Positions 1 to 64,000 of a stretch of 64,000 nucleotides of DNA are shown here, in pieces. Made by a program: the position numbers and the translations under genes. The notes beneath the pieces were generated by a model. It was not told the origin of the DNA. It searched no databases and was given only the letters and a program-made list of their open reading frames with translations. The stretch lies in the sequence record MZ501074. The stretch is one strand, 5' to 3'. Source of the DNA: Escherichia phage HildyBeyeler. Within the stretch, counting starts at the first letter, position 1. Every line of letters begins with the position of its first letter.

Positions 1-420
1 AGAAATATCAATATCAAACGGAGTTGCCAGGTTCAACTGCTTCATGATAGACTGGATGCCTTTCAGAATAGTAGCCTTGACTTCCATTACTTTCAGTTTG
101 TTATCAGAACGGTCAATAACAAAGGCGATATAGTTTTTCTTCGGTTTCAGCGGAACACGATTACCATCTTTATCCAGCTCTTTCTCGAAGAAGCCCATCT
201 CATGAACCGGATCAGCTTTACCACGAACAAAGCTCTCTTTGTCACGGTTAAAACGGAGACATTCGAAAGGAGCTACGTTACCCTCTTTATTAGTCAGCCA
301 ATAGACATAACGTGGAAGAACACCAGAAACGATACGAACACGAGTGATGCCGTTGTTGAACTTCAGGAATTCGATTTTATCGTTAGAACCGCCAGTAGTT
401 TCGCCCCAAGACTTAGCCAT
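1..420 (-). CDS. hypothetical protein, N-terminal ~140 aa (gene runs past the window start)
   Basis: ATG at 418-420 on the minus strand, preceded by an AGAGGA RBS; frame is open to position 1; N-terminus MAKSWGETTGGSNDKIEF. Confidence 0.6.
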   Translation of the reverse strand, partial: MAKSWGETTGGSNDKIEFLKFNNGITRVRIVSGVLPRYVYWLTNKEGNVAPFECLRFNRDKESFVRGKADPVHEMGFFEKELDKDGNRVPLKPKKNYIAFVIDRSDNKLKVMEVKATILKGIQSIMKQLNLATPFDIDIS

Positions 421-697
421 ATTTTATTTCCTCTTTAAAGATTAATTTCGATTTGTTAATTGCGATTAGTGGGTTAGTGTCGATTACTAAACGTGGTATC
501 CATACTGGAACATATTGTATGTCCAAACTAGGATCGTTTGTAAACTTGTATTCGGCATAATTTCGTAGACTTAAAATTCCTAGATATTCTGCCAGTTGTC
601 TATTAGACAATTTATTTGGATTATCAACTATTGTTGATTCGTTCAAAATGAATGAGGAACCGACCAATAATTGGTGAGCATCAGGCTCTGTAAGCAT
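413..697 (-). CDS. hypothetical protein (94 aa)
   Basis: ORF track; sits downstream of two minus-strand promoters; weak RBS. Confidence 0.35.
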   Translation of the reverse strand: MLTEPDAHQLLVGSSFILNESTIVDNPNKLSNRQLAEYLGILSLRNYAEYKFTNDPSLDIQYVPVWIPRLVIDTNPLIAINKSKLIFKEEIKYG

Positions 698-804
698 TCT
701 TTTGAATAGCTTAATAATTAGGTCGGAATTTCCTCTAGCTAGTAAGTATAGCTTTTCATAATCGAAGAATTTAATTTTTGTTTTCTCCTCGAATTTATGT
801 ATAT

Positions 805-834
805 ATTATACTAGATTTCGAGAGAATTTAGCAA
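805..834 (-). promoter_or_regulatory. sigma70 promoter (TTGCTA, 18 bp, TATAAT)
   Basis: Consensus hexamers with downstream ATAAATTCGAG box. Confidence 0.55.
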
Positions 835-905
835 CTAAAATTTTTATTTTTCTGCTTCGGACTTTCTTATCAATCCGAAACTTTCTCTCTCAAATTTATG
901 TGTAT

Positions 906-934
906 ATTATACATCATTTATAAGCTGTTGCCAA
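906..934 (-). promoter_or_regulatory. sigma70 promoter (TTGGCA, 17 bp, TATAAT) inside the 3' end of the helicase gene
   Basis: Consensus hexamers with the conserved downstream box. Confidence 0.5.
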
Positions 935-2270
935 ATGCAATTTTAGCTAATTGAACTGCTTTCTCCGGAGTCATAGTAATAGTTTTCCACCCGTTGTTAC
1001 GATATACTGCCATACGTCCAGAAGCCTGTCTTAGTCCAGTGCCACCTTTCATAATTAGATCTACAACAATAGGGTCGAGTTTACCATCGACAATACGTTG
1101 AACACGACCTGCAAGCTGTTCAATGAGAGATTCATTATTAATAAGACTCCCAGTTATTAAACAAGACAGCTCGTTAAGTGAAATACCTTCAGAGAAGATG
1201 CTTTGAGCTGCTGCAAGCACACACGGCCCGCCTTTTGCTATATCTTCCTGAATTTTTAATCGGTCATCTAAGTGGGTTGCTCCTATAATTTCATATGTTG
1301 TAACACCACGCTGTGTAAGAGCTTCTAGTACTATTTGGATTAACTCTGTTCTATCACTTACAATGAGTACTTTATGCCCCATATTCACATATAAATGCGC
1401 TAGGTTTATAATAGTCTCTCGATATTCGGGGTGATTATACACATCGTTAGCACGTAATGCCCACGGTACGTTTTGATTTCCTGATAGCTCAACAGGCACG
1501 GAGTACCTATGAATTGTAGGTGCAACAGTATTATTAACAGGCGGGCTAAAGATCTTATATCCAAAGAAATCTTTGAACATAACTTGTAGACCATCTTTAC
1601 GTTTTAATGTTCCAGATAGTCCAATTTTATAGCGCGCACAGGATATTTCTAGGAAATTAGTGAAAGTTGTAGCCACACAATGGTGAACTTCATCAACTAT
1701 AACAGTGCCGAATACTTTAGAAAGATTATTCGCATGTTTATTCACTGTTTGAATATTACTAACTACAATTGGTGGATCAATATTGTATTTCCCAGAACCT
1801 ATGATGCCCGGTTCAAACCCAAACCATTTACGAACTTCTGCCGCCCACATCTCACGAATAGATGTGTTAGTACAAATTACCAGGGTTTTCTGGCCAAATT
1901 TATACGCAAGTGCGAGGGCTAGGATAGTTTTGCCAAATCCAGGCTTACCATTAATAATACAGGTATCATCACACTCTTCATATATTGGGAGCTGGTCTTC
2001 TTCACGCAGCTTGAACTTAGGTTTTGGTATATCTACCGGAGCTAATGTGCGTTTATCGACTAATTCGTATTTTATTCCTTTAGCATCTAATAAGTCCAGA
2101 CGCGTAATAGGAATCCACTTAATCTCTTTGGCAACAACACCACTATTCTTATACATAATAGGGTATTTACTGGTCATTGTCTCTATGTGATAAGTGGTTT
2201 GCTTACTACAATAATCCCAAAGTTCATCATCGGGCTTGAAATAGGCTTTATTAGATATAACAACCTTCAT
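918..2270 (-). CDS. SF2 ATP-dependent DNA helicase (450 aa)
   Basis: Walker A GKPGFGKT, Walker B-like VIVDEVHH, helicase C-terminal motifs. Confidence 0.75.
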   Translation of the reverse strand: MKVVISNKAYFKPDDELWDYCSKQTTYHIETMTSKYPIMYKNSGVVAKEIKWIPITRLDLLDAKGIKYELVDKRTLAPVDIPKPKFKLREEDQLPIYEECDDTCIINGKPGFGKTILALALAYKFGQKTLVICTNTSIREMWAAEVRKWFGFEPGIIGSGKYNIDPPIVVSNIQTVNKHANNLSKVFGTVIVDEVHHCVATTFTNFLEISCARYKIGLSGTLKRKDGLQVMFKDFFGYKIFSPPVNNTVAPTIHRYSVPVELSGNQNVPWALRANDVYNHPEYRETIINLAHLYVNMGHKVLIVSDRTELIQIVLEALTQRGVTTYEIIGATHLDDRLKIQEDIAKGGPCVLAAAQSIFSEGISLNELSCLITGSLINNESLIEQLAGRVQRIVDGKLDPIVVDLIMKGGTGLRQASGRMAVYRNNGWKTITMTPEKAVQLAKIAFGNSL

Positions 2271-2764
2271 AATTTTATTCTAAGTCTAGGAATTTCAGGC
2301 TCCTCTTGATGGACTTGATAAATAACAGGGCTATTATTTACCAGAATATAGCTTATATAAGCTGGAACATAGGATAATACAAATGGATAAGGGACTTTAG
2401 CCACATAGCATTGGTATTTTCCATTATAAATTCTAGCTGAATGCAAAACTTTAGAGGTGACAACATCATAAAACGTAGTTTTCTTCCAATTAATAAGATT
2501 TCCATCAGAATCTATAAACTGGTTACGCTTTGACCCAACTAATTGAGACAACATTGATATTCTACCCCTAATAGGATAGAGCTTGTATGGTAATTCTTTC
2601 CGTTTCTCAAATAGAATAAGCCTACGTTGAGAAAACGTGCCAGGCAACTTCCTGTTATCTAGCACATATTTATTATATCTTGTTGTAATTACGGAATAAT
2701 CACCTTCTTGCTCAATTGATACAAACGCCCGTAACGCATAGACGGGCAATTTGAAATTAAGCAC
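2267..2764 (-). CDS. hypothetical protein (165 aa)
   Basis: ORF coupled by start/stop overlap to the polymerase and helicase genes. Confidence 0.5.
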   Translation of the reverse strand: MLNFKLPVYALRAFVSIEQEGDYSVITTRYNKYVLDNRKLPGTFSQRRLILFEKRKELPYKLYPIRGRISMLSQLVGSKRNQFIDSDGNLINWKKTTFYDVVTSKVLHSARIYNGKYQCYVAKVPYPFVLSYVPAYISYILVNNSPVIYQVHQEEPEIPRLRIKL

Positions 2765-5324
2765 CGAGAATCCTTTTCACGTTATCCAGATCTTTACATA
2801 TAGCAATAAACTTATCGTCCTTGTACTTGCTATGATCTGGATGCTCTTTATCCATTGCAGCTAATTTCTTATACTCGAACTCTGCATCAAGTAATACACC
2901 CTTGACATAGCGAGTATATTCATCATCATCAATACAAGCGATTGATGGGTGCTGTTTCTTCATCTTACCACAAGAATAGTCACGAGAACCTCCAGCTTCA
3001 GAATCTGAATCAATACCAATCGGACAGCCAGGAATACTGATACCACGGTCTTTCTGAATATTACGAATCAGGATTTCATTGTATTGGTCGATTAAGTCTT
3101 CACGAACAATAGCAACTACGGAGTCATGAACCAGCATAACAATCTTCATCTCTTGCTCTAGGCCAAGAGAAATGATCTCATTATCTGCATCTACAGCACC
3201 TAAAAGGAGACTATCAGAAGAAGCAGACTGAATGATTGCGTTAAATCCAGAACGAATTTCTTCCCCCTGAACGCCACGATCTTCAGAATGGATATTATGC
3301 AGACGACGTTTACGACCAAAGTGACTATAGATAAATCCATGATTCTTGATCTGATCGTGGCACTTATCGATCCAACGCTTAAGCTGTGGGAATTGACCAA
3401 AGTAAGTCTCAATGTACTCTTTAGCATCTGCAACAGTACACTCTACAAACGGTTCCCCAGTTTTAGCTGCTTGTTCGAGCAATGCTTCGTTAACAGAATG
3501 TGCTACTTTAGCTGGGCCAGAACCATACAGAATACCAAAGGTGATTGCTTTAGCTGCTTGACGCAGAGCTGGGAATAACTTTTTAACATCACGAGGTTCG
3601 CATTGGAGCTTAAATACCATGTGTGCGATGTTAGAGTGGAAGTCAGGGTATTTATCAGGTTCATTTCTCATGTTGATAAATACTTGTTGCATATTTCTAT
3701 CACCAGATAGAGCAGCAGCATAATAAACTTCCGCAGTTGTTAAGTCCCACGCGATTACACGATACCCAGGAGGAGCTACTACACAACCCTTGATAATAGA
3801 TTCATCACGAGGTAACTGTTGCAGGTTCAGTTTACCAGAAGAACTCAGACGACCAGAAGTGGTCATATGTTCATGGAAACCAGTACGAATGCACCCATCT
3901 GCATCAATACTCAGAAGAATCTTCTCAACATAAGTAGAGATTAGCTTAGTCAGCTTACGAATCTCTAGCAGAGTTTTAGCAATTGGATGCTGCGTAGCCA
4001 GTTCATTCAGAGCTTCTGCATCCGTAGAATCTGCACCAGTATCTGTTAACTTACCAGTTGGAGTCAAACCAACATAATCGAACAGAAGAACACGAAGTTG
4101 TTTAACAGAGTTCGGGTTAAATGCTTCATTCTGATCTTGTTCTAGCTGTTTAACTTCTGGATAAGTGTACAGTTTCTCACGGGCTTTATTCAGGTTATGG
4201 GTTAACTGATACTGAGCTTCTTTCAAACGATCAATAGAGATAGGTACGCCACGATCTTCGACACGTTGTAAGAATACGCAACCAGGCATCAAAACATCGT
4301 AATACAGACTACAAAGTTTTTCATTCTTCTCAATCTTTGGTAAGAAGAAGTTGTGTAAACGTAGGGTAGCATCTGTATCTTTCGCAGCATATGGCCACAT
4401 AATATCAAATGGAATTAAATCATAGGTGAAATCTTCTTTCTTGATTTTATGTGCTTTGCAGTAATCATCTTTGAACTTATCTAGTTCGAAGTCATAGTCA
4501 CCCATATCGGTATACTTCATTGCTAGGGATTTCAAGCCATGAGTACCCCGACGTTCGTCTAGAACATAGTGCTGCAACATGGTATCATGGAGCCTGCGTT
4601 CTTTATGTGCTTTATCAAAAGTAAGCCCCAGATGGTACTTATAAAAGTGCATATCAAACTTTAAGTTGTGAAAAACAATAGTGTGGTTTTCACTATCTAG
4701 AATTTTCTGGAGATAATATACTGCAACCTCTGTGAGACAATCAGAATCGATATATACACCCTGATATTCTTGGTGAGATATAGAAACACCAAGCAGATAA
4801 CCATCTCGACAGTATAGTGCTGAGGTTTCGGAGTCGAATGCGACGGGTCCGATAACCATATTATACACCATCTTGATATATTCTTCCGCCTCGTCAGGGT
4901 CAGTAATAGGACGGTAATCACCAGCTTTTGCAATCTTCTCACGACCATTGATAATATCGTGGATATTCTCTACTGTTGCATCAAAAACTGGTTTCATTTC
5001 AGGCTTAAAGTGTAACTGGGCTGGGCTGATACTCGCAATCCAGTTAGCATATCCATTATATTCTACACGTTTACCAGTATAGTCACCAATGCCTTTCTTA
5101 CCTGCGAAATACAGGAAAGGTTCAGCACCTACTAGTATAACAAAATCATAATCATTCGGATCAAACGGGTTTTCTGGTGTTCCAATAGTAATGTGCTTTT
5201 TAAGCAAACGACCAGATAACTTCTCGTTACACATATGGAATACATCAACTTCCTCGCCGTATAGCTGGAAATGTTTATCGTAACGAGTGTTACTTAGAGC
5301 TTTATCAACTACTGCGATTTTCAA
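2757..5324 (-). CDS. DNA polymerase, family A (855 aa), probable TTG start
   Basis: 3'-5' exonuclease and polymerase motifs (KAITFGILYGSG, LVHDS); 855 aa as in T5 DNA polymerase; GAGGAG RBS. Confidence 0.9.
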   Translation of the reverse strand: MKIAVVDKALSNTRYDKHFQLYGEEVDVFHMCNEKLSGRLLKKHITIGTPENPFDPNDYDFVILVGAEPFLYFAGKKGIGDYTGKRVEYNGYANWIASISPAQLHFKPEMKPVFDATVENIHDIINGREKIAKAGDYRPITDPDEAEEYIKMVYNMVIGPVAFDSETSALYCRDGYLLGVSISHQEYQGVYIDSDCLTEVAVYYLQKILDSENHTIVFHNLKFDMHFYKYHLGLTFDKAHKERRLHDTMLQHYVLDERRGTHGLKSLAMKYTDMGDYDFELDKFKDDYCKAHKIKKEDFTYDLIPFDIMWPYAAKDTDATLRLHNFFLPKIEKNEKLCSLYYDVLMPGCVFLQRVEDRGVPISIDRLKEAQYQLTHNLNKAREKLYTYPEVKQLEQDQNEAFNPNSVKQLRVLLFDYVGLTPTGKLTDTGADSTDAEALNELATQHPIAKTLLEIRKLTKLISTYVEKILLSIDADGCIRTGFHEHMTTSGRLSSSGKLNLQQLPRDESIIKGCVVAPPGYRVIAWDLTTAEVYYAAALSGDRNMQQVFINMRNEPDKYPDFHSNIAHMVFKLQCEPRDVKKLFPALRQAAKAITFGILYGSGPAKVAHSVNEALLEQAAKTGEPFVECTVADAKEYIETYFGQFPQLKRWIDKCHDQIKNHGFIYSHFGRKRRLHNIHSEDRGVQGEEIRSGFNAIIQSASSDSLLLGAVDADNEIISLGLEQEMKIVMLVHDSVVAIVREDLIDQYNEILIRNIQKDRGISIPGCPIGIDSDSEAGGSRDYSCGKMKKQHPSIACIDDDEYTRYVKGVLLDAEFEYKKLAAMDKEHPDHSKYKDDKFIAICKDLDNVKRILGA

Positions 5325-5385
5325 ATTTAATCTCCTCTTGGTAAGTAAGTATAACTTCAGTGTTTCTTCTCTAACTTACCAATAT

Positions 5386-5415
5386 ATTATACCAAATCTT
5401 TAAGCGATTCAGCAA
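5386..5415 (-). promoter_or_regulatory. sigma70 promoter upstream of the DNA polymerase gene (TTGCTG, 18 bp, TATAAT)
   Basis: Hexamers overlap the 3' end of the primase gene. Confidence 0.5.
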
Positions 5416-6277
5416 CTAAAATTTCAATACGTTTTGCTAACATATCAATTTCATCTTTGTTTAAATCACCTGGATCCTTGCCTTCTGGCAGAAGAAAGTT
5501 AGCCACTACAGGTGTTAAACGCGTTTTTGTACGAATTAGCTTGGCCAATGCTTGTGCAGCTTTATTACCAGAAGCATCATTATCTAGTAAGATAACAACA
5601 ACTTTTACACCGGCAATAATATAAGGACTGAACTTATCTGCAATGTTATCCGAAGTAAACTGATGGGTACCAAAGCAGCAAGAAGCATAGTCTATACCAT
5701 TATCCTCTAGGTTCAGCATATCAAAGATGCCTTCAACTAGAATAAGAACTGGAGTATTATATCGTACAGGAAAAATTGGCGGTGAAACTTGTTTTGGTTT
5801 TACTAAGTATTTAGGAGGGGCAGAACTGTTTATAGAACGACCCAAAAATAGGATATTGCGTCCAACAGCATCTGTGATTGGGAATACAATTCTGCCTTCC
5901 CAGCTCTCTTGGTGTTGGAAAGCAAAATATTTCTTCAAGGTCTTAGAACTGATACCTCGGAAATCACCTTCGAAAAGGCAGGCAGACTCAGGTATTGCAA
6001 GATTCATAGATCCATTTCTAATTTCTGAAATCTTTTTTCGTACCTGTGATAGTCTTGGGGACTGTCGGTACTGAGCCTCATTAAAATAATGGTAAATGCT
6101 CGGTATACCTTTACCGAAGCCACAACTCAAGCAGTGCATGACCCCTGACTCGGGGTCAATACGTAGACTTGGATGTTTATCATCATGTTCAGGATTCAGG
6201 CAGCATATAAGAATATCCCCGCCTGTATCCTTGTACTCAATTCCTTTTAGATCAAGTAGTTCTGTTATTCTACTCAT
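5387..6277 (-). CDS. DNA primase, DnaG-like (296 aa)
   Basis: Zinc-binding Cys/His cluster (CLNPEHDDKHP...CLSCGFGKG) and TOPRIM-like EGIFDMLNLED. Confidence 0.75.
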   Translation of the reverse strand: MSRITELLDLKGIEYKDTGGDILICCLNPEHDDKHPSLRIDPESGVMHCLSCGFGKGIPSIYHYFNEAQYRQSPRLSQVRKKISEIRNGSMNLAIPESACLFEGDFRGISSKTLKKYFAFQHQESWEGRIVFPITDAVGRNILFLGRSINSSAPPKYLVKPKQVSPPIFPVRYNTPVLILVEGIFDMLNLEDNGIDYASCCFGTHQFTSDNIADKFSPYIIAGVKVVVILLDNDASGNKAAQALAKLIRTKTRLTPVVANFLLPEGKDPGDLNKDEIDMLAKRIEILVAESLKDLV

Positions 6278-7740
6278 ATATCGCTGGCCTGTTCACCTGT
6301 TGAATTTTCAGTTTTATCTTTCTTAGCACGTTTAGATTGAGCTGGCTTATCCTTTTCAATAGGGATAATGAACTCAGCTTCCATTTGAGATATATCTTCC
6401 ATTGCTAGGTTGGTAGTGTTATCCATCCGCAGAGTTTCCCAGTTCATCTTAGGCATAAACTTCACGCTACCAGAAGAACGGGTCTTAACGAAGTCAAACA
6501 TAATAGCACCTTGACCATTATCAGCTTTTGCAGCATTAAGATTAGCAGCCATGTCTGCGGAATCAAGAATCCCCTTTGACATACGTGTTCTACCATCTTG
6601 ATCGATCTGGTAAGGAGCTACGCCAGCCACGTTATGTTTCTGGCAGATAGATTTGAAAGACGAGCTAACAACCATCTGTTCTTTCCAGTCATACATATCA
6701 ATGGTTTTAGAATCTGGAAGTCGGGTTTGGTTAATATAGTCAAGTAAAGCTACTGTAACCTTATCCCCATATCTAGCAACTAATTTATTTAACTCTACGT
6801 CAACTGTTGTAATAGACAGCTCAGGGTCATAAACAATAATCATAGGAGTATGTAGCTCATATCCTTCTATTAGCTTACTTTCCATATCGTAGAAATCACT
6901 CATCTTAGCCATTGTGTACTGTTTAACGAAGTTATCGAAAAGCTCTTCACCACCATTAAACATTCTAGCTCTAGTTCTGGCTAATCTCAACAGAGCTGCA
7001 CCTTCTAGAGTATTATTACGCATTGCTAATGCTGATACACCAGCTAACATGGCTAGATTACGTCTAAATACTTCATGTTCTTTCATCTCAATTGAGAAGT
7101 ATGGAGCAATATCCCCATTCAAATATTGCTGAACCTGTATGTTTGAACAGATAATGGATTTACCAGTACCACGCCAACCACCAAGCAGTAACGTTTCTGT
7201 GCGAGCTAAACCAATTTGAGCGTCGAACTCATTACAAATACCAAGAGCGATTAAATTCAGTTTGGTATCTTCTTCTCTCTGGAAAATACGCATGTTATCT
7301 GCGTTGAATACTTTCCCAGTATTCGTTACTTTCTCTTCTAATTTTAAGTGAAGGGAGGCAACTCGGTTAAGAATTTCTCCCTGATCCAGCATTGTTAAAT
7401 CTTGAAGCACGTCTGTTTCTAGAAGCTTCAGGAATAAATCCTGTGTATACTCGGCCTCTAGGACTTCAAGTGCCTGTTCCATGCTAACTTCTGGAATTTG
7501 AGTGTTAGCTAAAACGACTAGAGCTTGAGAAAGGCGGGCGTTCCTATTAGCCTCAAGCATCAGTGCGTCAATGGACGGCATTGTGTTATATTTTTTATAA
7601 TAATTCTGGACGGCTTGGTAAATTGAGGAGAAAGCGTCATTAAAATGATCTTTATGCAGTTTTGAGAATGTTTCCAATGCTATTTGCTTCTGTTCGGAAG
7701 CTAGAAGCATCTTCAACACTACAGCTTGCACGTTAAACAT
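6274..7740 (-). CDS. replicative DNA helicase, DnaB-like (488 aa)
   Basis: RecA-like core with P-loop GGWRGTGKS; adjacent and translationally coupled to the primase gene. Confidence 0.65.
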   Translation of the reverse strand: MFNVQAVVLKMLLASEQKQIALETFSKLHKDHFNDAFSSIYQAVQNYYKKYNTMPSIDALMLEANRNARLSQALVVLANTQIPEVSMEQALEVLEAEYTQDLFLKLLETDVLQDLTMLDQGEILNRVASLHLKLEEKVTNTGKVFNADNMRIFQREEDTKLNLIALGICNEFDAQIGLARTETLLLGGWRGTGKSIICSNIQVQQYLNGDIAPYFSIEMKEHEVFRRNLAMLAGVSALAMRNNTLEGAALLRLARTRARMFNGGEELFDNFVKQYTMAKMSDFYDMESKLIEGYELHTPMIIVYDPELSITTVDVELNKLVARYGDKVTVALLDYINQTRLPDSKTIDMYDWKEQMVVSSSFKSICQKHNVAGVAPYQIDQDGRTRMSKGILDSADMAANLNAAKADNGQGAIMFDFVKTRSSGSVKFMPKMNWETLRMDNTTNLAMEDISQMEAEFIIPIEKDKPAQSKRAKKDKTENSTGEQASDI

Positions 7741-8314
7741 TATTTAGCAACTCCTCTGTAAAGTTATCCGCTATATTCTGCGGTTTAACCCTCTCTATAT
7801 CTAGAGCATCTAGGGCTGCGAAATCTCCGTACAAGGCTAAAAGCAGCTTATCTCTATACCACAGAGCTTCTCCTAGAGTTTTTAGGGTTTTTCTAAATAC
7901 TTTGGAGTTTTTAGATATGGTTACTTTAAATGTGTTATTTTTTGTTACTTCTATGTTACGAATGCCTAGCTTGTTACCTATAAAGCTATTAGCGGAATTT
8001 TGAGAGGAAGTAACTTCACGTAAGTTATTCCAAGTATTATCAGTTTTAATTCTATTTTTATGATCAACCTTGTCAGGGATTTCTCCTTCCATATATAGAA
8101 AGGCCCACCTATGCGCTCCCATAGATTTTTGTATACCTGACTCTAAGGTTATCTTTATGTAAATATAGCCTGATGAATGCATATAGCCTGCAGGTTTGTT
8201 AGCGTGCTTAGCATTGAACGCAGGATTATTTTCTCTAGGTAGCCAGTAGAAATTTCCAGTATCAGGCTCATATCTTAATAATGTTTTAAGATACTGCTGG
8301 GTAATCTCCCCCAT
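7733..8314 (-). CDS. HNH homing endonuclease (193 aa)
   Basis: HNH motif VDHKNRIKTDNTWNNLR plus an AP2-like C-terminal segment. Confidence 0.8.
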   Translation of the reverse strand: MGEITQQYLKTLLRYEPDTGNFYWLPRENNPAFNAKHANKPAGYMHSSGYIYIKITLESGIQKSMGAHRWAFLYMEGEIPDKVDHKNRIKTDNTWNNLREVTSSQNSANSFIGNKLGIRNIEVTKNNTFKVTISKNSKVFRKTLKTLGEALWYRDKLLLALYGDFAALDALDIERVKPQNIADNFTEELLNNV

Positions 8315-8373
8315 TATGTAGCCTTCTAATATACAAGAAAGGAGAACCGAAGTTCTCCTTATCTGCCTTCTAA

Positions 8374-9141
8374 TTATTCAGCAGCCGCAGCTTTTGCATC
8401 CAGTTTAGCACGCTTAGCGGCACCATCATAGTCCTTAGCAACCAGACCACGACGAGACAGCATAGATTTAACACCGCGCTCAGACTTACCAGTTTTCTCA
8501 GCGATCTCAGCAACAGTCATGTTAACCAGATCCAGACCTTCTAACAGATCTTCACGAGTTTTAGCACTTGAGGTTTCCTGTACCGGCATAGCAGCGATAC
8601 GACCTTCACGAAGCAGACTCAGAGCTTTACCACGGATCTGTTTGATATTACGACCGAAGTGAGCAGCGATAGCTTCAATAGTAGCCCCAGCAACAACCTG
8701 ATTAACAAAGTCAGTTTCTTCATCCGGAGTGAAGGAACGAACAGCAGCAGTTTTTTCGGTTGGTTTAACAGAAGCGGTCATTTCCAGACTCAGGATCTTA
8801 CCCTGTACCTGTTTAGCACCGAACTGACCACCAGCCACAGCAGCAGCGATTTCAGCATAAGTATACTGACCAGCATGAGCGTTCAGGAAATCAACCAGTT
8901 CAGCTTCCTGCTCAGGAGTCCACGGGGATTTCTGTACTTCGTTAGCTTTCTGTACTTCAAAACCTTCTTTACGCAGTTTAGAGCCAACAGAGCGAGCAGT
9001 AACATCTTTGCCAGTTTCAGCAGCCAGTTCAGCGGCGATAGCAGCTACTTGTTCTTGAGAGATTACATCAACACCCAGAGCAGTGGCTTTTGCTTTCAGA
9101 GACTCGGTTACACCTTCTACGTTCCAGTTCAGTTTAGACAT
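8374..9141 (-). CDS. DNA-binding protein with three tandem HTH-like repeats (255 aa)
   Basis: Three internal repeats of the form TxAEIAxxxGxxxxxxxGKxLSL; Ala-rich. Confidence 0.5.
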   Translation of the reverse strand: MSKLNWNVEGVTESLKAKATALGVDVISQEQVAAIAAELAAETGKDVTARSVGSKLRKEGFEVQKANEVQKSPWTPEQEAELVDFLNAHAGQYTYAEIAAAVAGGQFGAKQVQGKILSLEMTASVKPTEKTAAVRSFTPDEETDFVNQVVAGATIEAIAAHFGRNIKQIRGKALSLLREGRIAAMPVQETSSAKTREDLLEGLDLVNMTVAEIAEKTGKSERGVKSMLSRRGLVAKDYDGAAKRAKLDAKAAAAE

Positions 9142-9916
9142 TATTATTTTTCTCCAATAGTTCTTTAATCGACAGGATTTCTATCCCATTCGTTTCGGCT
9201 TTCTTATAAGATGAGGAAGAACGCTTCGATTCATCCTCACAGATTAGGTATTTGACGTCTTTGGTAACGGATTTCTTAACCGTATATCCTAGACCTTCTA
9301 AATAGTTTGTTGCATCCGTTCTATTTGCAAAATCTTGCAAAGATCCGGTAATACATACCGCGATTCCATTTGGCTGGGCAGCTAATTCATCCGTAGTGAT
9401 AATATTAGCTTTAGTGCCCTTAATACCAGTTGAGAATTTCCACGGTAGTTCGATAACATCCTTGCCTTGTGGGGAATTTAGCCAGGCTTTGTAATTTTCT
9501 CCAGCCTTGCCGTCAGCCTTCACATCATGGAAGCTAGTGCAATTTTGGGATAATTTCTTTGCTGCAACCTCTCCAATTAGAGGGATTCCTAAAGAACCGA
9601 GAACTGAACCAAAGTCAATGTCTCCGCGAACTTTAGTATTTAATTCGCTAGTTAACTTAGCGGCAACCTTGCTACCCACGGCTCTAACCAAATCTTCTTC
9701 GGTTAGGTAAAATAGTTCTGAAATCTTCGTCAGCTCCAGCTTCTCAATAGTTTTTGGGCCAAAGCCCTTTAACTTCATTTTTGAACAGAAGTTCTCAATT
9801 AACTTGCTTGATTGCGCTGGACAGTTGGACTTATTACGACAGAATAATTGTCCGTTGACAAGATCTAGCTTAGAACCACAAGAGGGACATTGTGTTGGAA
9901 TTTCGATTTTCATCAA
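9134..9916 (-). CDS. ligB: NAD-dependent DNA ligase, C-terminal subunit (zinc finger, HhH, BRCT)
   Basis: N-terminal Cys4 zinc finger CPSCGS...CRNKSNC, helix-hairpin-helix region and BRCT-like C-terminus. Confidence 0.8.
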   Translation of the reverse strand: MMKIEIPTQCPSCGSKLDLVNGQLFCRNKSNCPAQSSKLIENFCSKMKLKGFGPKTIEKLELTKISELFYLTEEDLVRAVGSKVAAKLTSELNTKVRGDIDFGSVLGSLGIPLIGEVAAKKLSQNCTSFHDVKADGKAGENYKAWLNSPQGKDVIELPWKFSTGIKGTKANIITTDELAAQPNGIAVCITGSLQDFANRTDATNYLEGLGYTVKKSVTKDVKYLICEDESKRSSSSYKKAETNGIEILSIKELLEKNNNV

Positions 9917-9943
9917 ATTTCTTCCTTATCAATTTATATAAAT

Positions 9944-9972
9944 ATTATAGCAAGTATTTAAGCATTTAGCAA
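9944..9972 (-). promoter_or_regulatory. sigma70 promoter between the two ligase genes (TTGCTA, 17 bp, TATAAT)
   Basis: Consensus hexamers followed by AAGGAAG RBS and the ligB start. Confidence 0.65.
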
Positions 9973-10115
9973 CTACAATTTTAATTAACTTTGCTTACCC
10001 TCGCCATAACTTTCTATCCCTCAACTGAATGATAATAGTATATACCTAAGCGGCGAAAATGTCAATAACCACTTTATAATTCCGATATGGTAGATGGGTA
10101 GCAAAGGGTTATGTA

Positions 10116-11087
10116 TTAATCGTATACTCGCTCTACTATGCACGGGATTACACCACCAGCACGAATCACTCGAATCTGGCAACCGATCTCTAGATCGAGA
10201 GAGTTAATATAATCAACGTTATTAAGAGTTGCTTTAACAATTGTAGCATCATCAATAATTACCGGTTCAAAATAACCAACTGGAGTTACTTTACCCGAAG
10301 CCCCCACCTGCCATTCAACTTTAGTAAGAGTTGTAATCTCGCCTTCTTCATCCTCTTTAATAGCGAATGCTCCACGAGGGAATTTATTAGTCCAGCCTTC
10401 ACGGAAGAATTTGTTGTTATCATTAATACGAACAACTTTACCGTCCGTCGGAATCCATTTAAAGAAGGAACGCACATTAACAACTGTTAAGAAGTTCTCA
10501 TTCTCCAGCCAAAGCATATCTTTTAAGTATGATTCTGTAATACCTACAGATTCAGCAGAACACTGGATACCATATGCAACGAAGATTAAACCACCTTCCC
10601 CAATGCGTTGTACGAAATCATCACTATCTTTGAGGTTAATAGCACCAGAGGCAAAGTTACGTTTATTTTCTACTTCTTTTGTAATTAGAACTTCACCAGT
10701 TATTTGAGTAGGTACTTTTTGGGAAATCTTTTTAGGAATATTCAGCAATCTTACGTTGCTTGTGACATCATTCCCTAGAATACCGTTACCACGAGTTAGT
10801 GCTTGAACAAATTCGCCGTTAATATACAGCAGAGAAATTGCACAACCATCTAACTTATCGGTTTCCACCTGACCTAAAGGATTGAATGGTGGTTTATCAC
10901 CACGGTTATAGTAAACTTTCTGTAAAGAATACATACGATATAGATGTGGAATATCACCCTTAGGCCCGATCTCTTCCTCTAATGGGAAGCGTTTTACCAG
11001 ACGATCATATTCTTCATCAGAGATTAAAGACATTCCCTGGTAATATGCTTCTTGGCAACGTTTAATAAAGTCTTTTACATTAGTCAT
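10116..11087 (-). CDS. ligA: NAD-dependent DNA ligase, N-terminal adenylation/OB subunit
   Basis: Adenylation motif KLDG (TDKLDGCAISLLY), Ia domain and OB fold; lacks the zinc-finger and BRCT parts. Confidence 0.85.
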   Translation of the reverse strand: MTNVKDFIKRCQEAYYQGMSLISDEEYDRLVKRFPLEEEIGPKGDIPHLYRMYSLQKVYYNRGDKPPFNPLGQVETDKLDGCAISLLYINGEFVQALTRGNGILGNDVTSNVRLLNIPKKISQKVPTQITGEVLITKEVENKRNFASGAINLKDSDDFVQRIGEGGLIFVAYGIQCSAESVGITESYLKDMLWLENENFLTVVNVRSFFKWIPTDGKVVRINDNNKFFREGWTNKFPRGAFAIKEDEEGEITTLTKVEWQVGASGKVTPVGYFEPVIIDDATIVKATLNNVDYINSLDLEIGCQIRVIRAGGVIPCIVERVYD

Positions 11088-11360
11088 TTATTCTGCCTCA
11101 TAGTACGTGGGTTGTCTGGTAGATCCGTGCCACGTATAATTTTTGCAAAGATGCAAATATGTAGTTTTTACTAGCCTATCCGATAATGGAGAGTATATTT
11201 CAGCTATTAATACTTCTTTTTCGTAATAAAGTGAAATCAGTTTATACCCAGCTCTAGTTTTAGTATACTTTTCCCCATTAATCTTTTCCTCCCACATGAG
11301 TATGAGAGGCTGTCCGATATATGGAAAAGGTTTAAGTGTACTTATATGTATCTTTTTCAC
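11088..11360 (-). CDS. hypothetical protein (90 aa)
   Basis: ORF directly downstream of minus-strand promoter 11391-11419. Confidence 0.5.
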   Translation of the reverse strand: MKKIHISTLKPFPYIGQPLILMWEEKINGEKYTKTRAGYKLISLYYEKEVLIAEIYSPLSDRLVKTTYLHLCKNYTWHGSTRQPTYYEAE

Positions 11361-11390
11361 TTTGCAACCCTCTCATTAATTTATATAAAT

Positions 11391-11419
11391 ATTATATAAC
11401 AAAACTGAGTTGAAAGCAA
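11391..11419 (-). promoter_or_regulatory. sigma70 promoter (TTGCTT, 17 bp, TATAAT)
   Basis: Consensus hexamers with downstream TAAATTAATGAGAG box. Confidence 0.65.
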
Positions 11420-11446
11420 ATACATTTATAAAGAAAAAGCCAAGAA

Positions 11447-11755
11447 CTAGGCATTCTTGGCTTTGAGTTCTTCAGCTCGTTTCTGTACTTCATGTAAAAC
11501 CTCAGATTCGCTAAGAATCTGTGTAAACGCATAGAAAAGCTGTGATGTTGTTTCTAGGGTGTAAGGAAAAGAGAAGCCAGATTTCGTTGGAAACCATTCA
11601 TCATTAATATCAAGAAGCCAGTAACGAATACCCATGTATAGATTCCCACGAAATTCAGATACTGTTAATCTTACTTGTTCCCCCTCCCTCTCCCAAAGTA
11701 TGATGGACTGGTCATCAACGTGTCCTTCATAGTTTTGATTTACCTGTTCGCTCAT
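11447..11755 (-). CDS. hypothetical protein (102 aa)
   Basis: ORF track; co-oriented early gene. Confidence 0.5.
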   Translation of the reverse strand: MSEQVNQNYEGHVDDQSIILWEREGEQVRLTVSEFRGNLYMGIRYWLLDINDEWFPTKSGFSFPYTLETTSQLFYAFTQILSESEVLHEVQKRAEELKAKNA

Positions 11756-11805
11756 TTACATATCCCAAATACACAAAAAGCCCCATATAGGGGCTAATTG
11801 TTTTC

Positions 11806-12102
11806 TTATCGGCCTACTGGAGAAGCACGATCTAACTCTGATTGGAGGCTAGTCACACGACGAACTTTCTCAACAGGAATAAAACGGAAGCTATCATTAG
11901 TACGAGAGAAGACAAGGATTTCGTCATCTTTTGGTTGACGGATACGTTCGCGTTTAATACGCTCCGCCAGATATTTATCTTGGGCCGGATCAAATTCCAT
12001 TGTACCCTGAAGATATGTGGTTCCTTTCTGACGAAGTTTCTCGTAATGAAGATAAAACTCACCAAATTTTTCACACTGTGCAATAATTTCAGCTTTAGTC
12101 AT
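11806..12102 (-). CDS. hypothetical protein (98 aa)
   Basis: ORF track; co-oriented early gene. Confidence 0.5.
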   Translation of the reverse strand: MTKAEIIAQCEKFGEFYLHYEKLRQKGTTYLQGTMEFDPAQDKYLAERIKRERIRQPKDDEILVFSRTNDSFRFIPVEKVRRVTSLQSELDRASPVGR

Positions 12103-12138
12103 AGCTATAGTTCCTTTTGTTGGTGGATTTATCTAAAA

Positions 12139-12549
12139 TTATTTAGTGATGGCTCGAATTGCTTCTGCCAGATGAGCAGCCGCTTTACCGGTCAGTTTGT
12201 CGATAATTGCATCATCCAGAAAATCTGGTGCTAAGCCAGCGTCAGAGAATGCTGAGCGAAGGTCAGCATGAGCTTGGGCTTTGGAGGTACGAGAACCACC
12301 AGAGGCTTTTTCTGCAGTAGATGCGCTAGATTTAGAAGCAGAGCCAGCAGCTTTCTTGATATACACACCTGCTTTAGTCAGCTTCATACGAAAACCGTTC
12401 GGAGTTACACCATTTTCCTGGGCAATTTCGCTAACAATTTCCATGCTAACATTCGGACGTTCATCCTCTGGGAATTGCTCCATACGAGCAACGTATTCGG
12501 AAGACATTTTTTCGAACAGTTCATCAGTCCACTGAGTTGGAGTAGTCAT
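12139..12549 (-). CDS. hypothetical protein with one HTH-like repeat (136 aa)
   Basis: Segment EIAQENGVTPNGFRMKLTKAG resembles the repeats of the 8374-9141 protein; downstream of promoter 12608-12636. Confidence 0.5.
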   Translation of the reverse strand: MTTPTQWTDELFEKMSSEYVARMEQFPEDERPNVSMEIVSEIAQENGVTPNGFRMKLTKAGVYIKKAAGSASKSSASTAEKASGGSRTSKAQAHADLRSAFSDAGLAPDFLDDAIIDKLTGKAAAHLAEAIRAITK

Positions 12550-12607
12550 ATTTTATATTTCCTTAATTAAGAATTAAACAGAATAGTTCTTTCAAACTAT
12601 GAGAATA

Positions 12608-12636
12608 TTATATCAAGAATTATAGGATTAAGCAAC
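12608..12636 (-). promoter_or_regulatory. sigma70 promoter (TTGCTT, 17 bp, TATAAT)
   Basis: Consensus hexamers upstream of CDS 12139-12549. Confidence 0.65.
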
Positions 12637-12652
12637 TGAAATTTTTAAGTAG

Positions 12653-12928
12653 TTACTCCACCAGGCCAACAGCGAGCATATCATCAATGCTGGCAACCTC
12701 CCAATCGTCCGCAATAGCTTCGCATACTGTTAATGAAACAACCTCGCTATATGGATAGTTACCGGCTACCCAGGTATGCTGAGTAGCTACATCTGAGTCA
12801 GCATCTAAAGTTAATAACACTAAGCCGTTATTATCGTTATCCCAGCTTCTACGATATAGCGTTTTTACTTCCCCATCTTTAAGTAAATCAGTTAGTCTAC
12901 TCACTACGTTTTCCTTTTTCTTTATCAA
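12653..12928 (-). CDS. hypothetical protein (91 aa)
   Basis: ORF track. Confidence 0.45.
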   Translation of the reverse strand: MIKKKENVVSRLTDLLKDGEVKTLYRRSWDNDNNGLVLLTLDADSDVATQHTWVAGNYPYSEVVSLTVCEAIADDWEVASIDDMLAVGLVE

Positions 12929-13601
12929 GTTTCAAGGCAGCCTTAACAGCTTCGTTAATCAGTGTGATAACTTCTTCCCGGGACCATTTATACCCCAGAG
13001 ATTTTACGTCTACCCCCAGCTTTTCCAGATGCTTTACAGAAGCCAATTCATAATTCATATAATGAACGTTCTGTTGTTTGCCTTCTGATAGAAGCCATAC
13101 ACGGTAGCAACCAACAGGATTATCCATTGCTTTTTTGATTTCACCGATACACTGGTATCCAGGAACCCAAACAAGCTCACCTACCTCAAATTCTTCTGCT
13201 ACAGCATCATCAGGAATAATTGGTGGATTCAATGGATCTACAATATCATTCAAACGAAGCAGAGCACCATATCGTTCCAGAACAGATTTAACCATTGCTA
13301 CAGAGCGGTAATTACGATCGGCAATCTCTTCAAAAGAATCGCCAGATAGATACTGTTCAATAACGTTGGCTAACTCAATACCTTCAATGAGTGTACCACG
13401 TTTCTTTTTCTTCATTTCGGCAACTTGAATCTGGCGGTCTTGCCACTCTTCAATCATCCTTTCCATAGTTGGATTGGATGATACACCGAGCATTTCACAT
13501 GCTGCTTTCTTAGTACCACCGTTCTCCAGATGCTCTATAACTTTTTTAAAGACTTCATCCGGGATTTCATGGATGTGTTTCTTTCTGCGAGAACCAGCCA
13601 T
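12897..13601 (-). CDS. hypothetical HTH-containing protein (234 aa), first gene downstream of the PN25-like promoter
   Basis: GAGAGG RBS then ATG at 13601; HTH-like GTKKAACEMLGVSSNPTMERMIEEW. Confidence 0.6.
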   Translation of the reverse strand: MAGSRRKKHIHEIPDEVFKKVIEHLENGGTKKAACEMLGVSSNPTMERMIEEWQDRQIQVAEMKKKKRGTLIEGIELANVIEQYLSGDSFEEIADRNYRSVAMVKSVLERYGALLRLNDIVDPLNPPIIPDDAVAEEFEVGELVWVPGYQCIGEIKKAMDNPVGCYRVWLLSEGKQQNVHYMNYELASVKHLEKLGVDVKSLGYKWSREEVITLINEAVKAALKLDKEKGKRSE

Positions 13602-13632
13602 ATTTAAACTCCTCTCTCAAATTTATGAATCT

Positions 13633-13661
13633 ATTATACAGAAAAATTTTCCTGAAAGCAA
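13633..13661 (-). promoter_or_regulatory. strong sigma70 promoter matching T5 PN25
   Basis: Minus strand reads TTGCTT, 17 bp, TATAAT, then AGATTCATAAATTTGAGAGAGG; the reverse complement of 13611-13680 matches the PN25 sequence from memory. Confidence 0.85.
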
Positions 13662-13670
13662 ATAAATTTT

Positions 13671-13913
13671 TTATGATTCTTTGAGCAAAGAAGAAAGTTC
13701 AGCATATACTTTATCTAACTCAAACCCTATGCGAAGAGATACGTTAGTCCTCCGTTGTTTAAGTAACCACTCGGATATGTTAGGGATGCCAGCTAGTCTA
13801 GCAGGAACCACCCTACATAGCTTCTCCGAAGTATCATAAACAGGGACTTTACGTTCTTTTACTGGAAACTTCCTTGTTTCCCATTTTTTATTCTTCACTG
13901 TCATTTCTAGCAC
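13671..13913 (-). CDS. hypothetical protein (80 aa)
   Basis: ORF track; overlaps the end of the upstream gene. Confidence 0.45.
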   Translation of the reverse strand: MLEMTVKNKKWETRKFPVKERKVPVYDTSEKLCRVVPARLAGIPNISEWLLKQRRTNVSLRIGFELDKVYAELSSLLKES

Positions 13914-16677
13914 CTAGCTCTGACATTGCTTCTTCTGCCATAGCCTTCTCTTCCTCTGTCATGAATTTGAAAGGAATTGGCATACACTCGATTTTACAAT
14001 AGGTTCTGTACCAGTCTACGATATTCTCCGTGTTCATATCTTTACCAATACCCATCATACCAAGATACATTCTAGCATATTTTGGGTTAGCACTCTGGCC
14101 TGTTTTAAGGAAGAAATCCTTTTTCTTACCTTTTAGAGCTTCTATGAATGGTTTAATGGTTACATTTGAACACTTCTTAATGTCTTCCCAGAACATCTCG
14201 TGCATCTTATGAAAGAATGCAGCTCGATCATTTGGTTTATCTTTGATATATTGTTCAACATGCTCAACTGTTACATCTTTAATAGACTCAAGATGATAAT
14301 AGCGAACAATAAGTAGTTTAGCTTCATACGCATCAGCATGACGTGGAGCACAATAATCCGGAGTTGAATGTAGAATAGCTTTGATTCGCTCTTCTGTGTA
14401 CTCTTTACCAGCACCTTCAATAGTTCCCCAGCTTTCACTGAAAATATCAATAGTTGCACCCTGATCAAGCAAGTAATAACGTAAAGTACTAGTATAGTTC
14501 CTAGATTCCAGCTCCCTGCGACGTGCGTATAATTGCTGTGCTAACTCCAGCCAACCCTCATCAATGTTATACTGTTCAGAACCTGCGGAGAATCCACTCG
14601 TAGATTTATCAATAAAATAATAAATGTTCTGAGCGCCACGGTCGCGCCTGATTGCTTGGAAACGCATGTTTGGCGCTTGATTACTGGTTCTAGTAATAAC
14701 AAATACGTTATCAAAATAGTTGAAGTCAACTCCACTCGTTACGGATGGACTACATAATAAGCAATCAATTTGTTGATCAATTAGCTCATTAGTTGTGTAA
14801 TCCAGAATACGTCTAATATCCACATCTGATGTGGAGTTTGAGTGGATTTCCTTAACTAACGCACCAGTATTACGACGTAGTGCCATGCCCTTCTCATTCA
14901 GCTCATCAGGGCCACAATCAGATACTAGAATAGATTTCTCACCCATCTCTAGAGAAGTCTGAAGTGCAACCCAAATACTGGATTCATCGGGGAACTCATA
15001 AGCGTGAGCTTTTGACAGCATTTTACGGTGATGATTATAAAATGCTACTGGTTTATCGAACTCAATCAAAGAACCATATGCTTCAATTGTTTCAGCACTA
15101 ATATCACCATCGGATAGTATAATGATTTTTGCAGTTGCAAGAATATCACGAAGAACCTGAATACACTCGCGACGTTGCTTAACAACTGGGGCGAATAATA
15201 GGTCATTCATTACTGCATCACATTCATCGATAAAGATTGCATCAATTTGACCAATAAAACTCTTAAACTTATGTAAAGAGTGGATAGTTGTGGACATACG
15301 GTCAATAGCACCACGCTTAAAATTAAGCATATCTACAGACTTATCATATTGTCCTGCACTAAATTTCTTGGCATTTGAAGACACCAGTGCCCTAGTATTG
15401 GTAATTGCTAAGAAATTACCTTTAATAACTCCTGAATCTAACCAACGCACAACTGCCGTGGTTTTACCTGTACCTAGACTTGCTTTTACAAAAGTCATAT
15501 AACCTTCTGGTGGTACAGTGTTTAATTTCAAGAAGTTATCAGTTTCTAGAGAATTAGTTTCTAATTTTTTAAGTGGAACACCTTTTAATACTTCTGGGAT
15601 CTCACGCTTAGAGTTATTAACAAAGGCTTTTAATGCCTGTTTTCGACCGTTATTAAAATAATCTTGAATATTACGACTATTATCTTTAGTTGCAATATAC
15701 TCAGATAAAGCTGGGCGGATCTCCTTCTCTAGCCAACCAAAATCTACACCATCCTCTAACGCTCGGTGATATAGCTTTGGAATAATACGTAGATATACAC
15801 CATCCTCAGCCTCTTCTAACTCGCTAATGGTTTCTTCTACTTTATCAGAAGCAATCTTTTTGCCTTTAATTTGATCGAGTAAAGAGTAGAATTCCTCTTT
15901 AAACTCCCCTCTAGTTGTTTCATAGTCAACCAGATTATTAGGTAAATTTACTTTAGAACCCTTAACAAATACCAGACGTGAAGCACCCTCCGCTTTAAAC
16001 GGATCAACTATACCATCAGTAAATAAAGGATCTGCAAAGTAATGGAGCTGTACGGAAGAGTAATAAGCTAAGTCGGCAATATCAAAGCCATACTTTTGTC
16101 TACTACTTTCATTGATAGATGTAAATAAGAACTTGATCTGACCCTGTGTAACTTTAACATTAGATTCTAGTATTAAGTGCATTCGGATACCTGGTTTTAG
16201 TCCAGCCGAAGACGATGCATGAGCAATAAACCCTGCATCAAGAGGAAACATATCCTCACTAATACTATTCAACATTCTAATAATATGACGCGCCATGCCA
16301 ACAAGATCAAACTTGTTACAACCTCCTGTATCTACAATACCATCCACGTCCATTGCAATTATATGACTTGGGTTAGATACATTAAAGTTGTCCTTCTTAC
16401 GCCGCACATTATTTTTAGGTGCAAGACATCGACCTCGTACCGCAACGATATGGGGGTCAGACGTTAAACGTCTCATAAGAGGGAGCATTTCTACTAGGGT
16501 TTGAGGATCAACTTCATCAATTACATCAAACTTGAAGGGCATTGAAGCTGGTTTACCTTCAGGATGCTTTGAGGAAAATCTTTTAGCAAAAAGATAATCT
16601 TCTGCTTTAACTTCTCGCCAATTGCCCGTGGCTAAATCGCGATGAAATCCTGCATGACCTTGTAGGATTGAGAACAC
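13888..16677 (-). CDS. putative replication origin-binding protein / SF2 helicase (~929 aa), GTG start
   Basis: P-loop FVKASLGTGKTTAV and DEAD-like IFIDECDAV; the track ORF extends to 16875, but an AGGAG RBS supports the GTG at 16677. Confidence 0.65.
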   Translation of the reverse strand: MFSILQGHAGFHRDLATGNWREVKAEDYLFAKRFSSKHPEGKPASMPFKFDVIDEVDPQTLVEMLPLMRRLTSDPHIVAVRGRCLAPKNNVRRKKDNFNVSNPSHIIAMDVDGIVDTGGCNKFDLVGMARHIIRMLNSISEDMFPLDAGFIAHASSSAGLKPGIRMHLILESNVKVTQGQIKFLFTSINESSRQKYGFDIADLAYYSSVQLHYFADPLFTDGIVDPFKAEGASRLVFVKGSKVNLPNNLVDYETTRGEFKEEFYSLLDQIKGKKIASDKVEETISELEEAEDGVYLRIIPKLYHRALEDGVDFGWLEKEIRPALSEYIATKDNSRNIQDYFNNGRKQALKAFVNNSKREIPEVLKGVPLKKLETNSLETDNFLKLNTVPPEGYMTFVKASLGTGKTTAVVRWLDSGVIKGNFLAITNTRALVSSNAKKFSAGQYDKSVDMLNFKRGAIDRMSTTIHSLHKFKSFIGQIDAIFIDECDAVMNDLLFAPVVKQRRECIQVLRDILATAKIIILSDGDISAETIEAYGSLIEFDKPVAFYNHHRKMLSKAHAYEFPDESSIWVALQTSLEMGEKSILVSDCGPDELNEKGMALRRNTGALVKEIHSNSTSDVDIRRILDYTTNELIDQQIDCLLCSPSVTSGVDFNYFDNVFVITRTSNQAPNMRFQAIRRDRGAQNIYYFIDKSTSGFSAGSEQYNIDEGWLELAQQLYARRRELESRNYTSTLRYYLLDQGATIDIFSESWGTIEGAGKEYTEERIKAILHSTPDYCAPRHADAYEAKLLIVRYYHLESIKDVTVEHVEQYIKDKPNDRAAFFHKMHEMFWEDIKKCSNVTIKPFIEALKGKKKDFFLKTGQSANPKYARMYLGMMGIGKDMNTENIVDWYRTYCKIECMPIPFKFMTEEEKAMAEEAMSELGARNDSEE

Positions 16678-17273
16678 AACAATACTCCTGTGTTGGAAAT
16701 GAAATAAGTTTTCTTTAGGACTATTCAGAAAGAATAGAACAACTGTTACTGTCAATTTCTCAACAATTAATCGCAAATACTGAAGTGGGGTGGCAACTTC
16801 CACTTTCACGCTGCGCTGCTGCCTCATTATACCGCACAAATCCTTGAGGATGGCCGCTAAGCCGGATTTGCTCACCTAATGCTTCATATACTAGCTCATA
16901 CTAGATGCAATATAACTTACAGAATCACGTCTCGGTAGTTTTTCACTCCTCCCATCTCACTTCACAACCACCTCATACTAGGTTGCTTCGAGGCCTTACC
17001 AGGGTTCCTATGGGACGCAGATCGCTAAGTATTCTATTAACTATTTGTTTAAAAACTAACACGTAACAGTTAAAACAACCCTTAATGGGGCAGCCTAACT
17101 GTTCCGTATCGCGGATTGTAAACAAGAAAAAACTTTTTCGTAAAGCTCTAGCAACGTACCTTATGCAGCTATTTACGGGTCATCGATTCCTCTCGCCGTA
17201 AATCCATTGTCAGCTTCACTAAGAAAAATTAGCAAAATCAATTTTTACTAATGTCTCTCAATTCAATATAAAT

Positions 17274-17302
17274 ATTATAGCAAGATTTTGAGCATCATGC
17301 AA
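17274..17302 (-). promoter_or_regulatory. sigma70 promoter (TTGCAT, 17 bp, TATAAT)
   Basis: Consensus hexamers with the conserved downstream box TTGAATTGAGAGAC. Confidence 0.6.
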
Positions 17303-17378
17303 GTAAATTTTTAAGGAGAATGCTATCAGTGTCTTTGAGCACAGTGAAAACCGAGCCAAAATGACTCGGTTATGTGGA

Positions 17379-17573
17379 TTAGACACTTAAAATACTTCTA
17401 ATCTCTTCTATATACTTATCTACTTTTTTAGCATCTATTTTACTTAGTTTTCCTATATCAAAATCAGGATCAGTCAAATATCTTGCCATAAATTTTACTT
17501 GTTTAGCTGAAAGTTGACCCTTATTCCACTTTTTAATTTTACCATAACATACCCAATATTCTTTATTCATCAT
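17379..17573 (-). CDS. hypothetical protein (64 aa)
   Basis: ORF track. Confidence 0.4.
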   Translation of the reverse strand: MMNKEYWVCYGKIKKWNKGQLSAKQVKFMARYLTDPDFDIGKLSKIDAKKVDKYIEEIRSILSV

Positions 17574-17955
17574 TTAGTCCCGAAACATAAATCCCAACAC
17601 GGTTTAATTGTTCTTTGGCTTCTTTGAGAATATCTGGAGTGTACTCCCAAATATCATCTTCCACCTGTAAAAGATGGGGCGAACAACCGTCATCGGGCAC
17701 ACGACATATGGCCAAACCACGTGGATGGAACAAAGAGAAATTTAGTGCAACAATTAAACCCATAGCAGACAACTCATTCCAATCCAATTCCCATTCCCTA
17801 GCGTAGCCTGATAGGAAAACACCAATACAGGGATCGTCTATTTGCTGCTCCGGAAAAGTAAAGGAGGCTTGTCTTACCCCCAACCAACGTTGTAGCAGCT
17901 TCTCCGCACGCTTCACCAAACTAGGATCAATCTGACGCCAATATACTTGTTCCAT
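17563..17955 (-). CDS. hypothetical protein (130 aa), paralog of 17965-18393
   Basis: Shares CIG...W.EL...MGL..ALN..LF.P with the neighbouring gene. Confidence 0.55.
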   Translation of the reverse strand: MEQVYWRQIDPSLVKRAEKLLQRWLGVRQASFTFPEQQIDDPCIGVFLSGYAREWELDWNELSAMGLIVALNFSLFHPRGLAICRVPDDGCSPHLLQVEDDIWEYTPDILKEAKEQLNRVGIYVSGLNDE

Positions 17956-17964
17956 TGTGCCACC

Positions 17965-18393
17965 TTAGGCAGTTAAACCAGGAATTTGATAACCAAAACG
18001 ACGAAGTTTCTGGATACCATCATTTACTTCTTCCGGTGAGTAAGACCAACCGTAATGTTCATCAACTTGAAAGCCAGGAGATTCACTGGTTTTATAGTTA
18101 ACAACAATACGGTGTTTATTGGGCATAAATAGCTTATAGTTTAATGCAAAAACCAACCCCATTTCATCCAGCTCTTTCCAGCCGACAATCTCTTCCAGAC
18201 CATCCTCTACCTGCACAACTAGACCAATACACGGGGCCTCATCAATATCATCTTTAAAAGCAAAGGAGATTTCATTATTTTCACACCATATTTTCAAGGA
18301 GTTAATAGTCTCATTATACAGGCTAGCTGGGAGAGTACGCCAGAAGTTAACCAAAATTGGATTAGCTTCTTTAGAGAATACATTATTGAACAT
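17965..18393 (-). CDS. hypothetical protein (142 aa), paralog of 17563-17955
   Basis: Shares a conserved central block with the adjacent gene. Confidence 0.55.
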   Translation of the reverse strand: MFNNVFSKEANPILVNFWRTLPASLYNETINSLKIWCENNEISFAFKDDIDEAPCIGLVVQVEDGLEEIVGWKELDEMGLVFALNYKLFMPNKHRIVVNYKTSESPGFQVDEHYGWSYSPEEVNDGIQKLRRFGYQIPGLTA

Positions 18394-18395
18394 AT

Positions 18396-18902
18396 TTACA
18401 CCTTAAGTTGTTGTAGGGCTTTACACATTTCAAGATCTGGACTAAATTCTAGCATATAGCTAACAGCCATTAAATCTTGAAGGTTTATTCCAGTTCTACC
18501 GTTGACTATAACCGTTGGATACTGGTACATCATAGCACCAGCGTCATCCAGCACACACCAATGTTTGAGCTTATGCTTTTCAACGAAGCGAAGAACAGAA
18601 TTACCCCTAGATAGCCCACCACCAGTAAAATCCGTTGTACCAAGAAAACGATCAATAAGATCTAATCTGGTCATAATCTGAACGTTCTCCATCTCATTCC
18701 TGACAGAGAACCATGAAGATACCCCAACAATCATTATTGGAGAAGGACGAATAAAGTCCTGAAAAGCCTTGAGAAGCGGCTTAAAAACCCAGTCACTTCC
18801 AAAGAAAATCTTTTCATCATCAGGTGCATGATGGTGGGAGATGCTCGAATTAAGCACCCCATCGATGTCTAGAAAAATAATTGGAGTATTACTTATTTCC
18901 AT
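18396..18902 (-). CDS. HAD-superfamily phosphatase-like protein (168 aa)
   Basis: N-terminal HAD motif I IIFLDIDGVL and a downstream VLDD motif. Confidence 0.6.
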   Translation of the reverse strand: MEISNTPIIFLDIDGVLNSSISHHHAPDDEKIFFGSDWVFKPLLKAFQDFIRPSPIMIVGVSSWFSVRNEMENVQIMTRLDLIDRFLGTTDFTGGGLSRGNSVLRFVEKHKLKHWCVLDDAGAMMYQYPTVIVNGRTGINLQDLMAVSYMLEFSPDLEMCKALQQLKV

Positions 18903-19071
18903 TTCTGTTCCTTTCTAAGAACGTATCATACTCAACCGTATCAACATATATGACACCATAGTCATCGGATTTATAGTCCATTTCCCATAGCTCACATCGA
19001 TAGCACCAACTACCATCCGCCCATACAAATATATCATCGGGATGTGTATACACAGATTTAACTATGGACAT
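18889..19071 (-). CDS. hypothetical protein (60 aa)
   Basis: ORF track. Confidence 0.35.
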   Translation of the reverse strand: MSIVKSVYTHPDDIFVWADGSWCYRCELWEMDYKSDDYGVIYVDTVEYDTFLERNRNGNK

Positions 19072-19886
19072 ATTTGTTTTCCCGGCATATAAGGTCTACC
19101 CTCTAGATGAGCTTCTACACGAGCAATAAAACCAGGATCACTGAAAGCATCTACTGCACCTTTACTCCAGTAAGGAATACCACGATCTTCCAGTTGGTAC
19201 ATATCACTACGAGTCATACCTTGATAGCCTGGTTTCGACGCTAGGGCACTATCATAGTAGTTAACTACCATAAGTTTCGCAGCAGTCCGATTAAGAACAG
19301 GGAATAGTTCCCAGTAGAAGTTAATTACTTGGTTAGAGCAACCAACTACAACGATCATATCTTGACTGGTAATACCATCAAAAATATTGTACATTTCTGC
19401 GTACGCTGGAGCATGCTCACCAAAAAAGATTACATTAGGTTTAACCCATTTATAATCATCTGGGTCAATAGAGTTATACCCAACATCAATAACCCGTTTA
19501 TTACTACTATTGTAGCTATCAGCTACAACAACCTCTTTTAAATATCCGTGAATGTGCAGAATATCACTATGTGGAACGCCAGCACGCTCAATAAGGTCAT
19601 CAACGTTGGTAGTCAAGTTTACTACTTGACCCGGATATTTCTTATACCATTCACCAATACGCAAGTGTGCAAGATTAGGTTCAACAGTTTCTAACTCTTC
19701 ACGCCGCTTGTTGTAAAACATATGGGTTTTATGATAAAAGTTACCACGAAAGGCGTGAATATTACATACTTCTTCTAGATCATAATCATCCCACAGTGCT
19801 TTACCACTAGCAGTATCGGTACGAAAAGCTCGTACACCACTTTCAACGCTCAAACCTGCACCGCTAATAATAATTAATCTACGCAC
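19062..19886 (-). CDS. Sir2-family (sirtuin-like) NAD-binding protein (274 aa)
   Basis: GAGLSVESGVRAFR (compare Sir2 GAGIS..SGIP.FR), NVDDLIERAG and catalytic-His context ILHIHGY. Confidence 0.65.
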   Translation of the reverse strand: MRRLIIISGAGLSVESGVRAFRTDTASGKALWDDYDLEEVCNIHAFRGNFYHKTHMFYNKRREELETVEPNLAHLRIGEWYKKYPGQVVNLTTNVDDLIERAGVPHSDILHIHGYLKEVVVADSYNSSNKRVIDVGYNSIDPDDYKWVKPNVIFFGEHAPAYAEMYNIFDGITSQDMIVVVGCSNQVINFYWELFPVLNRTAAKLMVVNYYDSALASKPGYQGMTRSDMYQLEDRGIPYWSKGAVDAFSDPGFIARVEAHLEGRPYMPGKQICP

Positions 19887-20080
19887 TATACGATTCCTCG
19901 CTTAAATCCTTCGATAATATTTCGGAGTAAAATTGCTTCCTCCGGGCGTACCTTCTCTTGCTTAATAAGCATATCCAATCCAGCAATACAACTAGTTACA
20001 CCAGCATTATAACCAGAGTTCCATTGCTCAATGAGCATGTTTTCTAGATTACTTTTTAGATTCTGATTCAAGAAGTCCAT
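19886..20080 (-). CDS. hypothetical protein (64 aa)
   Basis: ORF track. Confidence 0.4.
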   Translation of the reverse strand: MDFLNQNLKSNLENMLIEQWNSGYNAGVTSCIAGLDMLIKQEKVRPEEAILLRNIIEGFKRGIV

Positions 20081-20255
20081 AAAGTTTCTCCTCTAGTCCC
20101 ATAATACGATTTTCATAAGAAGCACGCAACTTTTCAATTGCCAGCGCACGCACTGTAACCTCATTAGAATTAATAGCTAACTGGGCCAGATCTTCTGTTT
20201 CCATACGTCCGTTGTAAATTAAGCGATATTTAAGGTGTTTCACATTCTTGGTCAT
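20049..20255 (-). CDS. hypothetical protein (~68 aa)
   Basis: ORF track, start moved to the internal ATG at 20255, which has a GGAG RBS. Confidence 0.4.
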   Translation of the reverse strand: MTKNVKHLKYRLIYNGRMETEDLAQLAINSNEVTVRALAIEKLRASYENRIMGLEEKLYGLLESESKK

Positions 20256-20628
20256 TATTAAACTCCACTGCAACTGTTTCTAGGTCTTCGTCAAAAAAAC
20301 TAGAGTATGTATCTTTAAGATACTGTTTAATACTCCAAGTAATATCTTCGTATCCATCTGGACTACGTTGGTATACTTTTAACACTCTATTATACACAAA
20401 TTCAAGATTACATTTTACTTCATCTCTGTCTTCATCAAACAAGCAATATGGGTTATATGGCGATACATCTAGATTTGTTTCCACCCAATCACCAATAACG
20501 GTGGGGTATCCAGCACCATCTATATGAGAGTAATCACCTGTGGCAGCAAAGACAGCCTCAGCAATATCATCCACGCCCAGATGGAAATCACCACATGTAG
20601 ATTCAACTATATAGGGCTTTAATTCCAT
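20230..20628 (-). CDS. hypothetical acidic protein (132 aa)
   Basis: ORF downstream of promoter 20657-20685; no radical-SAM CxxxCxxC motif, so not NrdG. Confidence 0.5.
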   Translation of the reverse strand: MELKPYIVESTCGDFHLGVDDIAEAVFAATGDYSHIDGAGYPTVIGDWVETNLDVSPYNPYCLFDEDRDEVKCNLEFVYNRVLKVYQRSPDGYEDITWSIKQYLKDTYSSFFDEDLETVAVEFNNDQECETP

Positions 20629-20656
20629 ATCTTTCTCCTCTCAAATTTATAAATCT

Positions 20657-20685
20657 ATTATACATAAATTTTTAGCTGAAAGCAA
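20657..20685 (-). promoter_or_regulatory. strong sigma70 promoter, PN25-family
   Basis: TTGCTT, 17 bp, TATAAT on the minus strand with ATAAATTTGAGAGGAG downstream box. Confidence 0.75.
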
Positions 20686-20727
20686 ATAAAATAAAAGCCA
20701 GGTCGACTAGCAACCCGGCTGATTAGC

Positions 20728-22554
20728 TTACTTAAGATTTAAGTGTTTTACTCTACCAAGAACTTCTTTTTGTTTCCCAGAATTGAAAGGCCTACTGCTA
20801 GGGGATCCCAAGTACCCGCAAACCCTACGTGTAACCTCTATTTCTTCAGACCCACAACTCGGACATACAAACCCACGTTCAGAGGCAACAGATTCACCCA
20901 TATACCCACAGTTGAAGCACTCATCAATTGGTATATTAACACCAATATAATGGCTACATTCTAGCCCCTTATCCACCACATACTCAAGAGCTTTGTGGAA
21001 CTTTTTCATTTGAGGTAGTTCCACAAATGATATATTACCACCATTAGCTATTTTGGTAAAATGAGCCTCGTACTCAAATTTAGTATCTGGGGCTACCTTC
21101 TCTCTTACGTCCAAATGGTGACTATTAGTGAGATAGCCTTTATCTGTTAGCCAAGAATACTCTGGGAATCTACGTTCTAGTAATTTATTAAAACGATTAC
21201 ATAGAGACTCACTAGGAGTAGCGTATAAGCTAAATCCAAGATTAGTCTCATTAGCTTTAACTTCGCAACGATTTTTTAGGTGAGTAAGAACTTCTTCTGT
21301 AAATTCAATACAATCCCTATGGGTTTGTGGTAGACCAAACATTATTTGGCACATCTCATAGACCCCAATGTATCCAAGAGATACAGAAGATCTACCCTCA
21401 AAAATAGGCCATACATACTCTTCCCCATCTAAACGCACACCAAAACCACCGTGCATATAAAGAATAGGGGCTTGTTTAGCCTTAACTTTCTTCAGTCTGT
21501 TTAAGAAGAAGTCATGCGCTTCAAAAGCCTCATCCACATATTTGTCTAGAATATCCCAGAAATCTTCAAAAACCCCATCTGCCTCAGCAGCAACCATAGG
21601 TAGATTAATAGACACTACACCTAAATTATTGCGCCCTGCAATTTCTCCGGAGGGGATAGCAGATAAAAAGCTACGACAACCCATAGGTGCTTTAAAATCA
21701 CCAGTAACAGCTACAACTTTCTCATAGCTTAAATAGTCCGGGTACATACGGGTAGCAGAACACTCAAGTGCTAGCTGTTTTATATCGTAGTTAGGATCGC
21801 CTGGATTTTTATTTAACCCTTCTTTAACTGAGAATACTAGTTTAGGGAAGATAGGGGTTGACTCAGCAGCACCTAAACCTTTAATACGGTTTTGGAGGAT
21901 GGCTTTCTGAATCATCCTTTCCTCCCACTCCTGTCCTAGCCCAAAGCCAAGCGTAACAAAAGGAGTCTGTCCATTAGAGTTAAATAATGAATTAGTTTCA
22001 TACTCTAGGGCTTGGAATGCGTCATAACACTCTTTTTCAGTGAGTTCAGTAGCATATACAGCAGCTTTCCTTTCATCCTTGAGCCAACGTAGACCACGAC
22101 CCAGGTGCTTATCATAAGACTTTCTGACATAAGGGGCTAAAACCTCATCGATACGATCAATAGAAGTGCCACCATACTGAGCACCAGATACTTGGGCAAT
22201 AATCTGAGCAGTGATTGCACATGCAGTAGTTATGGATTTAGGAGTTTCAATATTTGCATTACCAATTTTAGTACCATTCTTCAGCATGCCACCAAGGTCT
22301 ACTAAACAACAGTTAGTGTATCCCTGTGCCCTGTAATCCATATCATGGATGTGTATTTTACCTAGATTATGGGAGTCTAATAGATGTTTAGGTAATTCTT
22401 GTGCTACTAAATACTTGTTGATTTCTCCAGCTAATAAGTCTCTTTGGGTATGGAACATCTCACTAGGCTTATTAGCATTATTATGTTGTAAGTCCTTATC
22501 AGCAGTTAGAGTGAGCAGGCCTTTGCAATTCTCAATTAATTCATTCTCTGTCAT
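20728..22554 (-). CDS. nrdD: anaerobic ribonucleoside-triphosphate reductase (class III RNR), 608 aa
   Basis: C-terminal zinc ribbon CFNCG...CPSCG and glycyl-radical motif RVCGYLG. Confidence 0.9.
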   Translation of the reverse strand: MTENELIENCKGLLTLTADKDLQHNNANKPSEMFHTQRDLLAGEINKYLVAQELPKHLLDSHNLGKIHIHDMDYRAQGYTNCCLVDLGGMLKNGTKIGNANIETPKSITTACAITAQIIAQVSGAQYGGTSIDRIDEVLAPYVRKSYDKHLGRGLRWLKDERKAAVYATELTEKECYDAFQALEYETNSLFNSNGQTPFVTLGFGLGQEWEERMIQKAILQNRIKGLGAAESTPIFPKLVFSVKEGLNKNPGDPNYDIKQLALECSATRMYPDYLSYEKVVAVTGDFKAPMGCRSFLSAIPSGEIAGRNNLGVVSINLPMVAAEADGVFEDFWDILDKYVDEAFEAHDFFLNRLKKVKAKQAPILYMHGGFGVRLDGEEYVWPIFEGRSSVSLGYIGVYEMCQIMFGLPQTHRDCIEFTEEVLTHLKNRCEVKANETNLGFSLYATPSESLCNRFNKLLERRFPEYSWLTDKGYLTNSHHLDVREKVAPDTKFEYEAHFTKIANGGNISFVELPQMKKFHKALEYVVDKGLECSHYIGVNIPIDECFNCGYMGESVASERGFVCPSCGSEEIEVTRRVCGYLGSPSSRPFNSGKQKEVLGRVKHLNLK

Positions 22555-22744
22555 TGATTATTTCCTCAATAAACTTTATAGCTACTTTTGGTTCAATATT
22601 GAAGAATTCCGTAGCGCCGTCAAAATCTTTGTACTGGCAATTCTGCTCTTTAAAGTAGTTATGGGCTAATTTTTCTATTCGAACTGCACTACTATATTCT
22701 CCAATTTCAAATACTTTAATTTTTTCGGCATTACTCTTCTCCAC
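22541..22744 (-). CDS. hypothetical protein (67 aa)
   Basis: ORF directly downstream of minus-strand promoter 22760-22788. Confidence 0.4.
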   Translation of the reverse strand: MEKSNAEKIKVFEIGEYSSAVRIEKLAHNYFKEQNCQYKDFDGATEFFNIEPKVAIKFIEEIINDRE

Positions 22745-22759
22745 AGAATTTTCACACCT

Positions 22760-22788
22760 ATTATACTAAACATTATCCACTATGTCAA
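22760..22788 (-). promoter_or_regulatory. sigma70 promoter (TTGACA, 17 bp, TATAAT), divergent from the phoH promoter
   Basis: Consensus hexamers on the minus strand upstream of 22541-22744 and nrdD. Confidence 0.6.
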
Positions 22789-22925
22789 TTAAAATTTTCT
22801 TTCGCCACCTAATACTGTAATATTCCGCGTATAAATAAATGATTATCTAATACCATACATTTCCCGTTAAAAGCAAGCAAATTTTTTATTTAAATGCAAT
22901 ATCATAGGCTTATTTAAAATTGTAG

Positions 22926-22954
22926 TTGCTTTTTACTGCATATACTGGTATAAT
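22926..22954 (+). promoter_or_regulatory. sigma70 promoter (TTGCTT, 17 bp, TATAAT) for phoH and nrd genes
   Basis: Consensus hexamers with A/T-rich upstream region. Confidence 0.65.
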
Positions 22955-23030
22955 ATATTTGTAAGTTGATAAACAAGATCTCTTTGTTGATCCTCTGTTA
23001 GAAGCGAAGTACACTATAGGAGTGTTATGT

Positions 23031-23783
23031 ATGGGAAAAGCACGTCAAAAAAGAGAGAACCGCAATGGTTCAAGAAAGCGTGGCAACAAATATGAGAATA
23101 ACGTAATTCAGGCTGATTTTTCTAATGATTACGCTAACCCAGTTGCTAAATCCCTAGTAGGTAAAAACCGAGAGCAAAAATCATATATCAATATGATCAA
23201 GAACAACACAGTGACTGTGGGTATCGGTGAGCCAGGTACAGGTAAAACCTTTATCCCGTCTGTTCTTGCAGCTCAGGAACTCGTAGACATTCACTCAGAT
23301 ATTGAGCAAGTGATCCTCGTACGTCCTAATGAACCTCTAGGTAAGTCTCTTGGTATGCTTCCTGGTGATCTAGCAGAAAAGCTAGAGCCTTGGTTGGAGC
23401 CAATAGCTGATGGTATGAAATGGGCCATCGGTGATCATGCCTATAGGGGATACGTCGAACGTCAGAAAATTAAATTTTTGGCTATCGAACATGCTCGTGG
23501 CAGAACTTTCAACAACTCCTATGTAATTGTCGATGAAGCTCAGAATATTTCCGTTGAGGCAATGATTTGTCTCCTAACTCGTGTAGGACAAGACTGCCGT
23601 TTAATTATCTGCGGAGATATAGCTCAGAAAGACATTAAAGGTGACTCAGGTCTAGCACTCCTTATGGAAGTCTATGAGAAATACGAAAATGCCCCCTTCT
23701 CAATGATCGAATTGATTGATAACGTTCGTTCTGCTGAGTCTAAAGCATTCTACGATATTTTTAAAGACATGGGGAAGGTGTAA
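23031..23783 (+). CDS. phoH: PhoH-like ATPase (250 aa)
   Basis: Walker A GIGEPGTGKTF, Walker B VIVDEAQN; AGGAG RBS before the ATG at 23031. Confidence 0.8.
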   Translation: MGKARQKRENRNGSRKRGNKYENNVIQADFSNDYANPVAKSLVGKNREQKSYINMIKNNTVTVGIGEPGTGKTFIPSVLAAQELVDIHSDIEQVILVRPNEPLGKSLGMLPGDLAEKLEPWLEPIADGMKWAIGDHAYRGYVERQKIKFLAIEHARGRTFNNSYVIVDEAQNISVEAMICLLTRVGQDCRLIICGDIAQKDIKGDSGLALLMEVYEKYENAPFSMIELIDNVRSAESKAFYDIFKDMGKV

Positions 23784-23784
23784 T

Positions 23785-23982
23785 ATGGGAGACGTTGTAC
23801 ATCTACACCGAAAAACTAAAATACATCGTACTTCACTGAGTGCTGCTAATATGATTACACGTAAGGAAGGGGAAGAAAGTCCTAAGACTACCCTAGCGTG
23901 GAAAATTGTAACCTCAAATCCAAATCGGCCCTTCAATTATAACGAACTAAGTACCTCAATAGATATTCTGCTGAGAACTTAA
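23785..23982 (+). CDS. hypothetical protein (65 aa)
   Basis: ATG overlaps the phoH stop (TAATATGG); GAAGG RBS. Confidence 0.45.
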   Translation: MGDVVHLHRKTKIHRTSLSAANMITRKEGEESPKTTLAWKIVTSNPNRPFNYNELSTSIDILLRT

Positions 23983-24126
23983 GTGGCCAAAAACTAGACT
24001 GACAACACAGAAGGCCTGGGTATGAAAGTACTCGGGCCTTTTCTATCAGAAAATTTTATTTGCCAAATGACTGAGAATAAAGTAAACTATTTCCTAAATC
24101 CTGATAACTATAAAAAGGAAAGCCAA

Positions 24127-26460
24127 ATGAGCCATCGCATTGAAAAGGTAATTAAACGTGACGGTACTGTAGAAGACTTTGCTCCTGAAAAACTCAATGG
24201 TTGGGCAGAGTATGGTTGCAAAACAGTTGATGTAAGTTGGTCTGCCATTACTATGGCTGCTCAAAAAACTCTGCCTAAAGGGGTTGTAGATTCCGACACT
24301 CTGATGGATGCGTTAATTAAAGCTGCTGAAAGTCTTATCAAAGATAATCCAGCATACGACGTGCCAGCAAAGGAATTACGTCTTGCGCAGATGCGTAAAC
24401 GCCTTTATGATTCCTTTGAACCACCTTCTCTACGCTTCTTCCACGATCATATGGTTAGTGTAGGTGCATGGGAAGACATGAGTGCATGGATTACCGATGA
24501 GCAATTTGAAGCTCTGAATCAGGTTATCGACCATGATCGTGACCGTCTTTTCACTAGTGGAGGACTGAAACAATTCTTTGATAAGTATTCCCGTCGTAAC
24601 ATAGCCACCGGTGAAATTTATGAAACCCCGCAGTTTGCCTACATGGGTATGGCAATGGCGATGCTATCTCAACCTAACTGGACAATTCTCGATGCAATCG
24701 ACCTATACAACGCAATGTCACTCCACAAAATCAACGTTCCTACGCCGCCACTGGTTGGTCTGCGCTCTAGTGATCGTGGATTTGCTAGTTGTTGCCTCGT
24801 TGATTCCACTGACACATTGGATTCAATCGACACAGCCGAGCACATCGTTTTTAAAATGGTCGCAGCCAGAGCGGGAATCGGGTATCATCTTGAAAGCAGA
24901 TCAATTGCTGATCCGGTGCGAAATGGGGCATTCCCGCATTCCGGAAAACTGCCATATTATCGACACATTGACCGCTCAGTAAAGGCCAACACTCAGCAAA
25001 CTCGTGGTGGTTCTGCTACAGTGTCTTATCCATACTTTGATCCTGAAATCATTCAGTTGATGCAGGTTAAGCAACAACGTGCTACAGACGAGAATAAAAT
25101 CGATAAGATGGATTATTCTCTGAGCTTCAACAATCTTTTGTTAAAACGTTATCTTAAAAATGAAGATATTACGCTAATGTCATACTTCTATGCTCCGGAA
25201 GTTCATGAAGCGTTTTATAGTGATGACGAGGCTAAATTTGAAGAAATCTATGTGGCAGCGGAGAAACGTGTGGCATCTCTTACAAAGATCGACCACGAAG
25301 GAAAAACAGTTCCAGCAGCTCCTAAAGTCTCTGCAAAAGAAATCCTAGATACTTGGCTGCGTATCCGAATGGAAACAGGACGTATGTATGCCCACCACAT
25401 TGGGGAATCTAATCGTCACGGTAACTTCCTTGATCCGATCCGTATGACAAACCTTTGTGTTGAAATTACTCAGCCTACACGCCCGTTCCATCATATCACG
25501 GAACTGTATAAAACGAAAGAGCAGCTTGACCAAATGAAGCCGGAGGATATTGGGGAAGTATCTCTATGTAACTTAGGTGGTGTTGTACTAGGACGCATGG
25601 AATCTCTAGCTGAGTGGGAAAAAACTTGCTACATCCTCCTGAAATTCGTTGATACAATTATTGAAATTCAGGATTATCCGTTCCCAACTATGGAATATAC
25701 GGCTAAGAAACGTCGTAATGTTGGTATTGGCCTGATGAACGCAGCAGGTGCAATGGCAGCAGAAGGTCTGGCTTATGAAGGTATTGAAGCCCGTAACTGG
25801 ATTCACCGTGAGGCTGAAAAACTGTCTTACTTCCTGCATAAAGCCTCTGTACGCCTAGCTAAAGAACAGGGTGCATGTGAGTGGTTTGATCGTACTAAAC
25901 CATCTAAAGGAATTCTGGTAATCGACACATACAAGAAAACTGTTGATGAGCTGGTATCCGTAGGTCTAGAAATGGATTGGGAATCTCTGCGTGCAGATAT
26001 TCTGAAATACGGTATGCGTAACTCTGTTCTGACTGCGCAGATGCCTGGAGAAAGTTCCTCTGTACTATTGGGTGTTACCAACTCAATTGAGCCACCTCGT
26101 AGGATTGTATCTATCAAGGGTAGTGCAGTGAATAAAGTAATTGCAATTGCTCCGGGTGCAACTGATTGGGATACTCTCATGAGCTATAAACTGGCCTATG
26201 ATATTGATCGCACTGAGTGGATCAAATGGAACGCCGTTTACCAAAAATTCTTGAGCCAGTCATCAAGTTTCCAGATGTATTATGATTACTCTAAATTCGA
26301 GAATGAAATCATTCCTGGCCCAGTAGTAGTTCGTGACTTTATGACTGCGGTTAAGTATGGTATAAAGACCTGGTATTATGCTAACTTTAACACTGCGAAT
26401 GGTGGAGGAGCTGGTGAAGAGGCGGCAACAGGTTGTGCATCAGGCGGTTGTCAGTTATAA
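24127..26460 (+). CDS. nrdA: ribonucleotide reductase large subunit (class Ia), ~777 aa
   Basis: ATP-cone N-terminus (MSHRIEKVIKRDGTVEDF), catalytic core, C-terminal Cys pair; AAGGAAAG RBS before 24127. Confidence 0.9.
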   Translation: MSHRIEKVIKRDGTVEDFAPEKLNGWAEYGCKTVDVSWSAITMAAQKTLPKGVVDSDTLMDALIKAAESLIKDNPAYDVPAKELRLAQMRKRLYDSFEPPSLRFFHDHMVSVGAWEDMSAWITDEQFEALNQVIDHDRDRLFTSGGLKQFFDKYSRRNIATGEIYETPQFAYMGMAMAMLSQPNWTILDAIDLYNAMSLHKINVPTPPLVGLRSSDRGFASCCLVDSTDTLDSIDTAEHIVFKMVAARAGIGYHLESRSIADPVRNGAFPHSGKLPYYRHIDRSVKANTQQTRGGSATVSYPYFDPEIIQLMQVKQQRATDENKIDKMDYSLSFNNLLLKRYLKNEDITLMSYFYAPEVHEAFYSDDEAKFEEIYVAAEKRVASLTKIDHEGKTVPAAPKVSAKEILDTWLRIRMETGRMYAHHIGESNRHGNFLDPIRMTNLCVEITQPTRPFHHITELYKTKEQLDQMKPEDIGEVSLCNLGGVVLGRMESLAEWEKTCYILLKFVDTIIEIQDYPFPTMEYTAKKRRNVGIGLMNAAGAMAAEGLAYEGIEARNWIHREAEKLSYFLHKASVRLAKEQGACEWFDRTKPSKGILVIDTYKKTVDELVSVGLEMDWESLRADILKYGMRNSVLTAQMPGESSSVLLGVTNSIEPPRRIVSIKGSAVNKVIAIAPGATDWDTLMSYKLAYDIDRTEWIKWNAVYQKFLSQSSSFQMYYDYSKFENEIIPGPVVVRDFMTAVKYGIKTWYYANFNTANGGGAGEEAATGCASGGCQL

Positions 26461-26469
26461 TAAAAACAA

Positions 26470-26496
26470 GGAGATCTTCGGGTCTCCTTTTTCTTT
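26470..26496 (+). terminator. intrinsic terminator after nrdA
   Basis: GGAGATC-TTCG-GGTCTCC hairpin followed by TTTTTCTTT. Confidence 0.7.
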
Positions 26497-26506
26497 GAAA
26501 TTTTAC

Positions 26507-26535
26507 TTGCTAATCGCTACCAGATTTGCTATAAT
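26507..26535 (+). promoter_or_regulatory. sigma70 promoter (TTGCTA, 17 bp, TATAAT)
   Basis: Directly follows terminator 26470-26496; precedes the HNH gene. Confidence 0.6.
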
Positions 26536-26561
26536 ATCTCCATTAGTTAAGGAGATTAGTT

Positions 26562-27077
26562 TTGATAACACAAGATGAATTAAAAAGGATTCTGGAGTAT
26601 AATCCAGATGAAGGAACATTTACTTGGTTAAATAACCAGGAAGTACACAATAAAGTAAGGGGACTACCTGCTGGCTGTTTAAAACCCCACTCAGTAGATC
26701 CTAACCGAAAAGACTTAGTAATACAAATCAAGGGTAAGAAGTATCCCGCACAAAATATTGCTTTCCTGTACATGACAGGAAACTTACCTAAAGTTATGGT
26801 TGACCATATAGATGGAGATTCACTAAACTATAAGTGGGCTAATCTAAGAGAAGCAGACTGGCAGTTAAATAGTCAAAATAGAAAAACTAGTAAAAACAAT
26901 ATATTGGGTACTAAGAATATTCGGAAGAAAGGGTCTGGATTTCAAGTTAGAAAATCCATTAACGGAAAAGAATATGTGAAAACTCTCCCAACTCTAGAAG
27001 AGGCGATAGAGTATCGAGATTCTTTAATCCTCTCTATAACCAAAGATCCAACACTACTTAGAAACACAGATAAATAG
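26562..27077 (+). CDS. HNH homing endonuclease (171 aa), TTG start
   Basis: HNH motif VDHIDGDSLNYKWANLR with AP2-like C-terminus; inserted between nrdA and nrdB with its own promoter. Confidence 0.75.
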   Translation: MITQDELKRILEYNPDEGTFTWLNNQEVHNKVRGLPAGCLKPHSVDPNRKDLVIQIKGKKYPAQNIAFLYMTGNLPKVMVDHIDGDSLNYKWANLREADWQLNSQNRKTSKNNILGTKNIRKKGSGFQVRKSINGKEYVKTLPTLEEAIEYRDSLILSITKDPTLLRNTDK

Positions 27078-27085
27078 GAGAACTA

Positions 27086-28231
27086 ATGACAACTTTACTT
27101 AACTTAAACTGGGATCATACCAATAAAGATCTATTTCTCGGTGATTCTCTTGGTATTGCAGATTATGTACGAGTAGCCCATCCAGAGCTGGAAAGGCTGG
27201 CGTTATTAGCTCGCTCTCAATTCTGGACTGAAACTGAAATCAGTCTGGAAGCAGATAAGAAACAATGGCCTAATCTCCCACGAGAAATTCAGGAAATTAC
27301 CCTCCTGAATTTAGCATGGCAGACTCAAACTGATTCCTTTATCAGTCGAGCGCCTGAAGCAGCTATTATGCCACTTGTAAGTCGTCCAGAATTGGAAGGT
27401 ATGCTAAAGCAGTGGAGCTACTTCGAAGACCTGCATAGTCGCGCCTATAGCAATATTATTCGTAATGTGCTGACTGATCCAGCAGAATTTATTGATTCTG
27501 TAACCAAAAACCAGGAAGCATTCGCACGCATCGCTGATTCTGTTGAACTGTTCGATGAACTGTATCAGTTAGGTCAGTATTTCCTCGCAGTACGCGATCA
27601 TCGTGGTGACAATACATATCCAGAAACTGAGTTCCCTGAAGTTAAACGTGAAACTCAGGCTAAACTATTAGACGCTTACTTTGCGATCTATGGTCTGGAA
27701 GCAATGCAGTTTTACGCATCCTTTGCATGTACTTTTGCTCTAGCAGAGAACGATATTCTGCAAGGTATTGCTAAGAACCTGCAATTAATCGCTAAAGATG
27801 AGGCTCTGCACACCCAGATGTCTAAAGCAATCATCCAGATTATGTTCCAGCAGTTTGACAAAGATCTGGTAGATGAAGCAGTGGCTAAAGCACCAGCACA
27901 GCTCCTGAAAACTCTGAAAACTGAAATTGAATGGGGTCATTTCATTTTCAAAGGTCGTAGTCTGATTGGCTTGAATGCAGAACTTCTAGAAGAATATCTG
28001 TACTTTGTGGGGCGTAATGCATTTATGCACATCGGTGTAGAATGGCCTAGTCATTTACCAGTAATCACTAAGAACCCCATTCCGTGGATCATGAACTGGC
28101 TGGATACCACTTCTTTACAGCCTGCTCCACAAGAAATCCAGATTGGTGCAGCCTACCGTGTAGGTCAGGTAACTGAGACCTCTACTGATACTCTGAAAGA
28201 TCTGGGTAATGAATTTGGAGATTTCTTATGA
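27086..28231 (+). CDS. nrdB: ribonucleotide reductase small subunit (381 aa)
   Basis: Di-iron ligand and ferritin-like motifs; follows nrdA. Confidence 0.85.
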   Translation: MTTLLNLNWDHTNKDLFLGDSLGIADYVRVAHPELERLALLARSQFWTETEISLEADKKQWPNLPREIQEITLLNLAWQTQTDSFISRAPEAAIMPLVSRPELEGMLKQWSYFEDLHSRAYSNIIRNVLTDPAEFIDSVTKNQEAFARIADSVELFDELYQLGQYFLAVRDHRGDNTYPETEFPEVKRETQAKLLDAYFAIYGLEAMQFYASFACTFALAENDILQGIAKNLQLIAKDEALHTQMSKAIIQIMFQQFDKDLVDEAVAKAPAQLLKTLKTEIEWGHFIFKGRSLIGLNAELLEEYLYFVGRNAFMHIGVEWPSHLPVITKNPIPWIMNWLDTTSLQPAPQEIQIGAAYRVGQVTETSTDTLKDLGNEFGDFL

Positions 28232-28758
28232 TTACAGCAATGTATGCAGTTGGGCCGAATGGAGAGTTCGGCCTCCGAGGTAAACTTCCCTGGGGTTCCT
28301 TCAAAGAAGAGTTAGATGCTTTCTATTCTCAACTGGACGTGTTGAATCCAGATAACATCATCATTGGTGCGGGTACTTATTTAGCACTTCCAGAAGTTGT
28401 TAGGCAACGTATGATTGGAGAATCCGACCTCTTTATTCGTGCTGACCGACCTCTGGCTGATAGCATCAAAGAAACTTACACTGCCATATCAAGGATAGGT
28501 GATACACTACCTACTTTCCTAAAAGATCAGCAAACAGTAGTTCTAGGCGGAGCTAATCTTCTCCTAGAAATGTATCAGCATGGGCATATAGAAAGTGCTT
28601 TTGTATCTACAATCTTTAGTGAGCAGAAGCTAGAGGCAGATACATACCTAGATAGTATGATACTGGATTATAACTATGAATCCACTCGATTAGTCTATGC
28701 AGTTGGCGCAAACAGTGATAACAGCCTGCGATTTGTACAGGAATTGGTTACTTATTAA
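28228..28758 (+). CDS. frd: dihydrofolate reductase (176 aa)
   Basis: DHFR-like N-terminus with GKLPW; translationally coupled between nrdB and thyA. Confidence 0.65.
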   Translation: MITAMYAVGPNGEFGLRGKLPWGSFKEELDAFYSQLDVLNPDNIIIGAGTYLALPEVVRQRMIGESDLFIRADRPLADSIKETYTAISRIGDTLPTFLKDQQTVVLGGANLLLEMYQHGHIESAFVSTIFSEQKLEADTYLDSMILDYNYESTRLVYAVGANSDNSLRFVQELVTY

Positions 28759-29597
28759 TGCAACAATACTTAAAAATTTTGACAGATGTAATTTTACTAG
28801 GTGAACCCCGTAATGACCGTACAGGAACAGGCACAGTTTCAATTTTTGATTCCTATGCTAAGTTCGATCTACGTGAGGGATTCCCTGCCGTAACCACTAA
28901 ACGTCTAGCCTGGAAATCAGTAGTAGGAGAACTTTTATGGTTCTTGTCTGGTTCCACAAATCTTCATGATCTACGTGTATTCACATTTGGGCGTGACGAA
29001 GGACAGTGGACCATCTGGACTCCAAATTATGAAGACCAAGCTATAAGTATGGGGTATGATAAGGGTAATCTAGGACCGGTATATGGTAAACAGTGGCGTA
29101 ACTTTGGTGGGCGAGATCAGATTCTAGAACTTATTGAAGGACTCAAGAATAATCCTCATGGCCGCAGACATCTAGTTTCTGCATGGAACGTAGCTGAACT
29201 TGATAAAATGGCATTACCGCCCTGCCACTACGGCTTCCAGTGCTATGTAAGTAACGATGGATACCTAGATCTTAAATGGACACAACGTTCTGTAGATTGT
29301 TTCCTCGGTTTACCCTTCAATATTGCTAGTTATGCTTTATTAACGCATATATTAGCAAAACTGACAGGATTAAAACCTCGTTATCTCATCTTTAGTGGTG
29401 GAGATACTCATATCTATAATGACCACATGGAACAGGTAGAAGAACAGGTAAAACGCAAGCCACGCCCTCTACCAACTCTAGTAATGCCAGAGTTTGTAGA
29501 TCTTTACGATTTATTAGAAAATAATACGGCAGCTTGGTCCTTCCAGCTTGAAGGATATGATCCGCATCCGGCTCTTAAAGCTAAAATGTCTTCCTAA
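28758..29597 (+). CDS. thyA: thymidylate synthase (279 aa)
   Basis: Active-site motif ALPPCHYGFQCYV and TS fold signatures. Confidence 0.9.
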   Translation: MQQYLKILTDVILLGEPRNDRTGTGTVSIFDSYAKFDLREGFPAVTTKRLAWKSVVGELLWFLSGSTNLHDLRVFTFGRDEGQWTIWTPNYEDQAISMGYDKGNLGPVYGKQWRNFGGRDQILELIEGLKNNPHGRRHLVSAWNVAELDKMALPPCHYGFQCYVSNDGYLDLKWTQRSVDCFLGLPFNIASYALLTHILAKLTGLKPRYLIFSGGDTHIYNDHMEQVEEQVKRKPRPLPTLVMPEFVDLYDLLENNTAAWSFQLEGYDPHPALKAKMSS

Positions 29598-29603
29598 CTC
29601 AAA

Positions 29604-29630
29604 TAGCCCTTCGGGGCTATTATATTTAAA
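29604..29630 (+). terminator. intrinsic terminator after thyA
   Basis: TAGCCC-TTCG-GGGCTA hairpin followed by a T-rich tract. Confidence 0.65.
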
Positions 29631-29636
29631 TTTCAT

Positions 29637-29665
29637 TTGCTTATTTAGTGAAATTTAAATATAAT
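29637..29665 (+). promoter_or_regulatory. sigma70 promoter (TTGCTT, 17 bp, TATAAT)
   Basis: Follows the thyA terminator. Confidence 0.65.
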
Positions 29666-29690
29666 ATATTTTATAAATTGGAGGTATATA

Positions 29691-29972
29691 ATGATTTCAG
29701 CCAAAGAAGCTCAAGAACTTGCAGGATTAACAGAAGTACCCGCATTCCTAAAGTTTATAGAAGAAAAGATTGTAGAAGCTGCTAAGTCTGGAAATACAGA
29801 AGTAATTATTCGAGATAATCCTTACGCTAGGTGGCTATATAATCCTAGAGAAATGCCAGGAGCAGCTAAATCGGTACTAAAAACCTTATCGGATAAGGGG
29901 TATCACCTCTCACAATACTACCGAGAAGCCGCCTTTGTAGACATGGGTCTTAAAATTAGTTGGGAGGTATAA
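29691..29972 (+). CDS. hypothetical protein (93 aa)
   Basis: GGAGG RBS; follows terminator and promoter. Confidence 0.55.
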   Translation: MISAKEAQELAGLTEVPAFLKFIEEKIVEAAKSGNTEVIIRDNPYARWLYNPREMPGAAKSVLKTLSDKGYHLSQYYREAAFVDMGLKISWEV

Positions 29973-30448
29973 TGTCGGTTTTCCACATTTACACAGATGG
30001 TGCTTGTAAGTCTAACCCAGGTCCAGGTGCTTGGGGTTTTATTGTCTATAATGATAACGACGATCGTTTAGGTTCTAAATCTGGTTATAATCCTAAAACT
30101 ACAAATAATGAGATGGAACTCACAGCTATTGTAGAAGCTCTACGTTGGTCTGTTAAAAAAGATAATAGACCAATTGCTATCTATACTGATTCTGCTTATT
30201 GCAAAAATGGCATGGAAAGTTGGATGTTTTCTTGGCAAAGGAAAGGCTGGAAGAAAGCAGATGGTGAAGTTCCCCTTAATCTAGAACTTTGGCAGGAAGC
30301 ATTTAAATTAACACAGCAGTATATCAACTTTCATAATATTAACCCTACTTTTATTAAGGTTAAAGGACATTCTGGTATTAGTGGTAATGAAGCTGTAGAC
30401 GCCTTATGTAACACAGTTATTACTGAGCAAGAACTTGCCGAGATGTGA
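29972..30448 (+). CDS. rnh: ribonuclease H (~158 aa)
   Basis: RNase H1 signature HIYTDGACKSNPGPGAWG and downstream DSAY/GHSG motifs; GGGAGG RBS. Confidence 0.8.
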   Translation: MSVFHIYTDGACKSNPGPGAWGFIVYNDNDDRLGSKSGYNPKTTNNEMELTAIVEALRWSVKKDNRPIAIYTDSAYCKNGMESWMFSWQRKGWKKADGEVPLNLELWQEAFKLTQQYINFHNINPTFIKVKGHSGISGNEAVDALCNTVITEQELAEM

Positions 30449-30469
30449 TAAGTAAATTAAAAATTCAAT

Positions 30470-30498
30470 TGCTTAAAGCCCTCTAATTTAGTATAATA
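30470..30498 (+). promoter_or_regulatory. sigma70 promoter (TTGCTT, 17 bp, TATAAT)
   Basis: Consensus hexamers with A-tract upstream. Confidence 0.65.
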
Positions 30499-30524
30499 TT
30501 CGTATTGAAAGTGAGGAGGGCTTT

Positions 30525-30809
30525 ATGAGAATTTATAACTCAAATTCATTAGGATTTAAACCATTGAGAAAACGTGCACAATCACCTCGTCAAATAAGAA
30601 AGGCTAATATTGGTGAACCAGAAACACGTCTTCCACCTCCTCCAGAACAACGTTTAGTTTATCTGGACGAAGAATTAGCGGAACGCGAAAGAAAAGCTCA
30701 AGAAGAGATTAAGCATAAGAAAATGTGTACTGCTCCAGCCTACTCCAAAGGGGCTTATCAATATATCTATACAGCCGAGGAGGCTAAAGATGCGGGGCGT
30801 AAAAAATGA
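30525..30809 (+). CDS. hypothetical protein (94 aa)
   Basis: GAGGAGG RBS; own promoter. Confidence 0.5.
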   Translation: MRIYNSNSLGFKPLRKRAQSPRQIRKANIGEPETRLPPPPEQRLVYLDEELAERERKAQEEIKHKKMCTAPAYSKGAYQYIYTAEEAKDAGRKK

Positions 30810-31255
30810 AGATTACTGAATTTAAAGGTACTTATAGTTTTTTATCTAACTTTTATTTATCACCAATTACTTTCGAATATCTAAATGAGATATGGCATGC
30901 TGATACTGTAGAACATGCTTTTCAGGCTATGAAATCCGACCAAAAAGATGATGTAGCTCATGTGCTGCGCTCCCTAAATGCAGGAGTTGCCAAACGTAGA
31001 GGACGTAAATTAACTCTGCGCTCTGACTGGGATAAGGTAAAAGATGATGTAATGTTAGAGCTTTTACGGTTAAAGTTTGCAATCCCTGATTTGAGGGACA
31101 AACTGTTAGCAACAAAAAATGCAACTTTGATCGAAGGAAATACCTGGGGAGATACATACTGGGGTGTTTGCCGAGGCATCGGGGATAATACTTTAGGAGT
31201 TCTTTTGATGCAGGTAAGGTCTGAAATTAAAAGAAGTTTACAGTTAATAAATTAA
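30806..31255 (+). CDS. NADAR-domain (YbiA-like) protein (149 aa)
   Basis: FLSNFY...EHAFQAMK signature of the NADAR/DUF1768 family. Confidence 0.65.
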   Translation: MKITEFKGTYSFLSNFYLSPITFEYLNEIWHADTVEHAFQAMKSDQKDDVAHVLRSLNAGVAKRRGRKLTLRSDWDKVKDDVMLELLRLKFAIPDLRDKLLATKNATLIEGNTWGDTYWGVCRGIGDNTLGVLLMQVRSEIKRSLQLIN

Positions 31256-31263
31256 AAATTCAT

Positions 31264-31292
31264 TTGCTAAACGCTTCAAATTCTAGTATAAT
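31264..31292 (+). promoter_or_regulatory. sigma70 promoter (TTGCTA, 17 bp, TATAAT)
   Basis: Consensus hexamers plus ACTTCATAAATTGA downstream box. Confidence 0.7.
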
Positions 31293-31330
31293 ATACTTCA
31301 TAAATTGATAAACAAAAAGGAAAATAAATA

Positions 31331-31846
31331 ATGGCTAAGCAGAAAAACGCAAAAACTCAAGCAGCAACTACAGTTAAAACTTTCCCTCAGACTGAGGCTA
31401 ACCGCAAAGCTCGTCTGGAACGCCACCTGCGCAAGCATCCTACTGATGCTCAAGCTGCACAGGCACTGAATCGTCCGGCTCCGATTCGTCAAAAGCCGAA
31501 GGCTAAGAATGCTACTCGTTCTGTAACCCGCCTTGTGACCTATGTACAGGGTTATGGCCACAAATCTGTTCCAGTAACACTGAGTTTCAATGCTGGAGCT
31601 GAATTGTTCCCTCGTAATGGCATGGCCATGAAAGATTACGAGAAAGCAGTTAACCAGAAACGCAAGCCAACGGCAGATGTGCTTCGTGACACTCATGGAC
31701 AGTTTGGCTCTGTTAAGCCAAATATCTTTGGCGTAGAGTATAGTAAAGATAGTGTTCGTGCTCTGTGTTACGGTGTAGGCATTAAGTTCACTGGTGATTC
31801 TGCTCGTAAATCTGCTAAACCAGCTCGTAAACGTAAAGCGAAGTAA
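31331..31846 (+). CDS. hypothetical basic protein (171 aa)
   Basis: Lys/Arg-rich; own promoter; terminator follows. Confidence 0.5.
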   Translation: MAKQKNAKTQAATTVKTFPQTEANRKARLERHLRKHPTDAQAAQALNRPAPIRQKPKAKNATRSVTRLVTYVQGYGHKSVPVTLSFNAGAELFPRNGMAMKDYEKAVNQKRKPTADVLRDTHGQFGSVKPNIFGVEYSKDSVRALCYGVGIKFTGDSARKSAKPARKRKAK

Positions 31847-31857
31847 TAGATAGGAGG

Positions 31858-31884
31858 GGCGAAAGCCCCTCATATTTTGGAGAA
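31858..31884 (+). terminator. probable intrinsic terminator
   Basis: AGGGGC-GAAA-GCCCCT hairpin followed by CATATTTT. Confidence 0.5.
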
Positions 31885-31887
31885 ACT

Positions 31888-32124
31888 ATGCGTAATTTTG
31901 TAGTAAAGAATGATTTTAACCGTGCTAGCACCCATAAGTCCGCTAGAGATTATACACGACTTTCTAGTCATGAGGTAATGGATACCTGTTATGAAGAGCT
32001 GGAAGATAACTGGAATGAATGGCCAGACTTTTCTATGGAAGAAAACTGGGATGTTAGTGAAGATATGCTTCCTGGTTTTAAAGACCCCAAGAAGTGGGAG
32101 TCTATTAAAGAGACAGCTCTTTAA
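31888..32124 (+). CDS. hypothetical acidic protein (78 aa)
   Basis: ORF with RBS. Confidence 0.45.
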   Translation: MRNFVVKNDFNRASTHKSARDYTRLSSHEVMDTCYEELEDNWNEWPDFSMEENWDVSEDMLPGFKDPKKWESIKETAL

Positions 32125-32152
32125 TAGTTTTCTACACAATAAAGGATAAGTT

Positions 32153-32854
32153 ATGAAAGTAAAACCATTTGGTATGCTAGATATTGAATCTCTAGGAACT
32201 CCGGGGGATTGTGGTACTACTCATATCGCAATGCCTTCTTTCGCTTTTGTGGCTATGCATGGGATTGATAAAGACCCTGACTTAGTATTTGCTACTTTGG
32301 ATGTGCAGGATCAGCTTAATTCTGGTGCCAAAGTTACAGCATCTACTCTAGCATTCTGGATGGATCAAGCTAAAAATAGCCCGTCTGCTATTCACATTAT
32401 GGAAGCTATGAAGGAACGTAATCCAAAACTGATTGCCTTCCAAAATGGTAAACATCATTGCACTACTAAATTAGGCTCAAACTATGCTGCCTTCTCTATG
32501 GCTCAAAATATTATGGAGTTGGCTCTAGGCGAAAATGCTTTGTATTATGGCAATGGCCCAGAGTTTGATATGACTATCTACTCTGCAAACACGTTCCATG
32601 CTGGAACCAATGAAGAGGTAGTTCCGTGGAAATTCTGGAATTTAGGCAATGTTCGATCTCTTCGTAATCTCTGGATGCAAGCGGGTTATAGTTACAAAGA
32701 TCTAGAGGCTGAAGGTATTAGCTGGGCAAAAGCTAAAATGGAGAAGATGGACACCATTCGTTATGGGATCTATCCGGTTAAGCACGACCCAGCATTCGAT
32801 GCCCTAGTTGAGGGCTATTGTGTTGCAGCTATGATCGAAAAAATGAAAATTTGA
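32153..32854 (+). CDS. hypothetical protein (233 aa)
   Basis: AAAGGA RBS. Confidence 0.55.
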   Translation: MKVKPFGMLDIESLGTPGDCGTTHIAMPSFAFVAMHGIDKDPDLVFATLDVQDQLNSGAKVTASTLAFWMDQAKNSPSAIHIMEAMKERNPKLIAFQNGKHHCTTKLGSNYAAFSMAQNIMELALGENALYYGNGPEFDMTIYSANTFHAGTNEEVVPWKFWNLGNVRSLRNLWMQAGYSYKDLEAEGISWAKAKMEKMDTIRYGIYPVKHDPAFDALVEGYCVAAMIEKMKI

Positions 32855-32855
32855 T

Positions 32856-32884
32856 TTGCTTCCGGCTCCAAAATTCTGTATAAT
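32856..32884 (+). promoter_or_regulatory. sigma70 promoter (TTGCTT, 17 bp, TATAAT)
   Basis: Consensus hexamers plus ATTTATAAATTTGAGA box. Confidence 0.7.
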
Positions 32885-32925
32885 ATATTTATAAATTTGA
32901 GAAAACAATAAAAGGAAAAACAAAT

Positions 32926-33108
32926 ATGCCAGTATCTAAAAATGTTCGTAAAAATGGTAAGAAAGCTACTCGTAATCTGGGTATCCGTCGTATGGCCGAA
33001 CGTCAATCAGGTGTCCAGAAAATCTTTGATCTGTTAAATCGTGCTAATCCTAAAATTGATAACAGTAATGATACTGTTCTGCGCACTCTGCTGGCAATTG
33101 GTCTGTAA
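32926..33108 (+). CDS. hypothetical basic protein (60 aa)
   Basis: Own promoter and RBS. Confidence 0.45.
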   Translation: MPVSKNVRKNGKKATRNLGIRRMAERQSGVQKIFDLLNRANPKIDNSNDTVLRTLLAIGL

Positions 33109-33161
33109 TAGATCAAATTTAAACAAATTCAAATCTCAAACTTCATATAAGGAAGCAAATA

Positions 33162-33800
33162 ATGACTACTCGTATTTCTAAAACTCGCGCTCTGGCAACT
33201 ATCAAATCTCTGGAAGCTAAAATCCGTAAAGCTGCTGAACAGCAGGTTCTGATCGCTGTTGGTGAAGGTAAGGATAAAAATAAGGTTGTAGTTGGCGCTG
33301 CAATCGAAGTAGACGATCTGTCCGCCCGTATTAAGGCAGATTTCCAATCTCTCCTGGATATGATGTCCCAGCGTGATCGTATCAAAGCTGCTCTGATTAA
33401 GAGCAATGCGGAAACAATCGTTGAGATTGGCTCTCGTAAGATGACTGTTGCGGAAGCAATTGAAGCTAAGCGTTCTATGGAACTTAAAGCCCAACTGCTG
33501 GCTAACATGCGTAAGCAGTTCCAAGCCGCTACGGCTAAGTTTAATACGCAGAAAGCACAGTTTGATGCTAAATATGAGCGTTTGCAGGATAGCATGGCTA
33601 CCCGCGATAAGAAAACTTCCGAAGATGAAGTTAAAATGCAGCTCAACCTGCTGGAACTCAAGAATACTCCATTCTTGATTGATCCGCTGGAACTGGAGAA
33701 GCTGATTAAGCAGCATGACGAGGAATACCAGGACTTTGCAACAAATGTTGACTTTGTTCTGTCCGAGTCTAACGCCTCTACCTTCATTGAAGTAGAGTAA
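33162..33800 (+). CDS. hypothetical coiled-coil protein (212 aa)
   Basis: AAGGAAG RBS; preferred over the antisense ORFs covering the same span. Confidence 0.55.
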   Translation: MTTRISKTRALATIKSLEAKIRKAAEQQVLIAVGEGKDKNKVVVGAAIEVDDLSARIKADFQSLLDMMSQRDRIKAALIKSNAETIVEIGSRKMTVAEAIEAKRSMELKAQLLANMRKQFQAATAKFNTQKAQFDAKYERLQDSMATRDKKTSEDEVKMQLNLLELKNTPFLIDPLELEKLIKQHDEEYQDFATNVDFVLSESNASTFIEVE

Positions 33801-34183
33801 TAATTTAAAAGCTAGTAAATCGGTAGACGAAAGCCCAAGCATCTTACCTCGCAGCAGCGGTTGAAATACGAGGTTAAATAAGACCGCTGACCATACTATA
33901 AAGTATAATCTATTGGAGATTATGTTTATTACATCAGACATTTAATCTGACACGTAAAAACAAAGCGTCGTTGATATTACCGACACAACTTCAAAGATCA
34001 ACATTTAAGTATGAAAGCTGAAAAGTTTAAAGAACTCAAACTTCTAAACTTCTAAAGCTAAAAGATGCAAAGTATTCGTTGATGATTCAAACCCTAGATC
34101 AAAGGTACATGGCTCATAAGATATGGCCTGTGGCGCCTCTAGGCTGTTTATCGGTTTACTAGTTTCACAATTTAAAAATGTAT

Positions 34184-34212
34184 TTGCTAATTTATTAAGT
34201 TATCTGTATAAT
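34184..34212 (+). promoter_or_regulatory. sigma70 promoter (TTGCTA, 17 bp, TATAAT)
   Basis: Precedes HNH gene 34243-35064. Confidence 0.65.
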
Positions 34213-34242
34213 ATATTTTTAAATTGATGAAACGAGGCTATT

Positions 34243-35064
34243 ATGGGTAAATTACAAAAACAAATACTACCATATATAGATTATATCCGAGAAATTATAG
34301 AGTATAATCCCTATACTGGTAAATTATTCTATAAGCCTAATAAATATAAGAATAAAACTTGGCATACTTTATATGCTGGGAGAGAAATATGTAGTAAGAA
34401 CTCTGATGGGTACATCAGAGTTAGTTTGCTCTTAGATAATAAACCCACAATTATTTATGGACACCGAATAGCGTGGCTCCTTCACTATGGGGAGGAACCA
34501 CCTGCTATGATTGATCATATAAATACTATACCGTGGGATAATAGAATTATTAACCTAAGAGAGACAAATTTTAAGTTAAACAGACTTAATACTAACAAAA
34601 CGGTAGGTGTAGAGCTGCTGCCAGAAGGATTTGTGTACAGCATTACATTAGGTGAAAAGTTTTTTGTATCCCCCGGCTTCCCCACTTTCGAACAAGCTAA
34701 AGTGGAAAGAGAAAAACTAGTAAATGGTTTATGTAATGCAGAAATTGGGAAGCAGACCAATATTCTAATAGACGATGTTAGAGATTTACCTGAAATGTCC
34801 ATTATTTGTCGTACAGTTATAGGTGCGCTGGAACTATCAGATGTGTTTAGTTTCACAGGATCCTATTTATTTATGGACTCAGATTTAGGAGATTCAGAGG
34901 TACAAGGAAAAGATTTATTAGATCATATACTATTATTAGGTCAAAGACCCCTAAAAGTGATTCTAGTAACATCTAATCCTGTTGACGCAGAGTACATGAG
35001 AGGTACTCTTACGTCTTATGGATACCGAGAAAATCCCAATAGATTAGAATATGATCTATTTTAA
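34243..35064 (+). CDS. HNH homing endonuclease (273 aa)
   Basis: HNH motif IDHINTIPWDNRIINLRETN; own promoter. Confidence 0.8.
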   Translation: MGKLQKQILPYIDYIREIIEYNPYTGKLFYKPNKYKNKTWHTLYAGREICSKNSDGYIRVSLLLDNKPTIIYGHRIAWLLHYGEEPPAMIDHINTIPWDNRIINLRETNFKLNRLNTNKTVGVELLPEGFVYSITLGEKFFVSPGFPTFEQAKVEREKLVNGLCNAEIGKQTNILIDDVRDLPEMSIICRTVIGALELSDVFSFTGSYLFMDSDLGDSEVQGKDLLDHILLLGQRPLKVILVTSNPVDAEYMRGTLTSYGYRENPNRLEYDLF

Positions 35065-35076
35065 GGAGTAAAAAGA

Positions 35077-35526
35077 ATGAAGGCAGCTTTGCTTTTAGTA
35101 GCTGCCCTTACCTTCAGCTTCAATAGTCATGCGACCTACGACTCAAAGCAGATTGATTGCATTGCAAAAAATATCTACTTCGAAGCACGAGGTGAGGGCA
35201 TAAAGGGAATGACGGCGATTGCACACGTTACTAAAAACCGTGTTAACTCTGGTACTTTTCCTGATTCTTACTGTAAAGTAGTATATCAGTCTAACCAGTT
35301 CTCTTGGGTATCTAAGAGACCAAAAGTTGATAAAACTGATGAGGCTTGGAAAACCGCCAAGAATTTAGCTAGAGTGATATACTACGTTGATTCACCACAA
35401 GATCCTACACATGGAGCGTTATACTTCCATAGTGGTAAAGATAAACCGCGCTGGACAAAGAAGTTTAAGAAAACAACTAAGATTGAGGGACATACATTTT
35501 ATAAGCCTGTTGTCACTAAAACTTAA
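35077..35526 (+). CDS. secreted cell-wall hydrolase, SleB/CwlJ-like (149 aa)
   Basis: Signal peptide MKAALLLVAALTFSFNSHA; NIYFEARGE...KNR block. Confidence 0.55.
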   Translation: MKAALLLVAALTFSFNSHATYDSKQIDCIAKNIYFEARGEGIKGMTAIAHVTKNRVNSGTFPDSYCKVVYQSNQFSWVSKRPKVDKTDEAWKTAKNLARVIYYVDSPQDPTHGALYFHSGKDKPRWTKKFKKTTKIEGHTFYKPVVTKT

Positions 35527-35534
35527 AAATTTAT

Positions 35535-35563
35535 TTGCTTAAATACTTAAACTTCTGTATAAT
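35535..35563 (+). promoter_or_regulatory. sigma70 promoter (TTGCTT, 17 bp, TATAAT)
   Basis: Consensus hexamers plus CTTTCATAAATTAATGAGAGG box. Confidence 0.7.
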
Positions 35564-35594
35564 ACTTTCATAAATTAATGAGAGGAAGCGAAAT

Positions 35595-35765
35595 ATGAAA
35601 AACTTGATCGTCATTGGTGTTAACACTCGCGGTATTCGTACTACGAAAACTGTTAAAACTTCTAACGTTGCTGAGATCACTACGAACCCTAAAAAGTTTG
35701 ATTTCGCCAAAGTCTCAGCAGTTATGACAGAACAATCTTTTAACCAAGCGTTAGGAATGAAATAA
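35595..35765 (+). CDS. hypothetical small protein (56 aa)
   Basis: Promoter and GAGAGGAAG RBS; ATG overlaps next gene (TAATG); below the ORF-track cutoff. Confidence 0.5.
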   Translation: MKNLIVIGVNTRGIRTTKTVKTSNVAEITTNPKKFDFAKVSAVMTEQSFNQALGMK

Positions 35766-36208
35766 TGGGAGAGAATATTTTAGATGTTTTGCGTAGAGCT
35801 TTGCAGGATTCTAAGTTTAATGGTTCTGATAAAGAAGTCGCTAAAAGCTATCAGACCATAATCGGGGATCTTCAGCGTATTGATAAAGATTTCATCACTT
35901 CTGAACAATTTGTGTCTTATCTCAAAGCTCAACTAAAAAGCATTAACCAGATGAAAGCTAAACTTCATGGTCAAGATCTTGATAGTTATAGCTTGCAGTC
36001 CGCTCAGTATGAATACATTCTAAATAAGTGGTTGCAGGAGTATCTGCCTCCTCAGTTATCTGATACTGAGATTCGTAAATACTTTGCAGAATTAGTTAAG
36101 CTAAACCCTGGAATTACAAAAGGTATGCTGATGAAAGCGATTAAGGAAGAATTTCCTGGGCGTTATGATGGTGGTACTGCTGCTCAGATTGCTGGCGAAT
36201 TTAATTAA
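35765..36208 (+). CDS. GatB/YqeY-domain-like protein (147 aa)
   Basis: C-terminal KGMLMKAIKEEFPGRYDGGTAAQIAGEF resembles the YqeY domain. Confidence 0.45.
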   Translation: MGENILDVLRRALQDSKFNGSDKEVAKSYQTIIGDLQRIDKDFITSEQFVSYLKAQLKSINQMKAKLHGQDLDSYSLQSAQYEYILNKWLQEYLPPQLSDTEIRKYFAELVKLNPGITKGMLMKAIKEEFPGRYDGGTAAQIAGEFN

Positions 36209-36216
36209 AAATTTAT

Positions 36217-36245
36217 TTGCTAAATGCCTATAAATTCTGTATAAT
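36217..36245 (+). promoter_or_regulatory. sigma70 promoter (TTGCTA, 17 bp, TATAAT) at the head of the tRNA cluster
   Basis: Consensus hexamers plus ATTAATAAATTAGAGAA box; no ORF follows for about 900 nt. Confidence 0.7.
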
Positions 36246-36468
36246 ATATTAATAAATTAGAGAACAGCGGGCCGATTACGCTGAGTGCAGAATCCAAACC
36301 GGAGTGCATTGAATAGAGTCGGTGGGTTAGTTGTAAAACTAGTACACAGTGGGCGGCAATCCCGGTTAGTGGCTAGAACGTGTAAAATGGGGCGTCTGAA
36401 ACCTCTCCCCTAAACTCTTCTCTAGTTTATAAATAGTGGGGTGTGGAAATCACTTATGTAGTAACACT

Positions 36469-36540
36469 GCCGATCTAGTATAAACGGTATTATCAAGCCG
36501 TAACTGGTGGAAGATGTAGGTTCGAATCCTACGATCGGTA
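36469..36540 (+). other. tRNA-like minihelix element (7-bp acceptor-like stem plus T-arm; no anticodon arm found)
   Basis: GCCGATC at 36469-75 pairs with GATCGGT at 36533-39; GTAGG-TTCGAAT-CCTAC T-arm at 36516-32; interior does not fold into D and anticodon arms. Confidence 0.3.
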
Positions 36541-37041
36541 AGAACTGGATAACTGGTGCTTTTAACGTAAAAGCTTCCGAGGTTAGTTGCGCACTGCCTA
36601 AACCACGCGGTAGTTGGTTCCAGACTAACCAACCAGTCTGCTGAATAGTTTTATTACGATTTAACTATGTCCAGGCTAAAGAAGAACTTTAGAAGGTATT
36701 CTAGGTGGTGAAGTTTTTCCTCCATATCGGAGTAGTTTTTCAAGCTACCAACAAAGTGGGAAATGCTGACATGAGAGATGTCACTAATGGTGCACAATAG
36801 CACAGGTAATTCGCGATAACTCCTGTTGAGTAGCAGCAAAAGGCGGGAAGTCATGACCCCAAGCCTAACCGAGTCCTCAATATACCGCAGGACATAACCA
36901 CTAAGTCACCCTGACTTAAACTGGAAAATAATAGACGTTACTGTATTTTGTCTTGAAATACTTAATGAGTGAGACTTATGACTCTCCCGGTATCGTCTGT
37001 ATTTTTAAGAGTTTTTACGAGAGTTCTTAAAAATACTTAAA

Positions 37042-37116
37042 CGGGGTGTAGTCTAAGGGAGAGGCAGGAGTCTTCTAAATTCCTTTATGCAGGTTCGAAT
37101 CCTGTCACCTCGGCCA
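37042..37116 (+). tRNA. tRNA-Arg (anticodon UCU), CCA encoded
   Basis: Hand fold: acceptor CGGGGTG/CACCTCG, D-arm, anticodon loop CU-UCU-AA, T-arm GCAGG-TTCGAAT-CCTGT, G73, CCA. Confidence 0.75.
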
Positions 37117-37150
37117 ATTTTATTAACTGTAACTAAAACAAAGGAAATAT

Positions 37151-38098
37151 ATGTTTAATACTAAAAATATGAAAGAACTGACTTCTGAGCAAAAAGTAAT
37201 TCGCACTATTAAACGTTGGGGTATTGGTTCTGTAGTTGGTTTAGCAGGTTTAATCCTAGCTTTTAATTCATATACTATTGTTTCTGATGGTACAGTTAAA
37301 ACCCAAACATTTCTGGGTAAAGTAGATCCTAACCCAGTATTACCTGGTTTCCATCTTGTAAACCCATTTGCATCTTTCGATACTTTTAGTACAAAAGATA
37401 TTGCTGTAAAATTAGATAAACTTCAGGTTCCTAGCCAGGATAAGTTTAAATCCACTGTTGACCTGACTGTTATGTTGCAGTTTGATGGTTCTAAGGCACC
37501 GATCAACCGTATTAATGCAGGTACTCAGGATCAGGCGTTAGACAAATATGTTACTGAAAAATTACTGTCTACCATCCGTGAGTTTGGTAAGTCTGTACCT
37601 AAAGCACAAGATTTGTTTGATGCTAAAATTCAAGCACAATTACAAACTGCAATTCAACAGGAAGTTGAAGAGTATGCACGCCCTTATGGTTACACAGTTA
37701 AGCAAGTGTTCCTTCAGGATATTACATTGCCACCGGTAATTATGGAACAGGTACAGAATACCAAAGTTCGTGAAGAACAAGTTAATGCTGCGAAAGCTGA
37801 ATTGGCTCGTGTTGAACAAGAAGCACAGCAGAAGGTTAAACAAGCAGAAGCAGATCGTGAAGCTCGTAACAACCAAGCTATTGCAAACGAACGTGATGCA
37901 GATGCTAAACTGTATGCAGCTAAGAAAGAAGCCGAAGCTAACGCCGCTCTGCAACGTACTATTACTCCTGAGATGATTCGCTGGAAACAACTAGAAGTTG
38001 AAATGACTCGTGCTCAGAAGTATCAAGGTGGTGTGCCTCAGACTGTAGTAGGTACTGGTTACGATGGTCAAATGATCATGGATATGCGTAACAAGTAA
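37151..38098 (+). CDS. SPFH/band-7 (stomatin/prohibitin-like) membrane protein (315 aa)
   Basis: N-terminal TM helix, SPFH core, long Ala/Glu-rich coiled coil; terminator follows. Confidence 0.65.
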   Translation: MFNTKNMKELTSEQKVIRTIKRWGIGSVVGLAGLILAFNSYTIVSDGTVKTQTFLGKVDPNPVLPGFHLVNPFASFDTFSTKDIAVKLDKLQVPSQDKFKSTVDLTVMLQFDGSKAPINRINAGTQDQALDKYVTEKLLSTIREFGKSVPKAQDLFDAKIQAQLQTAIQQEVEEYARPYGYTVKQVFLQDITLPPVIMEQVQNTKVREEQVNAAKAELARVEQEAQQKVKQAEADREARNNQAIANERDADAKLYAAKKEAEANAALQRTITPEMIRWKQLEVEMTRAQKYQGGVPQTVVGTGYDGQMIMDMRNK

Positions 38099-38121
38099 TA
38101 GTTACACGTAATCTTCGAAGT

Positions 38122-38161
38122 AAGCCCTGTGTTCCCTGGAGAGCGCAGGGCTTTTCTGTTT
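38122..38161 (+). terminator. intrinsic terminator after the SPFH gene
   Basis: AGCCCTG...CAGGGCT stem followed by TTTCTGTTTT. Confidence 0.6.
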
Positions 38162-38324
38162 TAAGGTAGAGGATAAGTGTGTCTCTTTGGTCACTCAGCT
38201 ATGACAAATACTTTACACTATATCACATTGAAAATCAAGTGGGGATAACAATTTTGGGGTCTATCCACTTACCTGCTACCCTTAAGCATCCTGTTATTTT
38301 CCTCTAAAAAGTTAAAAAATTCAA

Positions 38325-38353
38325 TTGCTTGAATGCTAAATTCTCTGTATAAT
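38325..38353 (+). promoter_or_regulatory. sigma70 promoter (TTGCTT, 17 bp, TATAAT)
   Basis: Consensus hexamers plus ACTTATAAATTTGAGAGAGAGG box. Confidence 0.7.
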
Positions 38354-38385
38354 ATACTTATAAATTTGAGAGAGAGGAATCTAGT

Positions 38386-38904
38386 ATGACTGTTGATGAA
38401 CTAACAGAACATCTCTTATCTAGAGGGTTTGATACAGATAAGTATCATTGCTGGTTAAGTCCGGAAGGATGGCTAACAGTCCCGTTGTATGACTTCTCTG
38501 GGATGTTGAGAGGCTATCAGACTTATAATCCTTCTGCTCCAAAAGGTCATGGTAAGTGCCCCTTTGAAGCTAAATATTTTACTTATTCAACTACACAGTG
38601 TGTATGGGGATTAGAAACTCTCAATGGAGATGAAAAAGTAGTATTGATTGCTGAATCTGTATTTAAGGCAGTTGCGTTACATAACGCTGGTTATCCAGCC
38701 CTGGCAATGTTGGGTTCTTCCCCCGGAAAAGCATTGTTAAAGCAATTGAAATTATTACCTTTTAAATTGGTAGCTGTCGGAGATAATGATCCTGCGGGTG
38801 AAAAATTTGCTAGAAAATTAAACGGCTTTGTTTCTCCTGTAGATGTAGATGAGATGTCTACCGAAAACTTGAAAAATTTTCTTGCTATGAAGCTAAATTT
38901 CTAA
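38386..38904 (+). CDS. hypothetical protein, possible Toprim-like domain (172 aa)
   Basis: VVLIAESVFKAVAL...LVAVGDNDPAGEKFARKL; 3' end overlaps promoter 38882-38910. Confidence 0.4.
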   Translation: MTVDELTEHLLSRGFDTDKYHCWLSPEGWLTVPLYDFSGMLRGYQTYNPSAPKGHGKCPFEAKYFTYSTTQCVWGLETLNGDEKVVLIAESVFKAVALHNAGYPALAMLGSSPGKALLKQLKLLPFKLVAVGDNDPAGEKFARKLNGFVSPVDVDEMSTENLKNFLAMKLNF

Positions 38905-38910
38905 TATAAT
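38882..38910 (+). promoter_or_regulatory. sigma70 promoter (TTGCTA, 17 bp, TATAAT) overlapping the 3' end of CDS 38386-38904
   Basis: Consensus hexamers directly upstream of tRNA-Ser. Confidence 0.6.
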
Positions 38911-38924
38911 ATATTTATAAATTC

Positions 38925-39013
38925 GGAAGAATAGCATAACGGTATTGCAGCAGATTGCTAATCTGTCGGTTTGAAATATAGCCTTGTGGGTTCGATTCCC
39001 ACTTCTTCCGCCA
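38925..39013 (+). tRNA. tRNA-Ser (anticodon GCU), long variable arm, CCA encoded
   Basis: Acceptor GGAAGAA/TTCTTCC, anticodon loop UU-GCU-AA, long extra arm, T-arm GTGGG-TTCGATT-CCCAC. Confidence 0.75.
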
Positions 39014-39019
39014 AATTCT

Positions 39020-39097
39020 GGTTCTCAAGCTCATATGGTATGAGCACCCAGCTCATAACTGGAAGGTACGTAGGTTCGAATCCTCGGGGAGCCACCA
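39020..39097 (+). tRNA. tRNA-Met or Ile2 (anticodon CAU), CCA encoded
   Basis: Acceptor GGTTCTC/GGGAGCC with G-U pairs, D-stem GCTC/GAGC, anticodon loop CU-CAU-AA, TTCGAAT T-loop; T-stem imperfect. Confidence 0.6.
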
Positions 39098-39116
39098 AAT
39101 TAAATAAGGACAACTA

Positions 39117-39305
39117 ATGGAATTATTCATAGTTTCTGTTAAATTTGCACAAGATAGAGAACGTTCGGATGAGTTTAAACAAGGGTACAGACTAGTAAAG
39201 GCTACATCTGAACTCCATGCTATGGACAAAGTAGTAGACTATATGTATAATGTAGAAGATGTTTACTACGTCAATGCTTTAGAAGCCTCAAAAGTAATTG
39301 ACTAA
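39117..39305 (+). CDS. hypothetical protein (62 aa)
   Basis: AAGGA RBS. Confidence 0.45.
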   Translation: MELFIVSVKFAQDRERSDEFKQGYRLVKATSELHAMDKVVDYMYNVEDVYYVNALEASKVID

Positions 39306-39314
39306 GGAGACTAT

Positions 39315-39500
39315 ATGTCTAAGTTTCAAGAACTCAAGCAAGAGCTAGAAGAATGTGCCTGCCCTGAGTGTAGAGGAATTGGTGAAAGTTCTGATGCAGA
39401 AGCAGTGGATACTTTTTGCAATATCTGGGTTTGCCCAAATTGCAAGGGTACAGGTATTAATCCTAACTGTGGTATTTCTCTAGATATTGAAAGAGGATAA
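39315..39500 (+). CDS. small zinc-ribbon protein (61 aa)
   Basis: Two CxxC pairs (CACPEC, CPNCKG); AAGGAG RBS. Confidence 0.5.
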   Translation: MSKFQELKQELEECACPECRGIGESSDAEAVDTFCNIWVCPNCKGTGINPNCGISLDIERG

Positions 39501-39505
39501 TACCT

Positions 39506-39595
39506 GTGAAACTAAAAGATTATTATATTGGTTGGTTTGTGGGACTAGTAGTAGGATTTTCACTAGGCTATAATATGTATCAACTAATAAACTGA
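39506..39595 (+). CDS. small hydrophobic peptide (29 aa), GTG start
   Basis: AGAGGA RBS 7 nt before the GTG; predicted single TM helix; ends 7 nt before a tRNA. Confidence 0.35.
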   Translation: MKLKDYYIGWFVGLVVGFSLGYNMYQLIN

Positions 39596-39601
39596 TTACA
39601 T

Positions 39602-39678
39602 GGGGGTGTAATCGAATTGGCATAGGTACTGTACTTAAAATTCAGGTTTTGTGGGTTCGAATCCCACCACCCCTACCA
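39602..39678 (+). tRNA. tRNA with anticodon UAA (Leu-type) but short variable arm, CCA encoded
   Basis: Acceptor GGGGGTG/CACCCCT, anticodon arm CTGTA-CUUAAAA-TTCAG, T-arm GTGGG-TTCGAAT-CCCAC, A73. Confidence 0.55.
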
Positions 39679-39693
39679 AATTAAGGAAATAAG

Positions 39694-39861
39694 ATGTATA
39701 GACATCCACCTCCGCCAACACGTCGTTCTAGAGAAGTTATTCTCATGGAATTGACGAAAAACTTCAAGGCAACCCTTGAGGATAGAGACTTAGGTACAGA
39801 TGAAGACGTTGATTTTATCTGTAAACTATTAAAAATGAAACTGGAGAAGCAACATGGCTAA
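39694..39861 (+). CDS. hypothetical small protein (55 aa)
   Basis: AAGGAAATAAG RBS; stop overlaps the next start; below the ORF-track cutoff. Confidence 0.45.
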   Translation: MYRHPPPPTRRSREVILMELTKNFKATLEDRDLGTDEDVDFICKLLKMKLEKQHG

Positions 39862-40060
39862 TCCTGAAATTACCATGCAACGACTCATGACTAAAGGTAT
39901 GATATCCGAGGCAGGCATTGAACAAGAAGTAAAAAGTTATTACGAACAGATTAAGGGTATTATAGACTCTGCTAAAAACACAGGAGAAAAAGAACACGGT
40001 GCAGCAATTATGGCTATAACTCTTATTAGTCTAGACTTGGCAGAAGAATCTGGAGTTTAG
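39854..40060 (+). CDS. hypothetical protein (68 aa)
   Basis: ORF track. Confidence 0.45.
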   Translation: MANPEITMQRLMTKGMISEAGIEQEVKSYYEQIKGIIDSAKNTGEKEHGAAIMAITLISLDLAEESGV

Positions 40061-40090
40061 CTCCTCCAAACAGAATTTTTAAAAATGTAC

Positions 40091-40120
40091 TTGCCTTTTG
40101 CTTTAAATTTCTGGTATAAT
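40091..40120 (+). promoter_or_regulatory. sigma70 promoter (TTGCCT, 18 bp, TATAAT)
   Basis: Hexamers plus AGTTATATAAATTGATGAAGGAG box. Confidence 0.6.
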
Positions 40121-40150
40121 AGTTATATAAATTGATGAAGGAGTTAACGA

Positions 40151-40426
40151 ATGCAAAATCGTGTTATAGCAACTGGTATTGAAAGTGCAATCTGTAAATC
40201 CTGGGAAGGCTGGGAAGGTGAGATTGAATGGCTTTATTTCTACGATGTAGAACTTCTGCCGGAAATTAAAGCTAAATGTGTTGAAGCTGGCATGGCTCCA
40301 GATGCAAAAGCTGATATTGATATTTCAATGTCTGAACTTAAAGGTCGTGTAGTTACCGTTAGTAATGAGGGCGAAGAAGTTTTTGAACTTCCGTTCTCCT
40401 TAGCTGTCACTCCTAAGTTCGACTAA
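40151..40426 (+). CDS. hypothetical protein (91 aa)
   Basis: Promoter 40091-40120 and GAAGGAG RBS. Confidence 0.5.
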   Translation: MQNRVIATGIESAICKSWEGWEGEIEWLYFYDVELLPEIKAKCVEAGMAPDAKADIDISMSELKGRVVTVSNEGEEVFELPFSLAVTPKFD

Positions 40427-40434
40427 CTAATACA

Positions 40435-40473
40435 GCACTGAGCAAGTCCTTTAAAATTTGACTTGCTCAGTGC
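40435..40473 (+). repeat. perfect 14-bp inverted repeat (GCACTGAGCAAGTC / GACTTGCTCAGTGC) with an 11-nt spacer
   Basis: Arms at 40435-48 and 40460-73 are exact reverse complements; the 3' arm contains the -35 of promoter 40463-91. Confidence 0.8.
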
Positions 40474-40491
40474 CTTAAAACTTGGTATAAT
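40463..40491 (+). promoter_or_regulatory. sigma70 promoter (TTGCTC, 17 bp, TATAAT); -35 lies in the 3' arm of a 14-bp palindrome
   Basis: Hexamers at 40463-68 and 40486-91. Confidence 0.6.
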
Positions 40492-40625
40492 AGTTATCTA
40501 ATTTGGAAAGTTCTTTTTAAGGTAGTTCTTACTTTAGCAGAGTAAACTTTCGGCAGATGGTGGCAGCCACTTTACCGATATTCCATAGTCAGTGCCGCAA
40601 ACACTGGCTACCTTAAAGAGAATTT

Positions 40626-40713
40626 GGGCGTTTATTCCGTAAGTGGTAGCGGAGGGGATTGTAAATCCCTGGTCATTGCGACTCGAGTGGTTCGACTCCA
40701 TTAACGCCCACCA
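40626..40713 (+). tRNA. tRNA-Tyr (anticodon GUA), long variable arm, CCA encoded
   Basis: Acceptor GGGCGTT/AACGCCC, anticodon arm GGGGA-UUGUAAA-TCCCT, extra arm, TTCGACT T-loop. Confidence 0.65.
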
Positions 40714-40721
40714 AATTTAAT

Positions 40722-40796
40722 GCACCTATCGTCTAATGGCTAGGACATCAGGATTTCAATCTGAGAATCGGAGTTCAATTCTCCGTGGGTGTACCA
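40722..40796 (+). tRNA. tRNA-Glu (anticodon UUC), CCA encoded
   Basis: Acceptor GCACCTA/TGGGTGT, anticodon arm TCAGG-AUUUCAA-TCTGA, T-arm CGGAG-TTCAATT-CTCCG. Confidence 0.7.
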
Positions 40797-40804
40797 ATTT
40801 CTGC

Positions 40805-40881
40805 ATTCCTAGAGTGTTACTGGACAGCATGTCGGTCTCCAAAACCGTACGGTCTAGGTTCGAGTCCTAGTAGGTTTGCCA
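40805..40881 (+). tRNA. probable tRNA-Trp (anticodon CCA), CCA encoded; 5' boundary uncertain
   Basis: Anticodon arm TCGGT-CUCCAAA-ACCGT, T-arm CTAGG-TTCGAGT-CCTAG, 3' G-CCA; acceptor has U-U mismatches. Confidence 0.5.
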
Positions 40882-40887
40882 AAATTT

Positions 40888-40962
40888 GCACCTTTAGCTG
40901 AGATGGATTAGCGCTTGCCTGAAGAGCTTGAGAGGTTGGATCGTTACCAACGGGGTGCACCA
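40888..40962 (+). tRNA. possible tRNA-Phe (anticodon GAA), CCA encoded; non-canonical T-loop
   Basis: Acceptor GCACCTT/GGGGTGC and D-stem GCTG/TAGC are clean; anticodon stem has two U-U mismatches; T-loop AUCGUUA. Confidence 0.4.
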
Positions 40963-40978
40963 AATTGAAGGAGCTGCT

Positions 40979-41252
40979 GATGCATCCTGAAAACTTCTTT
41001 ATTTACTGCGCGGATAAGTCGCTGAAACGTAGAATTAACAAAGTCTATCATTATCGTGCTAGTCAACAGCCTTATGTATACGCTTTTGACGGTGATCACA
41101 TTCCACTAGAACAATTATCTTGTGATTACATGATATTGAAGAACTTTGACGAGACGAAGATCTCAAGCGTTTATAATCGACAGAATCCATTAACGTGGAA
41201 ATATAAGAAGAAAAAGAAAGGCATCAAATTCTTAAAAAATATAGTTGCTTAG
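40979..41252 (+). CDS. hypothetical protein (~90 aa)
   Basis: GAAGGAG RBS 5 nt before the ATG at 40979; the track ORF starts at an upstream TTG. Confidence 0.45.
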
Positions 41253-41273
41253 TTTCCAAAAGTTCTGTATAAT
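41245..41273 (+). promoter_or_regulatory. sigma70 promoter (TTGCTT, 17 bp, TATAAT)
   Basis: Hexamers plus AATTACATAAATTGAACTGGAG box; precedes tRNA-Cys. Confidence 0.65.
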
Positions 41274-41321
41274 AATTACATAAATTGAACTGGAGAAGCA
41301 ACATGATAGAACAAGATAAAT

Positions 41322-41397
41322 CGACCGTTGGCTGAATGGCTTAGGCGAAGGATTGCAAATCCTTTTTATGTGAGTTCAAATCTCATGCGGTCGTCCA
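41322..41397 (+). tRNA. tRNA-Cys (anticodon GCA), CCA encoded
   Basis: Acceptor CGACCGT/GCGGTCG, anticodon arm AAGGA-UUGCAAA-TCCTT, T-loop TTCAAAT. Confidence 0.75.
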
Positions 41398-41399
41398 AT

Positions 41400-41540
41400 T
41401 TGCTGAAAGAATTGTTAAATCAATTCAGGCACGCGTAGGAACACTGTCTCCGTAATTGAAAGATGAGGCACGGTTTGGAGAGGTATGCCGCTACACGCTA
41501 CGGTGCTAACTCCGTCTAGGTGAAAATCCTAGTCAGCAAT
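41400..41540 (+). ncRNA. candidate structured RNA (141 nt) with tRNA-like termini
   Basis: TTGCTGA at 41400-06 pairs perfectly with TCAGCAA at 41533-39; CTAGG-TGAAAAT-CCTAG hairpin sits just before the 3' strand; D-arm-like GAAT/ATTC near the 5' end; no ORF. Confidence 0.35.
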
Positions 41541-41549
41541 GTAAATTTA

Positions 41550-41635
41550 GGGTCGTTGGCTGAACGGTTTAAGCGCCGGACTGTTAATCCGTATCCGCAA
41601 GGATAAAGTAGGTTCAACTCCTACACGGCCCGCCA
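41550..41635 (+). tRNA. tRNA with anticodon GUU (Asn-type) but a long variable arm, CCA encoded
   Basis: Acceptor GGGTCGT/ACGGCCC, 3-bp D-stem, anticodon loop CU-GUU-AA, 15-nt extra arm with GCAA loop, T-arm GTAGG-TTCAACT-CCTAC, G73. Confidence 0.55.
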
Positions 41636-41737
41636 AATTCTGTGTAGAGTTAAGTAAACCGGTAGCCAACCAGCTATCATTGCTGACATCGAATTCAGCC
41701 ACAGATACCATTTTCATTAATAACTAAGGAAACAAGC

Positions 41738-41923
41738 ATGTCCAAGAATGTGATTGCGCAGCTAGAAGTTCATCGTGATAGCACTATCAACAATATTAAG
41801 TGCCGACAAAAAGATATTGAAGCTCAAAAGGCTGATCTTTTAATGAGTATTCGAGAGCTTAATGTACGAAAAGAGTTTCTTAAAGAACTTAATGCAGCTA
41901 TTGAAAAACTCAAAGCTGAGTAA
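41738..41923 (+). CDS. hypothetical coiled-coil protein (61 aa)
   Basis: AAGGAAACAAG RBS. Confidence 0.45.
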   Translation: MSKNVIAQLEVHRDSTINNIKCRQKDIEAQKADLLMSIRELNVRKEFLKELNAAIEKLKAE

Positions 41924-41932
41924 ATGAATTAT

Positions 41933-42009
41933 GCGACCGGGGCTGGCTTGGTAATGGTACTCCCCTGTCACGGGAGGGAATGTGGGTTCAAATCCCATCG
42001 GTCGCGCCA
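41933..42009 (+). tRNA. tRNA-Asp (anticodon GUC), CCA encoded
   Basis: Acceptor GCGACCG/CGGTCGC, anticodon arm CTCCC-CUGUCAC-GGGAG, T-loop TTCAAAT. Confidence 0.7.
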
Positions 42010-42026
42010 GATAAGGTAGGTTAGCT

Positions 42027-42185
42027 ATGGAACGTAGGGAGTTTACTCCAGAAGAGATAGAGCAGATAAAAGAATCTGCTATGAAAAATGCTAGAATATC
42101 TCTGTCACTGGAAGGTATCATTATTAGTGATGTAAACTTTGAAAAAATCAAAGCCATAGCTGATGAACTGGAAAAAGTAATTTAA
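42027..42185 (+). CDS. hypothetical small protein (52 aa) between tRNA-Asp and tRNA-Lys
   Basis: AAGGTAGG RBS; sequence MERREFTPEEIEQIKESAMKNARISLSLEG...; below the ORF-track cutoff. Confidence 0.4.
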   Translation: MERREFTPEEIEQIKESAMKNARISLSLEGIIISDVNFEKIKAIADELEKVI

Positions 42186-42186
42186 T

Positions 42187-42262
42187 ACATCCATAGCTCA
42201 ATGGTTAGAGCTACCGCCTCTTAAGCGGAGGGTTCTAGGTTCAAGTCCTAGTGGGTGTACCA
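42187..42262 (+). tRNA. tRNA-Lys (anticodon CUU), CCA encoded
   Basis: Acceptor ACATCCA/TGGGTGT, D-stem GCTC/GAGC, anticodon loop CU-CUU-AA, T-arm CTAGG-TTCAAGT-CCTAG. Confidence 0.7.
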
Positions 42263-42292
42263 AACAAACTAAACTAGCACGAGAAATATGCT

Positions 42293-42640
42293 ATGATTAA
42301 TGCTAAAGAAGAATTGTTACTTGCCCTAAAGAATACTAATTCTGAAGTTAAGTGTATTAAGATAGAATTCGGTTATTATGGGGACAAAGAAGTTTTGGTA
42401 TTACCCATAGGTTACACAGAAAAAGATATTGAAGATTTTCTAAATAATCTAGACTTTAAATATGATTCTGGTTTCGGTGGACAATTGCTTTATGGTAACG
42501 TATGGTTTACTGATGGAACTTGGTTAGAACGTGGTGAATATGATGGTTCTGAATGGTGGGAATATAAGACTACACCAGCAATTCCAGAGGAATGCCGAAC
42601 AATTAATGGTGAAGTAGATCGTACTTTACTATTAAATTAA
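42293..42640 (+). CDS. hypothetical protein (115 aa)
   Basis: ORF track. Confidence 0.5.
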   Translation: MINAKEELLLALKNTNSEVKCIKIEFGYYGDKEVLVLPIGYTEKDIEDFLNNLDFKYDSGFGGQLLYGNVWFTDGTWLERGEYDGSEWWEYKTTPAIPEECRTINGEVDRTLLLN

Positions 42641-42762
42641 CAAAATCTCAGTGCAGAACACGGAGCTAGCAATTCGGAAATGCTGACTCATGATAAGCTG
42701 CCTATGTACTTGCGAAGCGGTCGTGTCCAAGACTCGGACTCTTGCACTGAAAACAATCAAAC

Positions 42763-42883
42763 ATTCTAGCGTGGTTGATGGGGAAACCAGCTTGGCTAGG
42801 GCAGAAGCTCGTTCGATTCGAGTGAAAGAATGGTTCTCGTAAGTCCGCACAAGTGATAACAGGTTCGAGTCCTGTCTAGAATG
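42763..42883 (+). ncRNA. candidate structured RNA (121 nt) with tRNA-like termini
   Basis: ATTCTAG at 42763-69 pairs perfectly with CTAGAAT at 42876-82; T-arm-like ACAGG-TTCGAGT-CCTGT before the 3' strand; internal GCTCG-TTCGATT-CGAGT hairpin. Confidence 0.35.
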
Positions 42884-42897
42884 ACACTATAAAGTTT

Positions 42898-43012
42898 ACT
42901 TATTATGTAGGTTCCGATAGACCGGCGGGTCTATTCTGGCATTTAAGAGAGGTCTCGCAAACTTCTTTGTCAGCCGTGGGGTTGATAGCCCCCAGGTGGC
43001 CTACACAATAAG
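42898..43012 (+). repeat. 14-bp inverted repeat (13 of 14 pairs) enclosing about 87 nt of hairpin-rich sequence
   Basis: ACTTATTATGTAGG at 42898-911 pairs with CCTACACAATAAGT at 42999-43012; internal hairpins ATAGACC/GGTCTAT and GGGG/CCCC. Confidence 0.65.
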
Positions 43013-43032
43013 TAAATTTATGAAAAATGTAG

Positions 43033-43061
43033 TTGCTATTTAGCTTAATTCTCTGTATAAT
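43033..43061 (+). promoter_or_regulatory. sigma70 promoter (TTGCTA, 17 bp, TATAAT)
   Basis: Precedes HNH gene 43094-43669. Confidence 0.65.
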
Positions 43062-43093
43062 ATATTCTATAAAGTGAAGAGAAGGAAAGCAAA

Positions 43094-43669
43094 ATGGAAG
43101 GATTTAAACCAATACCCGAGTATCCAGAATACTTAGTATCTGAGAAGGGAGAAATATACTCCACTATCAGTAATAAATATTTAAAACCTACCATAAACGG
43201 GAGCGGCTATTACCACTTTGCAGTACGTGAAGATACTAATGAGTATAGATGGCTTCTGCTGCACAGAGTTATATGCAGGGTTTATGGTAATCTCCCCTCT
43301 TTAGATAGTGAAATGGAAGTAGATCATAATGATTGTAATAGGCTTAATATACTCCCTAGTAATTTAGTTGCCAGAGAGAAGAAAGATCATTACGATAAAA
43401 CTACACTGGAGAGAGGAAAAACTATAGGGGGCACTAGATGTATAGTCTGTAATAAGAGGATACACTCTGGTCGAGAATACTGCATAAATTGCAGTCCAGT
43501 TAAACAGACTAAATCCCCAGAGATTACCGCAGAACAGATAGAATATTGGGTATCAAAGTATTCCTGGACTAGAGCTGCAAAAGAGTTAAATTTATCTGAT
43601 AATGGTCTACGAAAACGGTATACTAAATTAACAGGTAAATCCCCAAAAGAAATTAAAAAATCAGGGTAA
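43094..43669 (+). CDS. HNH homing endonuclease (191 aa)
   Basis: HNH motif EVDHNDCNRLNILPSNL and zinc-ribbon CIVCNKRIHSGREYCINC; last 8 nt overlap the 5' end of tRNA-Pro. Confidence 0.75.
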   Translation: MEGFKPIPEYPEYLVSEKGEIYSTISNKYLKPTINGSGYYHFAVREDTNEYRWLLLHRVICRVYGNLPSLDSEMEVDHNDCNRLNILPSNLVAREKKDHYDKTTLERGKTIGGTRCIVCNKRIHSGREYCINCSPVKQTKSPEITAEQIEYWVSKYSWTRAAKELNLSDNGLRKRYTKLTGKSPKEIKKSG

Positions 43670-43739
43670 GGGCGATAAGGTACGCCACCTCGTTTGGGGC
43701 GAGGAAATCTTTAGAGTTCGAATCTCTATACCCTGACCA
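43662..43739 (+). tRNA. tRNA-Pro (anticodon UGG), CCA encoded
   Basis: Acceptor CAGGGTA/TACCCTG, D-stem GGCG/CGCC, anticodon arm CCTCG-UUUGGGG-CGAGG, T-loop TTCGAAT. Confidence 0.75.
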
Positions 43740-43745
43740 AACAAT

Positions 43746-43821
43746 TGCGGGTGGGAGGCATAGAGTTCTTCTTAGTCTCATAAGCTAAGTAAGTCCAGGG
43801 CAGTACTGGAACCCGCTACCA
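43746..43821 (+). tRNA. tRNA with anticodon CAU (Met/fMet/Ile2-type), non-canonical T-loop, CCA encoded
   Basis: Anticodon arm TTAGT-CUCAUAA-GCTAA, T-arm TCCAG-GGCAGTA-CTGGA, acceptor 6 bp with a U1-U72 mismatch. Confidence 0.45.
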
Positions 43822-43839
43822 ATTTCAAGAAAAACGCAG

Positions 43840-43868
43840 TTGCTTAATGCTTAATTTCTTGTTATAAT
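43840..43868 (+). promoter_or_regulatory. sigma70 promoter (TTGCTT, 17 bp, TATAAT)
   Basis: Hexamers plus ATTTATATAAATTGATG box; followed by about 330 nt with no ORF. Confidence 0.65.
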
Positions 43869-44204
43869 ATTTATATAAATTGATGCGAAAATAGCTGCCT
43901 AGATACCAGGTGTATGACGTCTACACTAGCAGAGCTACCGAAAAAGAGATCCCCAGGATAAACGTCGTAGCAAAATTAGTCTGGTATCCATCAATTTAGT
44001 TCACTAAGGTATTAGCTCGACCTAGGACTGGCTGCCAAAAAGCACGATCCCTACGATTCGGGAGAAGTTCTAGATTAGTCCACTAGATTCAGCGGCAACT
44101 GAATAGTGTATTGGGTTTGCGAGATGACGCAGTTCCTTCCGCTCGAAGCGAAGGTGCTGTAGTTACGCCGAGCTAATAGCCTTAGTAAACTAGAAGGAAT
44201 ATCT

Positions 44205-44468
44205 ATGTTTGATCTGAAAGATATGGCTAAAAAGTTAATGTCGCAACGCTATCAACAAAGAACACTCCATAAACGAGTTTCCGATATGAAAAAACGTTGC
44301 AATAATGCTAAATATTATAATAGTCTTAATAAACTATCTGATGCAGATCTTGTTAAAACTGAAGCAATATATAATCACTTAGCAGTAGAGTATGATATAG
44401 TGAATAAAGATATTGCTAGGCTAGAAGCTCAGATTGTAGCAACTGTACTTGACATGTACAGGGAATAA
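44205..44468 (+). CDS. hypothetical protein (87 aa)
   Basis: GAAGGA RBS. Confidence 0.5.
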   Translation: MFDLKDMAKKLMSQRYQQRTLHKRVSDMKKRCNNAKYYNSLNKLSDADLVKTEAIYNHLAVEYDIVNKDIARLEAQIVATVLDMYRE

Positions 44469-44479
44469 ATAAAGAATTT

Positions 44480-44558
44480 GGGGGATGGGTCTGCTGGGAG
44501 TGGACACCTCGCTTGCACCGAGGACATCAGAACGATTCGAATTCGTTATCCTCCACCA
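44480..44558 (+). tRNA. tRNA-Ala (anticodon UGC), CCA encoded
   Basis: Acceptor GGGGGAT/ATCCTCC with G3-U70, anticodon arm CCTCG-CUUGCAC-CGAGG, T-loop TTCGAAT. Confidence 0.7.
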
Positions 44559-44563
44559 AATAC

Positions 44564-44640
44564 GCGTGATTGATGGAATTGGCATACATACCGTCCTTAG
44601 AAGTCGGGTTTTGAGGGTTCGAATCCCTTGTCACGCACCA
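44564..44640 (+). tRNA. tRNA with anticodon UAG (Leu-type) but short variable arm, CCA encoded
   Basis: Acceptor GCGTGAT/GTCACGC, anticodon loop CU-UAG-AA, T-arm GAGGG-TTCGAAT-CCCTT, A73. Confidence 0.55.
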
Positions 44641-44764
44641 AATTTGATGGTCAGAGTAAATTAAACCTACTATCTCGGTTGAGCTGTTTTAATGGGTTCG
44701 AATCCCAGCGAGGCGTAACTGCCTGGTGTGATAGAGGCATCATTCCACTAATATTGGAAAACTA

Positions 44765-44995
44765 ATGAAACGAAAATTAAAAAAATCTTATATAATTAAG
44801 ATAAATAAGCTAAGAAGTAGGGCAAAAGGATGGCCACTTCGGATATTAATTGCGGATAACCATATTAGATACCATGCGGAACAACGTCATTATAAACAGT
44901 GGGAGTCATACTGCCGCTCAAAAGCAGGTCGTTTAGATGGATCTTATGAGTTTCTATTTGGTAAGAAGCCTACTAGAGTAGCTTTAGGTAATTAA
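44765..44995 (+). CDS. hypothetical basic protein (76 aa)
   Basis: ORF track. Confidence 0.4.
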   Translation: MKRKLKKSYIIKINKLRSRAKGWPLRILIADNHIRYHAEQRHYKQWESYCRSKAGRLDGSYEFLFGKKPTRVALGN

Positions 44996-45000
44996 TACTT

Positions 45001-45091
45001 GGAAGAGCAAATCGAATTGGCGACGAAAACCGCTTGGAAAGTGGCTGACCGGTAAAACGGCTTGAGAGTTCAAATCTCTCCTCTTCCGCCA
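45001..45091 (+). tRNA. tRNA-Ser (anticodon GGA), long variable arm, CCA encoded
   Basis: Acceptor GGAAGAG/CTCTTCC, anticodon loop UU-GGA-AA, 18-nt extra arm, T-arm GAGAG-TTCAAAT-CTCTC, G73. Confidence 0.65.
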
Positions 45092-45103
45092 AACAATTTA
45101 TAT

Positions 45104-45198
45104 GGTAGGTCAATCCAACGGCTGGCGCTGGACTCCGACTTGAAATCGGTTGATCGTAGTGATACGGTGTAAGGGTTCGATCCCCTTACCTACCTCCA
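45104..45198 (+). tRNA. tRNA-Ser (anticodon UGA), long variable arm, CCA encoded
   Basis: Acceptor GGTAGGT/ACCTACC, anticodon arm CCGA-CUUGAAA-TCGG, long extra arm, T-arm AAGGG-TTCGATC-CCCTT. Confidence 0.6.
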
Positions 45199-45450
45199 AA
45201 TCTTGAAGTATGCCGGAATCGGTAGACGGGGCTGCCTAAAAGGTTTATAGGGAACATCCACTCCCTGCAACATACCTCATAAAGCGGCTGAGATAAATGG
45301 TCTATCTCGTGAAGGTTCAAGTCCTTCTGCTTCTTGATACATCTATGGCTCAAAGTGTAACGGTGCTATTTGATGCTCTTGGTAAGACTTCCCCGACATG
45401 CGTTCGGGAGTAAGCTGCTAAGACTAGAGTAGAAGAGTTTCTGAGAGCCG

Positions 45451-45568
45451 CCACAATTGAAAATTCGTACTCGTCTTGAGCTGCGTGCAATAGGAGATAA
45501 CTTGATTAGTATTCTAGAACATGCTAATTGAGGATGGTTTCGCTAACCCTGCGAGTTTTCAATTGTGG
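45451..45568 (+). repeat. 13-bp perfect inverted repeat (CCACAATTGAAAA / TTTTCAATTGTGG) enclosing about 92 nt
   Basis: Arms at 45451-63 and 45556-68; the 3' arm runs into the acceptor stem of tRNA-His. Confidence 0.75.
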
Positions 45569-45641
45569 CTATATCATAATTGGTTAATGATCCTGATTGT
45601 GAATCAGGCCTATGTGGATTCGAATTCCACTAGCCACCCCA
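45565..45641 (+). tRNA. tRNA-His (anticodon GUG), CCA encoded
   Basis: Acceptor GTGGCTA/TAGCCAC, D-stem TCAT/ATGA, anticodon arm CCTGA-UUGUGAA-TCAGG, T-loop TTCGAAT. Confidence 0.75.
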
Positions 45642-45666
45642 AATTAACTTAAATAGGAAATAAAAT

Positions 45667-45864
45667 ATGGCTGATTTCTGCAAACAATGCTCCATTGATA
45701 TGTGGGGCAGAGATACTGGTGATCTTTCTGGTTTGATTACAGAAGCCGAAGTCAAAGAAGGTTATGGTGCAGTTGTGGTTTGCGAAGGATGCGGAGTTAT
45801 TCGAGTAGATCATGAAGGCAAACGTTTAGAAGAACCGGAAAATTTAGGAGAAACAAATGAGTAA
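45667..45864 (+). CDS. hypothetical Cys-containing protein (65 aa)
   Basis: ATAGGAAATAAA RBS. Confidence 0.45.
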   Translation: MADFCKQCSIDMWGRDTGDLSGLITEAEVKEGYGAVVVCEGCGVIRVDHEGKRLEEPENLGETNE

Positions 45865-46093
45865 TGCTTTAATTAGTGAAATTATGTTAACACGTCTTGC
45901 AGAACTGCAAACTCTTCGAGATGAATCTCAGAATAACTTATCCTACCATAAACAGATGGTAGATACTCTTACTACTCGTATTGAAACTTACGAGCGTGAT
46001 ATTGCAGCATTACAAGCTCTTTTCTCCGTATCAGCACCAGATACGTTAGAACAGCCTGCTGTATCTCAGCCAGTAGAGACAGCATCTAGTTAA
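45857..46093 (+). CDS. hypothetical protein (78 aa)
   Basis: GGAG RBS; coupled to the upstream ORF. Confidence 0.45.
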   Translation: MSNALISEIMLTRLAELQTLRDESQNNLSYHKQMVDTLTTRIETYERDIAALQALFSVSAPDTLEQPAVSQPVETASS

Positions 46094-46102
46094 TAGCATT
46101 TT

Positions 46103-46178
46103 TGGAGTGTAGATCAATTGGCAGATCGTCGGCCTCTGACTCCGAAGGTTCCTGGTTCGATCCCAGGCACTCCAGCCA
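46103..46178 (+). tRNA. tRNA-Gln (anticodon CUG), CCA encoded
   Basis: Acceptor TGGAGTG/CACTCCA, D-stem GATC/GATC, anticodon loop CU-CUG-AC, T-arm CCTGG-TTCGATC-CCAGG. Confidence 0.7.
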
Positions 46179-46184
46179 AATAAT

Positions 46185-46260
46185 TGGAGAGTAGTGTAAC
46201 GGTTAGCACAACGGCCTTTGACTCCGTTAATGGTAGGTTCGATTCCTCCTTCTCCAGCCA
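46185..46260 (+). tRNA. tRNA-Gln (anticodon UUG), CCA encoded
   Basis: Acceptor TGGAGAG/TTCTCCA, D-stem GTGT/GCAC, anticodon loop CU-UUG-AC, T-loop TTCGATT. Confidence 0.7.
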
Positions 46261-46267
46261 AAATAAT

Positions 46268-46342
46268 GCGTGATTAGTTCAGTGGCTAGAACAACTGGCT
46301 TCCAACCAGTAGACACGAGTTCGACTCTCGTATCCCGCACCA
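46268..46342 (+). tRNA. tRNA-Gly (anticodon UCC), CCA encoded
   Basis: Acceptor GCGTGAT/ATCCCGC (one mismatch), D-stem GTTC/GAAC, anticodon arm ACTGG-CUUCCAA-CCAGT, T-arm ACGAG-TTCGACT-CTCGT. Confidence 0.7.
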
Positions 46343-46356
46343 AATAAGGAATCTCT

Positions 46357-46608
46357 ATGCACGTTTTTGAGTTTCGTAATAAAAGTACCAATAAACGAGT
46401 TATTGTTATTGGGGAAACATATCGAGCATATGAACAAACTGACGGCTCTGTTATCTTGAATGATGAGAAAGGGGGTTTTAGCTTTTATCCAGAAGAACCT
46501 TATGAAGAGTTTCGAAAACAATTTAACCTAGACTGGAGAAAGCATTTAAACACTGTTGCTTCATCTGTAGTACTGCCAACTACCAGTACTGTACTATCTA
46601 ATGGCTGA
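46357..46608 (+). CDS. hypothetical protein (83 aa)
   Basis: AAGGAAT RBS. Confidence 0.5.
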   Translation: MHVFEFRNKSTNKRVIVIGETYRAYEQTDGSVILNDEKGGFSFYPEEPYEEFRKQFNLDWRKHLNTVASSVVLPTTSTVLSNG

Positions 46609-46765
46609 TAACCTAAAAGTCAAGATCGACAAACAAAAGAAACGTGTAGAAGTAGAGATTGGTGAAGAACGTGTAGCCTTCACCTTTGAATTTCTACAAC
46701 AAATGGCAATGACAGTTATGACTGATAAGTCTCCTGTTATTGAAAAAGAAATCCCGTTGAAATAA
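46601..46765 (+). CDS. hypothetical small protein (54 aa)
   Basis: ATG overlaps the upstream stop (ATGGCTGA); hairpin follows; below the ORF-track cutoff. Confidence 0.4.
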   Translation: MADNLKVKIDKQKKRVEVEIGEERVAFTFEFLQQMAMTVMTDKSPVIEKEIPLK

Positions 46766-46773
46766 CGGGTTCT

Positions 46774-46860
46774 GCTGGGTTGGCAGAATGGTTGAATGCA
46801 CCTGATTTGTAATCAGGAGGAGTAATCCCGTTGCAGGTTCGAATCCTGTGCCCAGCACCA
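46774..46860 (+). tRNA. tRNA with anticodon UGU (Thr-type) but a long variable arm, CCA encoded
   Basis: Acceptor GCTGGGT/GCCCAGC, 3-bp D-stem, anticodon arm CCTGA-UUUGUAA-TCAGG, 15-nt extra arm with GTAA loop, T-arm GCAGG-TTCGAAT-CCTGT, A73. Confidence 0.55.
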
Positions 46861-46874
46861 ATTTAAGGACTATT

Positions 46875-47042
46875 ATGTTTAAACTGTTAGTAGTTATCTG
46901 GTATAGTCAATCAAATAGAGCGAATACCTCCCACGTTATAGACTTTACTACTAAAAATGAAGCTGAAAAAGCATATGCTAATTTAATAGAACGCAATAAA
47001 GAATCTCGTAGTATAGTTTATGAAGTGACTAAACTTTATTAA
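46875..47042 (+). CDS. hypothetical small membrane protein (~55 aa)
   Basis: AAGGA RBS before the ATG at 46875; the track ORF began inside the preceding tRNA. Confidence 0.45.
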   Translation: MFKLLVVIWYSQSNRANTSHVIDFTTKNEAEKAYANLIERNKESRSIVYEVTKLY

Positions 47043-47050
47043 AAATTCAT

Positions 47051-47079
47051 TTGCTTTCCCTCTTATTTATTGTTATAAT
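47051..47079 (+). promoter_or_regulatory. sigma70 promoter (TTGCTT, 17 bp, TATAAT)
   Basis: Hexamers plus ATTTATATAAATTAATGAGAGGG box. Confidence 0.7.
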
Positions 47080-47109
47080 ATTTATATAAATTAATGAGAG
47101 GGAAACCAA

Positions 47110-47400
47110 ATGAAACGTTATCTTTCTGTTATGTTCCAAACCGGCGGCCAAAGATACACCTATGAATTTCCACCTTCCTGGAAAATCAGGGAAGGTGATC
47201 AAATAGTTGTGTTGACACCGCGTGAAGAATATAAAGTAGTGACGGTTAAACAAGTATTTCCAAAAGATCATGAACCAGCTATAGGCATCCGATATAAGAT
47301 GATTCATGGCGTGGTTCGTCAAGTACCACGAACTGAGGTAGAAGTAGATAATACTGGAGAAACTAAATTCCATTATACTTCTTACTTAGACAGTGTGTGA
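47110..47400 (+). CDS. hypothetical protein (96 aa)
   Basis: Promoter 47051-47079 and GAGAGGG RBS. Confidence 0.55.
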   Translation: MKRYLSVMFQTGGQRYTYEFPPSWKIREGDQIVVLTPREEYKVVTVKQVFPKDHEPAIGIRYKMIHGVVRQVPRTEVEVDNTGETKFHYTSYLDSV

Positions 47401-47415
47401 TGTAAATATTTTAAT

Positions 47416-47491
47416 GCTTCGGTAGCTTAGCGATCTAAAGCACTCGGCTGATAACCGAGAGATCAGGGGTTTAAATCCCTCCCGGAGTACC
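47416..47491 (+). tRNA. tRNA-Ile (anticodon GAU), CCA encoded
   Basis: Acceptor GCTTCGG/CCGGAGT, D-stem GCTT/AAGC, anticodon arm CTCGG-CUGAUAA-CCGAG, T-loop TTTAAAT. Confidence 0.7.
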
Positions 47492-47510
47492 AAATCTAGG
47501 AATTAAGACT

Positions 47511-47594
47511 ATGCGTCCAGGAAAGTTTAAAAAAGCTAGTTGGTCTAAAGAGTACAAAGAATACTTACTTAGCCTAGTAAAACGTAATAGTTAG
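47511..47594 (+). CDS. hypothetical small peptide (27 aa) between tRNA-Ile and tRNA-Met
   Basis: AGGA RBS; 3' end overlaps the tRNA-Met 5' end by 2 nt. Confidence 0.25.
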
Positions 47595-47664
47595 TTGGCA
47601 GAGTGGTTATGCGCCTCCTTCATACGGAGCGACTACAGTGGTTCAAATCCACTACTAACTACCA
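47593..47664 (+). tRNA. tRNA-Met or Ile2 (anticodon CAU), CCA encoded
   Basis: Acceptor AGTTGGC/ACTAACT (one mismatch), anticodon loop UU-CAU-AC, T-arm AGTGG-TTCAAAT-CCACT; short D-arm. Confidence 0.55.
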
Positions 47665-47677
47665 AACAGGAGATCTA

Positions 47678-48046
47678 ATGAAAGCGTATCAAAATCTTAA
47701 ATCTGGCGTAATTAATATTGTTCATAATAATCAGATTATTCAACTGTACTCTAAAGATGGTGAACTTAAACAAAAGGTTCTAGTTGAAGATCTAGATGGT
47801 ATCACACCTCATTTTGACCCAGAATCCTTTCGTGAAGTCAAAGTGGAAGTCGCCCCTCAAATTGAAGGTGGTCAACACCTAAATGTCAATGTGTTAAGTC
47901 GTGATCAGCTTTTGGATGCGCAGAAACATCCTGAAAAATACCCTCAATTAACTATCCGTGTTTCAGGGTACGCTGTGCGTTTTAACGCACTGACGCGTGA
48001 ACAGCAGAACGACGTTATTAGTCGTACATTTACTCAGGCGATGTAA
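47678..48046 (+). CDS. grcA: autonomous glycyl-radical cofactor (GrcA/YfiD-like), ~122 aa
   Basis: C-terminal glycyl-radical motif [31 protein letters not shown]; AGGAG RBS before 47678. Confidence 0.75.
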
Positions 48047-48127
48047 TGGGGCTTGGATACGGTTTCTACGAACTACGTAAGGTAGTCGAGCAAACTCCAT
48101 TTATCTCCCAAGTTTTAGGAGAAATGT

Positions 48128-48442
48128 GTGGATCGAGCATTAAGACGTCATCACCGGCAACGTGTAAAGAACAACCGCAAGAAGTATTGGACAGTCTTCC
48201 CACATGAAGAAAGCCCTAAACGGTTAGGTATTATCACTACTACTCCTTGTATCTGTTCTTGTTGGATGTGCGGGAACCCTCGCAAACACTTTAAGAATAG
48301 TAAAGCAGGGATGAAAACCTCGGAGATTAGGAAAATGGAAGCAATGATTACGGATATTTCAAATGATGAATTTGATGGCTTCGTAGGATTCGGGGAAGAT
48401 ATTAGCTCGGACTGTTTCGAAGATGAGCTCCCAGGTCTATGA
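48128..48442 (+). CDS. hypothetical Cys-rich protein (104 aa), GTG start
   Basis: AGGAG RBS 7 nt before the GTG; terminator follows. Confidence 0.45.
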   Translation: MDRALRRHHRQRVKNNRKKYWTVFPHEESPKRLGIITTTPCICSCWMCGNPRKHFKNSKAGMKTSEIRKMEAMITDISNDEFDGFVGFGEDISSDCFEDELPGL

Positions 48443-48450
48443 TTAATAAC

Positions 48451-48488
48451 AAACCCCAGCTATTGAATAAGTAGTCTGGGGTTTTTCT
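48451..48488 (+). terminator. intrinsic terminator
   Basis: AACCCCAG...CTGGGGTT stem followed by TTTCTG. Confidence 0.6.
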
Positions 48489-48563
48489 GTATACAGGTAG
48501 ATAATTTATGTATAATAAAATTCATCCACATTAGGTTAATTCAAAAGACTTAATGGAGGTAAT

Positions 48564-48911
48564 ATGAGCCGTACTTATCGTAGACAAACTGGTGATCAGT
48601 GGTGGAAGTCTAAAGCTAATTACACCCAGGGATATACTTTCCTCAAAGCAAGTGACTACTACATTCGTGTTACTTATGCTAAATCCTGGGATGAGGTAGA
48701 ACAGGAAATGGAAGAAGCAACCATTCGTAATGAGAAAAAGGATGGTTATAGCTGGAATTCTGTTAGTAAGAATGTTAAGTGGCATTCTAATAAAATGGTT
48801 CGTCAAGGAAATCGTCAAGAACTCCACCGCGTGATGAAAGACCCAGAAAATTACGACTATAATCGCGATCATGACATGCGTAAGCGTGGGTTACGGTGGT
48901 GCTATGACTAA
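48564..48911 (+). CDS. hypothetical protein (115 aa)
   Basis: GGAGG RBS. Confidence 0.5.
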   Translation: MSRTYRRQTGDQWWKSKANYTQGYTFLKASDYYIRVTYAKSWDEVEQEMEEATIRNEKKDGYSWNSVSKNVKWHSNKMVRQGNRQELHRVMKDPENYDYNRDHDMRKRGLRWCYD

Positions 48912-48928
48912 ATTCTGAAATAATTCAT

Positions 48929-48957
48929 TTGCTAAACCTCTCTTTTCTTGCTATAAT
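48929..48957 (+). promoter_or_regulatory. sigma70 promoter (TTGCTA, 17 bp, TATAAT)
   Basis: Hexamers plus ATTTATAAATTGATGAGAGAGG box. Confidence 0.7.
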
Positions 48958-48987
48958 ATATTTATAAATTGATGAGAGAGGTTTGAA

Positions 48988-49269
48988 ATGAAAACTCGTC
49001 TAGACTGTGCTGTTCATGTTCTTGAACATGATGTTGTGGGAACCTGTATGTCTTATCACGAAGCAGGTCGTTTAATTAAAGAACGTGTGGCAGATGTATG
49101 TGGGTTGAAGATTACTGCTGAGGAAGCTGATGATCTTCTAGACCAGGCACTGGGGAAAACAGAAATATTCCTCTGCGATTCCTGCTCCTGGTGGTGTGAA
49201 GCTCACGAACATTCCTTCAACGATTATGATGTATGCCGTGACTGTAATGAGGGGGACCATGATGAATAA
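48988..49269 (+). CDS. hypothetical Cys-rich protein (93 aa)
   Basis: Promoter 48929-48957 and GAGAGAGG RBS. Confidence 0.5.
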   Translation: MKTRLDCAVHVLEHDVVGTCMSYHEAGRLIKERVADVCGLKITAEEADDLLDQALGKTEIFLCDSCSWWCEAHEHSFNDYDVCRDCNEGDHDE

Positions 49270-49561
49270 GTTTATTGTTGCACTGATGGTTTCAGCAGTT
49301 AGTTTCGGTTCTCTAGCATCTACCAAAGTTTTTATGAAAAACGGTAATGTTAGGGTACAACAGAATGGTATTATTACCGAGTATGGTAAAGTGCGTGATA
49401 TTAAAGAACGTAATGGCAAAGTAGAAATATATACTAATAAAAACTTCTCTACTCCAGCCGTTACTGTTAGCAAACGCGGTGAAATAACCACTCAACGTAC
49501 TAATAGCTCTAGTTCTTTTACTTGTCGTTATGATTGCGACTTTGAAGGTGAAGATGAATAA
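49258..49561 (+). CDS. hypothetical secreted protein (~100 aa)
   Basis: Signal-peptide-like MMNKFIVALMVSAVSFGSLAS; start overlaps the upstream stop. Confidence 0.45.
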
Positions 49562-49904
49562 TTTAGATCCTAGAATTAAATTTGCAATTACAGAAATCCA
49601 AGATCAAATTGATGAAGACTTCACTGTTTGGTCAAGGTCCGGTAACGGGGAATACTGCCAGCTTTATAGCATGAAAATGGGTATCTCAATTGAGCTTAAT
49701 ATCAACTCTGAAGGTAGAGTAGAAGCCCAACCCATGTTCAGTGTTCCAGGCTTCTCTGGATTTGTTGCAGGTATGAAATTGTGTCTACCAAATAACCATC
49801 TTCATCGAGTTATTTGTCAACTAGAGACTATTAAACACTTCTTGCCAGAAGGTAATATTAATGACTACTACCATGAAGTTGTAGCAGCTCATATGATGAA
49901 ATAA
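49554..49904 (+). CDS. hypothetical protein (~116 aa)
   Basis: GAAGG RBS; ATG overlaps the upstream stop (ATGAATAA). Confidence 0.45.
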   Translation: MNNLDPRIKFAITEIQDQIDEDFTVWSRSGNGEYCQLYSMKMGISIELNINSEGRVEAQPMFSVPGFSGFVAGMKLCLPNNHLHRVICQLETIKHFLPEGNINDYYHEVVAAHMMK

Positions 49905-49926
49905 TGCAAACGTCGGAGAGAAGAAC

Positions 49927-50223
49927 GTGAAAAGACTAAACATCAACAGCACAGTGCAGATTCCAGCAACTAAGGATATTTTAACCTTCCTACGGAGTGA
50001 AAACGCTCAGTTTTGGCATGATCATGTTGTAAAGAACGGTAGTACTCCAGATGTAGTTGCCTTTGCTAAAAAACGTATCGAGGAGTACAAAGATCCAGAG
50101 ATTAAAGATGGTATGATTACTATGCAGTTGTGGGTAGCTATGCAAACCTTTGGCCCCACCATGTGTTTAGGAAATACTCCATTATTTACAAATATTTTAA
50201 TTAATGAAAAGGATTTGAAATGA
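49927..50223 (+). CDS. hypothetical protein (98 aa)
   Basis: ORF track. Confidence 0.45.
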   Translation: MKRLNINSTVQIPATKDILTFLRSENAQFWHDHVVKNGSTPDVVAFAKKRIEEYKDPEIKDGMITMQLWVAMQTFGPTMCLGNTPLFTNILINEKDLK

Positions 50224-50504
50224 TTGTTTCTCCATTTGCTCTTTGGTTCGTCATTGGGTCTATAGTTGCTATTTATAGTCTAATAGATGATTTATTCATC
50301 TCCAAGAATAAAGATGTGTTCTTATATGTTGCACACAAAACACGCCCATCAGACCTAGCACCTCTTGATGATAAAACGCTACTAAGATGTGCTAGAGCTG
50401 CAATATTTATTATGGATATTCTGCTAGGACCAGCATCTGTATTTTTCTATTACCGAAAAACTCGTAATATGAAAAAATTTAAAGCAGAAATGCAGAATAA
50501 CTAA
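50220..50504 (+). CDS. hypothetical membrane protein (94 aa)
   Basis: Hydrophobic N-terminus; ATGA start/stop overlap. Confidence 0.45.
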   Translation: MIVSPFALWFVIGSIVAIYSLIDDLFISKNKDVFLYVAHKTRPSDLAPLDDKTLLRCARAAIFIMDILLGPASVFFYYRKTRNMKKFKAEMQNN

Positions 50505-50614
50505 AGAACTCGCGTAGGACCGAGTTGCGTCACCTGCAACTGTTACGGATAAGGGAGTCGTGCCCCTTAGTGCGGTAAGTGGTGAGTTGGTCGCTGACCC
50601 TAACTGGAGATGAT

Positions 50615-50959
50615 ATGACTATATTACTAATTCTTGTTACTACCTGGTTTTTAATCGGTGCTGGATATGCAATAGCTATTATTAGACATTTGGATGAACA
50701 TTCTGCTGAATGGTTTGTTAAATATCTACGTATAGACAACAAGGATCACGAGTTTAAAGATGAAAAGCAGAAAAAAGCAGTTGAAGAAATGACAGGCGAA
50801 GAATGTTTATTCTATATGCGTGCAATAGGATTCTTAGGATTATTTAGTGCTGGCCCACTAGGTTTTACCATAGCTCCTTATAAAGAAACAGTAGACGATA
50901 TTAAGTTATGGAGAAATGCAGGGGTACTACGCAAAGCTAGAGAAACTAATATTACATAA
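50615..50959 (+). CDS. hypothetical membrane protein (~114 aa)
   Basis: GGAGA RBS before the ATG at 50615; two predicted TM helices. Confidence 0.45.
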   Translation: MTILLILVTTWFLIGAGYAIAIIRHLDEHSAEWFVKYLRIDNKDHEFKDEKQKKAVEEMTGEECLFYMRAIGFLGLFSAGPLGFTIAPYKETVDDIKLWRNAGVLRKARETNIT

Positions 50960-51003
50960 GATTGACACTAAGTCAGCTTACTAGCAAAAGCAAATAATGA
51001 CAA

Positions 51004-51038
51004 AGCCCAGCCTGCACTTTTGCAACTGGGCTATTTTT
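51004..51038 (+). terminator. intrinsic terminator
   Basis: AGCCCAG...CTGGGCT stem followed by ATTTTTAT. Confidence 0.6.
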
Positions 51039-51053
51039 ATAATAAAATTTTAG

Positions 51054-51082
51054 TTGCTTAGATGCCCAAACTTTTGTATAAT
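51054..51082 (+). promoter_or_regulatory. sigma70 promoter (TTGCTT, 17 bp, TATAAT)
   Basis: Follows terminator 51004-51038; downstream GTTTATAGATTGAGG box. Confidence 0.7.
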
Positions 51083-51113
51083 ATGTTTATAGATTGAGGC
51101 AAGAGGATTAAAT

Positions 51114-51794
51114 ATGAGGATTATTTCTAAGTTCGCCGATGTGTATGATCTGCAGAACAGTTTGTTTGACCCAGATCGTGTGTGGGAACGTAAAACTGAA
51201 GAGCTAACAATAAAAGCCCCAGATGATGACAACTATACGATCATGCAAGAACGTAGGATTGCTCGTATTGAGGGAAAGATTGGTTACTTTAAAATTTTGC
51301 CTTTCTTCCTAGCTGGGGAGATTTACTGGTTATACCACATTGATGTACTGGATACCCAAGTAAAAACCTTCAGTTTGGACGAGGCGTTAGAAATTTTGGA
51401 GGAGAAGGGATGGTCAACAGGGTTTTCTTTGCTAGACATAAATAGGGGGAAGCCAAAAGAGTCTATCTTAGCATGGCAAGAAGAAGTTACCCCCAAAGCT
51501 AAAGAAGCCTTAACTGAGTTAAGAGTACCCTTAGCAATTCTAGACTCAGTAGTTCCAAATGATAAAGATAACAATAAATACTTCAAGGTTATAACTAATC
51601 CACGCCTACACCTATCAGGAATACCGTGGCAGAGTGTGGAACCTAACTTATATCGACTGCACCAAAGAATCGAGCAGTATATTTGGGGTGTACTAGGAAC
51701 TGGTGAGCCTGATATGATTACTGTGTCAGATAAAGACCGCCTAGCAGCACATGGATTTGATACGGTTACGTCATTCAGGAATATGAAAAGATGA
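51114..51794 (+). CDS. hypothetical protein (226 aa)
   Basis: Promoter 51054-51082 and GAGGA RBS. Confidence 0.55.
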   Translation: MRIISKFADVYDLQNSLFDPDRVWERKTEELTIKAPDDDNYTIMQERRIARIEGKIGYFKILPFFLAGEIYWLYHIDVLDTQVKTFSLDEALEILEEKGWSTGFSLLDINRGKPKESILAWQEEVTPKAKEALTELRVPLAILDSVVPNDKDNNKYFKVITNPRLHLSGIPWQSVEPNLYRLHQRIEQYIWGVLGTGEPDMITVSDKDRLAAHGFDTVTSFRNMKR

Positions 51795-52234
51795 TAAAAA
51801 ACTTTATTAGTTCTCTATGGCAAGGTAAATGGTATATCCTGGGAGCAGGTCTAGCGATAGGCATCGGATTCGGTGCTTATCACTTAGTAGATAAAGTGGA
51901 GACTTTAGCAGGAGATCTTGCGGTAGCTACTAAAAAGATTTCTTCCCTAGAAACTTCCCTCAATAAGGTGAAAGCTGAAAGCGAACTTCGTGAGACTAGA
52001 ATGAATCAGTATTTCACAATGAATAATATTTCGCAAGCAGATCTAGACAAAAAGATTAAGCAGTTAGATAAAGCTCTTAGTCGCCAAGATATTATAGCTG
52101 CAAAGCCTGGATTGGTAACATTAATTGCTAAAAAGCAGAGTAAAGAATTTGAGGAGAGATTAGCATGTCTTTCTGGAAGTGTGGAATACTGCTCGCAGCC
52201 GCAATCACAATCACAGGCTGTGCACAAGAAATAA
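51791..52234 (+). CDS. membrane-anchored coiled-coil protein, candidate i-spanin (147 aa)
   Basis: N-terminal TM helix followed by a coiled coil; 3' end overlapped out of frame by a lipoprotein gene. Confidence 0.4.
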   Translation: MIKNFISSLWQGKWYILGAGLAIGIGFGAYHLVDKVETLAGDLAVATKKISSLETSLNKVKAESELRETRMNQYFTMNNISQADLDKKIKQLDKALSRQDIIAAKPGLVTLIAKKQSKEFEERLACLSGSVEYCSQPQSQSQAVHKK

Positions 52235-52518
52235 AGCCAGAGCCCTCTCATGAGCTACCAACAGCTCACGTAGATTGGCCTAAAGGACTTCAACCTTGTA
52301 GCTTTGACTTTAAGTTTGAAAAGAAAGTAGCTACAAATGGAGAAGAGGGCGTAGTAGTTGTTGTACCATATAAAGATTGGAATATGTTGGCAAAATGCCG
52401 TGAGGCAGAATATTCCTTTATTTCACGACTGACTAGTATGGTTTGCTTCTATCGCCAAGATTTACAAGAAAAACGTTGCTTAATTTACTATCCACCCATT
52501 AACAGTAGGAAAGATTAA
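52165..52518 (+). CDS. lipoprotein, candidate o-spanin (117 aa)
   Basis: Signal peptide with lipobox (AAAITITGC); GAGGAGAG RBS; starts inside the upstream gene in another frame. Confidence 0.4.
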   Translation: MSFWKCGILLAAAITITGCAQEIKPEPSHELPTAHVDWPKGLQPCSFDFKFEKKVATNGEEGVVVVVPYKDWNMLAKCREAEYSFISRLTSMVCFYRQDLQEKRCLIYYPPINSRKD

Positions 52519-53270
52519 TGTCAGTATTAGTAGGTTTACATGGCGAGGCAGGTGCAGGAAAAGATACCGTTGCAAAATTAATTATCGATTGGTGTAATGA
52601 CACGTATCCAACGTGTTTACCACGTCGTTACAGTTTTGCTAAACCAGTTTATGAGCTTGCATCCGTAATCCTCGGGGTAACTCCAGAGTTTCTAGGAGAG
52701 CGCAGGGGAAAAGAAATTGACCAATGGTTTACGGTCACACAATCTCAATTGGAGCGAGCTAGAGACGTATGGTTTAAATATGGTATCGATAAGTTTGAAG
52801 ACTTCTCGTACGTTTGGCCGATTTTTGAGGAAAAATATCTTAATCCTCAACAACTTATCTCAGAGAATAAAGAAGACGGACTTTATAGTTTATTTATTTC
52901 TCCGAGAAAAATGTTACAGCTCGTAGGAACAGAGCTAGGAAGGCAGCTGGTACATGAACGCATTTGGCTCATAATTCTGGAGCAATCCATCGCTAAAGAC
53001 GACCCAGATGTCGCCGTAATAACAGATGTGAGATTCCCCAATGAAGGAGAGTTACTCAGAGAAACGAACCATTTAGATATGGATTCTTTACTAATAAATG
53101 TAGTGCCCGCTGAGCAGAAGTTCACTATTAAATCAGATCATCCATCTGAAAGTGGTATTCCTACAAAATATATCACTCACGAATTAGTTAATAAATTCGA
53201 TGGTATCAATAACCTTAAACTAGAAGTGTATAACTTCTGTGACTTAGAGCTAGAACCACTAGTTGGATAA
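52518..53270 (+). CDS. dnk: deoxynucleoside monophosphate kinase (250 aa)
   Basis: P-loop GLHGEAGAGKDT; size matches my recollection of T5 dNMP kinase. Confidence 0.65.
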   Translation: MSVLVGLHGEAGAGKDTVAKLIIDWCNDTYPTCLPRRYSFAKPVYELASVILGVTPEFLGERRGKEIDQWFTVTQSQLERARDVWFKYGIDKFEDFSYVWPIFEEKYLNPQQLISENKEDGLYSLFISPRKMLQLVGTELGRQLVHERIWLIILEQSIAKDDPDVAVITDVRFPNEGELLRETNHLDMDSLLINVVPAEQKFTIKSDHPSESGIPTKYITHELVNKFDGINNLKLEVYNFCDLELEPLVG

Positions 53271-53282
53271 TCAAGGATTGCT

Positions 53283-53876
53283 ATGGCTAATAAAAAAGAA
53301 GAAAAGACTAACCTGTTTCACTCCATTCGCCAATCTAACGAGTATACCTTTTTCTTTGATGAAGAACTTGGTCCGCCTGATGAATACCGTGATTTATCAA
53401 TGGTACTTATGCAGGCAAATGAGGACGACGAAATTAATCTGATGATTAATGGCCCTGGTGGCTATGTTGATACCGCTGCACAGTTATCTAACTTAATTGC
53501 CAATTGCCGTGGAACAGTTATAGGACATCTGATTGGTCCTAGTGCTTCTGCTTATTGCACAATTTTCCTATCCTGTCATAGATGGGTAGTACATCCACAT
53601 GCTACGCTAATGGGACACACGTTCTCTGGCGGATTCTGTGAGAAAGGTCAAGAAATCAAGAAAGCCTATGAATCTTACAACAAGTTTGTAGAAGATATGA
53701 TGCTAGATGTCTACTATCCGTTCTTCTCAATAGATGAAATCGACGAGATGGTAAAAGACAACAAAAATATCTATCTAGATAGCAAGGAAATTCATAAGCG
53801 TATTGAAATCTTGGCAAAATATCGATCTGAGCAATATAATAAAGCCCAGTTACCTCAATCCTGGGGGCACAACTAA
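53283..53876 (+). CDS. ClpP-like serine peptidase (197 aa)
   Basis: INGPGGYV...GHLIGPSASAYCTIF resembles the ClpP/S14 core; terminator follows. Confidence 0.5.
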   Translation: MANKKEEKTNLFHSIRQSNEYTFFFDEELGPPDEYRDLSMVLMQANEDDEINLMINGPGGYVDTAAQLSNLIANCRGTVIGHLIGPSASAYCTIFLSCHRWVVHPHATLMGHTFSGGFCEKGQEIKKAYESYNKFVEDMMLDVYYPFFSIDEIDEMVKDNKNIYLDSKEIHKRIEILAKYRSEQYNKAQLPQSWGHN

Positions 53877-53892
53877 GAGTAAGTAGTTTTAA

Positions 53893-53925
53893 GCCAGGGT
53901 TTAACGACCCTGGCCTTTCTTTTAT
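53893..53925 (+). terminator. intrinsic terminator after the ClpP-like gene
   Basis: GCCAGGGT-TTAACG-ACCCTGGC hairpin followed by CTTTCTTTT. Confidence 0.7.
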
Positions 53926-53986
53926 CTAAAATTCTTCTTGACAACGACATAATTTTGTGCTCCAAGTGTAACGTTTAAAAACCAAT

Positions 53987-54015
53987 TGAAATTTTCCTCC
54001 AAAATTAGTATAATG
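53987..54015 (+). promoter_or_regulatory. sigma70 promoter (TTGAAA, 17 bp, TATAAT) for the lysis genes
   Basis: Follows terminator 53893-53925; precedes the holin start. Confidence 0.55.
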
Positions 54016-54039
54016 GTACTGGTTAGAGGAGGTTACAAA

Positions 54040-54696
54040 TTGGAAAAGTTCTTACAATTATTAACAGTACTGCTCCAAGAAGCGAAAGACCCAGCATCGC
54101 TTCTTAAACGTCTGCTAACTATCTTAGTTGCTGTCATTATTTTCTTATTTGTTAGTAATACTAGTGAGGTGATGTCATTCTTAAAGACTTTCTCCACGTC
54201 TGCGGTTCTACAGGATGTTCAAACTCAAAGGATAAGTAATTTTCCTAACGTAGCTAGAGAAAAGAGCATGGTGCTTTTTTCCCAAACGGGTGCGGATGCT
54301 GTTTTTGTAGTCAAGTATAAACCCGATGCCATTAATGATTATTCTAACATTATTGCATGGGAAAGCAATGCGCAATTAGATAGGGCTGACTTGGCTGATA
54401 AAGCGGTAAATAAGACGTCTGAGCTATATAGACGTCACTTAGACGGCTTTAACTACGCATCGGATTTAAGTGTAAAAGTAAATAAATACATGGGGTTAAA
54501 TATACCTGCGTTTAAGAACGTTACTTTTAATTACATATACACTTGTCCGTATTTCAATCTAAACAATATCTATGCTGGATATATTGGTATTGCTTGGAAA
54601 GATAATCCTGTAGATACAGCTGATTCTGAACAGTTCAAGGAATATTTAGCAAAGCTCTGTTCCCCACAACAGAGATCTTTAGGTAGGTCAATATGA
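54040..54696 (+). CDS. hol: putative holin (~218 aa), TTG start
   Basis: AGGAGG RBS 7 nt before the TTG; N-terminal TM segment; immediately upstream of and coupled to the endolysin gene. Confidence 0.5.
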   Translation: MEKFLQLLTVLLQEAKDPASLLKRLLTILVAVIIFLFVSNTSEVMSFLKTFSTSAVLQDVQTQRISNFPNVAREKSMVLFSQTGADAVFVVKYKPDAINDYSNIIAWESNAQLDRADLADKAVNKTSELYRRHLDGFNYASDLSVKVNKYMGLNIPAFKNVTFNYIYTCPYFNLNNIYAGYIGIAWKDNPVDTADSEQFKEYLAKLCSPQQRSLGRSI

Positions 54697-55106
54697 GTTT
54701 TAAATTTAGTAAAAGAAGTTTAGATAGATTAAAGGGTGTTCATCCAGATTTAGTAAAAGTAACTCATAGAGCTTTAGAATTAAGCCCATATGATTTTACT
54801 ATTACAGAAGGATTACGTTCCTTAGAACAAAGCGCCCAAAATATTAAGAATGGAACCTCGTTTTTAAAAGACCCGAGCAAGTCAAAACACGTACAAGGGC
54901 TGGCTGTTGACTTTGCTCCTCTTAAAAATGGGGAGATTGATTGGAATGATTTAGAATCATTCAAATTAGTGGCAGATGCCTTCTTTAAGGCAGCAGAAGA
55001 GCTAGGAGTAAAGATTAGATGGGGTGGTGATTGGAACCAGAACGGAAGTTATAAGGATGAAATCCAACGTGGTACTTTTGATGGCCCACATATAGAATTG
55101 ATTTAA
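54693..55106 (+). CDS. lys: endolysin, L-alanyl-D-glutamate peptidase (137 aa)
   Basis: M15-family zinc-peptidase signature (HVQGLAVDF, WGGDW); 137 aa as in T5 endolysin. Confidence 0.75.
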   Translation: MSFKFSKRSLDRLKGVHPDLVKVTHRALELSPYDFTITEGLRSLEQSAQNIKNGTSFLKDPSKSKHVQGLAVDFAPLKNGEIDWNDLESFKLVADAFFKAAEELGVKIRWGGDWNQNGSYKDEIQRGTFDGPHIELI

Positions 55107-55181
55107 GTAAAATACGGCGGGAATACTCCCGCCTTTTTAGGCAAAGGGGGCTTTAATAACTTTTGAAGATAGGAGAAAGCC

Positions 55182-55598
55182 ATGTTTGCAGAACTATTCA
55201 CTACGATGCTGCTAGGTATCTGGAAAATAAGTCTAGTAGTATTCGTTTTAATAATAGTCTTTACTATCCTTGCACTAACTACCAGAAATATCTTATTAAT
55301 AAAGATTACTCATGGACTAGAGTATATAATTATGGGTTCATTCGGCGTTTGTAAATGCAATTGCCATAGAGATACGAAATATTGTTGGTTATGGATGGAA
55401 CTAGAGAATCCTATATCCATAGCTTTGGCTGTTTCATTCGGTATGATTCTTATGGCCCTTACTCTAGCATTAATACCTTTGATGTTAGCTGGGGGAGTTA
55501 CAGCGTATTTCACCCTTTTATCCCCGATACTTATGTACTCAATTTACCCAATAACTATGTATCTAGTTAGGAAAAGATTTATACATGCAGTAGATTAA
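55182..55598 (+). CDS. hypothetical multi-pass membrane protein (138 aa)
   Basis: AGGAGAAAG RBS; several hydrophobic helices. Confidence 0.5.
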   Translation: MFAELFTTMLLGIWKISLVVFVLIIVFTILALTTRNILLIKITHGLEYIIMGSFGVCKCNCHRDTKYCWLWMELENPISIALAVSFGMILMALTLALIPLMLAGGVTAYFTLLSPILMYSIYPITMYLVRKRFIHAVD

Positions 55599-55611
55599 GA
55601 TAAAAAAGTAG

Positions 55612-55640
55612 TTGACTTTTAGCCCTAGTTATTATATAAT
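55612..55640 (+). promoter_or_regulatory. sigma70 promoter (TTGACT, 17 bp, TATAAT)
   Basis: Hexamers plus ATATACATAAATTAGTTAAGAGAGG box. Confidence 0.65.
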
Positions 55641-55673
55641 ATATACATAAATTAGTTAAGAGAGGTATATATT

Positions 55674-56081
55674 ATGTCTGATCGTTTCTATACTCAAATG
55701 GCGGAACATTATAACATGGCTCCATATGAGTTGAACATCGCATTACGTGACCTCGATTCACCAGAGCGTAAAAAACTTGAGAAGAAGGCAGGAACTACTA
55801 TGTCTAAAGGCAAAAAGTTAACTCGTCTTGATCTTAATAAAATTTTAACTGAACTTTTGGGTACTGATATTGAAGGTGCTAAATTACCGCTTCTTGTACT
55901 AGAGACTATGATTAAAAAGGTCAAAAATAAAGAATATAAGAAGGTAGAAGTCCCAGAAGGCAGATTAAAGGCTCCTTATCAGGAAGCATTAACCGAGTGT
56001 TTGGGTGTAAATCTTGATCTGAGCACCGCAACCGTAAAAACTATGAAAAACTTCTTAGAGGCCATTAATAACTATGAGTAA
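55674..56081 (+). CDS. hypothetical protein (135 aa)
   Basis: Promoter 55612-55640 and GAGAGG RBS. Confidence 0.55.
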   Translation: MSDRFYTQMAEHYNMAPYELNIALRDLDSPERKKLEKKAGTTMSKGKKLTRLDLNKILTELLGTDIEGAKLPLLVLETMIKKVKNKEYKKVEVPEGRLKAPYQEALTECLGVNLDLSTATVKTMKNFLEAINNYE

Positions 56082-56364
56082 ATTAGTATATCTATTAAAA
56101 GGTTCCACGTGTCGTCCTTGTGCTCTTTTCGAGCCAGTATTTGATAAAGTAGTCAATGAGTATAATTTGGAAGTCCATAAAGAGACTGATAATACAGAAT
56201 TAATGCAGAAATTTGGCGTACGCCAAGTTCCTGTAGTAGTTCTGGCGGATCGCTTACCTAATGGTCGAGTAGAAGCTAATCATATTTTGATTGGACGTCA
56301 GCTTCGTAAAGAAACTATGCACGAAGCTATTAAAAATTTCCTGGATGATAATCCAGAAGGTTAA
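56074..56364 (+). CDS. thioredoxin-fold protein (96 aa)
   Basis: CxxC redox motif STCRPCALF; terminator follows. Confidence 0.5.
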   Translation: MSKLVYLLKGSTCRPCALFEPVFDKVVNEYNLEVHKETDNTELMQKFGVRQVPVVVLADRLPNGRVEANHILIGRQLRKETMHEAIKNFLDDNPEG

Positions 56365-56370
56365 TAAACC

Positions 56371-56403
56371 AAGCCTGATCTTAGCGGATCAGGCTTTTAT
56401 TTT
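56371..56403 (+). terminator. intrinsic terminator after the thioredoxin-fold gene
   Basis: AGCCTGATC-TTAGCG-GATCAGGCT hairpin followed by TTTATTTT. Confidence 0.7.
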
Positions 56404-56405
56404 AC

Positions 56406-56434
56406 TTGCTTTTTGCTAAAAATTTTGGTATAAT
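56406..56434 (+). promoter_or_regulatory. sigma70 promoter (TTGCTT, 17 bp, TATAAT)
   Basis: Follows terminator 56371-56403; downstream ACTTATATAAATTGATAAGAAGG box. Confidence 0.65.
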
Positions 56435-56491
56435 ACTTATATAAATTGATAAGAAGGCTATCTACGCACTACAAAAAATAGGAGTATTCCA

Positions 56492-56869
56492 ATGAACTAT
56501 GCATATCTAATTATTAATAATAACGTAGTTTGTGGTACTCGCGCTGTTGAGATGGGTATTACAGAAGAAGAGTATAAGTCACTTCCAGAAAAGGAACAAC
56601 AATATTATGTTGAAGAAGCTGCTTGGGAGTATGCTGAGGTTTATCCCGAACAACGTGAAGATCGCGTTACTATTGTTGTTTCTTTGGGGCTGGTTGGCTG
56701 TGATACCGAAGTTGATACAGACCTAGAGACTTTAGAGGAGTGGGAAGAGTTAGATATTTCAGCTAAAAACTCCTTAATCCGTGAAGCCTTTTGGGAAGCT
56801 GTAGATTGCCACGTAGTATTTGAGCCTAATGATGAAGAGGCTGAAAAACATACTAACCATTGGAGATAA
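56492..56869 (+). CDS. hypothetical acidic protein (125 aa)
   Basis: Promoter and AGGAG RBS. Confidence 0.5.
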   Translation: MNYAYLIINNNVVCGTRAVEMGITEEEYKSLPEKEQQYYVEEAAWEYAEVYPEQREDRVTIVVSLGLVGCDTEVDTDLETLEEWEELDISAKNSLIREAFWEAVDCHVVFEPNDEEAEKHTNHWR

Positions 56870-56873
56870 TTAA

Positions 56874-57119
56874 ATGTTAGCAGAGCGAGCAAAACGTTTA
56901 GCTAGGGTTAATAGAGCTGCTCTTCTCAAGAGCAGGAAGAAATCATATAAGTATGTTAAAAGACGGATTATAGCTTCTGTAGAGGCTGGAGGTTCTTATG
57001 TGCAGTTTAACCGTGACGAAATTAGTTATGAAGCTATAAAAGCCCTCAATAAAGATGGTTATACTCTCAAACTATCTAATGAGTATGGCACAACTATTTT
57101 AACTGTTATTTGGGAATAA
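56874..57119 (+). CDS. hypothetical protein (81 aa)
   Basis: ORF track. Confidence 0.45.
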   Translation: MLAERAKRLARVNRAALLKSRKKSYKYVKRRIIASVEAGGSYVQFNRDEISYEAIKALNKDGYTLKLSNEYGTTILTVIWE

Positions 57120-57121
57120 TT

Positions 57122-57973
57122 ATGAAAAAAGAATTTAATGTACATAAAACTCTAGTAGTGCCAGATGATGCCAACTTGTTTTTCGTTGGTGATATTCATG
57201 GGTGCAACGATTTGCTAGAAGATGCACTACAATTAGCTGGCTATAACGGCAAGAAAGATTGCGTTGTATGCGTAGGGGATTTAATTGACCGAGGCACGCA
57301 GAACCTACAAGTTTTAGCCAAATTCCTGTATAATCCACGCTTTATCAGTGTCCGTGGTAATCATGACCAATTTATGATTGTGGGAGATTGGGCTAACTGG
57401 ATGTATAACGGTGGTATGTGGGCTATGAATGAACTAGATGCAGATACCATTAAAAATATTGCCGAAGACATGGCTGAAAAAATGCCAGTATTCCTAACTG
57501 TTAAACATCGTGGCAAGAAGTATGGTGTTGTTCACGGTGCGGTTCCCTACAGGCATAAAGGGGATAATAACATATCTAAAATCCCAAATTGGGACACTCT
57601 TATTCTGGAGGCAGAGCAGGCCAAAGGGCTTGATTTAGCAGATATTATAGACGATGCTCTATGGGATAGGGATGTGATCCAAGATGTATTTTCCCATATG
57701 TCTGAGGATGCTGACCACCCGTATTTTCAAAGATATGCTGGACTTCCAGAAAACTTAATTAATCACATTCCTAAGGTAGAAGGAGTAGAATTCGTATTTC
57801 ACGGGCATACTGGAGTTCCTTACCCAATATTATATAAGAACCGTGTCTATCTTGATACTGGCGGTGTTTTCAACGGGCAGTTGACGGTTGCGCAGGTTAA
57901 TGATGAAACTGGCAAAATCACCACATTTACCACAGACAAAAATGATAGCTGCGGTGTACAGAGGGTTCTTTAA
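57122..57973 (+). CDS. Ser/Thr protein phosphatase, calcineurin-like (~283 aa)
   Basis: Metallophosphoesterase motifs GDIHG, GDLIDRG, GNHD. Confidence 0.75.
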   Translation: MKKEFNVHKTLVVPDDANLFFVGDIHGCNDLLEDALQLAGYNGKKDCVVCVGDLIDRGTQNLQVLAKFLYNPRFISVRGNHDQFMIVGDWANWMYNGGMWAMNELDADTIKNIAEDMAEKMPVFLTVKHRGKKYGVVHGAVPYRHKGDNNISKIPNWDTLILEAEQAKGLDLADIIDDALWDRDVIQDVFSHMSEDADHPYFQRYAGLPENLINHIPKVEGVEFVFHGHTGVPYPILYKNRVYLDTGGVFNGQLTVAQVNDETGKITTFTTDKNDSCGVQRVL

Positions 57974-58260
57974 TGAATGATAGAATGAAAGAAGTACAAG
58001 AAGAGTTACGAGCAATGCGTATTGATGCCCTTCGTTGGAGGGCATTAGTTAATGCTTTCGTAAAAGGAGATACCGGAGTAATATATTCTGGAATAGCAGT
58101 CAATTTTTGTTTTAATTCTCCTGCTGAAATAGAGATAGAAACAAGGCTTACTACCTTCCTTAATGAGGTAGACCTTAAGGAAGGAGAGACTCCCGAGGAG
58201 TTTAAAACTAGAGTATTAACTACCTGGGTTGATAATTTAATACAAAAAAGGAGTAAGTGA
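57973..58260 (+). CDS. hypothetical protein (95 aa)
   Basis: ORF track; coupled to flanking genes. Confidence 0.45.
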   Translation: MNDRMKEVQEELRAMRIDALRWRALVNAFVKGDTGVIYSGIAVNFCFNSPAEIEIETRLTTFLNEVDLKEGETPEEFKTRVLTTWVDNLIQKRSK

Positions 58261-58850
58261 TGAGGGTTAAATTCTGGTCAGACTTGCACTTAGACCACCC
58301 TGGAGCACTACGTTTCCGTCCGTGGTTTAAGAACATGAAAGAGCACGATGAGTATATTCTAGATACTTTGTCCAAGCATATTGGTAAACGAACAAAACTT
58401 ATTTTGCTAGGAGATATTGCAGTAGGTCGTGAAGGTCTGGCCAAATTAAAGTCGGTTATCCACAATGTCCCTAATCAACTCATTATGGGTAATCATGATG
58501 CGGAGCGTCAAGGACTGAGTATTAGGGACTTAGCGGAAGTTTATGACGATATTCAAGCTCTAGGCAAACAGACTGGAGGTGGCAAAAAGTTTTGGCTATC
58601 TCATTGCCCTTTGCACCCCAATGAGCTTCGGGGCAAATTAAATATTCACGGACACGTACATGCTACTTCTATACGTGACCCTCGTTACATCAATGTCTCA
58701 TTTGAAATGAGCAAAACTCCTATTCCTCTAGAAGATATTGTATCAGGTAAGTTTACTAGCTATGATAGAGTAGTTAATTGTACTACTGGCGAAGTATTAC
58801 AAATAGGGGAAGATGTAGCTGCTGTATTACGTGGCGATATAAATGTCTAA
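58260..58850 (+). CDS. calcineurin-like metallophosphoesterase (~196 aa)
   Basis: DLHLDHPG, LGDIAVG, GNHD motifs; AGGAG RBS before the ATG at 58260. Confidence 0.6.
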   Translation: MRVKFWSDLHLDHPGALRFRPWFKNMKEHDEYILDTLSKHIGKRTKLILLGDIAVGREGLAKLKSVIHNVPNQLIMGNHDAERQGLSIRDLAEVYDDIQALGKQTGGGKKFWLSHCPLHPNELRGKLNIHGHVHATSIRDPRYINVSFEMSKTPIPLEDIVSGKFTSYDRVVNCTTGEVLQIGEDVAAVLRGDINV

Positions 58851-58965
58851 GTATATAGCTGGGGCTATAATTAAACGAGTCATACAAGCAGTAGCAATAC
58901 TTATAATCATTTGTATTGCTATTGGTACAGGACTAGGCATTTTAATTAAAAGTTTTATTTGCTAA
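58843..58965 (+). CDS. small hydrophobic peptide (40 aa)
   Basis: ATG overlaps the upstream stop; predicted single TM helix; 3' end overlaps the -35 of promoter 58959-58987. Confidence 0.3.
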   Translation: MSKYIAGAIIKRVIQAVAILIIICIAIGTGLGILIKSFIC

Positions 58966-58987
58966 AATGCCTAAGTTTCTGTATAAT
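58959..58987 (+). promoter_or_regulatory. sigma70 promoter (TTGCTA, 17 bp, TATAAT)
   Basis: Hexamers plus TACTTTATAAATTGATGAGAGGG box. Confidence 0.7.
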
Positions 58988-59017
58988 TACTTTATAAATT
59001 GATGAGAGGGAAACAAA

Positions 59018-59449
59018 ATGAACAAAGTAGATAAAGCTCTAGTTTTTGCAGCAGCAGATAAGTTTGAACAAGTTAAAGCTACTTTCCGAACCCTGTTCCA
59101 GTCTTACGTTCAGGATAAGTCTAATCCTATTTCTGAACGCTTGATGGTTTGGGAGTGTCATGCTTGCAATGCCTTGCTAATTGCTGATTACCGTAGTGAT
59201 ATAGATAAAGATCTTTGTGAAATCCTTATCCCCGAGGAAGCAGAACGTTATCAGTTAATCTCTTTTCAAGATTTAGCAGAACAGATCATCCCTGATGATC
59301 TTTGGGACAAGTATTATGGTGATCCTGAAGACGAAGGAATGACTCCAGAAGCATGTATTGAACTGATCTGCAAAGATCATCCTGAAATTGCAGAAAAATT
59401 TGAGAAAGTTTTTGTTTCTGAGTTCTCCGGTGTTGTTAACGATTGGTAA
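59018..59449 (+). CDS. hypothetical acidic protein (143 aa)
   Basis: Promoter 58959-58987 and GAGAGGGA RBS. Confidence 0.55.
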   Translation: MNKVDKALVFAAADKFEQVKATFRTLFQSYVQDKSNPISERLMVWECHACNALLIADYRSDIDKDLCEILIPEEAERYQLISFQDLAEQIIPDDLWDKYYGDPEDEGMTPEACIELICKDHPEIAEKFEKVFVSEFSGVVNDW

Positions 59450-59466
59450 GTAATTAAAAAATTCAG

Positions 59467-59495
59467 TTGCTTCAAGCCTTAAAATTCTGTATAAT
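59467..59495 (+). promoter_or_regulatory. sigma70 promoter (TTGCTT, 17 bp, TATAAT)
   Basis: Hexamers plus AGTTCATAAATTAATGAGAGAGG box. Confidence 0.7.
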
Positions 59496-59527
59496 AAGTT
59501 CATAAATTAATGAGAGAGGAAATTCTA

Positions 59528-59806
59528 ATGGAAAACATGACTAAAGACTTCGACGCCTCTAACCTTACCAAGACTGAAATGGCCAATGTATTAGCAATTC
59601 TCCTCGACATGCAAGGATTTGAGGGGCAACTGATGAAAATGTCTATTCCGGCGATGAAGAAGATGTATGATTCTCTTAACAAGAACGCCATGGCCTTTAA
59701 CTTAGCAAAACAAGAGGCACGCTTTGCTAAGGAGCACCAAGCAGTGGCAGAACGCCGAGCAGCTAGCTTTGAGCGTGAAGTTAAGCAATTAAAGAAAAAA
59801 TGCTAA
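59528..59806 (+). CDS. hypothetical protein (~92 aa)
   Basis: GAGAGAGGA RBS before the ATG at 59528; the track start at 59510 lies inside the conserved promoter box. Confidence 0.5.
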   Translation: MENMTKDFDASNLTKTEMANVLAILLDMQGFEGQLMKMSIPAMKKMYDSLNKNAMAFNLAKQEARFAKEHQAVAERRAASFEREVKQLKKKC

Positions 59807-60336
59807 CACAAGAAAGATTAAAAGAGCTATTTGAATACCGCCCGGAAACGGGCGAGTTTATTAGATTAGTAAGTATAGGTAATCAAAAAGCTGGTAGTAC
59901 TGCTGGCTGTCTAAGAAAGACTGGGTATATAGAAATAAGAGTAGATAAAGTAGGCTACAAAGCACATCGACTAGCCTTCCTCTATATGGAAGGTTATATT
60001 CCCGAAGTAATAGACCACGTAAATCGTATACGGAGTGATAATAGGTGGGCTAACCTTAGAGAATCTAATAACCAAGAAAATTCTAGAAATAGAACAGCAA
60101 GGAGCAAATCATGGTATTTGGGAATCTTTTGGCATAAACAAAAGCAAAAATGGGAAGTAAGGGTTGTAGATTCGTACAAAAAGTTAGTGCATGGTGGGTA
60201 TTTTGATTTTCTAGATCTAGAATTAGCGGTTCAAAGAGCTAATGAACTACGTTTAGAACTACATGGGCCTAACGCTGTTATAGAAACTTTTGATCATACA
60301 AAACCCTTACCTACTTTAGAGGAATTAAATAAATGA
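59800..60336 (+). CDS. HNH homing endonuclease (178 aa)
   Basis: HNH motif IDHVNRIRSDNRWANLR and AP2-like GIFWHKQKQKWEVRV. Confidence 0.8.
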   Translation: MLTQERLKELFEYRPETGEFIRLVSIGNQKAGSTAGCLRKTGYIEIRVDKVGYKAHRLAFLYMEGYIPEVIDHVNRIRSDNRWANLRESNNQENSRNRTARSKSWYLGIFWHKQKQKWEVRVVDSYKKLVHGGYFDFLDLELAVQRANELRLELHGPNAVIETFDHTKPLPTLEELNK

Positions 60337-60614
60337 TTACAGAAATTCTTATTGGGTTACTAGTTCTTACTACACTAGTAGCGATTGGCGGAGTTATTGG
60401 GATTGTGAATGCACGAAAAAACATGGAAAATATGCTCATTACTAATGATGGGCTACACCACCGCTTGCTAGAGCAAGAGCAGGATATTGAACTAGCACAG
60501 AGACGCTCAGATATTCTTAAAGAAAAATTAAATAATATAGAAGCAATAGTTGGGAATAATAAATTACCTGCTAAAGTAATGCGTACACAGATAATTACGG
60601 AGATTAAAAAATGA
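60333..60614 (+). CDS. hypothetical membrane protein (93 aa)
   Basis: N-terminal TM helix; ATGA overlap with the upstream gene. Confidence 0.45.
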   Translation: MITEILIGLLVLTTLVAIGGVIGIVNARKNMENMLITNDGLHHRLLEQEQDIELAQRRSDILKEKLNNIEAIVGNNKLPAKVMRTQIITEIKK

Positions 60615-60853
60615 TGTTTATTCTAGCGTTTTATTTGATTGTGGTAGGAGTTCTGGTTACTAAGTACCATACATGGGCACCAAAGAATGTAGCTAAGGTA
60701 GCACTATTTGTTATCCCAGTTCCACTTATTATACTTTCTATGTTACTGGTGATGTTAATCGGTAAAGTGACGAAGACCGATATTAAGCGCATTGCTGACG
60801 AATTGCAACAGTCCTGTGATATGATTGAGGATATTATTAAAGATGAAACTTAA
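60611..60853 (+). CDS. hypothetical membrane protein (80 aa)
   Basis: Two hydrophobic helices; coupled start. Confidence 0.45.
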   Translation: MMFILAFYLIVVGVLVTKYHTWAPKNVAKVALFVIPVPLIILSMLLVMLIGKVTKTDIKRIADELQQSCDMIEDIIKDET

Positions 60854-61169
60854 TTTCAATGAGTTAAATACCTTGCATGAGCTGTTACAGTTTGTAAATA
60901 ATAATATTAGTATTCCAGCTGACACACTAGAAGTTCTCACGGTAATCGAGAAAAAGGTAGGAATTGAAATTGAGGACTCTTGGAAACCACTTTCTGTATT
61001 AACGCCACTCAATATGAAAGTGATTGTTAAAAATATCAATACCGGAGAAGAACGTGAGATGGTTCGTACAGAACTGGCTGATAGTTACTCTCCAACGTCT
61101 GTAGTGATGCAACATGATGGTGTTTCTGAAGTTCTACAGACAGCTAATTACGTATGGCGTCTCCCATGA
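60843..61169 (+). CDS. hypothetical protein (~108 aa)
   Basis: ATG at 60843 overlaps the upstream stop; the track ORF began at 60825. Confidence 0.45.
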   Translation: MKLNFNELNTLHELLQFVNNNISIPADTLEVLTVIEKKVGIEIEDSWKPLSVLTPLNMKVIVKNINTGEEREMVRTELADSYSPTSVVMQHDGVSEVLQTANYVWRLP

Positions 61170-61268
61170 TTGATCTAGTACCAATTACTGCGGGACTAAT
61201 AGCACTATTAGTGCTCGCAGTTTTCATTATTGTGGAGCAGGCCAAAGTAATAAGGAGACTTAAAAACA

Positions 61269-61469
61269 ATGATAAAACGTCTTGTTTATCAGACACCAAA
61301 GATTGTAACTGAGTATTTTGTATTACTGCCTCAAATTGTATTTCTAACAGCATTATTTAATATACTTTTTCGACATCTAGGAATAACAGAAAATATATTC
61401 TATACTTCTGGGTTACTTCCTTTTATGTACGAAGGCATCATTATGGCGATTAACGGGGTTCGTAAATGA
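61269..61469 (+). CDS. hypothetical membrane protein (66 aa)
   Basis: GGAGA RBS. Confidence 0.4.
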   Translation: MIKRLVYQTPKIVTEYFVLLPQIVFLTALFNILFRHLGITENIFYTSGLLPFMYEGIIMAINGVRK

Positions 61470-61933
61470 CAGCGCTACAACAACTACAGAATTACTGGTT
61501 TGATAACCAATTTAACGATCTTTTCATCCAGTTGTTTGTCGAAACGAACGGACGCTTCAACTACCGATTCTTTAATAAGTTTCATGAAACAAAATTCTCA
61601 CATACAGAAATTAATGCAGCGATCCAAGACCTAACTGGTTCTAAAGTAATTCAATATCGCGAAGTAGACTTTACACCAGATTGTTTTGGGTTTGAATTGT
61701 TTAAGAAAGCATATAAGTTTGGTAAGTTTGAAGATGCTCGTCAATGGGTTCACGATTTTTGGTATAACACCGATATTGTTCCTAGTCGCGTGCTGATTCT
61801 TAACTGGATTGCTAAGCAACATCCACCTAAAATGCAATCATCCTTCTTACCGACTGCCACAGGAAACCTCTACCATGACAGAAAAGAAGAATCCATTATT
61901 GGAGCAGATGAAGGAGTGGGAGAGCAATATTGA
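61466..61933 (+). CDS. hypothetical protein (155 aa)
   Basis: ATGA coupling with the upstream gene. Confidence 0.5.
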   Translation: MTALQQLQNYWFDNQFNDLFIQLFVETNGRFNYRFFNKFHETKFSHTEINAAIQDLTGSKVIQYREVDFTPDCFGFELFKKAYKFGKFEDARQWVHDFWYNTDIVPSRVLILNWIAKQHPPKMQSSFLPTATGNLYHDRKEESIIGADEGVGEQY

Positions 61934-62246
61934 ATCTGGTCTAATAGACGGTGAAGATATTGTTAATTCCATGTTAGAAGTAACAGTAGATAATATTAAT
62001 CCTATTTTGGAGGGAGAAACCTCAGATCTTATAGGACTCTCTAGCACATTTGATTCTTTGGCTAAATTAGCTTTAGACGATGAAGAGATAACCAAAGAAG
62101 ATCTCGCTACAGCTATGAATATGGCTATTAATGCTTACATCGGTAAACGTACTGATGAACTTGGTAAACAGATCAAAAAGCGTGATGCTACGCTAGGTCT
62201 TATGGAAACGGCCACTATGTTACGAAGTGGTAAACAACTTCATTAA
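61875..62246 (+). CDS. hypothetical acidic protein (~123 aa; start uncertain, 61875 or 61908)
   Basis: Track ORF trimmed to the first in-frame ATG; terminator at 62256-62290. Confidence 0.4.
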   Translation: MTEKKNPLLEQMKEWESNIESGLIDGEDIVNSMLEVTVDNINPILEGETSDLIGLSSTFDSLAKLALDDEEITKEDLATAMNMAINAYIGKRTDELGKQIKKRDATLGLMETATMLRSGKQLH

Positions 62247-62255
62247 TTTTAGGGG

Positions 62256-62290
62256 GCCAGGGCTTAACTGTTCTGGCCTTTTATGTTTTC
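62256..62290 (+). terminator. intrinsic terminator
   Basis: GGCCAG...CTGGCC stem followed by TTTTATGTTTT. Confidence 0.65.
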
Positions 62291-62302
62291 AAGGAAATTC
62301 AA

Positions 62303-62506
62303 ATGCAAGTATATGTCCTTACTAGAGATATAAATGAGTATAATCAGGATGGTGAGTATTTTGTAAAAGTATTCGCTGAAAAGCCAAGTAAACAACAATT
62401 ATTAGATGTTGGAGTACCGGAAGACCAGGCTAAGTGTTTATTACAGGATAAAGAGTTTACTGGAGATGCTTACGAATGTTTCCACCTTAGCTGTGAGACT
62501 ATTTAG
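62303..62506 (+). CDS. hypothetical protein (67 aa)
   Basis: AAGGAAAT RBS. Confidence 0.45.
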   Translation: MQVYVLTRDINEYNQDGEYFVKVFAEKPSKQQLLDVGVPEDQAKCLLQDKEFTGDAYECFHLSCETI

Positions 62507-62507
62507 T

Positions 62508-62954
62508 ATGAGAGAAAAAGTAAATGAATTATTAATCGAGGAAGCTAACAACTTTCCAATAAATAGGTTCGTCAAATCAGATGGGTCTATTAATAGAACT
62601 AAGATTAAGCAGCTACACCCCGACTTCCAGCAAGAAGCGCTAAACCTTATCTTTATCAAGAAAGCCATTGCAGCTCACGGGGCTTTCTTTGGGTATGAGC
62701 GTGTAAATTATAAAACAATGCAGCAGCAAGTCGAGATCTATTGTCCAGACCATGATGGTTATTACTGGCAAACTGCTAGATCTCATTTAGAAGGGCATGG
62801 ATGTCGACTGTGCGCACACAAGGTTGTGCAGCGTGTCACGGATTATGGAACTTATACCGTACCAGCATGTTACCATAAATTTGTAATTGACGATAATCAC
62901 ATAGTTTGGTATAATAAGTTTTCAAAGTTAAGAATGGAGATAAGTAGTGAGTAG
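62508..62954 (+). CDS. hypothetical Cys/His-containing protein (~148 aa)
   Basis: Track ORF trimmed to the ATG at 62508, just after the upstream stop. Confidence 0.45.
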   Translation: MREKVNELLIEEANNFPINRFVKSDGSINRTKIKQLHPDFQQEALNLIFIKKAIAAHGAFFGYERVNYKTMQQQVEIYCPDHDGYYWQTARSHLEGHGCRLCAHKVVQRVTDYGTYTVPACYHKFVIDDNHIVWYNKFSKLRMEISSE

Positions 62955-63237
62955 CTATATTGTATGGTCAAACCCACTAGCAGCACTTAGTAACAAACTA
63001 TTTAAAACAACGTGGGGGTATAATGAAATAGACTTAGGTAGTCACCCAATACCAAACAAACATCCCTTAGTTCCAGAGCTGTATAGGGTAGTGATAAATG
63101 GCGCGGAGTATTTGGTTGATAAATTTGACAGAAAACGTTTACTAGAGGGTATCTACGATAATTCTACATCAATAAATGAATTAGTAGAACATGCCCAAAT
63201 ATATGATAAAAGCTGGATGTTAATATGGAGATCATAG
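62947..63237 (+). CDS. hypothetical protein (96 aa), GTG start
   Basis: GGAGA RBS before the GTG. Confidence 0.4.
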   Translation: MSSYIVWSNPLAALSNKLFKTTWGYNEIDLGSHPIPNKHPLVPELYRVVINGAEYLVDKFDRKRLLEGIYDNSTSINELVEHAQIYDKSWMLIWRS

Positions 63238-63449
63238 TAATTATTTTAGCAGTTATGTTGTTTATTGTAACATTTGTATCATTTGCTATTATGCGCAGAG
63301 CTAGAGAACTAGCGGAAGATATAACAAAATTACGTGGTGAGTTGGCTGCCCTTAAACTACAGCGCGAGGCTTTAAAGTTATTTGTGGTTCAAGTAGCGTG
63401 GAGCATACAACAGAAGACTTCATCACGTATCTCAAACATTACATGGTAA
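63225..63449 (+). CDS. hypothetical membrane protein (74 aa)
   Basis: N-terminal TM helix; coupled start. Confidence 0.45.
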   Translation: MEIIVIILAVMLFIVTFVSFAIMRRARELAEDITKLRGELAALKLQREALKLFVVQVAWSIQQKTSSRISNITW

Positions 63450-63456
63450 TTAAATA

Positions 63457-63642
63457 ATGGAAACTCTTTTTCTTTTAATGCTTGTAGGTTCCCTGCTAGT
63501 CATATTAGCACTTCTACTAATCTGCAATATTCTTAATAATAAGAATTTAGAGTTAAAGTGTGAGAACCAAATCCTTAATCGTGAACTTAAACAATATAAT
63601 CTAGCAGCTCATAAACTGCTAGACAAACTGGAGAATAAATAA
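63457..63642 (+). CDS. hypothetical membrane protein (61 aa)
   Basis: N-terminal TM helix. Confidence 0.45.
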   Translation: METLFLLMLVGSLLVILALLLICNILNNKNLELKCENQILNRELKQYNLAAHKLLDKLENK

Positions 63643-64000
63643 TGTTTACACAACAACCTATTCAAGTAGTACCAGATCATGAACTGAATACATGGGATTA
63701 TAGCTTTAAAGATTTAACTGCTACTGTACAATTCAAATCTATGAAGCTAACCTTTGCACACACTAATATTAAAGCATGTAAAGATTTTGAAGGTAGGCTC
63801 AACAACGCTCGTAAGATTTTTGGTACGGCTCGGATTCCAGCTGATAACCTTATTAACGCATTAATAGATGCGGGCTATAAACTCGTGAAGGCTGAGGTGA
63901 ACCGCCCTAGTACTCCAGTAACTGTTAGTGATCCGTGGCAGTCAGGGCCAATTATAAGGTGGAACAGTCCTAAAATAACGTCGGATTTGCACAATGTTCC
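63642..64000 (+). CDS. hypothetical protein, N-terminal part (gene runs past the window end)
   Basis: ATG at 63642 overlaps the upstream stop; frame is open to the window edge. Confidence 0.5.
   Translation, partial: MFTQQPIQVVPDHELNTWDYSFKDLTATVQFKSMKLTFAHTNIKACKDFEGRLNNARKIFGTARIPADNLINALIDAGYKLVKAEVNRPSTPVTVSDPWQSGPIIRWNSPKITSDLHNV

What the first reader, a model, noticed from the sequence alone, without database searches (positions are those of the whole stretch)
45199..45564. A 365-nt non-coding interval with a 13-bp inverted repeat abutting tRNA-His
No ORF longer than about 20 codons is present. An orphan T-arm-like hairpin (GAAGG-TTCAAGT-CCTTC at 45311-27) is preceded by a 6-bp hairpin. 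A perfect 13-bp inverted repeat (45451-63 with 45556-68) encloses about 92 nt, and its 3' arm overlaps the first bases of tRNA-His, so formation of the long helix would compete with tRNA folding or processing.
Basis: seen in the sequence. Interest (0 to 1): 0.55.

Follow-up and report, generated by a model that had tools for sequence, protein, structure and literature searches.

The report
Known T5 stable-RNA genes before tRNA-His
The "empty" stretch before tRNA-His in this T5-like phage holds three small stable-RNA genes already annotated in phage T5, and the inverted repeat is the 20-base-pair stem from which one of them (RNA III) appears to be cut out of the tRNA precursor.

Summary
The inverted repeat and the T-arm-like hairpin are real. 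The interval, however, is not an anonymous spacer. It matches three stable-RNA genes annotated in the T5 and BF23 GenBank records, all "unknown functions": tRNA-like RNA1 (45202-45346), RNA I (45347-45453, ends GCCA) and RNA III (45458-45563, 100% identical to T5). The repeat is RNA III's terminal stem. In the precursor it extends to 20 bp (45450-45469 with 45550-45569), taking in RNA I's GCCA end and G1-C5 of tRNA-His. Related phages carry five unrelated cassettes at this site (68, 111, 126, 138, 148 nt). All keep a 20-21 bp helix: 99.3% of cells paired, and 8 of 9 variable pairs changed on both sides. All 13 wobble cells are G.U and none is A.C, which argues for selection on the + strand RNA. 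The annotated ends of RNA III, RNA IV and RNA 2H lie inside such helices with 1-3 nt 3' overhangs. I infer excision by host RNase III; this is not shown. The feature is already known. The cassette polymorphism and the excision geometry are the useful additions.

The parts
45202..45346 (+). RNA1, a tRNA-like stable RNA. It has an acceptor-like stem, a D arm, a long interrupted 'anticodon' arm ending in the invariant loop ACAUCCAC (45254-45261), a long variable arm (45290-45308) and a T arm (45311-45327). It has no CCA end.
   Evidence: 85.5% identical to BF23 rna1 and annotated the same way in T5 NC_005859. The MFE fold is cloverleaf-like. The alignment fold of 8 phages, including a Klebsiella phage, has 10 of 37 pairs with compensatory changes. 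No Rfam family matches at E<=10.
45311..45327 (+). The 6-bp hairpin 45290-45308 just before it is RNA1's variable arm.
45347..45453 (+). RNA I, a 107-nt stable RNA. It is rod-like, with a 5-bp acceptor-like terminal stem (GGCUC/GAGCC) and a 3' GCCA end.
   Evidence: 91.6% identical to BF23 rnaI and annotated in T5 RefSeq. Folds. A second, 100-nt form with the same termini but a different interior exists in other phages.
45454..45457 (+). The 4-nt spacer CAAU between the annotated RNA I 3' end and the RNA III 5' end. It is part of the helix and invariant in all cassette types.
45458..45563 (+). RNA III, a 106-nt stable RNA. It has a 12-bp terminal stem with a 2-nt 3' overhang and three internal hairpins.
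   Evidence: 100% identical to BF23 and T5 rnaIII. Fold -29.7 kcal/mol, z = -2.85. Mean pairwise difference among 26 haplotypes is 0.9%, against 5.8% for RNA I.
45450..45469 (+). 5' arm of the 20-bp precursor helix: the GCCA end of RNA I, the CAAU spacer and the first 12 nt of RNA III.
45550..45569 (+). 3' arm of the 20-bp precursor helix: the last 14 nt of RNA III, U-1, and G1-C5 of tRNA-His.
45564..45641 (+). tRNA-His(GUG) with an encoded CCA. The T5 and BF23 records annotate it as 78 nt starting at U-1 (45564). ARAGORN and Rfam start it at G1 (45565).

Best explanation
The interval is the RNA1 - RNA I - RNA III stable-RNA gene block of a T5-like phage. It is transcribed as part of the polycistronic tRNA precursor. 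The inverted repeat is the terminal stem of RNA III. In the precursor it extends outward to a 20-bp helix that also pairs RNA I's 3' GCCA end and a 4-nt spacer with U-1 and G1-C5 of tRNA-His. I infer that host RNase III cuts both strands inside this helix, at 45457/45458 and 45563/45564. That cut would release RNA III with a 2-nt 3' overhang. It would leave RNA I with a 4-nt trailer to be trimmed back to CCA, and it would free the 5' strand of tRNA-His so the tRNA can fold. The helix is a fixed processing and docking platform. Its interior is exchangeable among phages (five unrelated cassettes), and the function of the released RNA is unknown. Shown: gene identity, the helix, its covariation, the cassette polymorphism, and the end geometry as annotated. 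Inferred: the nuclease, the order of events, and any role for RNA III itself.
For: Identity: blastn mapping onto the annotated BF23 and T5 features. Helix reality: 14 nt perfect and 20 bp in all, with 0 of 1000 shuffles reaching 13 nt. Conservation: every locus examined that has the RNA I to tRNA-His junction starts CAATTGA and ends TTCAATT around one of five unrelated interiors of 68, 111, 126, 138 or 148 nt. Each has a 20-21 bp helix. Covariation: 99.3% of cells are paired, and 8 of the 9 variable pairs change on both sides. Slid controls give 31-49% paired. Non-Watson-Crick cells are 13 G.U, 0 A.C and 1 U.U, which points to selection on the + strand RNA and not on DNA. One metagenomic variant turns a U.G into U-A. 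End geometry: the annotated ends of RNA III, RNA IV and RNA 2H all lie inside longer precursor helices, with 2-, 1- and 2(+1 bulge)-nt 3' overhangs. That is what a double-strand-specific staggered cut would leave. Energetics: the precursor MFE and centroid form the full helix, and forcing the tRNA-His acceptor stem costs 9.5 kcal/mol for all five cassettes. No + strand promoter lies inside the interval. Precedent: E. coli RNase III takes part in T4 tRNA maturation (PMC4810235, citing McClain 1979 and Gurevitz & Apirion 1983). The T4 tRNA cluster also carries stable species I and II RNAs (PMC2330249).
Against: No experimental end mapping or rnc dependence was available. The RNA ends are taken from GenBank annotations whose experimental basis I could not read. 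RNA IV shows a 1-nt overhang, not 2 nt. The 9.5 kcal/mol figure ignores tRNA tertiary structure and modifications. RNase III antideterminant rules were not checked. RNA III is as conserved as the tRNA (0.9% against 5.8% for RNA I). A pure processing spacer does not explain that, so RNA III probably has a function of its own that this account leaves open.
Confidence: 0.55

Rival explanations
1. The helix is only the protective terminal stem of RNA III. [quoted passage not shown] The 5' end comes from RNase E or G, or from exonucleases stopping at the stem. RNase III plays no part, and the outer 8 bp are a by-product of RNA I's CCA end and the tRNA-His GUGGC sequence.
For: RNA III's 3' end abuts tRNA-His. 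The outer GCCA and GUGGC are each constrained by their own RNAs. The spacer is A/U-rich. RNA I's outermost pair is lost in some phages whose RNA I ends ACCA.
Against: RNA IV and RNA 2H do not abut a tRNA in the same way, yet their annotated ends also lie inside long helices with short 3' overhangs. The spacer CAAUUGA/UCAAUU is invariant, and helix length is held at 20-21 bp across unrelated cassettes.
Confidence: 0.25
2. The helix is a regulatory switch that sequesters the 5' strand of tRNA-His, or alternates with a weak terminator-like hairpin at 45539-45555 followed by UUUUCAAUU. It would tune how much mature tRNA-His is made.
For: The helix beats the acceptor stem by 9.5 kcal/mol in silico, and it would form co-transcriptionally before the tRNA 3' strand exists. 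A terminator-like site overlaps the 3' arm.
Against: Terminator-like hits are not above shuffles (2 found against 1.3 expected), and that hairpin is weak. No ligand or sensor element is evident. The same architecture occurs at loci with no overlap with a tRNA. This reading is compatible with the processing model and does not exclude it.
Confidence: 0.12
3. It is a DNA-level element. The arms would be terminal inverted repeats of a miniature mobile cassette or a site-specific recombination site, which would explain the cassette exchange.
For: Different interiors sit between identical outer arms containing the palindrome CAATTG at both junctions. The tRNA region is a recombination and deletion hotspot and carries HNH homing endonucleases (PMC12483538).
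Against: All non-canonical pairs are G.U on the + strand and none is A.C. The inner arms differ between cassettes yet stay complementary. There are no other copies of any cassette in the window. There is no target-site duplication beyond the palindrome and no transposase. Homologous recombination in the conserved flanks, RNA I and tRNA-His, is enough to explain the exchange.
Confidence: 0.05
4. The interval encodes small proteins, as several phage annotations that place 'hypothetical protein' CDS over it assume.
For: Mechanical ORFs of 22-55 aa exist. CDS are annotated over the homologous stretch in SmurfNell, EscoHU1 and others. phrog_28521 matches the 43-aa ORF.
Against: That ORF runs through tRNA-His. 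There are no Pfam hits. The ORFs are not conserved between RNA I forms or between cassettes. Substitutions are compensatory in RNA stems. The T5, BF23 and DT571/2 records annotate stable RNAs here.
Confidence: 0.02

Closest known systems
Bacteriophage T5 / BF23 stable RNAs RNA1, RNA I and RNA III (GenBank NC_005859 features T5s03, T5s02, T5s01; NC_042564 rna1, rnaI, rnaIII)
   Same: Same order and position between tRNA-Ser and tRNA-His. RNA III is 100% identical, RNA I 91.6% and RNA1 85.5%.
   Different: Nothing essential. The window lacks the small ORF trn2.14 that sits between tRNA-Ser and RNA1 in T5 and BF23, and its RNA1 and RNA I are sequence variants.
T5 / BF23 stable RNAs RNA IV and RNA 2H (same records)
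   Same: They are hairpin-type RNAs whose annotated ends lie inside precursor helices of 20 bp or more, with short 3' overhangs. Both are present in the window at 42905-43007 and 44010-44181.
   Different: Their sequences are unrelated, and their helices do not overlap a tRNA.
RNase III processing stems (the stems flanking 16S and 23S rRNA; the RNase III step in T4 tRNA-cluster maturation)
   Same: A long-range helix of about 20 bp brackets a stable RNA inside a polycistronic precursor, and the ends are staggered. An RNase III role in T4 tRNA maturation is cited in PMC4810235.
   Different: Cleavage by RNase III is not shown here. The excised product is a small RNA of unknown function, and the helix shares bases with two neighbouring RNAs.
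T4 species I and II RNAs (stable small RNAs inside the T4 tRNA cluster)
   Same: They are phage stable RNAs of unknown function, co-transcribed and co-processed with tRNAs (PMC2330249). From my own knowledge, T4 species I RNA is an RNase III substrate in vitro (Paddock et al. 1976).
   Different: No T4-like phage matched the RNA I or RNA III part at blastn level. Homology is not supported, only analogy.

Membership tests
T5 RNA III (rnaIII) gene | Sequence identity to the annotated rnaIII of T5 and BF23 | tested here: met
   106/106 identical; features annotated
T5 RNA III (rnaIII) gene | Position directly between RNA I and tRNA-His | tested here: met
T5 RNA III (rnaIII) gene | Accumulates as a stable ~106-nt RNA in infected cells | not testable with these tools
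   Rests on the depositor's annotation 'stable RNA with unknown functions'
RNase III processing site | Double-stranded helix of about two turns (~20 bp) | tested here: met
   20-21 bp in all five cassette types
RNase III processing site | Staggered cuts on both strands leaving 2-nt 3' overhangs | tested here: inconclusive
   The annotated ends give a 2-nt overhang for RNA III, 1 nt for RNA IV and 2 nt plus a bulge for RNA 2H. The ends come from annotation and were not mapped here.
RNase III processing site | Cleavage depends on rnc and is reproduced with purified enzyme | not testable with these tools
   -
tRNA (for RNA1) | Acceptor stem, D arm and T arm with a UUCRANY-type loop | tested here: met
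   (T loop UUCAAGU; acceptor stem covaries)
tRNA (for RNA1) | 5-bp anticodon stem with a 7-nt loop, a CCA or discriminator end, and a score above the Rfam tRNA threshold | tested here: not met
   The 'anticodon' arm is about 60 nt with two internal loops. No CCA is present. No Rfam hit at E<=10.
Miniature inverted-repeat mobile element | Multiple dispersed copies, target-site duplication, arms conserved at the DNA level | tested here: not met
   Single copy in the window. Arm mismatches are all G.U on one strand.
Intrinsic terminator / attenuator | G+C-rich hairpin followed by a U tract, found above chance | tested here: not met
   2 weak hits against 1.3 expected. tRNA-His lies immediately downstream.
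Any Rfam family | Covariance-model match | tested here: not met
   No match to 45199-45564 at E<=10. None to the alternative cassettes at E<=1.

The most novel reading that the evidence does not exclude
The site between RNA I and tRNA-His, and at least one more site ahead of tRNA-Tyr, would be a docking platform. T5-like phages would exchange unrelated structured 'payload' RNAs there. Each payload is embedded in a fixed 20-bp RNase III-type helix that ensures excision and stability. The same helix would set the unusual 5' end of the phage tRNA-His, which has U at -1 where bacteria encode G. The payloads, of which RNA III is as conserved as a tRNA, would be host-interaction or anti-defence RNAs in a dispensable region shaped by an arms race.
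Probability: 0.15. Interest if true: 0.7.

Novelty: already known. Interest (0 to 1): 0.35.

Why it matters
The functions of the T5 stable RNAs are still listed as unknown in the reference annotations. This analysis does not solve that, but it makes three things testable. First, RNA III, RNA IV and RNA 2H look like products of double-strand-specific excision, which predicts dependence on rnc. Second, the RNA III site is polymorphic for five unrelated cassettes that all keep one helix, which separates a processing platform from a payload. Third, RNA III is as conserved as tRNA-His, which argues that the payload matters. There is also a practical point. Many T5-like genome records annotate spurious 'hypothetical proteins' over these RNA genes, and one PHROG family appears to be built from such calls.

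Tried and rejected
- Rfam at permissive thresholds on the window interval and on four loci with other cassettes: nothing but tRNAs.
- blastn of RNA III against 5,426 E. coli genomes: no match, so there is no host homologue and no obvious long antisense target.
- Cassettes against the whole window and against each other: no other copies. The only internal similarity is a 34-nt 3' segment shared by the 126- and 148-nt cassettes.
- Promoter and terminator scan: no + strand promoter, and terminator-like hits at chance level.
- Protein reading of the mechanical ORFs: no Pfam hit. The one PHROG hit is to an ORF that runs through tRNA-His.
- Literature: eight full-text searches found no open paper describing T5 RNA I or RNA III, their processing, or cassette variation. 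The 1980s primary papers are not in the library.
- Mobile-element, retron-like and attenuator readings were considered and rejected for the reasons given under the rival explanations.
- Covariation inside RNA III could not be tested. Only 7 of 111 sites vary among 26 haplotypes.
- I did not check RNase III antideterminant rules, because I could not recall them reliably.

Full report
**1. The observation**

The window is a T5-like phage. The best match over 44990-45700 is Salmonella phage Tennessee at 99.2%, and 712 phage records match, mostly Tequintavirus and Epseptimavirus.

- The inverted repeat is real. It is perfect over 14 nt (45450-63 / 45556-69), 18 nt with one G.U, and 20 bp with two G.U (45450-45469 / 45550-45569).
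- In 1000 dinucleotide-preserving shuffles of 45199-45580, the longest perfect inverted repeat never reached 13 nt.
- The 3' arm covers U-1 and G1-C5 of tRNA-His, which ARAGORN places at 45565-45641.
- The T-arm-like hairpin (45311-27) and the 6-bp hairpin before it are present.
- The claim that no ORF exceeds about 20 codons is wrong mechanically. ORFs of 38, 24 and 43 aa lie on the + strand and 55 and 46 aa on the - strand. None is credible.

**2. What the interval is**

The BF23 tRNA-region record (NC_042564), the T5 RefSeq (NC_005859) and DT571/2 all annotate stable RNA genes here. These are RNA1 ("tRNA-like stable RNA with unknown functions", 144 nt), RNA I (107 nt) and RNA III (106 nt), followed by a 78-nt tRNA-His that starts at U-1. 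Mapping them onto the window gives:

| Feature | Window coordinates | Identity to BF23 |
|---|---|---|
| RNA1 | 45202-45346 | 85.5% |
| RNA I | 45347-45453 | 91.6% |
| Spacer CAAU | 45454-45457 | – |
| RNA III | 45458-45563 | 100% |
| tRNA-His | 45564-45641 | 100% |

The interval is therefore fully occupied by three known RNA genes. The left boundary is a tRNA-Ser-like gene that ARAGORN missed (45104-45198; Rfam tRNA-Sec model 38.3 bits, anticodon region reading UGA). Another tRNA-Ser lies at 45001-45091.

**3. Anatomy of the three RNAs**

In place of an anticodon stem-loop it has an interrupted arm of about 60 nt ending in the loop ACAUCCAC. An alignment of eight phages, including a Klebsiella T5-like phage, gives 10 of 37 pairs with compensatory changes. 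That terminal loop is invariant.
- **RNA I** is rod-like, with a 5-bp acceptor-like stem and a GCCA 3' end. Other phages carry a 100-nt form with the same termini (positions 1-20 and 86-107) and an unrelated interior.
- **RNA III** has a 12-bp terminal stem, a 2-nt 3' overhang and three internal hairpins.

No Rfam family matches any of them.

**4. The helix in relatives**

In every locus examined that has the RNA I to tRNA-His junction, the stretch between them begins CAATTGA and ends TTCAATT. That covers 34 loci and 11 more.

- The interior is one of five unrelated cassettes of 68, 111 (RNA III), 126, 138 or 148 nt.
- The spans of matches in a sampled list of the 509 matching phage records fit the same five lengths. 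The cassettes combine freely with either RNA I form.
- Each cassette keeps a 20-21 bp helix. Its outer 11 bp (GCCACAAUUGA / UCAAUUGUGGC) are invariant in the arms compared. Its inner 9-10 bp differ between cassettes but stay complementary.
- On seven distinct arm pairs, 99.3% of cells are paired, and 8 of the 9 variable pairs change on both sides. Sliding one arm by 1-3 columns drops pairing to 31-49%.
- All 13 wobble cells are G.U; there are no A.C cells and one U.U mismatch. This argues that selection acts on the + strand RNA and not on a DNA palindrome.
- One metagenomic variant converts a U.G to U-A.

**5. Mechanism**

- In the precursor RNA I-RNA III-tRNA-His, both the MFE and the centroid form the full 20-bp helix, stacked directly on RNA I's terminal stem. 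The tRNA-His acceptor stem is left unformed.
- Forcing the acceptor stem costs 9.5 kcal/mol for all five cassettes. The nearest-neighbour model ignores tRNA tertiary structure.
- The annotated ends of RNA III fall inside the helix. The 5' end at 45458 pairs with 45561, and the 3' end at 45563 leaves a 2-nt 3' overhang. Eight more base pairs lie outside the mature RNA.
- Two other annotated T5/BF23 stable RNAs show the same pattern. RNA IV (window 42905-43007, helix 42892-43019) has a 1-nt overhang. RNA 2H (window 44010-44181) has a 2-bp stagger plus a bulge.
- Ends inside perfect helices with short 3' overhangs are what a double-strand-specific nuclease leaves. They are not what RNase P or RNase E would leave.

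I therefore infer excision by host RNase III. The cut would release RNA III and leave RNA I with the trailer CAAU, to be trimmed back to CCA. It would also free the 5' strand of tRNA-His. RNase III involvement in T4 tRNA maturation is a precedent (PMC4810235). The nuclease and the order of events are inferred, not shown.

**6. More than a spacer?**

Among 26 distinct haplotypes carrying RNA I-107, RNA III and tRNA-His, the mean pairwise difference is 5.8% for RNA I, 0.9% for the RNA III cassette and 1.0% for tRNA-His. RNA III is thus as constrained as a tRNA, or it has been homogenised recently. That speaks for a sequence-dependent function of the released RNA, which remains unknown.

The whole tRNA region is dispensable in the laboratory and is a deletion hotspot (PMC12483538, citing Glukhov et al. 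2018), which fits an accessory role. RNA III has no match in E. coli genomes.

**7. Comparison and novelty**

The feature is the T5 RNA1 / RNA I / RNA III gene block, so it is already known and annotated, with function unknown. It works like an RNase III processing stem. It is analogous to the T4 species I and II RNAs (PMC2330249), but there is no evidence of homology.

I could not find in the searchable literature the five-cassette polymorphism on a covarying, fixed-length helix, the shared inside-the-helix end geometry of three stable RNAs, or a second polymorphic hairpin site ahead of tRNA-Tyr. The 1980s primary papers are not in the library, so I cannot exclude that parts of this were noted before.

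**8. Verdict**

It missed that the interval consists of known RNA genes and that the helix is RNA III's excision stem.
- Interest is moderate to low for the finding as stated. It would be higher if the payload reading holds.

Noticed in passing
window 45001-45091 and 45104-45198: Two tRNA-Ser-type genes that ARAGORN did not report. The first is 98.9% identical to BF23 tRNA-Ser(GGA) (Rfam tRNA 21.7 bits). The second scores 38.3 bits on the Rfam tRNA-Sec model, has an anticodon region reading UGA (Ser), and is only partly similar to T5 tRNA-Ser1.
   Followed up: partly
window 40508-40625 (before tRNA-Tyr at 40626): A hairpin element of about 118 nt with an 18-bp terminal stem lies between promoter P14a and tRNA-Tyr. 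BF23 and other phages carry at least two other unrelated hairpins at the same site. The tRNA-Tyr alleles downstream also differ strongly between phages.
   Followed up: partly
window 42905-43007 (RNA IV; helix 42892-43019) and 44010-44181 (RNA 2H): Two further T5/BF23 stable RNAs of unknown function are present in the window. Their annotated ends also lie inside precursor helices of 20 bp or more, with short 3' overhangs.
   Followed up: partly
window 45564; loci L037, L038, L054, L055, L053: The base at -1 of tRNA-His is T, not the G that bacteria encode, in T5-like, Novosibvirus, FelixO1-like, Seunavirus and Karamvirus phages, all with C73. Only an Erwinia jumbo phage with A73 has G. The T5 and BF23 records annotate a 78-nt tRNA-His that includes U-1 (G-1 rules in PMC9976931).
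   Followed up: partly
window 45521-45652 (+): A 43-aa mechanical ORF runs from RNA III through tRNA-His and matches phrog_28521 at E = 1e-36. This PHROG family therefore appears to be built from miscalled ORFs. Several phage records also place 'hypothetical protein' CDS over RNA1, RNA I and RNA III.
   Followed up: partly
window 45254-45261; L006 1245-1252: The terminal loop ACAUCCAC of RNA1's long arm is invariant from E. coli and Salmonella phages to Klebsiella T5-like phages, while the stem beneath it covaries. In the Klebsiella record the RNA1 homologue is unannotated or overlapped by CDS calls.
   Followed up: partly
window 45489-45500 and 45652-45663: A 12-nt direct repeat: AATAGGAGATAA inside RNA III and AATAGGAAATAA, which is the ribosome-binding region of the ORF starting at 45667. 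This may be chance.
   Followed up: no
window 36468-36541: ARAGORN calls a 'tRNA-Ser' with anticodon ACT inside the region homologous to BF23 RNAX, a 784-nt 'stable RNA with unknown functions' (window 36259-37041).
   Followed up: no
L037 671-709 (Proteus phage M4H10_20): In this more distant Demerecviridae phage, a simple 10-bp hairpin ends 1 nt before G1 of tRNA-His, with no RNA I- or RNA III-like genes. Small hairpins also precede tRNA-His in L054 and L055.
   Followed up: no

What the first reader, a model, noticed from the sequence alone, without database searches (positions are those of the whole stretch)
47678..48046. A GrcA-like glycyl-radical protein at the tRNA cluster edge, far from nrdD, with no NrdG in the window
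The protein ends with the glycyl-radical signature RVSGYAVRF...TREQQNDV typical of YfiD/GrcA spare parts for glycyl-radical enzymes. nrdD (20728-22554) has its own RVCGY motif, but no radical-SAM activase (CxxxCxxC) is in the window. The phage may depend on a host activase and supply a spare glycyl-radical domain to repair oxygen-damaged enzyme.
Basis: partly seen in the sequence, partly recalled or inferred. Interest (0 to 1): 0.5.

Follow-up and report, generated by a model that had tools for sequence, protein, structure and literature searches.

The report
Phage spare part for pyruvate formate-lyase
This T5-like phage carries a small, well-conserved copy of the bacterial "spare part" protein GrcA/YfiD, which most likely repairs the host's oxygen-damaged pyruvate formate-lyase; a phage T4 homologue was shown to do this in 2001, so the finding is real but already known.

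Summary
Window 47678-48046 (+) encodes a 122-aa protein whose C-terminal 60 residues are a glycyl-radical domain (Pfam PF01228, E 3.8e-18). It is 74% identical to E. coli GrcA and 79% identical to the PflB C-terminus, with the RVSGYAV radical loop intact. It matches phage T4 Vs.6/Y06I over its full length (52% identity). Y06I and E. coli YfiD are the two validated "autonomous glycyl radical cofactors": host PFL activase puts the radical on them, and they restore O2-cleaved pyruvate formate-lyase (Wagner et al. 2001).

The window is a T5-like phage. About 430 T5-like records carry the gene, often already annotated grcA or "pyruvate formate-lyase", and it is under strong purifying selection (dN/dS 0.07). 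Neither the window nor the rest of a 97%-identical genome encodes a radical-SAM activase. The phage must therefore borrow host PflA for this protein and host NrdG for its NrdD.

The likely repair target is host PflB, not the phage NrdD.

One modest addition concerns gene order. In ~350-kb jumbo phages and in Aeromonas phage 65 the homologue sits inside the nrdD/nrdG cluster. PFL makes formate, and formate is the reductant of this type of NrdD. The gene may therefore protect the formate supply for anaerobic dNTP synthesis. That link is inferred, not shown.

Novelty: already known. Interest: low.

The parts
47678..48046 (+). grcA-like gene (122 aa): stand-alone glycyl-radical protein, full-length homologue of T4 vs.6/Y06I and a diverged member of the bacterial GrcA/YfiD family
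   Evidence: Pfam PF01228 E 3.8e-18. TIGR04365 GrcA 121.5 bits. PHROG 1209 full length. 6owr E 2e-30. 52% identity to T4 Vs.6 over the full length. dN/dS 0.07 among 28 T5-like alleles.
47858..48043 (+). C-terminal glycyl-radical domain (residues 61-122), homologous to PflB 698-759. The radical glycine is Gly97 in RVSG97YAV (codon 47966-47968).
   Evidence: 49 of 62 residues identical to E. coli PflB 698-759 (alignment). 40 invariant columns across 19 phage and bacterial GrcA proteins all lie in residues 63-119. The model matches the YfiD NMR structure and the PFL C-terminus. dN/dS 0.017.
47678..47857 (+). N-terminal half (residues 1-60). It is diverged from bacterial GrcA but alignable (MKAYQ.. 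versus MITGIQ..). It corresponds to the YfiD region needed for binding cleaved PFL and for efficient activation.
   Evidence: Alignment. dN/dS 0.113, so it is constrained. AF2 predicts a beta-sheet with pLDDT 73-79 and no fold match. The role of YfiD residues 1-60 is from PMC8683613.
47668..47672 (+). Shine-Dalgarno sequence AGGAG, 5 nt before the ATG
   Evidence: Read directly from the sequence.
47589..47664 (+). tRNA-Met(CAT), the last gene of the tRNA cluster and immediately upstream. No promoter-like or terminator-like site lies between it and the gene, so co-transcription with the tRNA region is likely.
   Evidence: ARAGORN. Promoter/terminator scan finds nothing between them.
20728..22554 (-). 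nrdD, class III (anaerobic) ribonucleotide reductase of the formate-using E. coli/T4 type. It is a possible downstream beneficiary of PFL-derived formate and also lacks a phage activase.
   Evidence: Pfam NRDD E 5.8e-158. 52% identity to E. coli NrdD, with PMGCRSFL (Met382-Gly-Cys384 equivalents) conserved. Formate as reductant: PMC4493059.

Best explanation
The gene encodes a phage version of the autonomous glycyl-radical cofactor (GrcA/YfiD type, a full-length homologue of T4 Vs.6/Y06I).

Proposed mechanism:
1. The 122-aa protein is made from the phage tRNA-region transcript.
2. Host pyruvate formate-lyase activase (PflA, a radical-SAM enzyme) abstracts a hydrogen from Gly97 in the RVSGYAV loop. 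That loop is identical to the loop around Gly734 of PflB.
3. The radical-bearing C-terminal domain docks into host PflB molecules whose own C-terminal radical domain has been cut off by O2 at Gly734. This restores pyruvate + CoA -> acetyl-CoA + formate.
4. The N-terminal half helps recognise the damaged PflB.

The phage encodes no activase, so it depends on host PflA for this protein and on host NrdG for its NrdD.

The likely benefit is to keep fermentative ATP/acetyl-CoA production and formate supply running in micro-oxic infected cells. T5-type phages shut off and degrade the host genome (textbook knowledge, not tested here), so the cell can no longer make new PflB or its own GrcA.

Shown here: homology, motif identity, strong constraint, absence of any activase, and gene context in other phages. 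Shown elsewhere for the T4 homologue: activation by PFL activase and rescue of cleaved PFL. Inferred: that the T5-type protein does the same, and the physiological benefit.
For: - Glycyl-radical domain: Pfam E 3.8e-18.
- Best solved relatives are E. coli GrcA (E 2e-30, 74% identity over residues 50-121) and the PflB C-terminus (E 4.7e-27, 79% over 62 residues) (tblastn).
- RVSGYAV and 40 other positions are invariant across phage and bacterial GrcA proteins.
- Full-length 52% identity to T4 Vs.6/Y06I. Its activation by PFL activase and rescue of O2-cleaved PFL are reported in Wagner et al. 2001 (pmid 11444864), summarised in PMC8683613.
- The model's C-terminal half superposes on YfiD and on PFL.
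- dN/dS is 0.07 overall, 0.017 for the C-half and 0.113 for the N-half among 28 alleles.
- The gene is present in about 430 T5-like records at >=90% identity and in 1582 phage records in all. In the 40 records listed, those with a named host infect enterobacteria (one Pseudomonas); the tally by organism name also includes Aeromonas.
- No NrdG or PflA homologue in the window. In the parts of the 97%-identical Salmonella phage Tennessee genome lying outside the window there is also none, and its only in-frame CxxxCxxC in an annotated gene region belongs to the counterpart of the small ORF at window 48128-48442.
Against: - No experiment exists for the T5-type protein.
- Its N-terminal half is much more diverged from E. 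coli GrcA than T4 Y06I is. It scores 121.5 bits on the NCBIfam GrcA equivalog model, against 151 for Y06I and 234 for E. coli GrcA, with a cutoff of 170. In YfiD this half matters for binding cleaved PFL, so binding behaviour could differ.
- AF2 predicts a folded beta-sheet N-half, whereas the YfiD N-half is disordered by NMR. Model confidence is only moderate (mean pLDDT 71).
- The in-vivo benefit to any phage has never been demonstrated, to my knowledge.
Confidence: 0.8

Rival explanations
1. Formate-supply module for the phage's anaerobic ribonucleotide reductase. This extends the main explanation rather than replacing it. The selected function would be to keep host PFL producing formate, which is the obligatory reductant of the formate-type class III RNR (NrdD) that the phage itself encodes. 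The gene would then belong functionally to the phage dNTP-synthesis set.
For: - In ~350-kb jumbo phages the homologue lies between nrdD and nrdG with touching or overlapping ends (SE_PL: nrdD 2123-3928, grcA-like 3941-4303, nrdG 4300-4770 of L009; also L038-L040).
- In Aeromonas phage 65 the order is nrdD-nrdG-vs.6-nrdC-nrdB. These are two different gene orders, so probably independent arrangements.
- Of the lineages carrying the gene that were sampled, T5-like, T4-like, the ~350-kb jumbo phages and Aeromonas phage 65 carry nrdD. nrdD occurs in only 2796 of 50,697 phage records.
- The window's NrdD is 52% identical to E. coli NrdD and keeps the Met-Gly-Cys active-site motif.
- Formate is the reductant of the E. 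coli/T4-type enzyme (PMC4493059, citing Mulliez 1995).
Against: - In T5-like and T4-like phages the gene is not within 8 kb of nrdD (25 kb away in this window).
- Several NrdD-carrying coliphage groups in the listing (records of about 137, 148 and 89 kb) did not appear among the listed GrcA-like hits, so NrdD evidently does not require it.
- Large enterobacterial phages tend to collect many metabolic genes, so co-occurrence is weakly informative.
- No paper proposing or testing this link was found.
Confidence: 0.35
2. Spare part for the phage's own NrdD. The small protein would replace the O2-cleaved C-terminal glycyl-radical domain of the class III reductase, activated by host NrdG.
For: - NrdD is also a glycyl-radical enzyme cleaved by O2.
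- The homologue sits next to nrdD/nrdG in jumbo phages and in Aeromonas phage 65.
- PMC8683613 speculates that spare parts may exist for other glycyl-radical enzymes.
Against: - The domain is 79% identical to the PflB C-terminus and carries the PFL loop RVSGYAV. The phage NrdD has RVCGYLG preceded by a Cys4 zinc ribbon that the small protein lacks.
- E. coli GrcA (74% identical to this protein's C-terminal half) aligns with the NrdD C-terminus only at chance level (E 13).
- The T4 homologue was activated by PFL activase and rescued PFL.
Confidence: 0.04
3. Decoy or inhibitor. The protein would soak up host PflA activity or occupy PflB, redirecting host pyruvate metabolism, rather than repairing PflB.
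For: - The same sequence features (a perfect PflA substrate loop, a PflB-like docking domain) would also suit a competitive binder.
- The N-terminal half is diverged from the bacterial one.
Against: - The T4 homologue restores activity rather than inhibiting it.
- Near-total conservation of the catalytic-domain residues, including those not needed for PflA recognition, argues for a working radical domain (dN/dS 0.017, 40 invariant positions).
Confidence: 0.05

Closest known systems
Phage T4 Vs.6 / Y06I (NP_049730; RefSeq name 'autonomous glycyl radical cofactor GrcA')
   Same: Similar size (120 versus 122 aa). Same N-terminus (MKAYQ). Alignable over the full length (52% identity, E 1e-38). Identical [10 protein letters not shown] radical loop. 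Phage-encoded, with dependence on host PFL activase. Both are in PHROG-type phage families and in lytic coliphages that also encode NrdD.
   Different: T4's C-terminal 41 residues are identical to E. coli GrcA, while the T5-type protein mixes GrcA-like (KHPEKY) and PflB-like (LLDA, TQxM) residues. The middle of the N-half is shorter and more diverged in the T5 type. T4 encodes its own NrdG, and T5-likes encode no activase at all. The genomic location differs: T4 between regB and denV, T5-like at the end of the tRNA cluster.
E. coli GrcA (YfiD), PDB 6owr; NCBIfam TIGR04365; InterPro IPR011140
   Same: A stand-alone ~14-kDa protein. The C-terminal half is a PFL-type glycyl-radical domain (74% identity over residues 50-121). 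The N-terminus is weakly alignable (M-x-x-G/A-x-Q, then a hydrophobic stretch, then a charged stretch).
   Different: Below the NCBIfam trusted cutoff (121.5 versus 170 bits), because only residues 50-122 match the model. It is 5 residues shorter. It is expressed from a phage transcript rather than from the host's stress- and anaerobiosis-regulated grcA promoter.
C-terminal domain of pyruvate formate-lyase PflB (residues 698-759; PDB 1h16/2pfl)
   Same: 79% identical over 62 residues without gaps. Same glycine loop. The model superposes at 2.6 A over 51 residues.
   Different: Lacks the ~700-residue catalytic barrel with Cys418/Cys419, so it cannot be an enzyme on its own. GenBank labels such as 'pyruvate formate-lyase' or '2-ketobutyrate formate-lyase' for this gene are therefore misnomers.
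Short bacterial forms GrcA2 / GrcA3 (NCBIfam NF008341, NF038360; ~80 aa)
   Same: They match the same C-terminal domain (90.7 and 116.5 bits).
   Different: Those models are only 78-80 positions long and so cover no N-terminal half, and both scores are below their cutoffs (145 and 158). The phage protein keeps a constrained N-terminal half.

Membership tests
Autonomous glycyl radical cofactor (GrcA/YfiD/Y06I) | Small stand-alone protein (~80-130 aa) consisting essentially of a C-terminal glycyl-radical domain, with no catalytic barrel | tested here: met
   122 aa. Pfam Gly_radical covers residues 62-103 at 66.4 bits, and there is no other domain. The ORF is bounded by tRNA-Met upstream and a stop at 48044-48046.
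Autonomous glycyl radical cofactor (GrcA/YfiD/Y06I) | PFL-type radical loop RVSGYAV with the radical glycine, and high identity to PflB residues ~698-759 | tested here: met
   RVSG97YAV is identical. 49 of 62 residues are identical to PflB 698-759. The loop is invariant in 19 family members.
Autonomous glycyl radical cofactor (GrcA/YfiD/Y06I) | Full-length homology to an experimentally validated member (YfiD or Y06I), including the N-terminal half | tested here: met
   52% identity to T4 Vs.6/Y06I over residues 2-122, E 1e-38. The N-terminal pattern is shared with bacterial GrcA in the multiple alignment.
Autonomous glycyl radical cofactor (GrcA/YfiD/Y06I) | Score above the NCBIfam TIGR04365 equivalog cutoff (170 bits) | tested here: not met
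   121.5 bits. Calibration: the validated T4 Y06I also fails (151.1 bits), while E. coli GrcA scores 234. The cutoff therefore delimits bacterial GrcA for annotation and is not a defining property of the functional family.
Autonomous glycyl radical cofactor (GrcA/YfiD/Y06I) | Glycyl radical installed by PFL activase (PflA) | not testable with these tools
   Inferred only, from the identical substrate loop and from the T4 homologue. The phage encodes no PflA.
Autonomous glycyl radical cofactor (GrcA/YfiD/Y06I) | Restores activity to O2-cleaved PFL | not testable with these tools
   Shown for YfiD and Y06I only (PMC8683613).
Pyruvate formate-lyase / 2-ketobutyrate formate-lyase (as labelled in several GenBank records) | ~760-aa ten-stranded barrel with the Cys418-Cys419 active site | tested here: not met
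   Only residues 60-122 match TIGR01255 (positions 682-744 of 744), at 86.3 bits against a cutoff of 994.
Glycyl-radical-enzyme activase (radical SAM; NrdG/PflA), considered for the neighbouring ORF 48128-48442 | CxxxCxxC cluster within a (partial) TIM-barrel radical-SAM domain of at least ~150 aa, with homology to NrdG/PflA | tested here: not met
   The motif string is present (CICSCWMC). However, the protein is 104 aa with no Pfam hit, matches PHROG 4499 of unknown function, shows no tblastn similarity to NrdG/PflA, and occurs only in T5-like loci.

The most novel reading that the evidence does not exclude
Phage GrcA-like proteins may be part of the phage's anaerobic dNTP-synthesis machinery. 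By keeping host PFL alive they would secure formate, the reductant of the phage-encoded formate-type NrdD. This would explain two things: why the gene was found in phage lineages that carry nrdD wherever this was checked, and why it is embedded in the nrdD/nrdG cluster in jumbo phages and in Aeromonas phage 65.

The T5 type, which has no activase of its own, would be an extreme case. Two phage glycyl-radical proteins (NrdD and the GrcA-like protein) would both be charged by two different host activases after host shut-off.
Probability: 0.3. Interest if true: 0.45.

Novelty: already known. Interest (0 to 1): 0.18.

Why it matters
It matters only modestly. It is a tidy example of a lytic phage carrying a repair part for a host central-metabolism enzyme, and of total reliance on host radical-SAM activases.

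Practical value:
1. It corrects the widespread mislabelling of this gene as 'pyruvate formate-lyase', 'acetyltransferase' or 'ribonucleotide reductase subunit' in T5-like genomes.
2. It flags a testable link between PFL-derived formate and phage anaerobic ribonucleotide reduction. That link could bear on how T4-, T5- and jumbo-type coliphages replicate in the micro-oxic gut.

Tried and rejected
1. **Hidden activase.**
- tblastn with E. coli NrdG, E. coli PflA and a jumbo-phage NrdG against the window found nothing. The same search against the parts of Salmonella phage Tennessee outside the window also found nothing.
- The best hit was a 19-aa stretch (E 0.029) inside a 122-aa tail-module ORF. 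It has no complete Cys motif, so I judged it chance.
- A DNA pattern scan for CxxxCxxC in that genome gave 19 hits. All were out of frame, stop-containing or antisense, except the small ORF after grcA.

2. **The small Cys-rich ORF (48128-48442) as an Fe-S partner or activase.** Rejected. It has no Pfam hit, is 104 aa, is confined to T5-likes, and does not accompany grcA in T4-like or jumbo phages. T4 vs.5 and vs.7 are unrelated.

3. **Spare part for NrdD.** Rejected on sequence grounds.

4. **Decayed remnant of a captured pflB.** Rejected, because dN/dS is 0.07 and the gene is kept in ~430 genomes.

5. **Promoter/terminator scan around the gene.** Nothing above shuffled expectation.

6. **Fold search for the N-terminal half.** No match.

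7. **Literature searches** for a T5-specific study or for a published formate/NrdD rationale found none. The T4 genome review (PMC150520) is not held.

8. **Technical notes.** It was rerun without them. Two scripts failed because loci are bundled several to a file. They were rerun.

Full report
**1. What is there**

Window 47678-48046 (+) is an ORF of 122 codons plus stop. Its ATG follows an AGGAG (47668-47672) by 5 nt. It lies 13 nt after tRNA-Met(CAT) (47589-47664), the last of 21 tRNA genes found between 36468 and 47664. The mechanically longer ORF from GTG 47603 overlaps the tRNA and is not supported by homologues, which all begin MKAYQ.

The database matches are:
- Pfam Gly_radical (PF01228): 66.4 bits, E 3.8e-18.
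- Best solved relatives: E. coli GrcA/YfiD (6owr, E 2e-30, residues 50-121) and the C-terminus of pyruvate formate-lyase PflB (E 4.7e-27, residues 61-122 against PflB 698-759, 49 of 62 identical).
- tblastn with E. coli GrcA finds only this place in the window (74% identity, E 1.3e-33).

**2. Whose genome**

The region is 92-94% identical at the DNA level to many T5-like phages (Demerecviridae, Tequintavirus and relatives), and 452 records match. The protein is 99% identical to the one on a 121,750-bp IMG/VR contig, a length that from memory equals that of phage T5 (L010). It is 99.2% identical to that of Salmonella phage Tennessee.

In those records the gene is annotated variously as 'grcA: autonomous glycyl radical cofactor', 'pyruvate formate-lyase', '2-ketobutyrate formate-lyase', 'acetyltransferase-related' or 'hypothetical'.

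**3. Family and prior knowledge**

A protein search of 50,697 phage records finds the gene in 1582 records:
- about 430 T5-like records at >=90% identity;
- T4-like phages at ~52% identity over the full length;
- ~350-kb jumbo phages at ~64% identity.

The T4 copy is gene vs.6 (NC_000866 63557-63919), named in RefSeq 'autonomous glycyl radical cofactor GrcA'. It aligns with the window protein from residue 2 to the end (52% identity, E 1e-38) and shares the N-terminus MKAYQ.

T4 Vs.6 is Y06I. Wagner et al. 2001 (BBRC 285:456, pmid 11444864) showed that E. coli YfiD and T4 Y06I acquire a glycyl radical from the PFL activase and reconstitute the catalytic centre of O2-fragmented PFL. PMC8683613 summarises this. 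It adds that these are the only two validated spare parts. It also reports that YfiD residues 1-60 are disordered but are needed for binding cleaved PFL and for efficient activation.

A 19-sequence alignment of phage and bacterial members has 40 invariant columns, all in residues 63-119. It also shows a weak but consistent N-terminal pattern (M-K/I-x-G/A-x-Q, then a hydrophobic strand, then a charged stretch). The window protein is therefore a full-length, diverged GrcA and not merely a captured PflB tail.

On the NCBIfam GrcA equivalog model the scores are as follows, against a cutoff of 170 bits:

| Protein | Score (bits) |
|---|---|
| Window protein | 121.5 |
| T4 Y06I (validated) | 151.1 |
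| E. coli GrcA | 234 |

The validated T4 protein also fails, so the threshold delimits bacterial GrcA rather than the functional family.

**4. Is it a working gene?**

Among 28 distinct alleles from T5-like loci, dN/dS is 0.070 overall, 0.017 for residues 61-122 and 0.113 for residues 1-60. Both halves are constrained.

An AlphaFold2 model (mean pLDDT 71) gives a helix / beta-hairpin / helix C-terminal half. This half matches the YfiD NMR structure (top hit) and PFL (2.6 A over 51 residues). The N-terminal half is predicted as a beta-sheet (pLDDT 73-79) with no fold match. I treat the N-terminal prediction as tentative.

**5. Activases**

The window has no homologue of NrdG or PflA (best tblastn E 2.6 and 0.21).

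The window maps to about 10.4-74.6 kb of the 110-kb Tennessee genome, at 79-98% identity per aligned segment, mostly about 97%. The remaining parts of that genome carry no annotated activase and no NrdG/PflA similarity. Across the loci read, which include that remainder, the only in-frame CxxxCxxC in an annotated gene region is the counterpart of the small ORF described next.

It is not an activase:
- it has no Pfam hit;
- it matches PHROG 4499, of unknown function;
- it is too short for a radical-SAM fold;
- it is found only in T5-like loci and never beside grcA in other lineages.

That T5-type phages have nrdD without nrdG is already noted by Dwivedi et al. 2013 (PMC3653736).

The phage must therefore use host PflA for the GrcA-like protein and host NrdG for NrdD.

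**6. Target**

The domain is PFL-type. It has RVSGYAV and is 79% identical to the PflB C-terminus. The phage NrdD ends ...CPSCGSEEIEVTRRVCGYLGSP... with a zinc ribbon. E. coli GrcA, 74% identical to this protein's C-terminal half, shows only chance similarity to that region (E 13). The repaired enzyme is therefore host PflB (possibly also TdcE), not NrdD.

**7. Mechanism proposed**

The protein is expressed from the tRNA-region transcript. No promoter-like or terminator-like site separates it from the tRNAs. Host PflA places the radical on Gly97. The domain then docks into O2-cleaved PflB and restores pyruvate -> acetyl-CoA + formate.

Why a phage would carry it is inference. T4- and T5-type phages shut off and destroy the host genome (textbook knowledge, not tested here). 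Damaged PflB then cannot be replaced, and the host's own inducible grcA cannot be expressed.

**8. A possible link to NrdD**

Gene context points to a link:
- In the jumbo Salmonella phage SE_PL the order is nrdD (2123-3928), grcA-like (3941-4303), nrdG (4300-4770), with overlapping ends. Three further ~350-kb phages have the same order (L038-L040).
- In Aeromonas phage 65 the order is nrdD-nrdG-vs.6-nrdC-nrdB.

These are two different arrangements inside nucleotide-reductase clusters.

The GrcA-like-carrying lineages I could check for nrdD (T5-like, T4-like, the ~350-kb jumbo phages and Aeromonas phage 65) all encode it. NrdD occurs in only 2796 of 50,697 phage records.

The window's NrdD is 52% identical to E. 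coli NrdD and keeps the PMGCRSFL (Met-Gly-Cys) motif. The E. coli/T4-type enzyme uses formate as reductant (PMC4493059, citing Mulliez et al. 1995). PFL is the cell's formate source.

Protecting PFL may therefore protect anaerobic dNTP synthesis. Against this:
- The gene is 25 kb from nrdD here, and it is not within 8 kb of nrdD in T4-likes.
- Several NrdD-carrying coliphage groups in the listing (records of about 137, 148 and 89 kb) were not among the listed GrcA-like hits.

I found no paper stating or testing this idea. I put it at about 0.3.

**9. Verdict**

The feature is a conserved, already-annotated full-length homologue of an experimentally characterised T4 protein. It is already known and of low interest.

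Noticed in passing
window 48128-48442 (+): A 104-aa ORF with a GTG start and AGGAG 6 nt upstream. It has a very basic N-terminus and a CxCxCxxC cluster (TTTPCICSCWMCGNPRK), which is the only in-frame CxxxCxxC in a plausible gene of the window. It matches PHROG 4499 (unknown function) and has no Pfam hit. It is conserved in all 29 T5-like loci examined and absent from T4-like and jumbo loci. Possibly a small zinc- or metal-binding protein. Some records annotate only its C-terminal 58 aa, starting after the Cys cluster.
   Followed up: partly
window 48046-48207 (+): A 53-aa ORF whose ATG overlaps the grcA-like stop codon (ATGTAATGG), which suggests translational coupling. It matches PHROG 31464. 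It also overlaps the start of the 104-aa ORF by 80 nt in another frame, so one of the two overlapping calls may be spurious.
   Followed up: no
window 20728-22554 (-): The nrdD allele is unusual among T5-likes. Only 49 phage records have >=95% protein identity, and about 400 T5-like records have only ~60% (for example SPC35). In contrast, the grcA-like gene is >=90% identical in ~430 records. This points to allele replacement (mosaicism) at nrdD.
   Followed up: partly
window 22541-22744 (-): A 67-aa ORF immediately upstream of nrdD, overlapping its start. It matches only the C-terminal part of the MUG113/T5orf172 (GIY-YIG-related) domain models (E 5e-6 and 1e-4). It looks like a remnant of a homing-endonuclease-type gene, which might relate to the nrdD allele swap.
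   Followed up: no
window 19062-19886 (-): A Sir2-family (NAD-dependent deacetylase/ADP-ribosyltransferase-like) protein of 274 aa (Pfam SIR2, E 1.5e-24), lying about 0.8 kb past the 3' end of nrdD on the same strand.
   Followed up: no
window 36468-36541 (+): ARAGORN calls a tRNA-Ser with anticodon ACT, which is not a normal serine anticodon. The Tennessee record annotates a pseudo-tRNA with undetermined anticodon in its tRNA cluster, which may or may not be the counterpart. Possibly a degenerate or non-canonical tRNA.
   Followed up: no
L009 2123-4770; L038-L040; L072 5628-8234: In ~350-kb jumbo enterobacterial phages the GrcA-like gene lies between nrdD and nrdG. In Aeromonas phage 65 it follows nrdD-nrdG and precedes nrdC-nrdB. 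This is gene-order evidence for a functional tie between phage GrcA-like proteins and class III ribonucleotide reduction.
   Followed up: partly
window 47678-47857 (protein residues 1-60): AlphaFold2 predicts a four- to five-stranded beta-sheet for the N-terminal half (pLDDT 73-79). The equivalent half of E. coli YfiD is reported to be disordered in solution. There is no structural match in the PDB.
   Followed up: partly
protein P0033 (Citrobacter phage YZU-L1): A 67-aa version of the T5-type protein, starting at residue ~56 and annotated 'ribonucleotide reductase subunit'. It is either a mis-called start or a naturally N-terminally truncated form resembling the bacterial short forms GrcA2/GrcA3.
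   Followed up: no

What the first reader, a model, noticed from the sequence alone, without database searches (positions are those of the whole stretch)
51791..52518. An overlapping pair resembling i-spanin and o-spanin, 1.5 kb upstream of holin and endolysin
Gene 51791-52234 encodes an N-terminal TM helix plus a coiled coil. Gene 52165-52518 starts inside it in another frame and encodes a lipoprotein (signal peptide, lipobox ITGC). This overlapping architecture is characteristic of Rz/Rz1-type spanins. The o-spanin candidate is unusually large (117 aa) and Cys-rich, so the call is tentative.
Basis: partly seen in the sequence, partly recalled or inferred. Interest (0 to 1): 0.5.

Follow-up and report, generated by a model that had tools for sequence, protein, structure and literature searches.

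The report
T5-type spanin gene pair, already known

Summary
ORF 51791-52234 (147 aa) has an N-terminal TM segment and a heptad-repeat helix. ORF 52165-52518 (117 aa) has a signal peptide, the lipobox ITGC and Ala at +2. They overlap by 70 nt in different frames.

Both are under strong purifying selection in their own frames (pN/pS 0.09 and 0.14; off-frame controls above 1.7).

The window is a T5-like phage (Demerecviridae). The pair is orthologous to T5.045/T5.044, which have the same lengths and the same 70-nt overlap and are annotated as Rz-like spanins. Kongari et al. 2018 (PMC6139136) described this "T5 family" of overlapped spanins.

Both proteins fall in the same PHROG families as T4 PseT.3 and PseT.2 (phrog_739, phrog_812). 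Profile-profile comparison confirms homology (99.3% and 96.6% probability).

o-spanin C94 and C105 align with PseT.2 C87 and C98, which are essential in T4. C45 and C78 are an extra, co-varying pair.

The 117-aa size and four periplasmic Cys are normal for this family, not a reason for doubt. The pair is not a sequence homologue of lambda Rz/Rz1.

Function in T5-like phages rests on homology, since I found no direct knockout. Verdict: already known, low interest.

The parts
51791..52234 (+). i-spanin gene (147 aa), orthologue of T5.045 and homologue of T4 PseT.3. Its ATG overlaps the stop of the upstream gene (ATGA).
   Evidence: ORF. phrog_739 at 3.6e-37. 88% identical to T5.045. hhalign against the PseT.3 group gives 96.6% probability, E 6e-10. 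pN/pS 0.094.
51830..51889 (+). Predicted N-terminal transmembrane segment of the i-spanin (residues ~14-33, WYILGAGLAIGIGFGAYHLV). Lys3 and Lys13 lie on the N-terminal side, consistent with an N-in/C-out orientation.
   Evidence: Hydropathy. The segment is nearly invariant in 21 T5-like phages. No dedicated TM predictor was available.
51896..51979 (+). Heptad-repeat (coiled-coil-like) helix of the i-spanin periplasmic domain, residues 36-63.
   Evidence: 8 of 8 a/d positions are hydrophobic; 7 of 2000 shuffles reach this. SpaninDB lists a coiled coil at residues 30-73 for the DT57C orthologue.
52166..52192 (+). i-spanin C-terminal Cys pair, C126 and C134 (motif LACLSGSVEYC). It is invariant in Demerecviridae i-spanins and absent from T4 PseT.3.
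   Evidence: Alignment A3 has C126, G129 and C134 invariant. The T4-like sequences have no Cys.
52151..52156 (+). Shine-Dalgarno-like GAGGAG, 8 nt upstream of the o-spanin ATG and inside the i-spanin gene.
   Evidence: Sequence.
52165..52518 (+). o-spanin gene (117 aa precursor, 99 aa mature lipoprotein), orthologue of T5.044 and homologue of T4 PseT.2. Its stop overlaps the dNMP kinase start (TAATG).
   Evidence: ORF. phrog_812 at 4.3e-28. 92% identical to T5.044. hhalign against the PseT.2 group gives 99.3% probability, E 5e-20. All 64 database homologues carry PF26831. pN/pS 0.137.
52165..52221 (+). Lipoprotein signal peptide ending in the lipobox ITGC (52210-52221). Cys19 is the predicted lipidation site and +2 is Ala.
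   Evidence: A lipobox is found in 64 of 64 family members, Cys19 is invariant, and the +2 residue is never Asp.
52165..52234 (+). 70-nt out-of-frame overlap of the two genes. The central part (52187-52224) is almost invariant among T5-like phages.
   Evidence: T5 has the same 70-nt overlap, as does DT57C.
52297..52398 (+). o-spanin Cys45 (52297-52299) and Cys78 (52396-52398). This extra Cys pair occurs in the T5-like, Klebsiella-phage and Erwinia-like branch.
   Evidence: C45 and C78 co-occur in 7 of 7 sequences. In T4-like members the same columns hold Y/W and W.
52444..52479 (+). o-spanin Cys94 (52444-52446) and Cys105 (52477-52479) in the motif MVCFYRQDLQEKRC. They are equivalent to T4 PseT.2 C87 and C98.
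   Evidence: Pairwise and profile alignments. C94 is present in 64 of 64 and C105 in 63 of 64. C87 and C98 are essential in T4 (Kongari 2018).
53893..53914 (+). Terminator-like hairpin between the Clp-like protease gene and the holin gene. It places the spanin/dnk/protease unit and the holin-endolysin unit in separate transcription units.
   Evidence: The T5 annotation has a terminator and promoter at the same place.
54040..54696 (+). Holin (T4 gpt-type, class III). The probable start is TTG 54040.
   Evidence: PF11031 Phage_holin_T at 4.3e-113. phrog_860. Start-site analysis.
54693..55106 (+). Endolysin with an M15 peptidase domain. By homology it is the T5 endolysin, which I recall as an L-alanyl-D-glutamate peptidase.
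   Evidence: phrog_465 at 1.2e-57. PF13539 Peptidase_M15_4. Same position and length as the T5 lys gene.

Best explanation
The two genes encode the two-component spanin of a T5-like phage.

The 147-aa protein is a type II inner-membrane protein (N-in, C-out). Its periplasmic domain is largely alpha-helical with a coiled-coil segment.

The 117-aa protein is exported by Sec, lipidated on Cys19, cleaved by signal peptidase II and sorted by Lol to the inner leaflet of the outer membrane, because +2 is Ala rather than Asp.

The C-terminal parts of the two proteins bind each other. The resulting complexes span the periplasm and are threaded through the peptidoglycan mesh.

The T-type holin permeabilises the inner membrane and the M15 endolysin degrades the peptidoglycan. 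The complexes are then free to move laterally and change conformation, and they destroy the outer membrane, most likely by fusing it with the inner membrane. This is the last step of lysis.

The conserved C94/C105 pair probably forms homotypic intermolecular disulfides in the o-spanin dimer, as in T4 PseT.2. C45-C78 probably forms an intramolecular staple. The i-spanin CX7C motif probably forms an extra disulfide, either dimerising or intramolecular.

Shown here: gene structure, sequence features, purifying selection, orthology to the T5 genes and homology to the T4 spanins. Inferred: localisation, complex formation, disulfide pattern and the fusion mechanism.
For: - ORFs and sequence features.
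- Purifying selection in each gene's own frame only.
- The window is 96.6% identical to Salmonella phage Tennessee and 87-95% identical to more than 400 T5-like phages.
- Many of those records annotate the pair as i-spanin/o-spanin or Rz-like spanin.
- T5.045/T5.044 have identical lengths and overlap. They are annotated as Rz-like spanins similar to T4 PseT.3/PseT.2.
- The window proteins and T4 PseT.3/PseT.2 hit the same PHROGs, 739 and 812.
- BLASTP against T4 PseT.2 gives 2e-06 and against PseT.3 gives 3e-06.
- hhalign gives 99.3% (5e-20) for the o-spanin and 96.6% (6e-10) for the i-spanin.
- All 64 database homologues share PF26831. They include the RB68/T4-type cluster and proteins named o-spanin or Rz1.
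- Family-wide, the lipobox Cys is invariant, the +2 residue is never Asp, and C94 and C105 are conserved.
- The AF2 model has mean pLDDT 80, with the core at 83-95. It shows a beta-hairpin plus a long helix. Its best BFVD matches are other o-spanins and PseT.2 proteins.
- T4 PseT.3/PseT.2 complement lambda RzamRz1am, and C87/C98 are essential (Kongari et al. 2018, PMC6139136).
- The same paper defines the T5 spanin family, overlapped by 70 bp.
- Synteny spanin-dnk-Clp-holin-endolysin is conserved as far as Mccorquodalevirinae and Priunavirus.
Against: - I found no direct genetic or biochemical test of the T5-family spanins in the searchable literature. Function rests on homology at about 25% identity to the T4 proteins.
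- The genes sit in a separate transcription unit with dnk, not with holin and endolysin. T4 spanins are also unlinked from t and e.
- The TM segment is Gly-rich and just below the classical Kyte-Doolittle threshold (1.55 against 1.6).
- No SignalP, LipoP or TMHMM was available.
- The disulfide assignments are inferred only.
Confidence: 0.93

Rival explanations
1. The pair is a membrane protein plus lipoprotein with a non-lysis role. Examples would be superinfection exclusion, receptor masking (as with the T5 lipoprotein Llp) or envelope remodelling early in infection. The resemblance to spanins would then be only architectural.
For: - The genes are co-transcribed with dNMP kinase in a unit separate from holin and endolysin.
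- T5 is known to encode another lipoprotein, Llp, with a non-lysis role.
- I found no direct knockout data for the T5 genes.
Against: - Both proteins are full-length homologues of T4 PseT.3 and PseT.2, whose spanin activity was shown by complementation.
- The functionally essential Cys pair is conserved.
- No other spanin candidate is annotated in the T5 region examined, 18-30 kb. T5 infects Gram-negative hosts, which require outer-membrane disruption.
Confidence: 0.04
2. The pair belongs to the lambda Rz/Rz1 sequence families, which is the literal reading of 'Rz/Rz1-type'.
For: - PHROG and RefSeq product names read 'Rz-like spanin'.
- The overall topology is the same: a TM protein plus an outer-membrane lipoprotein.
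Against: - Neither protein gives a Pfam match to any Rz or Rz1 family at E <= 0.1.
- The o-spanin is predicted to be structured (beta-hairpin plus long helix). Kongari et al. 2018 describe lambda Rz1 as unstructured; that it is Pro-rich is my own recollection.
- The gene is overlapped, not embedded.
- Homology is to T4 PseT.3/PseT.2.
Confidence: 0.02
3. One or both ORFs are chance open frames, for example the second ORF being an artefact of the overlap.
For: Short overlapping ORFs are common in AT-rich phage DNA. Several gene callers missed the o-spanin in related records, where it is annotated 'hypothetical protein' or not at all.
Against: - pN/pS is 0.09 and 0.14 in the proposed frames and above 1.7 in the other frames.
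- The proteins are conserved at 35-45% identity in Klebsiella, Erwinia, Pectobacterium and Providencia phages, and at about 25% in T4-like phages.
- There is a strong Shine-Dalgarno sequence.
Confidence: 0.005

Closest known systems
Phage T5 spanins T5.045 (i-spanin) and T5.044 (o-spanin); the 'T5 family' of Kongari et al. 2018 (T5, DT57C, EPS7, SPC35, AKFV33, FFH1, Stitch; Shivani and phiR201 as separated variants)
   Same: - Lengths are identical (147 and 117 aa).
- The 70-nt overlap and frame relation are identical.
- Neighbours are the same (dnk, Clp-like protease, holin, endolysin).
- Amino-acid identity is 88% and 92%.
- The lipobox is the same (ITGC) and all Cys are conserved.
   Different: Only allelic differences. 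The o-spanin N-terminus is MSFWKC rather than MFNWKL, and the i-spanin has LSGSVEYC rather than LTGNLEYC; both variants are shared with DT57C-type phages. The i-spanin cytoplasmic tail is of the MIKNFISS type. There is no homing-endonuclease insert, unlike Shivani and NR01.
Phage T4 PseT.3 / PseT.2 spanins (phrog_739 / phrog_812; PF26831 for the o-spanin)
   Same: - True sequence homologues.
- The i-spanin shares the AKPGLV motif.
- The o-spanin shares the H-x-x-WP motif, the beta-hairpin plus helix core and the C-terminal CxYRxxLxExxC pair, which is essential in T4.
- Both are unlinked from holin and endolysin. The holins are also homologous (gpt-type).
   Different: - The T4 genes are 'separated' (4-nt overlap), while here the overlap is 70 nt.
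- The T5-type o-spanin is about 18 aa longer, with a C-terminal tail and a longer linker.
- It carries an extra C45/C78 pair where T4 has aromatic residues.
- The T5-type i-spanin is 30 aa longer and has a C-terminal CX7C motif, while PseT.3 has no Cys.
Lambda Rz / Rz1 (and P2 LysB / LysC)
   Same: - The functional class is the same: a type II inner-membrane protein with coiled coil plus an outer-membrane lipoprotein, forming a periplasm-spanning complex stabilised by disulfides.
- The overlapped gene layout resembles P2 lysB/lysC.
   Different: - No detectable sequence relationship.
- Rz1 is fully embedded in Rz and is short; Kongari et al. 2018 describe it as unstructured. That it is Pro-rich is my own recollection.
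- The o-spanin here is larger and predicted to be folded.

Membership tests
Two-component spanin (functional class, criteria of Summer 2007 / Kongari 2018) | The i-spanin has a single N-terminal transmembrane domain and a periplasmic, largely helical or coiled-coil domain. | tested here: met
   A hydrophobic segment lies at residues ~14-33. Heptad pattern at residues 36-63, 8 of 8 a/d positions, 7 of 2000 shuffles. SpaninDB records a coiled coil at 30-73 in the DT57C orthologue. No TMHMM or COILS program was available.
Two-component spanin (functional class, criteria of Summer 2007 / Kongari 2018) | The o-spanin has a lipoprotein signal peptide with a lipobox, and a +2 residue compatible with outer-membrane sorting. 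| tested here: met
   The N-terminus is MSFWKCGILLAAAITITGC|A. Lipobox Cys is invariant in 64 of 64 homologues, and +2 is A/S/T/N/G/V, never D. Actual lipidation cannot be tested here.
Two-component spanin (functional class, criteria of Summer 2007 / Kongari 2018) | The o-spanin gene is adjacent to, overlapping or embedded in the i-spanin gene, in a phage of a Gram-negative host. | tested here: met
   70-nt overlap in another frame. The nearest relatives infect Salmonella, Escherichia and Shigella.
Two-component spanin (functional class, criteria of Summer 2007 / Kongari 2018) | At least one periplasmic Cys is available for intermolecular disulfides. | tested here: met
   The i-spanin has 2 and the o-spanin has 4 periplasmic Cys. 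Kongari reports maxima of 6 and 4.
Two-component spanin (functional class, criteria of Summer 2007 / Kongari 2018) | The pair is required for outer-membrane disruption. Knockouts give spherical non-lysing cells in Mg2+, and the pair complements lambda RzamRz1am. | not testable with these tools
   This needs an experiment. It was shown for the T4 homologues. I found no data for T5-family genes.
T5 spanin family (Kongari 2018: at least 40% identity over at least 40% of the periplasmic domain) | Sequence identity to T5.045 and T5.044 above the family threshold. | tested here: met
   88% (i-spanin) and 92% (o-spanin) identity over the full length. Same gene order.
T4 PseT.3 family (phrog_739) | Significant profile match to the same family model as T4 PseT.3. 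| tested here: met
   Window i-spanin against phrog_739 gives 3.6e-37. T4 PseT.3 against phrog_739 gives 1.3e-37. hhalign gives 96.6% probability.
T4 PseT.2 family (phrog_812 / PF26831) | Significant profile match to the same family model as T4 PseT.2, with conservation of the essential C-terminal Cys pair. | tested here: met
   Window o-spanin against phrog_812 gives 4.3e-28. T4 PseT.2 against phrog_812 gives 5e-42. hhalign gives 99.3% probability. PF26831 is on all 64 homologues, including T4-type clusters. C94 and C105 align with C87 and C98.
Lambda Rz (i-spanin) and Rz1 (o-spanin) Pfam families | Profile match to the Rz and Rz1 models. | tested here: not met
   The Pfam scan of both proteins gave no Rz or Rz1 family at E <= 0.1.
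Unimolecular spanin (T1 gp11 type) | A single protein with both an N-terminal lipobox signal and a C-terminal TMD. | tested here: not met
   The only hydrophobic segment of the o-spanin is the signal peptide. The C-terminus (CLIYYPPINSRKD) is polar. A separate i-spanin partner is present.

The most novel reading that the evidence does not exclude
The T5-type complex may have a different covalent architecture from both lambda and T4 spanins. It carries an extra, co-varying o-spanin pair (C45/C78) and an invariant i-spanin C-terminal CX7C motif that T4 lacks. The motif lies across the start of the gene overlap (C126 at 52166-52168, C134 at 52190-52192). These could form a heterotypic i-o disulfide or a redox-gated latch. 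Co-transcription with dnk rather than with the holin could mean the complex is assembled early and held inactive. None of this is excluded by the data, and none of it is shown.
Probability: 0.1. Interest if true: 0.35.

Novelty: already known. Interest (0 to 1): 0.07.

Why it matters
It matters little beyond correct annotation. The pair completes the lysis gene set (holin, endolysin, spanins) of this T5-like phage.

It also illustrates that o-spanin genes overlapping an i-spanin are still often left as 'hypothetical protein' or missed. Many of the related GenBank records listed do so.

The T5 family remains experimentally untested. A simple complementation assay would close that gap, but the expected result is not surprising.

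Tried and rejected
- Pfam scan of both proteins: no significant family in the local copy. The precomputed tags of database homologues show PF26831, which that copy apparently lacks.
- NCBIfam: only sub-threshold noise (FtsL-like, 20.7 bits against a cut-off of 50) for the i-spanin, and nothing for the o-spanin or the T4 proteins.
- First single-sequence search of the 5.8-billion protein set: only 4 close hits. The profile search was needed to reach T4-like members.
- Foldseek against PDB: no match better than E = 1.7, so no solved structure resembles this o-spanin fold.
- Literature search for T5.044/T5.045 locus tags: nothing. Summer et al. 2007 is not held.
The C45-C78 contact is inferred from covariation only.
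- Rejected: a chance ORF, membership in the lambda Rz/Rz1 families, and a unimolecular spanin.

Full report
**Observation**

They are 51791-52234 (+, 147 aa) and 52165-52518 (+, 117 aa). They share 70 nt (52165-52234) in different frames.

The first protein has a Gly-rich hydrophobic segment at residues ~14-33. It also has a clean heptad pattern at residues 36-63: 8 of 8 a/d positions are hydrophobic, and 7 of 2000 shuffles reach that.

The second protein begins MSFWKCGILLAAAITITGC|A. That is an n-region Lys, a hydrophobic core, the lipobox ITGC and Ala at +2. GAGGAG lies 8 nt upstream of its ATG.

The i-spanin ATG overlaps the stop of the upstream gene (ATGA). The o-spanin stop overlaps the start of the dNMP kinase gene (TAATG). 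The genes therefore form a translationally coupled chain.

**Are they real genes?**

I compared the window with 20 colinear T5-like sequences from IMG/VR. Nei-Gojobori pN/pS is 0.094 for the i-only segment and 0.137 for the o-only segment in their own frames. In the two alternative frames it is 1.8-3.0.

Within the overlap, variable sites cluster at the two ends. These are the o-spanin n-region and the last codons of the i-spanin. The central 38 nt (signal-peptide core plus lipobox) has a single variable site. Both ORFs are bona fide genes.

**What the window is**

The region is 96.6% identical to Salmonella phage Tennessee and 87-95% identical to more than 400 T5-like phages (Demerecviridae). 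A cluster of 21 tRNA genes lies upstream.

The local gene order is: unknown gene, i-spanin, o-spanin, dNMP kinase, Clp-like protease, terminator, holin (gpt type, PF11031 at 4e-113), M15 endolysin.

In the T5 reference genome the orthologues are T5.045 (444 nt) and T5.044 (354 nt). They overlap by 70 nt and are annotated 'Rz-like spanin, similar to T4 PseT.3/PseT.2'.

Numerous related records annotate the pair as i-spanin/o-spanin. The same synteny holds in distant Demerecviridae: Pectobacterium DU_PP_V and My1, Providencia PR1, Klebsiella and Erwinia phages.

**Literature**

Kongari et al. 2018 (PMC6139136) define a 'T5 family' of two-component spanins. It has seven overlapped members (T5, DT57C, EPS7, SPC35, AKFV33, FFH1, Stitch; 70-bp overlap). 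It has two separated members (Shivani, phiR201), in which a ~700-bp GIY-YIG homing endonuclease gene splits the pair.

Their SpaninDB lists DT57C with a 147-aa i-spanin (coiled coil at 30-73), a 117-aa o-spanin and a 70-nt overlap. The Shivani genome announcement also names these genes as spanins. The finding is therefore already known.

**Relationship to characterised spanins**

- The window proteins and T4 PseT.3/PseT.2 hit the same PHROGs. For phrog_739 the E-values are 3.6e-37 and 1.3e-37. For phrog_812 they are 4.3e-28 and 5e-42.
- Pairwise BLASTP gives 2e-06 and 3e-06.
- Profile-profile comparison gives 99.3% probability (E 5e-20) over the whole o-spanin. It gives 96.6% (E 6e-10) for the i-spanin.
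- A profile search of 5.8 billion proteins returned 64 clusters. All carry PF26831, and they span T5-like and T4-like phages.
- Across these 64, the lipobox Cys is invariant, a lipobox is always present and the +2 residue is never Asp. C94 is present in 64 of 64 and C105 in 63 of 64.
- C94 and C105 align with PseT.2 C87 and C98. Kongari et al. showed both are essential, in a system where pseT.3/pseT.2 complement lambda RzamRz1am.
- Neither protein matches any lambda Rz or Rz1 Pfam family at E <= 0.1. 'Rz-like' is a functional label, not a statement of homology.

The size of 117 aa is the norm for this family. It lies inside the known o-spanin range, since SpaninDB has entries of 129-167 aa.

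Four periplasmic Cys equals the maximum Kongari et al. recorded for o-spanins. Two of them are the conserved functional pair. The other two (C45, C78) co-occur in 7 of 7 sequences and replace a Y/W + W pair in T4-like members. This suggests a contact pair turned into an intramolecular disulfide.

The i-spanin carries an invariant C-terminal CX7C motif (C126, C134) that PseT.3 lacks.

An AlphaFold2 model of the o-spanin has mean pLDDT 80 (core 83-95). It shows a flexible N-terminal linker, a beta-hairpin (50-55, 61-66), a long helix (69-96) and a short C-terminal helix. This resembles the beta-alpha organisation described for PseT.2.

The model has no PDB neighbour; the best Foldseek E-value is 1.7. 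Its best BFVD matches are other o-spanins and PseT.2 proteins.

**Mechanism (inferred from the family)**

- The i-spanin is anchored N-in/C-out in the inner membrane.
- The o-spanin is lipidated at Cys19 and sorted by Lol to the outer membrane.
- Their C-terminal regions bind, forming disulfide-stabilised complexes that span the periplasm through the murein mesh.
- After the holin triggers and the endolysin degrades the peptidoglycan, the complexes are released. They disrupt the outer membrane, probably by inner-outer membrane fusion.

Localisation, complex formation, disulfide pattern and the lysis phenotype were not and could not be tested here. I found no direct experiment on T5-family spanins.

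**Context detail**

A terminator-like hairpin (53893-53914) and strong promoter-like sites precede the holin gene. The T5 annotation shows the same arrangement. The spanins are therefore transcribed with dnk rather than with holin and endolysin. In T4 the spanin genes are likewise not located near the holin (t) and endolysin (e) genes.

**Verdict**

The pair is a routine orthologue of the known T5 spanins, which belong to the T4 PseT.3/PseT.2 lineage. Novelty: already known. Interest: low.

Noticed in passing
L001 2698-3396 and L002 3222-3920 (Salmonella phages NR01 and Shivani); corresponds to window 52180-52191: In NR01 and Shivani a 699-nt ORF separates the two spanin genes. It carries T5orf172/MUG113 and treble-clef zinc-finger domains, consistent with a GIY-YIG-type homing endonuclease. 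A ~12-nt segment, CTTGGA(A/G)TACTG, is present on both sides of the insert. The i-spanin therefore keeps its last Cys codon and the o-spanin keeps its signal-peptide core. The window lacks the insert.
   Followed up: partly
window 51791-51832: The cytoplasmic N-terminal tail of the i-spanin occurs in three distinct variants among 21 T5-like phages: MIKNFISSLWQGKW, MRKWFVDLVWNNKM and (MD)LIQKLLSGIWxGKW. The rest of the protein is nearly invariant. This suggests recombination or mosaicism at the junction with the variable upstream gene, which in T5 is an HNH endonuclease.
   Followed up: no
window 52297-52299 and 52396-52398: o-spanin Cys45 and Cys78 co-occur in 7 of 7 sequences. In T4-like PseT.2 proteins the same alignment columns hold an aromatic pair (Y/W + W). 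This suggests a structural contact that became a disulfide in the T5-like branch.
   Followed up: partly
window 53986-54696: The longest holin ORF starts at TTG 53986 (236 aa). TTG 54040 has AGAGGAGG 7 nt upstream and gives the 218-aa size annotated in T5. A strong promoter-like site (53986-54014, 11 of 12 matches) lies inside the longer ORF, which favours the shorter start.
   Followed up: partly
window 53893-53914 and 55116-55133: Terminator-like hairpins bracket the holin-endolysin pair. The spanin genes are in the upstream unit with dNMP kinase and a Clp-like protease, matching the promoter and terminator annotation of T5.
   Followed up: partly
window 36468-47664: A cluster of 21 tRNA genes lies here, all on the + strand. 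It includes a 74-nt gene that ARAGORN calls tRNA-Ser with anticodon ACT, an unusual anticodon and an unusually short length for a Ser tRNA.
   Followed up: no
L010 1201-1530 (Klebsiella phage Boggle_ER46); L013 797-1249 (Providencia phage PR1): There are annotation slips in relatives. The Klebsiella o-spanin is called from an internal start (156 nt), which loses the lipobox. The Providencia i-spanin is called without its TM segment, although the frame is open upstream and encodes one.
   Followed up: partly
window 52165-52518 (protein-level): Database homologues are all tagged PF26831. The local Pfam-A copy returned no family for this protein, so that copy apparently lacks the model.
   Followed up: no
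window 55182-55598 and 50220-50504: Small, conserved membrane-protein genes of unknown function flank the lysis region. One is phrog_5944, the orthologue of T5.039, whose T5 annotation gives four TM domains. The other is DUF7176.
   Followed up: no
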